Source: Halorussus limi | Lineage (GTDB): Archaea > Halobacteriota > Halobacteria > Halobacteriales > Haladaptataceae | Length of the DNA: 24,000 bases | NCBI RefSeq assembly: GCF_023238205.1 | Contig: NZ_CP096659.1 | Location: 1,791,626 to 1,815,625 of the forward strand | Direction of reading: 5' to 3' | In this document: piece by piece, positions 1 through 24,000 of the stretch | How positions within the stretch are numbered: the stretch's first letter is position 1 | Layout of the letters: each line of letters opens with the position of its first letter | Notes under the pieces: model-generated | What the model was told of the DNA's origin: nothing | Database searches by the model: none | Seen by the model: only the letters and a program-made list of their open reading frames with translations | Program-made: the position numbers and the translations under genes

Positions 1-204
1 GTTTTGGAGCCGACTCGTAGGTAGTTACTCATCTGAATCTGAGTAGCTCTATCACCTTTATTGCGGAGTCCGCTTTTTGAGTGCAGAGTGCTGATTAGGA
101 TACCATCGACGATTTGAGATAATTCCTGTGAATCCTCCTATCGCAGCCGTAAGAAAGAGAGCCGAAGGCACACTTTGAAATAAAATTGACTGTTAGTCAA
201 TGCT

Positions 205-1269
205 GTGATATTCAGTGTCAGCGGAGATGAGGGTACTCTCGAGGATATAGAGGAGAAAGATCTCGCGGATTTAGGTTTCCTTGAGCGCCAGGATCTCCAA
301 AAGTGGGCTATCGAAGAACCACGAATCCTCGGAGAGGATCTCCTCATCATCACTTCCGAGTACGCTAATTTCGAGGATACACGCGACCGATTAGACATCC
401 TCGCCTTAGATTCACAGGGTAAGCTAGTCATTGTAGAACTGAAACGGGACCGTGCGGATCGAACTACGGATCTCCAAGCTATCAAGTATGCTAGCTACTG
501 CGCGACCCTCACGGCCGAGGACATCCAGAAAGACCATCGGGAGTTCTGGAATGACCGGAACGACGACTCCATCGGACCTGAGGAAGTCGGTCAAACGTTC
601 GCAGATTTCTTAGACGACAGCGTCACTGGAGAGGTCCCCCTGACGGACAATGGATGGGCGAATTTCGAGCTCGACGATAAGCCTAGAATCTTGTTGGCTG
701 CGGGGAGCTTCGGAACCGAAATTACCTCGCCTGTGATGTGGCTCATTGAGGAGTACGGGATGGAGATTACCTGTACCCGTATTGAAGCCTACGAACACCA
801 AGACCGAATCCTCCTGAACAGCCAGCAGGTCATCCCCGTATCCGAAGCAGAGGAGTACATGACCAAGCGACGAGAGAAACAAGAGAAACAGGAGTCAACC
901 AGTCGCCGTAAGTGGGCGCTTCCCGTCCTCCTTGATCGCGGCGTTCTAGTTCCTGGTGATATCGTTGTCTTTGACGAAGAACAAGTGCCTGAGGGAGTCA
1001 AGCGGGAGTGGAACCCAGAAGATGAGTTTTGGCGGGCGCGAATCACGGGTGAAACGGGCCAGCAGGACAACGTAGAATGGTTACATGACGGTAACACCTA
1101 CTCCTTCACTGGTCTCACGAAAGAGCTTCTCCACCAACTTGTGAATCGCGACCGAGATAAGACGCTTAACGGGTACACGTACTGGTGCCATCCGGAGTTC
1201 GACGACCGGACGCTTAGTAATCTCCGCAATAGCAAAGTCACCGCCCCTGACCGAGAAGAGCCGATGTAG
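205..1269 (+). CDS. PD-(D/E)xK nuclease-like protein (NucS/DUF91-like core) with a C-terminal RAMA-like domain
   Basis: 354-aa ORF with a GTG start. An AAATAAAAT TATA-like box lies ~25 nt upstream. Core motif: RLDILALDSQGKLVIVELKRD ... DLQAIKYASY (D...ExK...QxxxY). The C-terminus (LLDRGVLVPGD...WLHDGNTYSFTGLTKELL...NGYTYW) resembles the restriction/methylase-associated RAMA pattern. Confidence 0.7.
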   Translation: MIFSVSGDEGTLEDIEEKDLADLGFLERQDLQKWAIEEPRILGEDLLIITSEYANFEDTRDRLDILALDSQGKLVIVELKRDRADRTTDLQAIKYASYCATLTAEDIQKDHREFWNDRNDDSIGPEEVGQTFADFLDDSVTGEVPLTDNGWANFELDDKPRILLAAGSFGTEITSPVMWLIEEYGMEITCTRIEAYEHQDRILLNSQQVIPVSEAEEYMTKRREKQEKQESTSRRKWALPVLLDRGVLVPGDIVVFDEEQVPEGVKREWNPEDEFWRARITGETGQQDNVEWLHDGNTYSFTGLTKELLHQLVNRDRDKTLNGYTYWCHPEFDDRTLSNLRNSKVTAPDREEPM

Positions 1270-1271
1270 AC

Positions 1272-2222
1272 TCAATCTATCTGGCGAAGCCGTTCCGGGA
1301 AAACGTCATGAAACCGTTTGCCGTATTCTAACATCCAGTCGAAATACTCATCCCACTGCTCTCGATTTTCGATGTCAGCTTCACGAGCCACGCGAATATT
1401 ACTCCGCATATTACCCCCACGTGTCTCCCGGGGTTCAACCCACTCAACATCCGTCCTCAATTCGCTTTCGATTGCCTCTTTCTCGGATTTCAGCCCTTGG
1501 AATGCCTCTTCATTGTCCTTGATAATGAGTTCAAGTCTGAGGTCCTGTTCTTTCCAATAGATGCCGAATGAGATGTGGTACCCGCTTTTCCCGATTGGAT
1601 TGCTATAATAGTGACGTGGTTTTGGCTTTCGTGCTCGAAGAGGAGATGATGAGGCTTGAATACGATTCCGAAACTCGGTCCAGAACTCCTCTTGAAGCTG
1701 TTTCGTTTCGCTCAGTTCACCCTCCCTCCGTTTCGCTTTCTCCTTCCATTCACTCGGCTTTTCAACTGGATTCAGACGGACAGCGGGTGGAGAGTCTTCG
1801 ATGCGCCATACCTCGAGACGAATCGCAAATAGGTCTACACCTTCTCGACTATTCTCGTTAACCCATTGGACGGCATCTCGATGCTCGTCGTTGAATCTGG
1901 GGGCGACCCAGACGATGATGTCAGCGTCAACCCCAGCAGCGTACGCTATCGCTTTACCGAGGTGGTCATGGTCAGAGTCATTCAACTGATTCTCGATAAC
2001 TACGTTCCGCCCATCATCAATAACTCGTGCAAAAATGTCAACGTTGTACTTTCCGACACTCTTCTCGCGCTCAATCACTTCTAAATCTAAGCCAAGTACA
2101 TTCTCCAGTTCAGAAGAGTCTTCAGCTACTATCTCCTCAGCTAGCCAAGGAGTGAATTCGCGTTCCTCATGTTCCCAGTAATCTCGTACGTCTTGAGAGG
2201 TAAGTGACGCGAAACTGGACAT
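1272..2222 (-). CDS. DUF4268-type protein with an N-terminal PD-(D/E)xK-like core
   Basis: 316-aa ORF. YNVDIFARVIDDGRNVVIENQLNDSDHDHLGKAIAYAAG matches the D...ENQ...DH.HLGK..TY signature of this family. The C-terminal half (EFWTEF...YYSNPIGKSGYHISF) is DUF4268-like. It converges on the previous gene with a 2-bp gap. Confidence 0.75.
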   Translation of the reverse strand: MSSFASLTSQDVRDYWEHEEREFTPWLAEEIVAEDSSELENVLGLDLEVIEREKSVGKYNVDIFARVIDDGRNVVIENQLNDSDHDHLGKAIAYAAGVDADIIVWVAPRFNDEHRDAVQWVNENSREGVDLFAIRLEVWRIEDSPPAVRLNPVEKPSEWKEKAKRREGELSETKQLQEEFWTEFRNRIQASSSPLRARKPKPRHYYSNPIGKSGYHISFGIYWKEQDLRLELIIKDNEEAFQGLKSEKEAIESELRTDVEWVEPRETRGGNMRSNIRVAREADIENREQWDEYFDWMLEYGKRFHDVFPERLRQID

Positions 2223-2377
2223 ACACCAGTAACAGCACGTAGTGACAAAAAGCTAGGTTCGTTTTTGATTGGGAGTATCTTAGCCGTTAGAAGACGAGAG
2301 CTGACGGTACTCTTGACTCAAACCATGAGTTTGAGAACAACTCTACTCGCAGATAACCTTGAGACATAGATGGAAAT

Positions 2378-2599
2378 TCAACATTCGCACTGGAAATTCT
2401 GGGTGAAAACGCCATCCAATGCTTCTATGGGAATGTCAGCAGTACGAATCAGAATAGAGACCATCTCCACTTCATCGAGCAGCTTGAGCAATAACTGGCC
2501 GTTCTCGGTAATTTGGTAAACCTTCTTCCCTCGATCCTCTTCTCGCTCATACTTTACCTCGACCATCTTGATATCCTGAAACTTGTCCAATTTGAACAT
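2378..2599 (-). pseudogene. Probable remnant of a PadR/MarR-like winged-helix regulator (wing and C-terminal helix only)
   Basis: The 73-aa ORF contains VEVKYEREEDRGKKVYQITENGQLLLKLL, a beta-wing plus helix. An in-frame stop lies 11 codons upstream of the ATG, so no N-terminal HTH can be encoded. Surrounding DNA (2223-2954) has no convincing ORFs. Confidence 0.3.
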
Positions 2600-2954
2600 G
2601 CCCTTCTTATTGACCCAGAGAGCATCTGAGGCTTATCCGGTTTGCTATATCAGTGTGTGCGTCAAAGTGGCCTAAGCACTCGCTGGACCGAAAAACCGGC
2701 CTTTGAGGAGACGGTTCAATGAGGGGGTTGAAGAGTGCGTCTGTACGTACACGCATGGCCGTACGTACGTACAGGGGTTTAGATGGTTGCCTGTTTTCTG
2801 CTCCGTGGCGAGGGATACGCGACGAATAGAAGAGACTACGCAGCGTCGATGAGCTCGCATTCGTCGTCAAATAGTTCGGTGTCGACTGAGTGTTCGACGG
2901 ACCCTTAGGTCACCCAGTCGCACCGGGAAAAAGCTCTTTAGTGTAAGTATCTAT

Positions 2955-3596
2955 ATGATTAGTGTGCCTAATTCAGAGAAAATAATAGCCTGGATCCAAG
3001 CGTTCCTTACACAATCGTTCATCCGACTCTTCAAACGGTCAAAACCGGAGGAAAAAGAAGAGCTTTCACTACTGGACGAACCGACCACCGTCTATCCGTT
3101 TCGGAGTGACAGGGCTCTTTTTGGCCAAGCAACTCCGTTCGACACGATCATCTGGAACAAAACCCGGACAGAGAAACTGTCGAAGAAGGCCAAACGACTT
3201 GTGCTCCATCATGAGTGTAGCCACAGAGACCGAAACCCAATCTACAAGGGAGTGTTCCTTGGGATGGCCGTGTCGTTTGCCGCCGGGTGTCTGCTACTCC
3301 TCAAGGCTGTATTAGCCCTCCTTCTCGGGGCATCTTTGCACAACCTGATGCAACCGACAGCCGTTGCCTTCACTATGATGGGGACGTTTCTGGTCCTCTT
3401 CCGGATCGAAGAGACCATCGCAGACTACCATGCGCTCTGCGAGCTGGGCGAAGAAGGGTTCATCGACGCATACGAGGAAATCGCACTCATGAGTGATAAT
3501 TCTCTCCGGAATCAGATTATGGGAAAGCTACTTTACACCCACCCTGAGGATACTGTCCGCATCTACCGATTGCGTCAGCGGTTTGCTCCGTCGTAA
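2955..3596 (+). CDS. Membrane Zn-metalloprotease, M48 (HtpX/Ste24)-like
   Basis: 213-aa ORF. It has HHECSH (HExxH), then hydrophobic segments (VFLGMAVSFAAGCLLLLKAVLALLLGA; AVAFTMMGTFLVLF), then EETIAD (ExxAD) and a terminal THPEDTVRI (THPxxxxRI). A TTTAGT box lies ~22 nt upstream of the ATG. Confidence 0.65.
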   Translation: MISVPNSEKIIAWIQAFLTQSFIRLFKRSKPEEKEELSLLDEPTTVYPFRSDRALFGQATPFDTIIWNKTRTEKLSKKAKRLVLHHECSHRDRNPIYKGVFLGMAVSFAAGCLLLLKAVLALLLGASLHNLMQPTAVAFTMMGTFLVLFRIEETIADYHALCELGEEGFIDAYEEIALMSDNSLRNQIMGKLLYTHPEDTVRIYRLRQRFAPS

Positions 3597-3638
3597 GTGA
3601 TTATCTCACCCCCACCTACCATGTCGGTTGAATCGGAA

Positions 3639-4022
3639 TTATTGTGCACTAATCCAACAACCCCCGATACACACCAATAGCTGTTTTTGATCTGGAGTAA
3701 GACGTCCGCTATCGAGCTGATCTTCAATTTCATCCGGAATAGAAACTGGGTTCTGGGCGGTTGGATTTTTAGAGGGTTCTTCGTCCTTTGAAGGGTTTTC
3801 AGGTACTACCTCTGAATCTCCAGTCTGACCTTCAGACGACGGTTCTGCTTCTACAGACGACTCATCAGAAGAAGTGCTTGCTTCCTTGGACTCTTCGCCC
3901 CCATCAGCTCTTGTCGTGGAGTCAGAACGGAATTGATTGACACACCCGAGTGCACAAACGCCAAATCCGACCGGGTCGTTCGGTACTGGAAGGTCTGGAA
4001 AATCAATCGGAATGTCTGTCAT
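3639..4022 (-). CDS. Hypothetical acidic Ser/Glu-rich protein with CxxxC motifs near both termini
   Basis: Start chosen at the MTDIPIDF ATG (4022), which overlaps the upstream PRC-barrel gene by 20 nt. CALGC lies near the N-terminus and CIGGC near the C-terminus, separated by a low-complexity acidic linker. No family was recognised. Confidence 0.4.
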   Translation of the reverse strand: MTDIPIDFPDLPVPNDPVGFGVCALGCVNQFRSDSTTRADGGEESKEASTSSDESSVEAEPSSEGQTGDSEVVPENPSKDEEPSKNPTAQNPVSIPDEIEDQLDSGRLTPDQKQLLVCIGGCWISAQ

Positions 4023-4590
4023 TGTCCTTCTCCTTATATTGAAGAACTGCATCACGAACCTCGGAATCTTCTAACGCTTTTTTACCTTCATCCTCAACGT
4101 TTTCAACGCGCTTAGCGAGCTCTTCTTCAGTCATGTCCGTTTGTTCAAGAGCTCTCTCGATATCTCCCTCTGATAGAGCCTCGGCAAATGCATCTGTATC
4201 CTCAGATTTCTTGAAAAGAGATAATGTTGTGCCGAGGAACCTGAGAAATTGGGTGTGTTCCTTTAGACGTTGACGCCAACTACTCGAATCATCTACCGAA
4301 TCTGACGAAGCGACTGAAGATCCGCTGGTAACGGTTACACGTTTAAGCCGGATTTCATCGTCTGACACACTGGCAATTCTTGCTTCTGATACAGGGTACC
4401 CTGTTTTTCTCCTGGACTCTTCTAAATCCAGTTTTGATTTTATACGGTCTGTAAGAGTGGTGTCTGGGTCGACATACGCTATGTCGTCCTCGACATCCGC
4501 GACCGTTCCAACACGATTACCATCTGCATCCAACACGGGTTTGCCGACATCACTTTCTGAAATCTGTACAGCCATGTTATCCGATACCAT
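4003..4590 (-). CDS. PRC-barrel domain protein
   Basis: 195-aa ORF. The N-terminus (VGKPVLDADGNRVGTVADVEDDIAYVDPD) is the typical haloarchaeal PRC-barrel signature. The C-terminal part is acidic and helical. Confidence 0.65.
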   Translation of the reverse strand: MVSDNMAVQISESDVGKPVLDADGNRVGTVADVEDDIAYVDPDTTLTDRIKSKLDLEESRRKTGYPVSEARIASVSDDEIRLKRVTVTSGSSVASSDSVDDSSSWRQRLKEHTQFLRFLGTTLSLFKKSEDTDAFAEALSEGDIERALEQTDMTEEELAKRVENVEDEGKKALEDSEVRDAVLQYKEKDNDRHSD

Positions 4591-4710
4591 AGGTGGGGAT
4601 ATTGTATTTGCGGAAAATGACAGGTGTGTTAGGGATAGTTAGAGGTCCGATATTACGATTTCAGCCACGATTAAGATAGAGGAATGAATGGATTCTAGTA
4701 ATCACATGGT

Positions 4711-5116
4711 ATGAAACCCAGGTCACGTAAGCGGAGAGCTGTCAGAGTTCAAAGTAGCTCAGGACTTAATCGAGAACAATTGTCGTGTCTGTTATACCCC
4801 CGGACAGTACCCGTACGATCTCATTGGAGACCACGACGGAGAACTCTTCAAGATACAAGTAAAGACGGCGAAGAAGAAGCCCAATCAGACCCAAGCATAC
4901 CAGATTCGAACGAAGGGATACGACGGAGATGATGTCGACTTATTCGCGGGCTACATCTCGGAGAAAGACACGGAGTTCTACTTCCCGTACGAAGAGGCTG
5001 GTTCGTACTGCTCGGTGACGTTCACACCACGATACTCCCTCTCCGACCACAACGCAGAACTGGCCCATTTGGCCGACGACCACACGTTCGAGAGTGTGGT
5101 TGACCGTCTCCTATAA
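4711..5116 (+). pseudogene. Small stand-alone PD-(D/E)xK endonuclease (PDDEXK_5-like), disrupted by a 1-nt frameshift after codon 3
   Basis: An open frame at 4715-5116 has no ATG/GTG/TTG near its 5' end, so it is absent from the ORF track. It translates to GHVSGELSEFKVAQDLIENNCRVCYTPGQYPYDLIGDHDGELFKIQVKTAKK...DVDLFAGY... The ATG at 4711 (ATG AAA CCC) joins this frame if A4720 is skipped. The 73-aa Arg-rich ORF in the track (4711-4932) is the out-of-frame continuation. Confidence 0.6.
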
Positions 5117-5117
5117 C

Positions 5118-5402
5118 TCAGTATTTCTCCATCGCCCGGAGAGCCTTCTCAGGCAACTCTGCGAGGTGCTCCTTGTTCTGGTAGTGGGGGTCTCGCTCGT
5201 CCTCCTTATCTTCTTGGTCGCTCTCGTGGGTGGAGTGGTGTTCGTTAGAGGGTTCGGGGACGGAGAGTTCACCGTGCCGACGGTTGTGAATCCGTTGCAT
5301 CGGTGTGTTGCCGGAGTCACGTGATGGCCGCTTGTCGCCGACGGTACTGGGTTTCGAATCGCCAATATCGTGGTGCTTGTCGGAACGACGTTTCTTCCCC
5401 AT
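5118..5402 (-). CDS. Hypothetical highly charged small protein
   Basis: 94 aa from the ATG at 5402 (MGKKRRSDKHHD...EHLAELPEKALRAMEKY). It converges on the previous gene with a 1-bp gap. No family was recognised and codon usage looks only weakly coding. Confidence 0.35.
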   Translation of the reverse strand: MGKKRRSDKHHDIGDSKPSTVGDKRPSRDSGNTPMQRIHNRRHGELSVPEPSNEHHSTHESDQEDKEDERDPHYQNKEHLAELPEKALRAMEKY

Positions 5403-5477
5403 GACCTGACGTTTCAAAGAGCCACCATAAAAAGTTAGTCCCGAACCGCGTTCTCCAGAGATGGTGGAGCTCAGTCA

Positions 5478-5495
5478 CCGTTGTTGGTGGCATGT
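5478..5495 (+). repeat. Motif copy A: CCGTTGTTGGTGGCATGT
   Basis: Read directly from the sequence. It is 17/18 identical to copies B and C. It shares the prefix CACCG with copy B. Confidence 0.85.
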
Positions 5496-5571
5496 AAGTA
5501 GCAGGTGCAAATGTGACTCGGGATATAGAAAACCAGTACTTACTAACCACGAGGGTTCTTTAGAGGTGTAC

Positions 5572-7068
5572 ATGAATTCTCGGGATCGGACTCTGGATGA
5601 ATTAGTGGAGCAGTTTATGGCAAACCCGGGGTCGGCCGAGTCAGAACAATTAGATTTCAAAGCTAAGGAAATAGTTGAGTCCACCGAAGGTAAGCGCGAT
5701 CTTGCGAAGAAAGCGTCTGCAATCGCCAACACAAACGGAGGGACAATTGTCGTTGGAGTGGGTGAAGGTAGTCGTGAAGATATTATTCAGTCGTTCGATG
5801 CTCGATCTGAAATCAAGCGTGATCTTGCGAGCGTATTCCGAGATAACACAAAACCGCCCTTAGACCGACTAACAGAGATAAATATAGAGACGTTGTCGAT
5901 GGGTGCTCGACTGCTAAGGATTGATATTCAGCCTTCTAATACATATCCGATTGAGTTCTATAATCGAGATTCCGACGAATATGTCCCATATCACCGTGTT
6001 GAAGATACGACTCGCGAGATGGCTACTAGTGACATTGTAGAATTCACGAAAAGGCATTCACAGCCGGGAGCAAGTGGGGAGGTTGATCTTGAGGAGTCAA
6101 TCACCGTCAGGACATCTGATATTCAGCTATTCAATGACTCAGACCCAAGAAAATCGCCTGACCATCGGGCAATCCTAAATATAGATCAACACGGTTTGGT
6201 TGTACCAGCAAAGGCATATATTGATAATTCATTCCACAAGTCTTTGACTTTTCATGTGGAAAAGCGCGCTGAGAAAAGAGGTCTTTCGGGTTTGAAGGGA
6301 TTACTGAGGGAAGCCGAGGAGGAATTGAATGCCGATCTCGGATTTGACTTTGGATACGCGATTAAATACGGAACAAAGGAGCTTATCGGAAGAAATTCCG
6401 ATAACTATATTCAGGATATCCAAAACCTTGAGAAAACACTTGAGTTGTTAGGCTGGGAGGACAACAGCGACCCTCGACCCATTGCTATCGCGGGAACACG
6501 ATGTGATTTCGGATTCATTTGGTTTCAGGCTCAATATCATACTGGTAGTCTCTCAAGAATCAAATGCGGACTGATGATGAGTGATATTCCAATAAATAAC
6601 AGCCCACTTAGTTCCGTATTCGGCAACGAGTGGTATGAGCAACACAATTCCCTGAGAAGCGTTCAGCTACGACTGCGTGGCGATGAGGTATCATTATCAA
6701 ACCCAAGAGAGGTTCTTTTAGATGAATCCAGTGGTGCAGGCCGGACAGAGATAATCGCAGATAATCCGTACTTCCAAAATAAGGAAGCAATACTGGAATC
6801 CATAGATAATGACGCTCTTGAACCCTTTATAAATGCAATCTGTGCTGTCGATAGATTACCCTTCGATGTGCGCGGGGGCTACTCCAGTAAGGACATATAT
6901 CACTCTGTCGGCGAGATTCAAATGAGCTATATTCACGCTGTTGTACCTGCATACTTTGTCTGGCCAATGTCTGATCCTCACGTAGTACCTCCCTCTGAAG
7001 ATCCTCCAACCCCGGACTGGCTCGACTCGCTTGGCTCAGACGATGCAGACGAGCGTTCCGATGAATAG
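5572..7068 (+). CDS. AlbA_2 (Schlafen-type) domain protein with an uncharacterised ~360-aa C-terminal region
   Basis: Start moved to the ATG at 5572 (MNSRDRTLDEL), because the upstream 37 codons run through motif copy A. SAESEQLDFKAKE...LAKKASAIANTNGGTIVVGVGEG matches the AlbA_2 signature (E..EFK ... AfANt.GG.i.iGv). I recognise no motif in the C-terminal region. Confidence 0.7.
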   Translation: MNSRDRTLDELVEQFMANPGSAESEQLDFKAKEIVESTEGKRDLAKKASAIANTNGGTIVVGVGEGSREDIIQSFDARSEIKRDLASVFRDNTKPPLDRLTEINIETLSMGARLLRIDIQPSNTYPIEFYNRDSDEYVPYHRVEDTTREMATSDIVEFTKRHSQPGASGEVDLEESITVRTSDIQLFNDSDPRKSPDHRAILNIDQHGLVVPAKAYIDNSFHKSLTFHVEKRAEKRGLSGLKGLLREAEEELNADLGFDFGYAIKYGTKELIGRNSDNYIQDIQNLEKTLELLGWEDNSDPRPIAIAGTRCDFGFIWFQAQYHTGSLSRIKCGLMMSDIPINNSPLSSVFGNEWYEQHNSLRSVQLRLRGDEVSLSNPREVLLDESSGAGRTEIIADNPYFQNKEAILESIDNDALEPFINAICAVDRLPFDVRGGYSSKDIYHSVGEIQMSYIHAVVPAYFVWPMSDPHVVPPSEDPPTPDWLDSLGSDDADERSDE

Positions 7069-7176
7069 CTGAATTCAGTATCGAGAACGGCCTCTGTACT
7101 GATACTCTCCGCCGATTTCCCACTTTTCTGAAATTGACACCTCTGGTCGAGTCACAGTCACCGACGCCGCTACCCA

Positions 7177-7194
7177 CCGCTGCTGGTGGCATGT
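7177..7194 (+). repeat. Motif copy B: CCGCTGCTGGTGGCATGT
   Basis: Read directly from the sequence. It lies 108 nt after the AlbA_2 stop, in the convergent intergenic region before the helicase gene's 3' end. Confidence 0.85.
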
Positions 7195-7378
7195 GCGTCC
7201 TCTCGGGGTTACGGCACCCCATTTAAAGGAAAGAGTGTAATCACAGGAAGGCGGTGGGTTGTGTCGATGGCGGGGAAAGAGATCGTGTATTAGTATTCTA
7301 ATATACGGTTTCTTTCGCGGCCTGTTTGGAAAATCGCCAGAGTGCGGTCGATTCTGGCTGTTTTATTTAAGTAAGGGT

Positions 7379-9385
7379 CTATATCCCGGTCAGGTCGAGG
7401 TAGCCATCCTCCGGGATGTCGCCGTCGAGCATGTAGAGGTACTCGTTGCTCTTCTGCGGGCTCGGACCCCGGTTCACCAGCCCGACATCCATCAGGGTGG
7501 AGAGGAACTGTCGGACGCCCTGTGGGCTGTCGTGCGTGCCGGATACGCTGACGATCTCGGTCGCGGACGACGCCGGGTTCTCACGGAGGTAGTTAACGAC
7601 GGCCTTCTGCTTCTCGGTGTACTTCGTCGGGGTGCTGATCGTGGTGTCCACCATCCCGTCAGGAATCATCGACGTGCGGACGAACACGAGTGCCCGAGGA
7701 GAGTCGTCTTCACGTGCGTACCGACCGATCGCCTGAGCGGTACTGTTCTTCCGGACTGCGTCAAGGATTTTCTTGGCTTTGTCGGCGTCGGGACCTTCGA
7801 ACGCACGGCCGACTCGCTCGGGGTTGCCTTCACAGACGGGGCATTCGTCGCCGCCGCAGTCAGGGCCGCACAGCGTCAACGGTGCGGCGTCGAGACCACG
7901 GGCCGCCAGCAGGTCGAGGACGTAGTCGTCGCCCGGGTCGATGGAGTGGGTGACGTAGCCGAACTTGTGGTGGGAGAACGCGCCGTTGCTTTTCGTACTC
8001 CCACGGGGCATGACCTCTTCGCCGTCGACGAGCTGTTCGACCATCGGCTCCATCGCGTTCGTGGAGATGACGGATTCGAAGTCGTCACCGTACTTGTAAC
8101 GGAGCATCTCGAGCGTGATTTTCTCGGCCGTCTCGTCGACGTTGTGGGTCACGGCGTAGTCCGAGGAGGCGGGTTTGGCCCCGGTGCCGATCTGGACGAC
8201 TTCCAGCCCTCGCTCGTTGACCCGCCACTGGGTGAACGCCTCGTCGTCGATGAACGTGTCGAACTTGATGCCGTCGCCGATGTTCATCCGCCACTCGTGG
8301 ATCGACGGCCAGGCGTCGAGACAGATGATGCTCCGAGCGTTACCCATCTCGGGGATGTCCCAGTACGCTTGCGGCCGGTTCTCGTTGTCGACGACGACCG
8401 TGATTCGGTTGCGACTGTAGCGGAAGTCATCGTCGTCGTTCGCGTCGAATCGGGAGAGTTCGTTGACCGCATATCCAGACCGCCGGCCGTGCGACCCGGG
8501 CTCGTCGTTGAGTGCCCGGTACATGGCCTTGGTGAGTGCAGGCGCCAGTGTGTGGGCGGAGTCGTTCTCGATGAACCAGTCGGGGTCGATCTGGGGTGGG
8601 TCGTCGAGCACCTCGTAGAGCGATTCGAGCCCATCGTCGGCCATCGTGACGAACATTTCCCACGTCTTCACGGGGGCGTCGATCTTCTTGAGCCACGCCG
8701 TGACGATGTCCTGGAACTTCGCCCGTGTCATGTCGTCGTTGTTCCGGTCTCCGATACTCCGCTTGAAGCTGGGGAGCTCGTCCCAGATCATGTTCACGTC
8801 CTGGACCAGGCTCGGGACGTAGGCGAAGTTGTGCTGGGCGTGGACGACGTCCACGGCCGGGTCTCCGTCGTCGTCGCGAGGAATGTCCGACCACTGTTCG
8901 ATGGAGGGGCACGGACAGCACGGAAGGTCGCCGTCGTTGTAGTCTTCGAGGTACTGGTGAGTCTTGCTGAGCGTGTTCCCCGACTCCTCCATCTGCTTGT
9001 GCATCCACTCGCTTGCCGGCTCACCAGTCGGAGTGTTCACGACGCCGTCGTAGTCGCCACTGTAGGTGTTGCACGCTTCGCCGCGGCCCAGGAGACGGTG
9101 GTAGTCGATGTCGTGAGCGTTGCTCTTCCTGACCGCTTTGTCCCGTGCGTCGGTACTGTAGTGGAGGTGGACGACGGGCTCGTCGCCAGTGGCGTGGGGG
9201 AGCTCCGTCCAGTTGGTCGTCGCACCGTTGTACGTTTTCCCGGTTGAGGTAGGTGCGACCATCACCGTGAACGCCCCATTCGACATGTATTCACGGATCT
9301 TTCTCGTGAGCTTCGACTGGAGCTCTTCGGTGGTTGGCCAACCGGAGTCGTTAGAAAGTACATCTAGCCCGGTCGCCAGCGACAT
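7379..9385 (-). CDS. SF2-helicase-like P-loop NTPase with a Cys cluster and C-terminal winged helix; putative replication protein of the element
   Basis: 668-aa ORF. Motifs: Walker A (VAPTSTGKT), Walker B-like (MIWDELP), helicase motif VI-like (QAIGRYAR), a Zn-like cluster (CGPDCGGDECPVCEG), and a C-terminal wHTH-like stretch (KQKAVVNYLRENPASSATEIVSVSG...LSTLMDVGLVNR). Its start overlaps the RHH stop (TAATG). Confidence 0.8.
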   Translation of the reverse strand: MSLATGLDVLSNDSGWPTTEELQSKLTRKIREYMSNGAFTVMVAPTSTGKTYNGATTNWTELPHATGDEPVVHLHYSTDARDKAVRKSNAHDIDYHRLLGRGEACNTYSGDYDGVVNTPTGEPASEWMHKQMEESGNTLSKTHQYLEDYNDGDLPCCPCPSIEQWSDIPRDDDGDPAVDVVHAQHNFAYVPSLVQDVNMIWDELPSFKRSIGDRNNDDMTRAKFQDIVTAWLKKIDAPVKTWEMFVTMADDGLESLYEVLDDPPQIDPDWFIENDSAHTLAPALTKAMYRALNDEPGSHGRRSGYAVNELSRFDANDDDDFRYSRNRITVVVDNENRPQAYWDIPEMGNARSIICLDAWPSIHEWRMNIGDGIKFDTFIDDEAFTQWRVNERGLEVVQIGTGAKPASSDYAVTHNVDETAEKITLEMLRYKYGDDFESVISTNAMEPMVEQLVDGEEVMPRGSTKSNGAFSHHKFGYVTHSIDPGDDYVLDLLAARGLDAAPLTLCGPDCGGDECPVCEGNPERVGRAFEGPDADKAKKILDAVRKNSTAQAIGRYAREDDSPRALVFVRTSMIPDGMVDTTISTPTKYTEKQKAVVNYLRENPASSATEIVSVSGTHDSPQGVRQFLSTLMDVGLVNRGPSPQKSNEYLYMLDGDIPEDGYLDLTGI

Positions 9386-9672
9386 TATTCTCCCCCGAGT
9401 TTGCGTTCGAGCTCCATCCGCTCGTCAAGACGGTCTTGGAGGAAATGGCTGAGATTGACCCGCTCTTCGTACAGGAACTCATCGAGATTCTCACCTATGC
9501 GAATCGCCTTACGCTCCATAGGGGCCTGGCGTTTTTTGCGGCTTGATGGAAACTCCTCCCCCTCCTCATACCACGTTTTGATTTTATCCCTGGCCCACGA
9601 GCTGAAGTTGAGGTGCGTATCTTCGACGAAAGCCGCTTGGTCCTCACGTATCGTAACAGATTTCCGAACCAT
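9385..9672 (-). CDS. Tandem ribbon-helix-helix (CopG/Arc-like) DNA-binding protein
   Basis: 95 aa with two RHH-like modules: KSVTIREDQAAFVEDTHLNFSSWARDKI and KAIRIGENLDEFLYEERVNLSHFLQDRL. It is translationally coupled to the helicase gene. Confidence 0.75.
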   Translation of the reverse strand: MVRKSVTIREDQAAFVEDTHLNFSSWARDKIKTWYEEGEEFPSSRKKRQAPMERKAIRIGENLDEFLYEERVNLSHFLQDRLDERMELERKLGGE

Positions 9673-9940
9673 GTGTCTGTGTTCATACGTAGTTTATTGT
9701 ATTACTTATAATTATTTTATATATCATATCATGTTTGGTTGGTAGAGTGGTATTCTACTTCAGTAGTTACATGTATTCCCGGATGGATTAAAGGACAGAA
9801 TCCACCGTTTACCTCCCCAGAGGATTGATTGCTACCCAGCCGGCGGATTCTGGTCCTGGGGACTATTTCCCCATATGGATATTGACACCTAGAAATTATA
9901 ATTATTCTGGTATACCACCATACTAGGTGATTAGACAATG
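9673..9940. promoter_or_regulatory. AT-rich control region upstream of the RHH-helicase operon: promoter, and possibly the replication origin
   Basis: Hand count gave 27-35% GC at 9661-9780. TATAAAATAATTATAA lies on the minus strand ~35-50 nt upstream of the RHH ATG. A perfect 11-bp direct repeat, TTATAATTATT, occurs at 9706-9716 and 9896-9906. Small palindromes are present (GTAGA-N7-TCTAC, GGATT-N9-AATCC, CCATATGG). Confidence 0.45.
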
Positions 9941-10131
9941 GATACAGGTGATTTTAACTGTTTGCAGAGATGTTTTGAAGCCGCTCACCCCAGGGGTAGC
10001 AGACCGGAAACTGTATTTATTTCCCTGACATTACTCCGGGCGGCGGCCCGACCCACCTCCAGCACGAACGCGCTTCGATTTACCCCGGTACGTTCACGCT
10101 TCGAGGGCTCCGGGGTATTCCACCAGAGCAG

Positions 10132-10149
10132 ACATGCCACCAGCAACGG
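10132..10149 (-). repeat. Motif copy C (minus orientation): CCGTTGCTGGTGGCATGT
   Basis: The plus strand reads ACATGCCACCAGCAACGG. It lies 12 nt from the LAGLIDADG stop codon. It shares a contiguous 17-mer (TGCCACCAGCAACGGCG) with copy D. Confidence 0.85.
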
Positions 10150-10161
10150 CGGATCGCTCCG

Positions 10162-10656
10162 TCAGGGTTGGTCTGCATCCTCGATTACCGCGATGAGCTC
10201 GTCCGCCGACAGGGACGACGGCGCCGACATGTAGTTGATGTCGTCCTTCAGCTGGACGAGTTCCTCCAAGTCGGACTTTGAGAGGGAGTAGCCCGGTTCA
10301 AGGATGTCAAGGGCCTCCGACCAAGTCTCGAACGCCTCGTGTTTCTTGGAGGTGGTGAAGAGGGAACCGCTGGCGACGTGCTCCTCAATCAGCTCACGCA
10401 ACGTGTGACGTTCGTCTCGGCTCGACAACACCCATCGGTATCCTTTGCTGTCGCTCGTCACCGAACCCAACGCGAACCGAGAACGAAATTGATTGAGGAG
10501 GTCTTCTTCATACACACCCATGGTAAGTGAGAAACGCGGGCCGATGTCGAGGTTGTACGCGTACCGGTCGTCGACAGTAGTCGTTAGGTAGAAACTTCCC
10601 TCCCCGGCAATGAATCCGAGGGTGAACGCCAATGACTGATTGTCTAACGCCGTCAT
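10162..10656 (-). CDS. LAGLIDADG-family homing endonuclease, single-motif (homodimer-type), free-standing
   Basis: 164 aa from the ATG at 10656 (MTALDNQSLAFTLGFIAGEGSFYL). LGFIAGEGSF matches the LAGLIDADG motif with the terminal acidic residue as Glu. The size is similar to I-CreI-type enzymes. The longer GTG start at 10770 only adds an unconvincing N-terminal extension. Confidence 0.7.
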   Translation of the reverse strand: MTALDNQSLAFTLGFIAGEGSFYLTTTVDDRYAYNLDIGPRFSLTMGVYEEDLLNQFRSRFALGSVTSDSKGYRWVLSSRDERHTLRELIEEHVASGSLFTTSKKHEAFETWSEALDILEPGYSLSKSDLEELVQLKDDINYMSAPSSLSADELIAVIEDADQP

Positions 10657-10887
10657 CACAGGGTCTCCGGACGGAGTGTATGGAACGTCAACCGACGTAA
10701 GTTTTAGCCTCGGTGGAATCACTAACCGCTGATAAATTCTGGGGAGATTTACTGCTATAAGAAATCCCACCTAAAACCCTGGTTTTTGGACGAGGTTTTA
10801 TCTGTCTGTAAAAGCCGTATAAGCACTTCTCATGCCCTGGCACTTTGGCGAATGAGGAAGTTCCAGTCGCCGAACTGTGGTGATGTA

Positions 10888-11232
10888 ATGGCTCAATCAG
10901 ACTGCAACACAGCCGTCGTGATCGACGTCGACACAGACGAGTCGACCGGACAAGGGGTCGCCGAGTTCAAAGAACGGCTTGCAGATGAACTCGCAGAGGA
11001 TTATGATTACTACATCGACGACGAATCACCGATTTACCTCGCTGAGGACATCATCTCTCAGACCCTTGTCGACACGATGGAACTGGTTTGTGCAGACATC
11101 ACCGCACGAACACTACTCGATTGGATAAAGGACCGATCAGAGCAAGAGGGTGAAACGTACATAGTCAACCAGTTTCACCAACTCCGATTTACCGAGATTC
11201 GGATTGAGAATCAAGAAGACGACCGGACATAA
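10888..11232 (+). CDS. Hypothetical acidic protein, divergent from the LAGLIDADG gene
   Basis: 114 aa from the ATG at 10888 (MAQSDCNTAVVIDVDTDE...). Composition is acidic and halophile-like. The TTG-start extension in the track looks non-coding. No family was recognised. Confidence 0.5.
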   Translation: MAQSDCNTAVVIDVDTDESTGQGVAEFKERLADELAEDYDYYIDDESPIYLAEDIISQTLVDTMELVCADITARTLLDWIKDRSEQEGETYIVNQFHQLRFTEIRIENQEDDRT

Positions 11233-11261
11233 TCGTTCTCGGAGCAAGCCACCACACGCCC

Positions 11262-11279
11262 ACGTGCCACCAGCAACGG
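11262..11279 (-). repeat. Motif copy D (minus orientation): CCGTTGCTGGTGGCACGT
   Basis: The plus strand reads ACGTGCCACCAGCAACGG. It lies 29 nt after the stop of the 10888-11232 gene. Confidence 0.85.
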
Positions 11280-11636
11280 CGTCTTGACCAACGTGGGGTT
11301 AGAGACCAAGGGAGGGAGTCGTGGCCTCGTATTCTTCACAAAACTCCTCCTCGCCGTACCGAGTGTAGAGCGCGACCATGTCGCCGTTGGTGTTCTCGTG
11401 GAGCGCGGTGATGGTGTCGTGTGGACAATGTTCTAGTCGAATCACGACGTGAAGCGGTAACCGACGTCGTGATTACATGACATCGTTCTGCGACCGGAGT
11501 TGGTCATATTTCCGTCCGTGTACCACGTAGCATCTTCCAGAGACGTCTACGTGAACACTTAACATAATCGACCGTGAAGAAACACGACAGACCTTCGATG
11601 CCTTTGGTCGACAAGACGGAAAGATGGTGAAATACG

Positions 11637-12518
11637 ATGGCTGAAATCGGTGCCCAATGGGACGCCATCGGCCCTTGGTGGGACGATTACGTACAAGAAC
11701 AAGAGAGAGGTCTGATTGAGCTTCGAGAGTTGCTGGAAGAGCTCAATCAGACGTGGAAACAGAGCGGAAGCAAGTTCGACGAAGATCCACTGATAGGCGA
11801 TTGGTCAGAGACGAGTCCGCAAGCTGGTCCACTGCGGACAAACCAAGAGGAAAACTGGTCGCAGTGGCTGGCTCATCTTCTTCGGGACTCAACGGGGGAA
11901 TTCTCCGCCAAGTTACTTGACTCCCACTTCGACACCGCTCCCACTCACGTTCGTTGCGAGCGCGCCTACCACGATGAAGAGCTCCACGATCGACGGGTAG
12001 ACATACTCGCGGAGTTCGGGAGCCAAGGCGTGACGATTGAGGTCAAAATAGGGGACGAGCACTACGAGAAGACGCCACAGACGGCGTACCTGACGGAGAA
12101 GCACCACCAACGAAATCTGGACTGGACACACTATCTGCTTCTCCCAGACTCAAGAGAAGATGCGCTACAAGACGCTTTTAGCGAACGACTGACTGACGAC
12201 GAAAATCGTGAGCCAACAATTACCGCCACGGTGCCGGAAGAACGGGAAATAACTGTCATCTACTGGTCCGAGGTTGCACAAGCCCTCCGCAGAACGCTTC
12301 TCGCCGACATCGAACACAGTACGCACTGGGCCGCGAGCGCCTACCTGTTCACCACGCTAATCGAAGAGCAGATTCTTCAGCTTTACGCGCTTCCCTCGCT
12401 GGAAGACTACCGTACCGCGTCGATCAGTATTTCCGACATTGAACGGCTTCAATCGATCAACCCAGACGACCAAATTCAGTATCTTGACGCCCTCTTGGAG
12501 GAGATTAACCATGGATGA
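11637..12518 (+). CDS. PD-(D/E)xK nuclease-like protein (PDDEXK_4-like architecture)
   Basis: 293-aa ORF. EENWSQWLAHLLRDS is followed by RRVDILAEFGSQGVTIEVKIGDEHYEKTPQTAYL (D...ExK...Q..Y). Its stop overlaps the start of the next gene (ATGGATGA). Confidence 0.65.
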   Translation: MAEIGAQWDAIGPWWDDYVQEQERGLIELRELLEELNQTWKQSGSKFDEDPLIGDWSETSPQAGPLRTNQEENWSQWLAHLLRDSTGEFSAKLLDSHFDTAPTHVRCERAYHDEELHDRRVDILAEFGSQGVTIEVKIGDEHYEKTPQTAYLTEKHHQRNLDWTHYLLLPDSREDALQDAFSERLTDDENREPTITATVPEEREITVIYWSEVAQALRRTLLADIEHSTHWAASAYLFTTLIEEQILQLYALPSLEDYRTASISISDIERLQSINPDDQIQYLDALLEEINHG

Positions 12519-13101
12519 AGATTTCATCACGAACGGTCTGGAATCGGATCGGTATCTGAAGGCAACGAAACTGGTTCACAGCTTTGAGTCGGAGGTGACA
12601 GAGACGATAAATCAGGTGTGTCGGGAGATTATCGATGTTCATTCCGAGCTCTTCGACGAAGACGTGGATCTCGAAGAGAAAGTGCTGGGCGCAGATGCCA
12701 GCCAAACGTTGGCGACGAACCGAACCGAGTTCGCGATGAACTTCGAAAATGAAGACGGTGACAACCCAAAGCTGAACATTGCTCTGGAATGGGTCGAACC
12801 AGGACAACAAAACGAAGAAGCTGGATTACACGGCGGCTCACTCTGCTACGCAATGTACAAAATACAACACGGATCTGAAGCTCGGTTCGAGACGGTGAGA
12901 GAATGCACAGAGTCCCAAGACAGATGGGACCAGCTCCGATTTGGAGAGGACCAGTGGTATCATTACTCGAAACACGCGCCCGGTATCGTGTACCTCCCGG
13001 TCGAAAGTGGCCAAGAGTTCGTTGACGCTCTCCAGACGCTTAGGAGGCACTTTTCGAAGGAGTACGCACCCTTGATTAGCGAACAAACCCCGTCATCGTA
13101 G
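12511..13101 (+). CDS. Hypothetical protein, translationally coupled partner of the PD-(D/E)xK gene
   Basis: 196 aa from the ATG at 12511 (MDEDFITNGLESDRYL...), overlapping the upstream gene by 8 bp. Composition is acidic. No family was recognised. Confidence 0.6.
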   Translation: MDEDFITNGLESDRYLKATKLVHSFESEVTETINQVCREIIDVHSELFDEDVDLEEKVLGADASQTLATNRTEFAMNFENEDGDNPKLNIALEWVEPGQQNEEAGLHGGSLCYAMYKIQHGSEARFETVRECTESQDRWDQLRFGEDQWYHYSKHAPGIVYLPVESGQEFVDALQTLRRHFSKEYAPLISEQTPSS

Positions 13102-13291
13102 TTCCGTAGCTCGGTTTGAGCCTCGGGAGGTTACTGGGGTTGAGCCGGTGCGAGAGCCGACCTCCGACGCGCGCGCATGCCAACAGTAACACTAGAATGC
13201 CGAAGGGCGTTGAGCCCAATCAGCGTGTAACGTACTCCAAGACCTCTGGTCGGCATGGGTTCACCCCGACGTCGCGGTCGGTGGCTACCAG

Positions 13292-14293
13292 TCAGATGCC
13301 GTTGAGATATTCTCTCCGTAGCTCCATTTTCTCTCGTTTAGTCCGTTTGTCGTAGTGTTTGTCGAGTACGTTGCCGCTCATATCCAGCCGTTCAGATGCG
13401 ACCTCTTTCGGAACATCCTGCTTCCGAAGTGCTGTCGCTGCACCTTTACGGAGCGCGTGGGGTGCAACGCTCGACGGACACTTGCTGGCGGTGTTGTAAC
13501 TCGTCGCTTCACACTCCTGGAGATCCCGATCGTGTGGACACTCGTTCGTGTAGTGGCATGGACGCGTAACTGTGTAGATATTCCGCTGGATTGTCGTGTA
13601 GTGGAGGCGACCTTGCGTCCCACCAAGTAACGGCATCCGTCCGTACTCGTCCTCGACGTATGGGTGATGCATATCGAGGAAGGCGTCAAGGACCGAGGCA
13701 ACGTCGTCGTTGATGTACACGTCGCGCTCGCTCCGCTCTTTATTCTTGAGCGGTGTTTCTTCATCTGGTCTGTGTCGCAGCGAGAGTACGTTCGCCCGAT
13801 TGTCGTAGTCGCCGATGTCTAGACCCGTTAGGGCACTTGCTCGCATCCCCGTGTGCCAGAGGATGTAGAAAGCGGTGTGACGAAGCGTCGCGTACTCGTA
13901 GTCTTCGCAGTATTCGAGAATCATCTCCGCTTCTTTCTGGAGGATGTGCACGTCACTCACGTCTTCACCCAGTTGTATCGTTGGGAGCCGGATTTTTCGG
14001 CCGACGCCTTTTGGGGCGACGTTGATGTCTTCGCAGAACTCGACGAACTGACGAACAGTACTCAGGTGGTTCTTGACGGTCACTTTTGCTACGTCGCCCA
14101 TTAGCCATTGTTTGAACTCTTGGAGTAGGCTTCCGGTGATTTCGTTCATGTCGTCGAGTCCGACCTCGTCGGTCCAGGTGAGGAATTTGTCGAGTCGGTA
14201 CTTGTGGTTCTGAGCGGTTGCCGCGGCGAGTTCTTGCTGCACTTCAGCTAGGTATTCGTTGACCGCTTCTCGCGGTGACGTTGGTTCGAGCAT
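13292..14293 (-). CDS. Tyrosine recombinase / phage-type integrase
   Basis: 333-aa ORF with an N-terminal SAM-like core-binding region. Catalytic signatures: HTGMRASAL (Arg I), HALRKGAAT (HxxR), and VLDKHYDKR (Tyr). A Cys/His-rich insertion (CHYTNECPHDRDLQEC...KC) precedes box II. The gene is intact, so it is not a split SSV-type integrase. Confidence 0.9.
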   Translation of the reverse strand: MLEPTSPREAVNEYLAEVQQELAAATAQNHKYRLDKFLTWTDEVGLDDMNEITGSLLQEFKQWLMGDVAKVTVKNHLSTVRQFVEFCEDINVAPKGVGRKIRLPTIQLGEDVSDVHILQKEAEMILEYCEDYEYATLRHTAFYILWHTGMRASALTGLDIGDYDNRANVLSLRHRPDEETPLKNKERSERDVYINDDVASVLDAFLDMHHPYVEDEYGRMPLLGGTQGRLHYTTIQRNIYTVTRPCHYTNECPHDRDLQECEATSYNTASKCPSSVAPHALRKGAATALRKQDVPKEVASERLDMSGNVLDKHYDKRTKREKMELRREYLNGI

Positions 14294-14336
14294 GGTTGTC
14301 TCCGCAACGCTCTGTGGGTGGGGCTGTACGGGATTC

Positions 14337-14353
14337 CGAGGCCGGAGGCCGAG
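14337..14353 (+). repeat. Hairpin-containing repeat, copy 1: CGAGGCCGGAGGCCGAG
   Basis: 16/17 identical to 14424-14440. It contains a GGCC-GGA-GGCC mini-hairpin and lies between the integrase start and the tRNA fragment. Confidence 0.6.
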
Positions 14354-14423
14354 GTGTGGACGACGCTGAGGGCTTCGCCCGTGGATGCTGAACGCCGGGG
14401 TGCTCGCGGTTGCTGAAAGTGAG

Positions 14424-14440
14424 CGAGGCCGAAGGCCGAG
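14424..14440 (+). repeat. Hairpin-containing repeat, copy 2: CGAGGCCGAAGGCCGAG
   Basis: Direct repeat of 14337-14353, 87 bp away. It lies immediately upstream of the tRNA-like fragment. Confidence 0.6.
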
Positions 14441-14445
14441 CGAAC

Positions 14446-14492
14446 CTTCCGAGCAAGCGAAGAGGCCCTGGGTTCAAATCCCAGCGAGTCCA
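14446..14492 (+). tRNA. Partial tRNA: 3' portion of a tRNA-Ala-like gene (corrupted anticodon arm, variable loop, T-arm, acceptor 3' strand). Putative attR.
   Basis: The sequence AGGCC CTGGG TTCAAAT CCCAG CGAGTCC A reads as variable loop, perfect 5-bp T-stem, canonical T-loop and acceptor 3' strand. The T at position 70 would give the G3:U70 Ala identity pair with a GGGCTCG 5' strand; A73 is the discriminator. Upstream, CTTCC GAGCAAG CGAAG is a damaged anticodon arm. No D-arm or 5' acceptor strand occurs upstream, so this is not a complete gene. Confidence 0.6.
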
Positions 14493-14526
14493 CTTCTTTC
14501 GGCTCACTTCGTTCGCTCCAGTCGAC

Positions 14527-14579
14527 GGACTCGCTGACCTTCGCGAACGGACCGTATTCGCTTGATTCTAGCGAGTCCA
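14527..14579 (+). pseudogene. Possible second, heavily decayed tRNA-Ala-like remnant
   Basis: GGACTCG ... CCTTCGCGAA ... TTGATTCTAG CGAGTCC A. The 7-nt ends pair perfectly as an acceptor stem. AGCGAGTCCAC is an exact 11-bp repeat of 14484-14494. The internal sequence resembles an Ala anticodon-loop region, but the D-arm and T-loop are missing or degenerate. Confidence 0.3.
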
Positions 14580-14791
14580 CGAGATTTTCGCGACGCAACG
14601 ACGAGTGTTCGCGATTTCTCGCAGTTATCCGCTCACTGTCTTGCGGTTAGAGAGAATTGCGGATTTCCGACTACTGACCGCGCCTCCTCGTTTGGCCGAC
14701 CGTGTTCTTCCTCGACGAGGACGGCGACTGTTGCCAACCGGGCACTGACTTATCACAAACCTTCTTTTTCCTCGCATCTCCGTACAGCGAT

Positions 14792-15250
14792 ATGAGCGAC
14801 TTCCTTGCCTTCGTCGCACTCCTGTGGTTCATCCTCGCGGTCGCAGTAGCGTTCCACGCAACGGGTCACGACCGGAGCGGACTGCTCTGGTTCGTTATCG
14901 TGTTTCTCACAGGCATCTTTGGCGTCGTGTTCTACCTGCTGGCGATTACCAGCGGGTCGCCAAACGAATCCACCGAACACATCCCCGACAGTGGCCCGAC
15001 AGCTCGCGACTTCGAGCAACGAGTCCGCAATCAGGAAGCCCTGTTTCTCGTCGTCGAGGAACACCTCCGTAACCACGGCGTCGTCACGAAGACAGGATTT
15101 CAGAACACGATTTACCCTAAACACCCGGTCGGGTACGAGTCCGAGAGCAACTGGTGGAACGAGTTCCTGCTTCCCGAACTCGAAAGCAGGGAGCAGTTCG
15201 AGCGGATGGACGGTATCGAAAACGGCTGGAAACTGGCGAACGACGACTAA
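14792..15250 (+). CDS. Small membrane protein with an N-terminal two-helix (PLD-N-terminal-like) domain and a soluble C-terminal region
   Basis: 152 aa from the ATG at 14792. MSDFLAFVALLWFILAVAVAFHATGHDRSGLLWFVIVFLTGIFGVVFYLLAI gives two TM helices. The GTG-start extension in the track is unconvincing. Confidence 0.55.
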   Translation: MSDFLAFVALLWFILAVAVAFHATGHDRSGLLWFVIVFLTGIFGVVFYLLAITSGSPNESTEHIPDSGPTARDFEQRVRNQEALFLVVEEHLRNHGVVTKTGFQNTIYPKHPVGYESESNWWNEFLLPELESREQFERMDGIENGWKLANDD

Positions 15251-15302
15251 TTGCGAAATACATCACGCCGTGGGGTGTCCGTCGGCGGGTCGGGCTATCG
15301 CG

Positions 15303-17861
15303 TCACTCCGAGTTCAGGCCGGTTCTAAAGCGCGTGAACACGTTCCCCAGACCCTTCGTTCCGCTTCCGCGGCCGTTGCCCACTCGGGACCGCCCCGGCG
15401 TGAGCGGGGAGTCGGTGACGCTCCCGGTCCGCTCGACCGACAGCGTCGCCTTCGGACCGTCCCGCCCGACGGTGAGTTCGTAGTCGCCCGCCTCGACGAC
15501 TTTCGGTCGGAGCGCCAGCACGTCGTCGGGGACGACTTCGAGCGCCGAGAGGTAGAGGTCGACTTCGACGCGTTTCGTCTCCCCGGCGTCGAGCGACACG
15601 CGCTCGAAGCCCAGCAGTCGGCGCTTGGGCTGGAGGACCGACCCGTACGACTGGGTGTTGTACACCTCGACGACGTGGTCTCCCGCGACGTTGCCCGCGT
15701 TGGTAACGTCCACGCGAACCGTGGCGCTCGACTGCTTCGACGGGTCCGAGACGCTCCCCGGCGACACCGACGCGTTTCCGTACTCGAAGTCGGCGTACGA
15801 GAGGCCGTGGCCGAACTCGTACAGCGCCGTGTTGTCGCTCCCGCCCGTGCTCGTCGGCGGCGCGCGGTCGTACTGGACCGGCACGGTCCCGACGTTCCGA
15901 GGCCAACTGAACGCGAGTTTGCCCGACGGGTTGTACGCTCCGACGAGCGTGTCGGCGATGGCGACCCCGCCGTCGCTACCGGGCTGGCCCGCGAACAGGA
16001 GCGCGTCGAGAGCGTCGTGGGTCTCGGGCGACCCTAACGGGCTTCCGGCCAGCATGACGCCGACCACGGGCGTGTCGTCTCCGGTCTCCTCGTTCACGAC
16101 GCTCAGAAGTTCCCGCTGGGCGTCGTCGAGTTCGAGGTCGTCTCGGTCGCCGAACCCCTCGTTGTGGGGCCCCTCGCCGAGGACGACCACGACCGCGTCG
16201 GAGTCGGGCGCCGCCGACCGCACGTTCCGCTCCTGCTCGTCGGTGAAGTCGAAGTTCCCGTTCGCGTCGGTCTGGTCGCCCGACCACCAGCGTTCGTTGT
16301 CGAACGACGTCGGGACGTGCGTGACGCTCGAGAACCGGTCGCGGAGTTCGTCGGCGACGAGGGTCTGGCGCGGGAACGGCCCGCCGCCGCTCGGCCCCTG
16401 CCAGCCGAGCGTCCACCCGCCGTGTTGCATCAGCGGCCGGGTGTTGTTGCCGTTCCCGTCGACCCCGGGTCCGGTCAGCAGGACGTCCTCGCTCCCCGAC
16501 AGCGGGAGTACGTCGCCCTCGTTCTTGAGCAGGACGAGCGACTCCTTGGCGAGTCGCTCGGAGGTCTCTCGTGCCCCGCCGAGCGTCTCCGACAGCCGCG
16601 ACTCGTCGACGGTGGGTCGGTCGAACAGTCCGAGGTCGGCCTTGAGCGCGAGAATTCGTCTGACGGCGTCGTCGATGCGCTTGCGCTTGATTTCGCCGCC
16701 TCGAACGAGGTCGACGACGGTTTCGATGAACTCGACCGGGCCGGGCGCGTCGCCGCCGTTTCCGATCATGTACATGTCGACGCCGGCGTTGATGACCTCC
16801 TTGGTCGCCTCCCGGAAGTCGGGCGCGTAGTCGTGGTTGGTCATCAGGCGGTGGATGTCGTCGTAGTCGGAGATGATGACGCCCTCGAACCCGTAGGCCT
16901 CGCGCAGCACCCGCGTCAGCAACCAACTCGACGCGTGGGCCGGTTTCCCGTTGACGGCACCGCTGTTGACCATCACCGTCCCCGGACCGGCGTCGAGCGC
17001 GCTGCGGTACGGCGGCAGGACGTTCGTCCGGAGGTCGCGAAGCGACGTGTCGGCGGGCGCCCTGTCGTTGCCGTTGTTGGGAATCGAGTACCCGGCGAAG
17101 TGCTTGACCGTGGAGGTCAGGCGGTCGGCGCTCTCCAAGGCCTCCACGCGGGCGCGGGACACCTCGCCCTCGATGAGCGGGTCCTCGCTGATTCCCTCGT
17201 AGAACCGGCCCCAGCGGGGGTCGCGCTGGAGGTCGGTCGTCGGTGCGAACGTCCAGTGGGCGCCCATCGCCGCCGTGGACTCGGCGGTGTGTTTCTCGGC
17301 TTCCTTCACCAGGTCGACATCCCGGGCCGCGCCCATGTTCAACCGCTGGGGGAGCGACGTCGCCCCTTCGAGCAGTCCGTTGCCGTGGGTGGCGTCGACG
17401 CCCCAGAGGAACGGGATATCGTGGGGCGCGTTCTCCAGGTTGTACTCCTGAAGCGCGTTGATGCCCTTCACGACCGCGTCCCCGTCGAACGACGGCGGTT
17501 TCGCGCCGCCCGAGAGGATGCTCCCGACGCCGAGTTCGCTGAAGTACGCGCCGACCGTGTCGACGCCGAAACTGTCCGGAACGTTCGGTTCGTCGGGTTC
17601 GGGGTCGAACGAACTGACCGCCACCTGCGTCATCTGGGCGACCTTCTGCTCGAGCGTGAGGTCCCGGAGGTACTTCTCGACGTTCACGCCGGTGCGAGCG
17701 GCGACCTGCTCCGCGCTCGCACCCATCGCCGCGCTCCCCGCGGCGGCCCCCGCGGCCTTCATGAACGTCCGTCGGGATGCCTTCGTCGGCGGCGCGTCCT
17801 CACTCGCCGAGCGTCGAGAGTCGTTCTGTTCACTTTCGGTGTCGTCGGAATACTCGGACAT
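15303..17861 (-). CDS. Secreted glycoside hydrolase family 3 (beta-glucosidase/beta-xylosidase-like) with a Tat signal
   Basis: 852-aa ORF. It has a twin-arginine signal (SRRTFMKAAGAAAGSA) and GH3 motifs (VDATHGNG, KHFAGYS, GFEGVIISDYDDI). The C-terminal part is Fn3-like. Composition is acidic. Confidence 0.9.
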   Translation of the reverse strand: MSEYSDDTESEQNDSRRSASEDAPPTKASRRTFMKAAGAAAGSAAMGASAEQVAARTGVNVEKYLRDLTLEQKVAQMTQVAVSSFDPEPDEPNVPDSFGVDTVGAYFSELGVGSILSGGAKPPSFDGDAVVKGINALQEYNLENAPHDIPFLWGVDATHGNGLLEGATSLPQRLNMGAARDVDLVKEAEKHTAESTAAMGAHWTFAPTTDLQRDPRWGRFYEGISEDPLIEGEVSRARVEALESADRLTSTVKHFAGYSIPNNGNDRAPADTSLRDLRTNVLPPYRSALDAGPGTVMVNSGAVNGKPAHASSWLLTRVLREAYGFEGVIISDYDDIHRLMTNHDYAPDFREATKEVINAGVDMYMIGNGGDAPGPVEFIETVVDLVRGGEIKRKRIDDAVRRILALKADLGLFDRPTVDESRLSETLGGARETSERLAKESLVLLKNEGDVLPLSGSEDVLLTGPGVDGNGNNTRPLMQHGGWTLGWQGPSGGGPFPRQTLVADELRDRFSSVTHVPTSFDNERWWSGDQTDANGNFDFTDEQERNVRSAAPDSDAVVVVLGEGPHNEGFGDRDDLELDDAQRELLSVVNEETGDDTPVVGVMLAGSPLGSPETHDALDALLFAGQPGSDGGVAIADTLVGAYNPSGKLAFSWPRNVGTVPVQYDRAPPTSTGGSDNTALYEFGHGLSYADFEYGNASVSPGSVSDPSKQSSATVRVDVTNAGNVAGDHVVEVYNTQSYGSVLQPKRRLLGFERVSLDAGETKRVEVDLYLSALEVVPDDVLALRPKVVEAGDYELTVGRDGPKATLSVERTGSVTDSPLTPGRSRVGNGRGSGTKGLGNVFTRFRTGLNSE

Positions 17862-18023
17862 ACAGTATTAATCAATAAACACTCGAACACGAATTAATAT
17901 TTTGTAACTAAATGTGATACGAAACGGTCGCGGAGCGAACCTCGCCCGAACCGCTCCCCCGGTCGCGAGCGCGATGACTGGCGGGTCTGGACGGCGTCAG
18001 ACGAGCGTCATACGCCGAAACAC

Positions 18024-18035
18024 AGGGTTTACCAC
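18024..18035 (+). promoter_or_regulatory. Promoter element AGGGTTTACCAC (TATA-like TTTA 31 nt upstream of ATG 18059)
   Basis: An identical 12-mer with identical spacing is found upstream of the 19187 gene. The spacing fits leaderless or short-leader haloarchaeal transcripts. Confidence 0.5.
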
Positions 18036-18058
18036 GGATGAACGTAAGGAACAGCACA

Positions 18059-19096
18059 ATGAGTATCAGGTGTTCGCTCCTCGGCCACAGCTACGGGGAC
18101 GCAGAAATCGAACGGGAACGCGAGGAGCAGGGAAGCGAAGTCGTGGTCACGGTCAGGGAGTTCGAGGAGTGCGAACGGTGCGGCGAGCGCAAGATAGTGA
18201 CCGAGAACAAGGAGGTCACCGCGCTCCAGTCGCCAGCGCCCGACCTCGAATCCGCCGAGTCCGACTCCGGGATGGGGTCCCGGTCCGGCGAGTCGGGGGC
18301 GACCGGCGCGACCGGACCGAGCGCGGGCGCGACGACCGACGCGACCGTGGGCGTCGAGACCGGTGGGGCAACCGACGCCGAAGTCACCGCGGCGGGCGAG
18401 GACGACGCCGAAATCATGACCGACTCGACCGACTCCGGGGGCGCGTCCGCCTCGTCGTCGGGCGGGTCGGCGTCCGGCGGGGCGTCCGCGGCGGACGCGT
18501 CGACCGGGTCCGCGTCGAGCGACACCGCCGAGACCGGGGGCGAGGCGGCCACCGCCGAGGGCGACTTCGAGCAGGCCCCGTCGGCCGCGGACGACGACGG
18601 CGTCATCTTGGACGACGACGCCGAGAGCGACGCCGAGAGTCGCACGCCCGGTGAGTGGCCCGAGGCCGAGACGACCCATCCGGCCGAGACCGACGAGGGT
18701 CCCGGCGAGTGGCCCGCGGTCGGCCGCGAGGACGAAGACGAGGGGTACGACGCCGACCCCGACGGTTCCGGGAGCGCGGACGTGGAGTTCGGCGGCGGAC
18801 TGACCCCCGAGTCCGCGCCCGGGGTGGACGACGGCGAGACCGAGGAAGTCGAGTTCGTCAACGCCGAGGGCGACGCGCTCCAGTCGAAAGACGCCGGCGA
18901 GAACGGCGGCCAACTCTCGTCGGGCATCTCGGCCGGCGCGGACGCGCCCTCGCTGTCGGGGCCGGCCGACGACCCCGACGTGGACGCCGAGTTCGTCTGC
19001 CCCGAGTGCGACTACAGACAGGACGTGGCCGGGTCGTCGCTCCGGGCGGGCGACATCTGCCCCGAGTGCGCGAGGGGCTACCTCGCACAGGAGTAG
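18059..19096 (+). CDS. Zinc-ribbon protein with a long acidic low-complexity linker
   Basis: Start set at the ATG at 18059 (MSIRCSLLGH). The N-terminus carries C..H...CERCG and the C-terminus carries CPECD...CPECARG. They are separated by a ~230-aa D/E/S/G/A-rich region. Confidence 0.7.
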   Translation: MSIRCSLLGHSYGDAEIEREREEQGSEVVVTVREFEECERCGERKIVTENKEVTALQSPAPDLESAESDSGMGSRSGESGATGATGPSAGATTDATVGVETGGATDAEVTAAGEDDAEIMTDSTDSGGASASSSGGSASGGASAADASTGSASSDTAETGGEAATAEGDFEQAPSAADDDGVILDDDAESDAESRTPGEWPEAETTHPAETDEGPGEWPAVGREDEDEGYDADPDGSGSADVEFGGGLTPESAPGVDDGETEEVEFVNAEGDALQSKDAGENGGQLSSGISAGADAPSLSGPADDPDVDAEFVCPECDYRQDVAGSSLRAGDICPECARGYLAQE

Positions 19097-19151
19097 GGAG
19101 ACGGATTAAACGGGACGAAGCGTCGGATTCAAGAGGAAGAACGACGCGAAA

Positions 19152-19163
19152 AGGGTTTACCAC
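19152..19163 (+). promoter_or_regulatory. Promoter element AGGGTTTACCAC (TTTA 31 nt upstream of ATG 19187)
   Basis: Exact repeat of 18024-18035 with the same distance to the start codon. Confidence 0.5.
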
Positions 19164-19186
19164 ACCCTGTCCAAAGGGAGATTACC

Positions 19187-19582
19187 ATGAAGGAATACAA
19201 GATGCGACGCGGCGAACATCTGGAGGACCGCATCCCGGACATGGAGGCGAAAGTCGAGGAGTACTTCGGCGAAGTCACCGGAACCGAGGAGCACAACGGC
19301 CACGACCTCTACGTCGTCGAGGACCCCGACAACCCGGTCTTCGACCGCATCCTCGCGGGCGTCGCCGAGTACAGCGGCAAGAAGGACAAACTCGCCGTCC
19401 ACTTCGAGGAGCGCGACGCCGAGGAGGTCATCGCCGAGGGCCACGCCGACGCCGCCGCCGACGCCGTGGACAAGAAGAACGACTTCCTGCTCGAAGCCAC
19501 GGGCCGCGACGCCAAGGCCCGCCGCGAGTCGATGAAGCGGCAGGTCGAGGACGACGCCGAGAAACCCGACGGCGTCTCGTAA
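19187..19582 (+). CDS. Conserved-looking small acidic protein of unknown function
   Basis: 131-aa ORF (MKEYKMRRGEHLEDRIPDMEAKVEEYFG...). It has clean coding composition and a promoter element at the expected distance. Confidence 0.7.
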   Translation: MKEYKMRRGEHLEDRIPDMEAKVEEYFGEVTGTEEHNGHDLYVVEDPDNPVFDRILAGVAEYSGKKDKLAVHFEERDAEEVIAEGHADAAADAVDKKNDFLLEATGRDAKARRESMKRQVEDDAEKPDGVS

Positions 19583-19654
19583 CCGGCCGGTCGGGGATGT
19601 CACTACTTCCTTCTCTTCGATAGCGTTACCTCGCGGCGAACGCTATCTCGACCG

Positions 19655-20068
19655 ATGAACTACGAACTCCGCGAAGCGACGCCCTCGCCCGACGAGTACG
19701 TCGCTCTCCGCGAGGCGGCCGGCATGGGACAGCGGTCCGAAGCGGCCGCCCGGCGCGGCTTGCCGAACAGCCTCCACGCCGTCACGGCCGTCGCGTCGGC
19801 GACCGACCGAGTCGTCGGCATGGGCCGCCTCGTCGGCGACGGCGGGTGCTTCTATCAGATAGTCGACGTTGCGGTCCATCCGGACCATCAGGGCGTCGGT
19901 CTCGAAACGAGAGTGGTGTCGAACCTCCTCGACTACCTCCGGGAGAACGCGCTCGACTCGGCGTACGTGAGCCTGATAGCCGACGTGGACGACTTCTACG
20001 ACCGATTCGGGTTCGAGGCGACGGCCCCCGAATCGAAGGGCATGGCGCTGTCGGTCGGAGACCTGTAG
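19655..20068 (+). CDS. GNAT-family N-acetyltransferase
   Basis: 137 aa. YQIVDVAVHPDHQGVGLETRVVSNLLDYL is the acetyl-CoA binding motif A (Q/RxxGxG/A). The C-terminal FYDRFGFE is typical of the family. Confidence 0.85.
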   Translation: MNYELREATPSPDEYVALREAAGMGQRSEAAARRGLPNSLHAVTAVASATDRVVGMGRLVGDGGCFYQIVDVAVHPDHQGVGLETRVVSNLLDYLRENALDSAYVSLIADVDDFYDRFGFEATAPESKGMALSVGDL

Positions 20069-20101
20069 CGAGAGAGACCGGAACGGACGCGGAGGACGCG
20101 C

Positions 20102-20461
20102 TCAGAAGTGGTCGCTGTTCGGCGACCCCTCGCCGCGGCCGCCGCGGCCGCCCTCGTTGCGGTCGATGCCCATCACGCTCTCGGGTTGGTCGATGTCCCA
20201 CCCGCTGGTGCCGTCCTCGGCGACCCGGACGGTCACGTCCTCGACCTCCTCGAAGTCCTTGGCGAGGTCGAGTTTGATGTTCTGGGCCGTCCGGGGGCTG
20301 ATGGCACACCCCGAGCAGGCGCCGCCCAACTCGACGACGACCTCGCCGCTGTCGGGGTCGGCCGTCTGGACGGCGCTCTCGCCGCCGTGCATGCTGATGA
20401 TGGGCATCTGCCCCGTCAACCACCGCTCGACGCGGTCCTTCAGCGAGTCGTCGTCGGTCAT
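20102..20461 (-). CDS. NifU-like Fe-S cluster assembly domain protein
   Basis: Start set at the ATG at 20461 (MTDDDSLKDRVERWL) to avoid overlap with the upstream gene. LGGACSGCAIS is the NifU C-terminal CxxC motif. Confidence 0.8.
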   Translation of the reverse strand: MTDDDSLKDRVERWLTGQMPIISMHGGESAVQTADPDSGEVVVELGGACSGCAISPRTAQNIKLDLAKDFEEVEDVTVRVAEDGTSGWDIDQPESVMGIDRNEGGRGGRGEGSPNSDHF

Positions 20462-20502
20462 GGTGTAGATGTAGGGTCCGGAGGGGTCGTAGGACTTTGG
20501 GT

Positions 20503-22002
20503 TTATTTCCGGACCCGTCGCCACGCGCCGGCCCCGAGGAGCGCCGCGATTCCGGCGGGGACGCCGAAACCGGGCACTTCGCCGGAGGCCGAGTCGTCGG
20601 ACTCGGTGGTCGCGTCGTCGAGGGCGGCCTCTCCGGTGGTCGCGCTCGTCGTTTCGGTCGTCGCTTCGCCGGTCGTCGTTTCGGTTGCCGTTCCACCGGT
20701 CGTCGTTTCGGTCGCCGTTTCGCCGGTCGTCGTCAGCGACGGCGGGTCCTTCTGTGGGCTGTTGGTGGCGTCCTCTATCGGGAAGGTGTAGAGACCGCCC
20801 TTCCCGTTCGAGCGCCGACCCATGCTACTGGCGACGAAGAACCCGTCGGTCGCGCGCTTGGCGGTCCAGAACGAGGTCTCGTCGGGCATGCGCCACCACG
20901 CCAACTGCTCGGGGTTGGCGGGGTCGGAGATGTCGTGAATCTTCACGCCGCCCTGATACCACGACGTGAACAGGCGGTCGCCCACGATGTCGAAGTTGTG
21001 CGAGGTGGTCCACGTCCCGCCGATGGAGGGGTCGGGCGACGCCGGGGCGTCGATGGTGGCGAGTTTGGTCGGACGCGTCTCGTCCGAGATGTCCCAGAGT
21101 TCCAGACCGCCGGGTCCGCCCCGCTCGCTGGCCTGCCACGCCTCCTTGTTGACGCCGAGGAGATTCCCGTCGTCGCTGGCCATCGCGTAGTGGGCGTTGC
21201 CCGGCAGGCGGAGGACCTCGGTCCGGACGCTGTCGCTCGGAATCGACTGGAGTTCGTCGAGCGGTCTGCCGCCGATTCGCGCCACGAAACTCGGACTCGC
21301 GGGGTCGCTCACGTCCACGAGGTAGGTTCCGGCGTCCCAGTGAGAGAGGTACGCCCGGCCCTTCTGGACCCACACGTCGTGAATCGTCCAGACGCTCGTC
21401 GGCACCTCGTTCCACCCCGGCCGCCGGTCGGCGGGCGACCACCGACCGACCTCCTCGGGACTGTCCCCGCTCACGTCCACCATCACGAGCGCGTTCGTCT
21501 CGCCCTGATTCCCGGTCAGGTAGACGATTCCGTCCCGAACGAAGCAGTTGTGAATCGGGAACTGCGTCTCGTGGAACGCGACCTGCGTCGGGTTCGCCGG
21601 GTCGCTCACGTCGAAGAGCGCGAACCCCTGCAACACGTCGCCCTGCATCGGATTCGCGGGCCCCGCGGCGACCAGACGGTCGCCCTCGACCTTCACGTCC
21701 TGAATCATGCGGAGCGGCCCGGTCTCGCGGTCGGCCAACAGGCCAGCGCGTTCGGCGACCACCGTGGGGTCGCTCGGAATCTGCACGTCCACGACCGCGA
21801 ACCCGTCCATCGTGGCGACGTAGGCGAACTTTCCGCTCCGGTCGGGAACCGCCTCCTTCGCGTTCGCTATCGAGACGCTCCCCAGCGGCCGGTACGGTCC
21901 CGGATGCGCCGTCGTCGTCTCCGCCGCCATCCCCGCTCCGACTCCGGCGGAAGCGAGCGCGACCGACCCCGAAACCCCCCGCAGAAACTCGCGCCGATGC
22001 AT
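20503..22002 (-). CDS. LVIVD-repeat surface protein with Tat signal, Thr-rich linker and PGF-CTERM anchor
   Basis: 499 aa. Features: Tat signal MHRREFLRG; repeated hydrophobic-DVSDPxxP units (FAVVDVQIPSDP, FALFDVSDPANP, YLVDVSDPASP, VKIHDISDPANP); the linker TTTGETATETTTGGTATETTTGEATTE; and the terminal PGFGVPAGIAALLGAGAWRRVRK. Confidence 0.85.
   Translation of the reverse strand: MHRREFLRGVSGSVALASAGVGAGMAAETTTAHPGPYRPLGSVSIANAKEAVPDRSGKFAYVATMDGFAVVDVQIPSDPTVVAERAGLLADRETGPLRMIQDVKVEGDRLVAAGPANPMQGDVLQGFALFDVSDPANPTQVAFHETQFPIHNCFVRDGIVYLTGNQGETNALVMVDVSGDSPEEVGRWSPADRRPGWNEVPTSVWTIHDVWVQKGRAYLSHWDAGTYLVDVSDPASPSFVARIGGRPLDELQSIPSDSVRTEVLRLPGNAHYAMASDDGNLLGVNKEAWQASERGGPGGLELWDISDETRPTKLATIDAPASPDPSIGGTWTTSHNFDIVGDRLFTSWYQGGVKIHDISDPANPEQLAWWRMPDETSFWTAKRATDGFFVASSMGRRSNGKGGLYTFPIEDATNSPQKDPPSLTTTGETATETTTGGTATETTTGEATTETTSATTGEAALDDATTESDDSASGEVPGFGVPAGIAALLGAGAWRRVRK
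20644..20733. repeat. 27-bp tandem repeat (3.3 units) encoding the Thr-rich linker
   Basis: Units at 20644-20670, 20671-20697 and 20698-20724, plus a partial unit. Consensus on the plus strand: GGTCGTCGTTTCGGTYGCCGTTYCRCC. Confidence 0.8.
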
Positions 22003-22050
22003 GGACGGACGAAAGGTCTACAGAAGGATAAAAGGGTGGGCGGACTCGGA

Positions 22051-23028
22051 CTACGCGACCGTATTCGTCCTGTCGCCCGTCCCACCTGTCAGGGCGCTCG
22101 CGATAGCGCCCTTCAGCACCACGTCGTCGCCGAGGTTCGTCAACTGCACGTCGGGGACGTTGTTGAACACGAGTTCGCCGACTCGCTCCCGGATGGGGTC
22201 GACGACCAGCGACTCGTTTTTCAGCGCCACCGCGCCGCCGACGTAGACGACCAGCGGAGCGTACGCCTGCGCGATGTTGGTCACGCCGAGCGCGTTCCAG
22301 TGGGCCACTTGGTCGATGACGTGGTCGGCGAAGTCGTCCTCGCCGGCGGCGTCGAACACGTCCACCGCCGAGAAGTCGGGGTCCGCGAGCGGCAGGTCGG
22401 TGTCGAGGCTTCCGGCGTCCTCCGCGAGCAGTTTGGCGTACTCGGGGATGTTGTTGCCCGAGCAGTACGCCTCCCAGTGGCCCTCCCGGCCGCACCCGCA
22501 GGTGCGTCGGCCCTGCGGGTCCACGACCATGTGGCCCACCTCGCCCGCGTTGCCGTCCCACCCCGAGAGGACTTCGCCGTCCACGCAGACGCCCGCGCCG
22601 ATGCCCGACGAGATGGTCAGATACACCATGTCGTCGGGGTTGCGGTCGCTGTAGTACCGCTCGCCGATGACGCCCGCGATGGTGTCGTTGTGGAGGTAGA
22701 CCGCGTCGCTGTCGATGAGTTGTCCGACGGGACCGGTCAGCGGGATGCGGTCGATGGTGTCCGGGAGGTTCGCCGGGTTCTCGACCGCGCCCTCCGCGAG
22801 GTCCAGCGGTCCGATGGAACCGATGCCCGCGGCCAGAATCTCCTCCGGTTCGATACCGGCGGCCTCGCTGGCCTCCCGGAGGCACTCCAAGACGGCCTCC
22901 GTGACCGCGATGCCCGTGGGACCGTTGGGGGTGTCCGCGCGGTGGACGCTCACCACGTCCCCCTCGTCGTCGGCGACTGCCGCCCTGACGTTCGTCGCGC
23001 CGAGGTCAACGCCCGCGTAGTGCGCCAT
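22051..23028 (-). CDS. ROK-family sugar kinase (glucokinase-like)
   Basis: 325 aa. Features: N-terminal GVDLGATNVR phosphate-binding motif; GAGVCVDGEVLSG; GEVGHMVVD; and the Cys cluster CGCGREGHWEAYCSG. Confidence 0.85.
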   Translation of the reverse strand: MAHYAGVDLGATNVRAAVADDEGDVVSVHRADTPNGPTGIAVTEAVLECLREASEAAGIEPEEILAAGIGSIGPLDLAEGAVENPANLPDTIDRIPLTGPVGQLIDSDAVYLHNDTIAGVIGERYYSDRNPDDMVYLTISSGIGAGVCVDGEVLSGWDGNAGEVGHMVVDPQGRRTCGCGREGHWEAYCSGNNIPEYAKLLAEDAGSLDTDLPLADPDFSAVDVFDAAGEDDFADHVIDQVAHWNALGVTNIAQAYAPLVVYVGGAVALKNESLVVDPIRERVGELVFNNVPDVQLTNLGDDVVLKGAIASALTGGTGDRTNTVA

Positions 23029-23147
23029 TCACCCCGGTAGGACGGTCCGGTCTCACTTAACTACAAGCATTTACTCGCCGACGAGTATGCCAGACCGTAG
23101 CGCGGCGGTCGGGGTCGCGACGGGAAAAAATTCGACTCCGACGAAAC

Positions 23148-23597
23148 TCAGTCCCCGCGGACGAACGTCACCGGGCAGGGCGCGTTGAGCATCACCTCTT
23201 GGGCCGTACTCCCGAAGACGGCCTTGCCGGTGGGCGAGCGCTTGCGCCCGCCGACGACCACGCGGTCGGCGTTGACCTCGTTGGCCAAGTCCACGATGGT
23301 CTCGCCGTGCGCGCCCACTCGGCCGCGGACGTTGTACTCGACGCCCGCCTCGTCGAAGGCGTCGGTCAGTTGGCGGACGGTGGCGTGGCGCGCGGCCACC
23401 TCGTCGGGGTCGATTTCGCCGTTCGGGTCGTAGTCGAGTTGGCTGACCACGCCGTCGAACTCCTCGTCGGTGAACACGTGGGCCAACACGACTCGCGCAC
23501 CGGTCGGTCCGGCCACGTCGCTGACTGCACTGGCCAACTCCTCGGTGCGGTCGGCGTCGCCCGGGCCGACCGCCAGCAGGATAGTCTGTAGTGCCAT
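23148..23597 (-). CDS. Universal stress protein (UspA family)
   Basis: 149 aa. ILLAVGPGD occurs near the N-terminus. The C-terminal ATP-binding motif is VVVGGRKRSPTGKAVFGSTAQEVMLNAPCPV. Confidence 0.85.
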   Translation of the reverse strand: MALQTILLAVGPGDADRTEELASAVSDVAGPTGARVVLAHVFTDEEFDGVVSQLDYDPNGEIDPDEVAARHATVRQLTDAFDEAGVEYNVRGRVGAHGETIVDLANEVNADRVVVGGRKRSPTGKAVFGSTAQEVMLNAPCPVTFVRGD

Positions 23598-23758
23598 ACC
23601 GACACGTCTACCTTCCTGATATTAATGATATGTGGCCGTGGCCGTATTCGCGCCGTCCCGGTCCCCGGTGCGGTCGCTCGCGACTCCTGGGACCGCGGAC
23701 CCTCGAAACGCTCGCCGAATCCTCAACACGGAAATACGACGCCCCCGAATCTCGACCC

Positions 23759-24000
23759 GTGATTCGACCCGACCTGACCGGACGGACCGCGCTCGTGACC
23801 GGGAGCGCGACGGGCGTCGGCCGAGAGTTACTGCTCGCGCTGGCCGACTGCGGCGCGTCGGTGGCGGTCCACTACCGCTCGAGCGGGGAGGCCGCCGCGG
23901 AAGTCGCCGAGGCCGCGCGAGAGCGCGGCGCCCCGGCGGCGACCACCGTGCAGGGAGACGTGACCGACCCCGACGACGTGGACGCGATGTTCGACGCCGC
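23759..24000 (+). CDS. Short-chain dehydrogenase/reductase, N-terminal part (runs off the window)
   Basis: GTG start. The translation MIRPDLTGRTALVTGSATGVGRELLLALADCGASVAVHYRSS contains the TGxxxGxG Rossmann motif. It is not in the ORF track because no stop occurs inside the window. Confidence 0.7.
   Translation, partial: MIRPDLTGRTALVTGSATGVGRELLLALADCGASVAVHYRSSGEAAAEVAEAARERGAPAATTVQGDVTDPDDVDAMFDA

Follow-up and report, generated by a model that had tools for sequence, protein, structure and literature searches.

Genes and motif copies at the locus

The window (the whole stretch of Halorussus limi DNA that was analysed, 24,000 nucleotides) carries a low-GC integrated element that extends from position 1 to about 14500 and lies beside a tRNA 3' fragment; the GC content jumps near 15000. 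The following features were identified.

5478-5495, plus strand: motif copy A, CCGTTGTTGGTGGCATGT, 77 nt 5' of the AlbA_2 start codon; position-weight matrix (PWM) score 25.3
5572-7068, plus strand: AlbA_2/Schlafen-like ATP-binding gene, cargo between copies A and B
7177-7194, plus strand: motif copy B, CCGCTGCTGGTGGCATGT, antisense to the helicase gene and about 185 nt past its stop; the orthologous downstream bracket copy, present in nearly all relatives
7195-7378, minus strand: conserved non-coding region 3' of the helicase gene, conserved at the DNA level in about 14 elements, with copy B at its distal edge
7379-9385, minus strand: helicase of 668 aa, XPD/DinG-like SF2, with Walker A/B motifs and conserved Cys residues
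9385-9672, minus strand: putative tandem ribbon-helix-helix protein of 95 aa, assigned by sequence pattern; the gene overlaps the helicase start
9673-9940, no strand assigned: AT-rich non-coding region between copy C and the ribbon-helix-helix-like gene
10132-10149, minus strand: motif copy C, CCGTTGCTGGTGGCATGT, the upstream bracket copy, 460 nt 5' of the ribbon-helix-helix-like gene and 12 nt past the LAGLIDADG stop
10162-10770, minus strand: gene for a LAGLIDADG endonuclease of 202 aa, cargo of the C-D interval
10852-11232, plus strand: acidic protein gene, cargo between copies C and D; start codon uncertain (10786-10880)
11262-11279, minus strand: motif copy D, CCGTTGCTGGTGGCACGT, oriented as C, 30 nt past the acidic-protein gene
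13174-13194, minus strand: fifth motif copy, degenerate, TAGTGTTACTGTTGGCATGCG, oriented as C and D, about 100 nt past the integrase stop on the same strand; detected by position-weight scan
13292-14293, minus strand: tyrosine integrase, XerC/D-like, with relatives 62-64% identical in the related elements L148 and L141
14470-14493, plus strand: tRNA 3' fragment (T-arm and acceptor strand), GGGTTCAAATCCCAGCGAGTCCAC, at the element end

The helicase is the core gene of a family of related elements. Its labelling as such in the original prediction is backed by the XPD/DinG-like fold, and its C-terminus (about residues 590-655) corresponds to a MarR-like winged helix; distant relatives are fused to PrimPol PF09250. 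The ribbon-helix-helix (RHH) label given to the overlapping gene agrees with a sequence pattern and returned no Pfam match, so that this assignment is by pattern only. Relatives of the RHH-like protein are present in L138, L155 and L149/L151, and RHH-type proteins vary from element to element. The conserved region 3' of the helicase gene contains, in order, the TATA-like TTAAATAAA, CGCAGTCTTGCGATTTT, an AT-centred palindrome, a second CGCAGTCATGCGGTTTT-like unit and TTTAAAT, and the AT-rich region at 9673-9940 is a candidate promoter or unwinding region. Judged from the one element end that lies within the window, the tRNA 3' fragment is a probable att remnant; AGCGAGTCCAC is found again at 14570-14580, and L148 has three occurrences of the same tRNA fragment upstream of its integrase.

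An exact-pattern search of the window recovered copies A to D, each at the position and on the strand originally predicted, compared with 0 matches in 100 dinucleotide-preserving shuffles; beyond these four, the window holds no further copy with three or fewer mismatches to the 18-mer. Likeness among the four copies is limited to about 20 nt, and the copies are separated by 1.1-2.9 kb. Further details of the prediction were borne out: copies A and B share the prefix CACCG, copies C and D share the contiguous 17-mer CGCCGTTGCTGGTGGCA, and a second TGGTGG follows the first after 11 and 12 nt in C and D, respectively. Copies B, C and D include the E. coli Chi octamer GCTGGTGG. The claim that all copies are intergenic also holds for copy A, even though it falls within the mechanical ORF 5461-7068, because the real AlbA_2 start is at 5572 and homology to other AlbA_2 genes begins at 5571/5572. 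An arrangement like that of copy C beside a LAGLIDADG gene is also present in L137, and copies directly after the integrase gene, parallel to the fifth copy of the window, are found in L138 and L141.

Distribution of the motif in haloarchaeal elements

The general form of the motif is CG-N4-TG(G/T/A)TGGCA-Y, an asymmetric sequence of 16-18 bp without dyad symmetry. It is present in about 20 related haloarchaeal elements, the helicases of which are only 33-73% identical. The original prediction had proposed examining its frequency in other DNA, where it proved to be rare: the density is 0.30/kb in motif-bearing elements and 0.013/kb in 303 kb of other haloarchaeal DNA, a 23-fold difference. At a PWM score of at least 14, 64 matches were obtained versus 3.4 in shuffles. 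Because the elements are related, such counts do not represent independent events. Scans of sequence collections with the exact 18-mer gave only single matches in unrelated bacteria and viral contigs, at approximately the number expected by chance.

Most matches (45 of 69) are intergenic, in DNA that is only about 13% intergenic; the gene calls behind this figure and behind the orientation statistics below are crude longest-ORF calls. Core variants tend to be uniform within each element, with 74 of 102 pairs identical versus 33 expected, and these variants are scattered over the helicase tree.

Orientation of copies relative to the helicase module

According to the original prediction, the inner copies are inverted with respect to each other on either side of the replication module, and accessory genes lie between copies that share an orientation. 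This layout is correct, and it is a rule of the family rather than a peculiarity of the window locus. In almost all members an inverted pair of copies flanks the helicase module and points inward; one of the pair is upstream and the other follows the stop codon by about 190 nt. In 16 of 17 elements the first copy downstream reads antisense to the helicase gene, mostly 146-351 nt past the stop, and sits at the edge of the conserved non-coding region. Upstream copies are sense to the helicase gene in 18 of 21 cases, the three exceptions being one orthologous in-gene site that was read by eye as Gly codons. Extra copies near each bracket copy mostly share its orientation and separate variable cargo, which is encoded in both orientations and is also located between divergent copies. 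In several elements the orientation flips again further downstream, where plus-strand copies return, and up to 9 kb separates motif copies from the helicase gene in L148.

Copy orientation thus tracks position relative to the helicase module and, with the crude gene calls used, agrees with local gene direction only about half of the time. This dependence on module position rather than on gene direction points to a role at the level of DNA, not of transcripts.

Breakpoints and possible exchange between elements

Alignment of related elements, as the original prediction had suggested, revealed that cargo differs where motif copies sit and that DNA homology between elements tends to stop at these copies. 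Among 59 informative HSP ends, 17 lie within 30 nt of a copy, compared with 5.2 expected under an intergenic-only null. One pair of elements represents an occupied and an empty site: L186 is arranged as helicase-m1-a-m2-b-m3-X and L145 as helicase-m-X (m, motif copy), and the L145 site combines the helicase-side flank of m1 with the distal flank of m3, which places the joint within about 12 nt of the motif. In L134, the equivalents of copies B and A are separated by 130 nt of DNA without a gene. L145 and L154 have in common a 1.77-kb segment with a copy at either end, and the backbone arc (integrase ... DUF4268-RM) runs in opposite directions in L134 and L138, with the bounding copies keeping their orientation.

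Conservative exchange at the motif cannot by itself account for some of the rearrangements. A segment found in both L145 and L154 is attached at the motif's CG end in the former and lies beside a copy's GGCA end in the latter; genes of one family run sense to the copies on either side of them in L145 but antisense in L134; and several breakpoints are 25-220 nt away from the motif. In addition, AlbA_2 genes that are 75-79% identical to that of the window occur in other genomic islands without the motif, with DNA homology spanning the ORF only, so that the site is a property of the backbone and is not carried by the cargo.

Given that the same layout is conserved in about 20 elements and that copies sit where cargo differs, the motif is a genuine boundary signal, previously undescribed.

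A proposed polar boundary site and its alternatives

The reading that we prefer, and hold tentatively, is that the replication module is delimited by the motif as a polar boundary site, recognised by a protein, and that the same site also acts as a joint prone to recombination. It may represent a family-specific, strand-polar cis-element of tRNA-integrating haloarchaeal plasmid-like elements that carry an RHH-like gene and an XPD/DinG-like winged-helix helicase. The two inward-pointing inverted copies would delimit the helicase module, with other copies at joints between cargo modules. A DNA-binding protein of the element would recognise the motif; the first candidate is the helicase C-terminal winged helix, and the alternatives are an RHH-type protein, a small protein similar to PadR and a host factor. 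Binding might impose polarity on a DNA transaction centred on the module, for example oriented helicase loading or the arrest of a fork or translocase. Bound polar sites provoke breaks, and the motif copies, as the only DNA conserved between otherwise divergent modules, could become the preferred joints for cargo gain or loss and for module swap or inversion. Recombination would then be a consequence of the site rather than its purpose.

The asymmetry of the motif is more in keeping with a polar binding site than with the core of a recombinase site, and a site bound by a helicase-module protein is our best mechanistic guess. As to the reader, an acidic residue is found at recognition-helix position 4 in 4 of 4 elements with the TGTTGGCA variant versus 2 of 15 others, a comparison made post hoc. 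This co-variation hints weakly at the helicase winged helix and is contradicted by L149 and L183, which have identical motif copies and flanks but helicases only about 35% identical with different recognition helices. No one candidate reader is conserved across all elements.

The main rival, a dedicated site-specific recombination site, seems to us somewhat less likely. It would support shufflon-, integron- or pdif-like insertion, deletion, exchange and inversion of modules, catalysed by the element's tyrosine integrase at secondary sites, by a host enzyme or by an unrecognised one; a tyrosine recombinase is in fact encoded by every long element. Two inverted founder sites around the helicase module could grow into same-orientation arrays by successive insertions, and the polarity of the copies would then also be obtained as a passive by-product of repeated insertion at these two sites. 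Unrelated cargo is indeed separated by same-orientation arrays, and the occupied and empty site pair, the 1.77-kb segment, the enrichment of HSP ends and the inverted arc all favour recombination at the copies, while exchange between copies could explain their uniformity within elements. For isolated copies with about 20-40 nt of shared flank amid unrelated cargo, exchange precisely at the site is the simpler account.

Several observations argue against a dedicated site. The motif has neither dyad symmetry nor a spacer architecture, the cargo does not carry the site, and the segment joined at opposite motif ends, the gene family found in both orientations and the displaced breakpoints do not fit it. 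Moreover, deletion between short direct repeats requires no dedicated enzyme. The integrase gene adjoins a tRNA 3' end, those of L137 and L138 sit beside tRNA-Thr and tRNA-Leu, respectively, and the motif is common to elements whose integrases belong to two or more families and target different tRNAs; it is therefore not an integrase site. An att site was likewise rejected, as the tRNA 3' fragment at the element end does not resemble the motif and the copies lie 1-9 kb inside. Of the first proposal in the original prediction, recombination sites for cassettes, the clustering of breakpoints and the occupied and empty pair uphold the general idea, whereas the version acting in an integron-like manner or through the element's own integrase finds no such agreement.

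A signal in transcription or in transcripts (a stoperator-like terminator or roadblock, a promoter element or an RNA processing site) is improbable. Such a role is suggested by the intergenic positions, by TATA-like boxes near copy B and by same-strand copies 12-30 nt past a stop codon (copy C; L137, 8845; L148, 9304; L139, 3489; L138, 6540). Orientation, however, follows helicase-module position almost without exception and matches the neighbouring gene only about half of the time. The distance from TATA-like box to motif varies from 28 to 63 nt; no T-run, conserved hairpin or Rfam match accompanies the motif; and a possible reverse-complement ATG is not conserved, with short ORFs that differ between copies.

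Recognition by the adjacent LAGLIDADG endonuclease, with cleavage driving homing-like repair and cargo exchange, is highly improbable. Targets of this enzyme family resemble the motif in being asymmetric and of like size (16-20 bp), a copy is found no more than about 250 nt from each of the four LAGLIDADG genes in the data set (window, L137, L148 and L155), and the copy beside the L148 gene has a mutated core, TGGTGACA. Yet about 20 elements share the motif and the same bracket and only 4 have a LAGLIDADG gene, so that this enzyme, the third candidate originally put forward, cannot provide a general explanation. The position of the gene relative to the motif also differs in each element, copy C beside the window gene is a perfect consensus, undisrupted and undiverged, and any cargo gene in these slots would be expected near a copy.

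A chance or purely historical functionless repeat, such as remnants of a decayed mobile element, would suit the shortness of each copy and the lack of a transposase and (by eye) of a target-site duplication, and is hardly credible given the 23-fold enrichment, the 0 copies expected by chance and the retention of orthologous positions even at a helicase identity of only 33-58% and amid flanking non-coding DNA that cannot otherwise be aligned.

Comparison with known systems

The terminal inverted repeats of transposons can be set aside, as the copies are nested and multiple rather than one inverted pair; no transposase family was detected in the scanned ORFs, and no direct repeat was seen by eye outside copies B and C. 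Stoperators of cluster A mycobacteriophages (sites for L5 gp71) are asymmetric 13-bp sequences that recur many times in short intergenic regions and have a single reader, a protein encoded by the element itself. They resemble the motif as asymmetric, multi-copy intergenic sites, but repressor sites of this type were rejected because stoperator orientation follows transcription and that of the motif follows helicase-module position.

The pdif modules of Acinetobacter plasmids are accessory modules bounded by short conserved sites, and the evidence for their exchange is comparative; in both respects pdif and Xer-dif systems are similar to the motif. Dif-type sites are 28 bp long; their two imperfect inverted arms of 11 bp flank a spacer of 6 bp, and TAA-N6-8-TTA is conserved (PMC8371274, PMC11840125). 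The motif is asymmetric and lacks this signature (PMC11840125), and an Xer/dif or pdif site was consequently rejected.

With integrons the motif shares same-orientation sites that flank single accessory genes and the existence of an empty and occupied site pair. Differences are that attC is a cassette-borne imperfect palindrome of 57-141 bp, whereas the motif is 16-18 bp, backbone-borne and without a foldable palindrome, and that cargo here lies in both orientations, with no IntI-type integrase and no attI/Pc arrangement. The window integrase scored 44 bits against a XerA/integron-integrase model, far under the NCBIfam cut-off of 220. An integron cassette system was rejected on the grounds of the approximately 20 nt of similarity without a dyad, the AlbA_2 genes found elsewhere without the motif and the integrase beside the tRNA fragment.

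The sfx sites of the shufflon of plasmid R64, acted on by Rci, are asymmetric repeats of about 19 bp that occur in several copies and both orientations and separate segments near a tyrosine recombinase gene. The window likewise has two plus-strand and three minus-strand copies that separate segments, and its relatives are alike; in both systems the pattern of site orientation survives inversions. Unlike in the shufflon, the segments here are whole gene modules rather than alternative gene ends, the sign of inversion is a fixed difference between elements (the arc of L134 compared with L138), and the window integrase is XerC/D-like and lies beside a probable tRNA att site. Archaeal tyrosine recombinases have no relationship to Rci according to a review (PMC8371274).

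Archaeal ORB elements and plasmid iterons are similar in that inverted polar repeats flank an initiator-type gene and an AT-rich region. The original prediction had offered iterons as its second candidate; in their classical form, as direct repeats set closely in tandem beside rep at the origin, these do not describe the motif, whose copies are kilobases apart and unclustered (the pair nearest the helicase module is inverted, 2.9 kb apart with a gene between, and others are many kb away), and there is no Orc1/Cdc6 gene. We know of no match between the motif and the ORB core.

In Sulfolobus conjugative plasmids of the pING/pNOB8 family, described by Stedman et al. (2000) and Greve et al. (2004), a conserved multi-copy motif of about 16 bp reportedly marks the edges of regions that have been rearranged or exchanged. 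As that motif is described, it differs in sequence, host lineage and plasmid family, and to our knowledge no polar bracket of a replication module has been described for these plasmids.

Finally, Ter/Tus or RTP, KOPS/FtsK-gamma and Chi/RecBCD are built on short strand-polar motifs that switch orientation at a replication-related landmark, and the motif likewise switches strand at the helicase module. These are bacterial chromosome-scale systems, in contrast to 3-8 copies on an archaeal element of 15-30 kb. The conserved core here is TGKTGGCA rather than the Chi octamer, and we are not aware of RecBCD in haloarchaea. The readers of such sites include winged-helix domains (RTP, FtsK gamma), and polar chromosomal sequences such as Ter, KOPS and Chi are hot spots of recombination, as the motif may be.

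Copies of the motif in the window

A search with the pattern CCGYTGYTGGTGGCAYGT returned exactly four exact matches in the window, and none of 100 dinucleotide-preserving shuffles of the window contained a match. This confirms the original prediction of four copies (A to D). No extra copies were found in the window at three or fewer mismatches to the 18-mer; a scan with a position-weight matrix (PWM) of the motif added a fifth, weaker copy.

5478-5495, plus strand: copy A
7177-7194, plus strand: copy B
10132-10149, minus strand: copy C
11262-11279, minus strand: copy D
13174-13194, minus strand: fifth, weaker copy, about 100 nt past the integrase stop

When copies A to D were aligned with 60-nt flanks, their likeness was limited to about 20 nt; CACCG is common to A and B and CGCCGTTGCTGGTGGCA to C and D, as had been proposed for these pairs. 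Copy A lies inside a long mechanical ORF (5461-7068), but the true start of the AlbA_2 gene is 5572. Since it is only from there, past copy A, that AlbA_2 genes in other loci are homologous as DNA, all four copies are intergenic, and this part of the original prediction also stands.

Several likenesses of the site were dropped: a helical-phase spacing of a second TGGTGG, because the start-to-start spacings (17, 18 and 23 nt) are not periodic; a CCACC-N6-GGTGG hairpin, which is good in A and B only and is not conserved; a leaderless start on the reverse complement (ATG CCA CCA), whose ATG is not conserved and whose ORFs differ between copies; and a look-alike of a tRNA 3' end (ACATGCC-A-CCA), with no T-arm upstream and a CCA that is not conserved in TGTTGGCA variants. 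The E. coli Chi octamer GCTGGTGG occurs within copies B (7182-7189), C (10137-10144) and D (11267-11274), with GTTGGTGG in its place in copy A. Relatives, with TGKTGGCA as their core, do not conserve the octamer, so that chance is the probable cause of this match.

A signature of a mobile-element family

We compared the window with other loci (designated by L-numbers), mostly haloarchaeal contigs encoding relatives of its helicase. These contigs carry the same motif, with the general form CG-N4-TG(G/T/A)TGGCA-Y, and we class it as a boundary or recombination motif conserved in a family of mobile elements. Among 60 matches chosen by the 8-mer core alone, 51 have G at position -5, and at a PWM score of 14 or more there were 64 matches, compared with 3.4 in shuffles. 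Matches were intergenic in 45 of 69 cases, whereas by crude gene calls the intergenic share of the sequence is only about 13%. Motif density was 0.30 per kb in motif-bearing elements and 0.013 per kb in 303 kb of other haloarchaeal DNA.

Two helicase clades have the motif, the core one and a second (L176, L183, L184 and L186). The motif was not detected in more distant helicase clades, including a PrimPol-fused relative; there, neither a search for a similar bracket repeat nor counting words de novo gave a convincing equivalent, GC-rich coding words being dominant. The core variants TGGTGGCA, TGTTGGCA, TGATGGCA and TGGTAGCA are uniform within an element (74 of 102 pairs identical, 33 expected) and scattered over the helicase tree, with no clean pattern of co-variation between motif variant and either the helicase tree or the ribbon-helix-helix (RHH) proteins. 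Three L186 copies (2366-2440, 5109-5180 and 6011-6082) have the same orientation and a common unit of about 40 nt (AGAGCATCAnTT..CTG..CCGACAnTGCCAACAG); because the family core is shorter than this, some elements may have a larger functional or duplicated unit.

An exact 18-mer scan gave at least 120 single matches to genome contigs, in unrelated bacteria and at about the chance level for 596 Gb, and 13 single matches to viral contigs. We found no near-identical DNA in plasmids or phages, no match in a protein search of phages, and no related loci in viral contigs. A plasmid protein search returned distant relatives only, among them L201, in which the motif is absent. No account of the motif or of the element family was found in the literature.

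Orientation of the motif around the helicase gene

With the helicase gene set on the plus strand, in 16 of 17 elements the first copy downstream of it has antisense orientation and lies 67-676 nt (mostly 146-351 nt) past the stop, and copies upstream of it are sense in 18 of 21 cases (Fisher p = 1.3e-6, for elements that are related and so not independent). Therefore the inverted bracket that B and C were originally said to form around the replication module is conserved family-wide. The three upstream exceptions represent one orthologous site within a conserved gene that encodes about 370 aa, at its nucleotide 389. Read by eye, this stretch is a run of Gly codons (...GTT/GTC GGT GGT GGC..., V-G-G-G), so the motif-like site probably arose by chance from the coding sequence. 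A small PadR-like gene forms a divergent pair with this gene; 12 nt past that PadR-like gene, L139 and L148 have a true motif copy.

Motif-like site within the gene of about 370 aa
L137: 13893-13913
L139: 2719-2739
L148: 8529-8549
L176: 1299-1319

Additional copies near each bracket copy mostly have its orientation, and plus-oriented copies return farther downstream in several elements (8 of 21 further downstream copies).

Copies relative to the helicase gene in three elements
Window (flipped): upstream 13174+, D+, C+; downstream B-, A-
L148: upstream 5642+, 9304+; downstream 12157-, 14213-, 15983-, 20782-
L186: upstream none on the contig; downstream 2417-, 5160-, 6062-

Several elements have a second, divergent switch of orientation shortly past the helicase gene; in L134 it is an inverted repeat of 15 bp, perfect and with 22 nt between its arms, and in L183 and L184 the spacers are 85-92 nt. 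Motif orientation matches the direction of neighbouring genes in only about half of the cases.

A non-coding stretch of about 180 nt, 3' of the helicase stop (7195-7378 in the window; 9990-10200 in L134), is conserved as DNA in about 14 elements, between which protein identity is only about 50%, and its distal edge is the position of copy B. The stretch comprises a TATA-like TTAAATAAA, a pair of CGCAGTCTTGCGATTTT-type units, a palindrome centred on AT and about 45 nt long (GTCCCCGG..CATAAGA..TCTTATG..CCGGGGAC in L148) and a second TATA-like box, and may be the origin or a small-RNA locus.

The helicase and the RHH-like protein

The 668-aa helicase protein (7379-9385, minus strand), annotated as hypothetical and identical to a chromosomal protein of Halorussus limi, contains both Walker motifs (A and B) as well as conserved cysteines that possibly form an Fe-S-type insertion. 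Its AlphaFold model has a mean pLDDT of 67 (residues 60-310 mostly 75-94), and Foldseek matched it to XPD, DinG and CasDinG helicases at E of about 3e-7, with low TM-scores (0.2-0.28), as expected of a multi-domain model; for the C-terminus the matches were MarR-type winged helices. Distant relatives have a PrimPol domain fused at the N-terminus, which supports a role for the helicase in replication. An XPD-like helicase appears unusual as the core gene of a plasmid-like element. The 95-aa protein encoded upstream of the helicase has the look of a tandem ribbon-helix-helix protein and has no Pfam match. At position 4 of the winged helix's recognition helix, an acidic residue is present in 4 of 4 elements with TGTTGGCA-type motifs and in 2 of 15 others; this suggestion of co-variation is weak and post hoc, and L149 and L183 contradict it.

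The integrated element and its tRNA end

GC content is 45-58% from position 1 to about 15000 and about 68% in the rest of the window. The XerC/D-like integrase (13292-14293) abuts a tRNA 3' fragment comprising the T-arm and acceptor strand (14470-14493), and we therefore take the region to be the integrase-proximal part of a tRNA-integrating element. The tRNA and Rfam scans found no complete tRNA in the window, only this fragment at the element's end. Related integrases adjoin tRNA-Thr in L137 and tRNA-Leu in L138. An 11-bp part of the fragment recurs 87 nt on (14570-14580), and L148, whose integrase is 63% identical, has three copies of the window's fragment (at 1497, 1648 and 1739), which suggests repeated or tandem integrations at one tRNA. 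The fragment is the probable att site and has no relation to the motif, and the motif was ruled out in that role.

Other features were noted along the window. The NucS_C-like (205-1269, plus strand), DUF4268 (1272-2222, minus strand) and small, 73-aa PadR-like winged-helix (2378-2599, minus strand) proteins are common to L148, L141, L134, L138 and L139; upstream of the DUF4268 gene, at about 50-110 nt, there is a motif copy in L134, L138, L139 and L148 (antisense) and in L149 (sense), but none in the window. A 293-aa ORF (11637-12518, plus strand) has, by eye, a D...E-x-K pattern (VDILAEF...VTIEVKIGDE) reminiscent of PD-(D/E)XK nucleases, and had no family match. In the host part, tandem CGGTCGTCGTTTCGGTCGCCGTTTCGCC-type units with a period of 12-27 nt lie in a long ORF at 20643-20733, and many GC-rich repeat families at 15000-24000 have the look of codon repeats in acidic proteins.

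Ends of DNA homology near motif copies

Loci were compared with one another by blastn. Of the 59 informative HSP ends, 17 lay within 30 nt of a motif copy, where 1.9 were expected under random placement and 5.2 under intergenic-only placement (P<0.0002; every locus pair was entered in both directions). Signed offsets show that common DNA mostly crosses the motif and ends 1-29 nt past it, which places the breakpoints at or beside the motif and no more finely. Specifically, L145 and L154 have in common a 1.77-kb segment with a sense copy at either end. The DNA beyond the one downstream copy of L145 is that beyond the third copy (m3) of L186, the L145 site being a hybrid of the helicase-side flank of L186 m1 and the distal flank of m3. 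L149 and L183 are 93-100% identical outward from the motif, with helicases only about 35% identical, and a 172-aa gene of L149 takes the place of L183's 92-nt spacer between divergent copies. In L134, the equivalents of B and A are 130 nt apart, with no gene between them. 

The motif is not part of a simple conservative recombination system: one segment common to L145 and L154 lies on opposite motif ends in the two, and one gene family is inverted relative to flanking same-orientation copies between L134 and L145. Nor is the motif cassette-borne. The AlbA_2/Schlafen-like gene (5571-7074) has 74-77% DNA identity to genes in other haloarchaeal islands (L202 10001-11503; L204-L206), where it adjoins Mrr-like, PLD-like and second AlbA_2 genes, and AlbA_2 genes 75-79% identical occur in other islands without the motif. 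The homology is that of the ORF, running from the start codon to a few bases past the stop; what moved was therefore the ORF by itself.

Interpretation of the motif

We tentatively favour the motif as a polar boundary site of the replication module that is read by a protein, because of its fixed positions flanking the helicase, its module-centred polarity, its asymmetry, its uniformity within elements and its independence from integrase type. Conservation of the motif, possibly with arrest or breakage at the bound site, would then make it a preferred joint for cargo gain and module exchange. The first candidate reader would be the winged helix of the helicase.

Its main rival, which we regard as possible, if doubtful, is that the motif is a site for dedicated site-specific recombination in the style of shufflons, integrons or pdif. 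This reading explains more simply the isolated copies and the hybrid empty site, but it comes without a conserved enzyme and without a recombinase-type site architecture. The cassette-site role originally proposed has partial support in the gathering of HSP ends at copies and in the hybrid L145 site; against it, the motif is neither cassette-borne nor an att site nor a place of simple conservative exchange. Nor does the motif resemble dif sites, which are imperfect inverted repeats of the form 11-6-11 with TAA-N6-8-TTA (PMC8371274, PMC11840125). Classical iterons, a second role proposed originally, are ruled out, as the copies are not clustered.

A small share of probability goes to readings beyond those listed here. 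A transcript-level signal is improbable: tRNA and Rfam scans of the window gave no RNA gene at the motif, the copies do not coincide with an RNA family, a terminator or a conserved hairpin, nor with any promoter or terminator from a bacterial-type scan, itself of little relevance to archaea. A LAGLIDADG target, the third role proposed originally, is very improbable and as a general explanation is ruled out, such genes being found four times among about 20 elements, each placed differently. That the site has no function is scarcely credible.

Haloarchaeal integrated elements hold much of their host's defence and accessory genes; the cargo here includes AlbA_2/Schlafen-like, LAGLIDADG, type I restriction-modification and NucS-like genes. 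Our findings bear on how such cargo is collected and exchanged, a poorly understood matter, and contribute a DNA signature that can be searched for (CG-N4-TGKTGGCA-Y), a rule of layout (a bracket around the helicase module that points inward, with outward arrays mostly in the same orientation) and a defined element family. Together, these make testable the identity of the reader protein, the choice between orientation of replication or helicase and a recombination site, and whether loss of the site would stop cargo turnover. In genomes and metagenomes of haloarchaea, the signature could also serve to mark off modules and to predict where cargo slots lie.

The protein-read boundary has a more specific form, which we consider unlikely at present: an undescribed archaeal system in which a strand-polar site of 16-18 bp is read by the helicase's winged helix or a partner protein, the inverted pair orients helicase loading or arrests forks, and arrest-induced breaks capture and swap defence cargo, so that the sites would be an engine of modular evolution. 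To our knowledge, there is so far no description in archaea of a strand-polar sequence that a helicase or translocase reads; that this motif is the first helicase-read one is likewise unlikely. The motif resembles several known kinds of system and has the defining features of none; were it read by the helicase, the motif pair would be a functional analogue, on a mobile element, of Ter/RTP, KOPS/FtsK-gamma and Chi.

What the first reader, a model, noticed from the sequence alone, without database searches (positions are those of the whole stretch)
11637..13101. Translationally coupled two-gene operon: PD-(D/E)xK nuclease-like protein plus an unknown partner
The 293-aa protein has a PDDEXK_4-like layout (W..WLAHLL, then VDILAEF...TIEVKIGD...QTAYL). 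Its stop overlaps the start of a 196-aa protein with no recognisable motif (ATGGATGA, an 8-bp overlap), which implies stoichiometric co-expression. The operon sits directly beside the integrase, a common location for defence or superinfection-exclusion cargo. It lies between motif copy D and a possible degenerate copy. This is my best candidate for an undescribed two-component nuclease system in the window.
Basis: partly seen in the sequence, partly recalled or inferred. Interest (0 to 1): 0.65.

Follow-up and report, generated by a model that had tools for sequence, protein, structure and literature searches.

The report
Conserved nuclease-plus-partner gene pair
Two overlapping genes beside the integrase of a haloarchaeal genomic island encode a predicted DNA-cutting enzyme and an unknown small partner; the same unannotated pair recurs in salt-loving archaea and many bacterial phyla, often among anti-virus genes, so it is a credible but untested new defence module.

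Summary
ORF1 (11637-12518, 293 aa) and ORF2 (12511-13101, 196 aa) overlap by 8 nt (ATGGATGA) and end 190 nt from a convergent integrase, inside a low-GC island.

ORF1 has the PD-(D/E)xK signature. E71, E72, D122, E135 and K137 are invariant in 40 of 40 homologues from archaea and bacteria. The AlphaFold model has an alpha-beta-beta-beta-alpha-beta core. Foldseek hits are weak but nearly all restriction-like nucleases.

ORF2 has a confident alpha/beta sandwich model, no significant structural match and no conserved catalytic-type residue.

The pair is strictly linked. Every intact ORF1 homologue with enough flanking DNA (Halobacteria and about ten bacterial phyla) has an ORF2 homologue directly downstream, mostly overlapping it. 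The two families co-evolve, and no other neighbour is conserved.

Neighbours often include McrBC, Hachiman, DISARM, BREX, Ssp, restriction-modification or CRISPR-Cas genes, integrases and transposases. Neither protein matches Pfam, NCBIfam, PADLOC or PHROGs, and I found no paper on them.

Best reading: an undescribed two-subunit nuclease module, probably anti-MGE defence. That function is inferred, not shown.

The parts
11637..12518 (+). ORF1, 293 aa: predicted PD-(D/E)xK nuclease subunit. N-terminal long helix with one W-x5-D-x-W-W unit, a nuclease core at about residues 70-222, and a C-terminal helical region.
   Evidence: ORF and sequence. 104 homologues. Invariant E71, E72, W74, S75, D122, E135, K137, D140, K145, T146, W210, R218, W231 and E243 in 40/40 sequences. 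AF2 model pLDDT 88.9 with H71-84, E104-111, E119-127, E130-136, H143-156, E162-169. Foldseek hits nearly all PD-(D/E)xK nucleases, best E 6e-3.
11847..12047 (+). Codons for the putative active site: E71/E72 (11847-11852, core helix), D122 (12000-12002, strand 2), E135-V-K137 (12039-12047, strand 3).
   Evidence: Coordinates computed from the ORF1 start. Invariance. Position on secondary-structure elements.
12511..13101 (+). ORF2, 196 aa: non-catalytic partner subunit of unknown fold family (alpha - 4 beta - alpha - 2 beta - alpha sandwich). The most conserved part is the N-terminal helix, F-I-x-x-G-L-x-x-x-R-Y-x-x-A-x-x-x-V-x-x-F-E.
   Evidence: AF2 pLDDT 86. No significant Foldseek match in PDB or BFVD. 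No PDB sequence match. Homology to bacterial partners by hhalign, E 2.7e-6 at 88.5% probability over 139 columns, and an end-to-end joint alignment.
12511..12518 (+). 8-nt start/stop overlap ATGGATGA (ORF2 ATG 12511-12513; ORF1 TGA 12516-12518).
   Evidence: The same 8-nt overlap occurs in most archaeal loci, and 4-, 8-, 11- or 14-nt overlaps in most bacterial loci.
12497..12503 (+). GGAGGAG, a Shine-Dalgarno-like run inside the 3' end of ORF1, 7 nt before the ORF2 ATG. A possible coupling or re-initiation signal (inferred).
   Evidence: Read. Function not tested.
11626..11630 (+). GGTGA, a weak Shine-Dalgarno-like run 6 nt before the ORF1 ATG (inferred).
   Evidence: Read. The bacterial-type promoter scan is uninformative for an archaeon.
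13292..14293 (-). Context only, not part of the module: tyrosine integrase of the island, convergent with ORF2.
   Evidence: Pfam Phage_integrase 1.4e-9 and Phage_int_SAM_1 1.8e-8. An integrase lies near the pair in only some other loci (L005, L008, L049).

Best explanation
ORF1 and ORF2 form an autonomous, horizontally mobile two-gene module. ORF1 is a metal-dependent PD-(D/E)xK endonuclease, with a catalytic site built from E71/E72 on the core helix, D122 on strand 2 and E135-x-K137 on strand 3. ORF2 is a non-enzymatic subunit made by translational coupling. I propose that it binds ORF1 through its conserved N-terminal amphipathic helix. I propose that the complex is an innate anti-MGE (virus or plasmid) defence nuclease carried as cargo on integrative elements, megaplasmids and defence islands. 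In this model the slowly evolving ORF1 is the DNA-cleaving effector, and the faster-evolving ORF2 is the regulatory or sensing subunit that gates or targets it. Shown: the operon structure, conservation of the catalytic motif, strict linkage and co-evolution of the two genes, variable neighbourhoods rich in MGE and defence genes, and absence from the annotation libraries. Inferred: complex formation, nuclease activity, the defence role, and which subunit senses.
For: Operon and overlap. PD-(D/E)xK signature invariant in 40/40 archaeal and bacterial homologues. An alpha-beta-beta-beta-alpha-beta core in a confident model. Foldseek hits are almost all restriction-like nucleases (AF1548, R2 RLE domain, R.BspD6I, Can2, Cdn1, MGME1, NotI, McrC, HamA, LmuA). 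The hhalign register matches PDDEXK_4 proteins. Strict pairing from the ORF1 side, in 13 archaeal and 26 bacterial loci. Strict pairing from the partner side: in L047 the upstream gene is an ORF1 homologue (E 1e-49), and in L048 ORF1 is split by an IS. Only the two families are conserved across loci. Co-evolution with Mantel r 0.91 and 0.52, 0 of 2000 permutations as high. The partner diverges faster, 21% against 38% identity among bacteria. It has no invariant polar or catalytic residue. Defence and MGE context: McrBC next to the pair in Haladaptatus and Haloquadratum; Hachiman, TIR and RM genes in L047; type I-B cas genes, an integrase and DUF499 on Hrr. lacusprofundi pHLAC01; BrxHII, DrmA/D, HmaA, mad2, type I MTase, SspC and type IV REase among neighbours; a Schlafen-AlbA_2 protein, a NucS-like nuclease, a DUF4268 protein and the integrase in the window itself. 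Two divergent copies occur in single MAGs (L012/L014 and L022/L027).
Against: There is no experimental datum. Structural matches for ORF1 are all weak (E >= 6e-3, TM <= 0.36). Many bacterial neighbours are housekeeping genes. I could not compute defence-island enrichment against a background. The family is absent from phage and viral collections, which is neutral for defence. It is rare: 199 partner clusters among 1.84 billion representatives. No interaction model could be run. ORF2 shows no recognisable sensor, ATPase or DNA-binding domain.
Confidence: 0.55

Rival explanations
1. Toxin-antitoxin or addiction module. ORF1 is a nuclease toxin and ORF2 a protein antitoxin that neutralises it, stabilising the island or megaplasmid (post-segregational killing), possibly with abortive-infection activity.
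For: Bicistronic, overlapping and mobile, found on megaplasmids and integrative elements with variable neighbours. The partner has no catalytic residues and co-evolves with the nuclease. An AbiEii gene lies nearby in L048.
Against: In two loci ORF2 is frameshifted into a pseudogene while ORF1 and its catalytic residues are intact: L050, a complete Halalkalicoccus plasmid with two frameshifts, and L008. This should be lethal if ORF2 were an essential antitoxin, although sequencing error is not excluded. The opposite decay also occurs: in L048 ORF1 is split by an IS and ORF2 is intact. The putative antitoxin is downstream, large (160-196 aa) and has no detectable DNA-binding domain. There are no hits to TA or Abi models in PADLOC or Pfam.
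Confidence: 0.15
2. A methyltransferase-independent restriction enzyme (type IV-like or type II-like heteromer). ORF2 would be the DNA- or modification-recognition subunit rather than a sensor of infection. This is a mechanistic variant of the defence reading.
For: No methyltransferase is conserved next to the pair. Foldseek hits include restriction enzymes and the two-subunit R.BspD6I. The pair repeatedly neighbours McrBC-type and type IV enzymes.
Against: ORF2 has no known DNA-binding fold, and its charge is inconsistent across bacterial homologues (pI 4.8-10.1). It has no similarity to SRA, YTH, winged-helix or other modification readers.
Confidence: 0.15
3. An element-encoded DNA-processing enzyme serving the mobile element itself (recombination, replication-intermediate resolution or excision helper), or a host repair nuclease with an accessory subunit. 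Not immunity.
For: It lies next to the integrase here and near integrases or transposases in several loci. PD-(D/E)xK enzymes include resolvases and recombination exonucleases (established knowledge; Steczkiewicz et al. 2012, PMC3424549).
Against: The pair is not linked to any particular integrase, replication or recombination gene; no third gene family is conserved. Many bacterial loci have no MGE genes nearby. It is absent from all viral and phage collections. Its distribution is patchy and rare with inter-domain transfer, which does not fit housekeeping repair.
Confidence: 0.1

Closest known systems
Pfam PDDEXK_4 (PF14281), a PD-(D/E)XK family of unknown function (Steczkiewicz et al. 2012, PMC3424549)
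   Same: The order and register of motifs are the same in a profile-profile alignment with two PDDEXK_4 proteins: E-x-x-W helix, R-x-D-I strand, I-E-x-K strand, H-Y-L-x-L strand and Y-W-x-x-V helix. Two of 49 family members give sub-threshold PF14281 hits. PDDEXK_4 genes sit directly upstream of the pair in L009 and L013.
   Different: The window protein has no PF14281 hit at E <= 1. The hhalign result is only 35% probability, E 4e-4. The PDDEXK_4 neighbours are 426-486 aa stand-alone proteins. No obligatory ORF2-like partner is known for PF14281.
Hachiman (HamA nuclease + HamB helicase) and similar two-gene nuclease defence systems
   Same: A two-gene operon in which a PD-(D/E)xK-type effector is controlled by a partner. 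HamA (8zue) is among the weak Foldseek hits. The pair sits beside a Hachiman system in L047.
   Different: The partner here is 160-196 aa with no helicase or ATPase motif. Neither protein hits any PADLOC model.
Heterodimeric restriction endonuclease R.BspD6I (large nickase plus small subunit, PDB 2p14 / 2ewf)
   Same: A two-subunit nuclease. Both BspD6I subunits appear among ORF1's Foldseek hits.
   Different: Both BspD6I subunits have the restriction-endonuclease fold and work with a methyltransferase. ORF2 has a different fold, no catalytic residues and no conserved methyltransferase neighbour.
Shedu (SduA, DUF4263), a single-gene PD-(D/E)xK defence nuclease
   Same: A PD-(D/E)xK effector with extra non-catalytic regions thought to regulate it; a defence-island resident (established knowledge).
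   Different: Shedu is a single gene. There is no PADLOC or Pfam DUF4263 hit. Here the regulatory part would be a separate polypeptide.
Type II toxin-antitoxin operons
   Same: Small overlapping bicistron, mobile, with co-evolving partners.
   Different: The gene order and sizes are atypical, there is no DNA-binding antitoxin domain, and ORF2 pseudogenes coexist with intact ORF1.
YbjN / DR_1245 / type III secretion chaperone-like proteins (for ORF2 only)
   Same: A helix - antiparallel sheet - helix sandwich. DR_1245 (4h5b) aligns over 173 columns with TM 0.38 and 0.48. Such proteins act by binding partner proteins (established knowledge).
   Different: Foldseek E is 0.11 and there is no sequence similarity. 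Coproporphyrinogen oxidase scores equally well, so the fold assignment is not secure.

Membership tests
PD-(D/E)xK phosphodiesterase superfamily (ORF1) | Core alpha-beta-beta-beta-alpha-beta fold | tested here: met
   The AF2 model (pLDDT 88.9, pTM 0.87) has H71-84, E104-111, E119-127, E130-136, H143-156 and E162-169 in that order.
PD-(D/E)xK phosphodiesterase superfamily (ORF1) | Catalytic signature: acidic residue on the core helix, D on strand 2, (D/E)-x-K on strand 3 | tested here: met
   E71/E72, D122 and E135-V-K137 lie on those elements and are invariant in 40/40 archaeal and bacterial homologues.
PD-(D/E)xK phosphodiesterase superfamily (ORF1) | Significant structural or sequence similarity to solved members | tested here: inconclusive
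   About 40 of the top 50 Foldseek PDB hits are PD-(D/E)xK nucleases, but the best is E 5.9e-3 with TM <= 0.36. The family profile finds nothing among PDB sequences.
PD-(D/E)xK phosphodiesterase superfamily (ORF1) | Metal-dependent phosphodiester cleavage | not testable with these tools
   Needs a biochemical assay.
Pfam PDDEXK_4 (PF14281) | Score above the Pfam gathering threshold (22.3 bits) | tested here: not met
   The window protein has no hit at E <= 1. Only 2 of 49 family members hit, best E 0.017. Bacterial homologues have no hit.
Pfam PDDEXK_4 (PF14281) | Profile-profile homology with bona fide members | tested here: inconclusive
   hhalign of A1 against two PF14281 proteins gives E 4e-4 at 34.8% probability over 128 columns, with all motifs in register. 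The template profile is very shallow.
RecB/Cas4-like nucleases | Conserved QxxxY motif after the ExK strand | tested here: not met
   Q148 and Y151 of 'QTAYL' vary across the family; only T149 and L152 are conserved.
Known anti-phage defence systems (PADLOC-DB v2.0) | Match of either protein to a model of a known or candidate system | tested here: not met
   No meaningful hit: none for the window pair; among five bacterial pairs, one ORF1 homologue has weak partial PDC-S02 matches (E 0.005-0.008).
Anti-phage defence systems (generic) | Residence in defence islands or MGE cargo regions | tested here: inconclusive
   Many loci have McrBC, Hachiman, DISARM, BREX, Ssp, RM, CRISPR-Cas, integrases or IS elements within 5-8 kb. 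Many bacterial neighbours are housekeeping genes, and no background-corrected enrichment could be computed.
Anti-phage defence systems (generic) | Protection against virus or plasmid challenge | not testable with these tools
   Needs an experiment.
Type II toxin-antitoxin | The toxin gene is not maintained intact without a functional antitoxin gene | tested here: not met
   L050 has two frameshifts in ORF2 and L008 has one, while ORF1 is intact in both. Assembly error is not excluded.
Type II toxin-antitoxin | Antitoxin with a DNA-binding (HTH, RHH or AbrB) domain, usually encoded first | tested here: not met
   ORF2 is downstream. It has no Pfam or NCBIfam domain and no such fold among its Foldseek hits.

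The most novel reading that the evidence does not exclude
The pair is a new defence system shared by Archaea and Bacteria. ORF2 would have a fold not yet represented in the PDB and act as the infection sensor, recognising a viral protein or nucleic-acid feature. It would release or activate a divergent PD-(D/E)xK nuclease that destroys invader (or host) DNA. It would then be one of the few innate immune modules with experimentally tractable homologues in haloarchaea, for example Halorubrum lacusprofundi pHLAC01 HLAC_RS16240/16245.
Probability: 0.4. Interest if true: 0.7.

Novelty: new variant of a known kind. Interest (0 to 1): 0.55.

Why it matters
If the pair is a defence system, it adds a compact two-protein nuclease module with a partner of unknown fold to the prokaryotic immune repertoire. 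It is one that crosses the archaea-bacteria boundary. Archaeal immunity beyond CRISPR and restriction-modification is poorly explored experimentally. This module has homologues in cultivated haloarchaea (Haladaptatus litoreus, Halovivax gelatinilyticus, Halorubrum lacusprofundi, Halobaculum limi, Halorientalis marina), where virus-host systems exist. Both proteins are currently 'hypothetical' everywhere and lie outside Pfam, NCBIfam, PADLOC and PHROGs. Even a family definition (two new DUF-type families that always co-occur) would improve annotation. If it proves to be a toxin-antitoxin or an element-maintenance module, the result is more ordinary.

Tried and rejected
- Pfam, NCBIfam, PADLOC and PHROGs scans of both window proteins, and Pfam and PADLOC scans of five bacterial pairs, gave nothing significant.
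- Profile searches of PDB sequences with the ORF1 family (A1) and the partner family (A6) found nothing.
- Foldseek of ORF2 against PDB and BFVD gave only weak, mutually inconsistent hits: coproporphyrinogen oxidase, DR_1245, bilin reductases and phage hypotheticals.
- The exhaustive profile search with the partner family looked for fusions to known domains. There were 199 hits, essentially all stand-alone proteins of 150-195 aa. The two long hits have many short repeated matches and look spurious.
- IMG/VR and the INPHARED phage collection contain no ORF1 relative. Bacterial plasmids in PLSDB have none either; only four haloarchaeal megaplasmids do.
- Literature searches by locus tag, protein accession, inferred old locus tags Hlac_3336/3337, PF14281 and generic terms found no paper on these proteins.
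- The DefensePredictor systems said to have Halobacteria homologues (DS-26 NERD, DS-29 HEP3, DS-41 AAA2) are single-gene systems of other types, not this pair.
- I looked for a third conserved gene and found none.
- I tested linkage to the island's 20-nt repeated motif and rejected it: the motif is absent from all 52 related loci.
- I looked for a tRNA att site next to the integrase. ARAGORN and Rfam found nothing convincing. Only a T-arm-like fragment and a low-stringency intron-containing prediction turned up.
- The antisense ORFs 12505-12810 and 12838-13086 are shadows of ORF2, 'conserved' only because ORF2 is.
Full report
**1. Observation**

The window is a mosaic. Positions 1 to about 14,600 have 45-63% GC. 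The rest has 65-72% GC, typical of a haloarchaeal chromosome.

ORF1 runs from ATG 11637 to TGA 12518 and is 293 aa. ORF2 runs from ATG 12511 to TAG 13101 and is 196 aa. They share the 8 nt ATGGATGA.

The mechanical ORF list starts ORF2 at an upstream TTG. All 25 homologues begin M-D/N-E-x-F-I/V-T, which fixes the ATG at 12511. A GGAGGAG run lies 7 nt upstream of that ATG, inside ORF1.

The tyrosine integrase (13292-14293, minus strand) is convergent, 190 nt away.

**2. ORF1 is a divergent PD-(D/E)xK nuclease**

No curated library recognises it (Pfam, NCBIfam, PADLOC, PHROGs). It has 104 homologue clusters in hypersaline genomes and metagenomes. A genome scan added 27 bacterial relatives at about 30% identity. 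These come from Myxococcota, Bacteroidales, Planctomycetes, Verrucomicrobia, Acidobacteria, Spirochaetes, Gemmatimonadales, Aminicenantes, Proteobacteria and an actinobacterial MAG.

I aligned 13 archaeal and 27 bacterial sequences to the family profile. Sixteen positions are invariant in all 40: E71, E72, W74, S75, L78, D122, E135, K137, D140, K145, T146, L168, W210, R218, W231 and E243.

The AlphaFold2 model is confident (pLDDT 88.9, pTM 0.87). It places E71/E72 on a helix, D122 on the second strand and E135-x-K137 on the third strand of an alpha-beta-beta-beta-alpha-beta unit. That is the canonical restriction-endonuclease-like core.

Foldseek against the PDB gives no strong match (best E 5.9e-3, TM <= 0.36). 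The hit list is nevertheless almost entirely PD-(D/E)xK enzymes: AF1548, the R2 retrotransposon endonuclease domain, R.BspD6I, Can2, Cdn1, MGME1, NotI, MspJI, McrC, HamA and LmuA.

The 'PDDEXK_4-like' idea is right only as a distant relationship. Two of 49 members give sub-threshold PF14281 hits. A profile-profile alignment with two genuine PDDEXK_4 proteins, which happen to sit next to the pair in L009 and L013, gives E 4e-4 at 35% probability, with every motif in register. The 'QTAYL' motif is not conserved, so this is not a RecB/Cas4-type QxxxY nuclease.

**3. ORF2 is a real, conserved protein of unknown kind**

It has 25 close haloarchaeal homologues and a confident model (pLDDT 86). The model is a long N-terminal helix, a four-stranded antiparallel meander, a helix, two more strands and a long C-terminal helix.

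Foldseek finds nothing significant in the PDB or BFVD. The best PDB hits are coproporphyrinogen oxidase (E 0.015) and the YbjN-like DR_1245 (E 0.11, TM 0.38/0.48). A family profile finds no PDB sequence.

Across archaeal and bacterial partners, the conserved positions are hydrophobic or structural apart from R14 (F5, G9, R14, Y15, A18, F25, F48, W94, Y113, Y116, P163, L177). There is no invariant acidic or histidine residue. This argues for a binding or regulatory subunit rather than an enzyme. Bacterial partners range in pI from 4.8 to 10.1, so the protein is neither a consistent DNA mimic nor a consistently basic DNA binder.

**4. The two genes are one unit**

- In all 13 archaeal loci with an intact ORF1 homologue, the next gene is an ORF2 homologue (HMM E 1e-26 to 1e-96). 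The overlap is usually the same 8 nt.
- Four haloarchaeal megaplasmids show the same arrangement, including Halorubrum lacusprofundi pHLAC01 HLAC_RS16240/16245.
- In every bacterial locus with enough downstream DNA (26 loci), a 156-177 aa ORF follows directly, mostly overlapping by 4, 8, 11 or 14 nt.
- These 26 ORFs are mutually homologous. They are related to the archaeal ORF2 family: hhalign E 2.7e-6 at 88.5% probability over 139 columns, and an end-to-end joint alignment.
- Sampling from the partner side gives the same answer. Upstream of partner P0130 is an ORF1 homologue (E 1e-49). Upstream of P0133 is an ORF1 homologue split by an IS.
- Clustering all predicted genes of 43 loci shows that nothing else is conserved in more than three loci.
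- Pairwise identities of the two families are correlated: Mantel r 0.91 in archaea and 0.52 in bacteria, with 0 of 2000 permutations as high. The partner diverges faster, 21% against 38% identity among bacteria.
- Two MAGs carry two divergent copies each.
- The partner family is rare: 199 clusters at E <= 1e-3 among 1.84 billion representatives. It is always stand-alone.

**5. Context**

In the window the pair is cargo of an integrase-bearing island. The island also encodes a Schlafen/AlbA_2 protein (5461-7068), a NucS-like nuclease (205-1269), a DUF4268 protein (1272-2222), an M48 peptidase-like protein and a free-standing LAGLIDADG endonuclease.

Elsewhere the pair lies beside:
- McrBC, in Haladaptatus and Haloquadratum;
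- Hachiman, a TIR/SEFIR protein and an AlwI-type RM system, in L047;
- type I-B cas genes, an integrase and DUF499, on pHLAC01;
- an N6-methylase, in Halorientalis;
- a DUF262 protein, in Halobaculum.

PADLOC models hit neighbours as BrxHII, DrmA/DrmD, HmaA, mad2, type I methyltransferases, SspC and type IV restriction enzymes. Many bacterial neighbours are ordinary metabolic genes, and I could not compute an enrichment against background. The association with defence islands is therefore suggestive, not proven. The family is absent from viral collections.

**6. Mechanism**

The best-supported model is a two-subunit nuclease. ORF1 carries the active site. ORF2 is made by translational coupling, binds ORF1 and gates or targets it.

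I favour an immune (anti-virus or anti-plasmid) role, for five reasons:
- the mobility and patchy inter-domain distribution;
- the variable neighbourhoods rich in defence and MGE genes;
- the paralogous diversification within genomes;
- the fast-evolving partner;
- the precedent that PD-(D/E)xK effectors dominate newly validated systems (PMC13092281).

A plain toxin-antitoxin reading is weakened by two loci in which ORF2 is a frameshifted pseudogene while ORF1 is intact (L050 in a finished plasmid, and L008). The reverse decay occurs in L048. Neither gene therefore seems to be required to tolerate the other, although assembly errors cannot be excluded.

A type IV-like restriction reading, with ORF2 as the DNA reader, is a variant I cannot exclude. 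An element-maintenance or recombination role lacks any conserved partner gene.

**7. Known or new**

Neither protein matches Pfam (2025 copy), NCBIfam release 20, PADLOC-DB 2.0 or PHROGs. All database names are 'hypothetical protein', apart from one automatic UniProt label, 'PD-(D/E)XK nuclease superfamily protein'.

Text searches by accession, locus tag and family found no paper. The DefensePredictor systems with Halobacteria homologues are of other types.

I therefore rate it a new variant of a known kind: a nuclease-effector two-gene candidate defence module. The nuclease fold is familiar. The partner and the pairing appear undescribed. There is no functional evidence, which limits the interest score.

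Noticed in passing
window 5476-5495 (-), 7175-7194 (-), 10132-10151 (+), 11262-11281 (+): A 20-nt motif, ACATGCCACCAGCAACGGCG, occurs four times with 0-2 mismatches (expected 0.01). Two copies are in each orientation, in or next to intergenic regions. The pairs 7163-7194 / 10132-10163 form a 32-nt, 81% complementary inverted repeat bracketing the 668-aa and 95-aa genes. There is no similarity beyond about 22 nt. The motif is absent from all 52 related loci, so it belongs to this island, not to the gene pair.
   Followed up: partly
N-termini of ORF1 homologues P0042-P0100 (e.g. P0060, P0073, P0088: positions 10, 45, 80); window ORF1 residues 8-15: Longer haloarchaeal ORF1 homologues (355-400 aa) carry two or three tandem copies, 35 aa apart, of the unit W-x3-6-D-x-W-W that occurs once in the window protein (WDAIGPWW). 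This N-terminal repeat expansion has unknown function. W8, W14 and W15 fall below 90% conservation once the 27 bacterial homologues are added to the alignment.
   Followed up: partly
window 14455-14493 and 14565-14580: A tRNA T-arm-like sequence (CCTGGGTTCAAATCCCAGCGAGTCCAC) lies just beyond the integrase. The 16-mer ATCCCAGCGAGTCCAC recurs at 14565-14580 with 88% identity. ARAGORN (default) and Rfam find no tRNA. Only a low-stringency ARAGORN run proposes a tRNA with an 81-nt intron. This could be an att site or tRNA remnant marking the island's right end. The left end is outside the window.
   Followed up: partly
window 10162-10770 (-): A free-standing LAGLIDADG homing endonuclease gene (Pfam 8e-7; PADLOC HEase 2.8e-11) lies inside the island, with no obvious host gene or intron around it.
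   Followed up: no
window 205-1269 (+), 1272-2222 (-), 2955-3596 (+), 5461-7068 (+): Other cargo of the island: a NucS_C-like PD-(D/E)xK protein (354 aa), a DUF4268 protein (316 aa, with a homologue near the pair in L008), an M48 peptidase-like protein and a Schlafen/AlbA_2 protein (535 aa). The island looks like a small collection of nuclease and defence-type genes.
   Followed up: partly
window 7379-9385 (-) and 9385-9672 (-): A 668-aa protein sits in a locally higher-GC segment (59-63%) of the island. It matches phrog_27506 at 9e-20, has a weak C-terminal MarR-like wHTH, and has a homologue near the pair in L009. It overlaps by one base with a 95-aa ORF downstream. It may be the element's replication or partition protein. 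Function unknown.
   Followed up: no
L009:4159-5616 and L013:8354-9631: Genuine Pfam PDDEXK_4 proteins (E 1.7e-9 and 2e-18) lie immediately upstream of the pair in two haloarchaeal loci. A distant paralogue of ORF1 is therefore sometimes adjacent to it.
   Followed up: partly
L050 (NZ_CP144124.1 222743-223300), L008:4802-5373, L048:194-2295: Decayed copies exist. ORF2 has two frameshifts (Halalkalicoccus plasmid) or one (MAG QS_8_69_73) next to an intact ORF1. In L048 ORF1 is split by an rve-family IS next to an intact ORF2.
   Followed up: yes
window 11440-11474: A perfect 11-bp inverted repeat (AATCACGACGT ... ACGTCGTGATT, 13-nt loop) lies 165 nt upstream of ORF1. It could be a terminator of the upstream gene or an operator. 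It is not repeated elsewhere in the island.
   Followed up: no
window 13110-13216: Three copies of GGTTGAGCC-like 11-13-mers (13110, 13134, 13206) lie in the 190-nt spacer between ORF2 and the integrase stop codons. Significance unknown.
   Followed up: no
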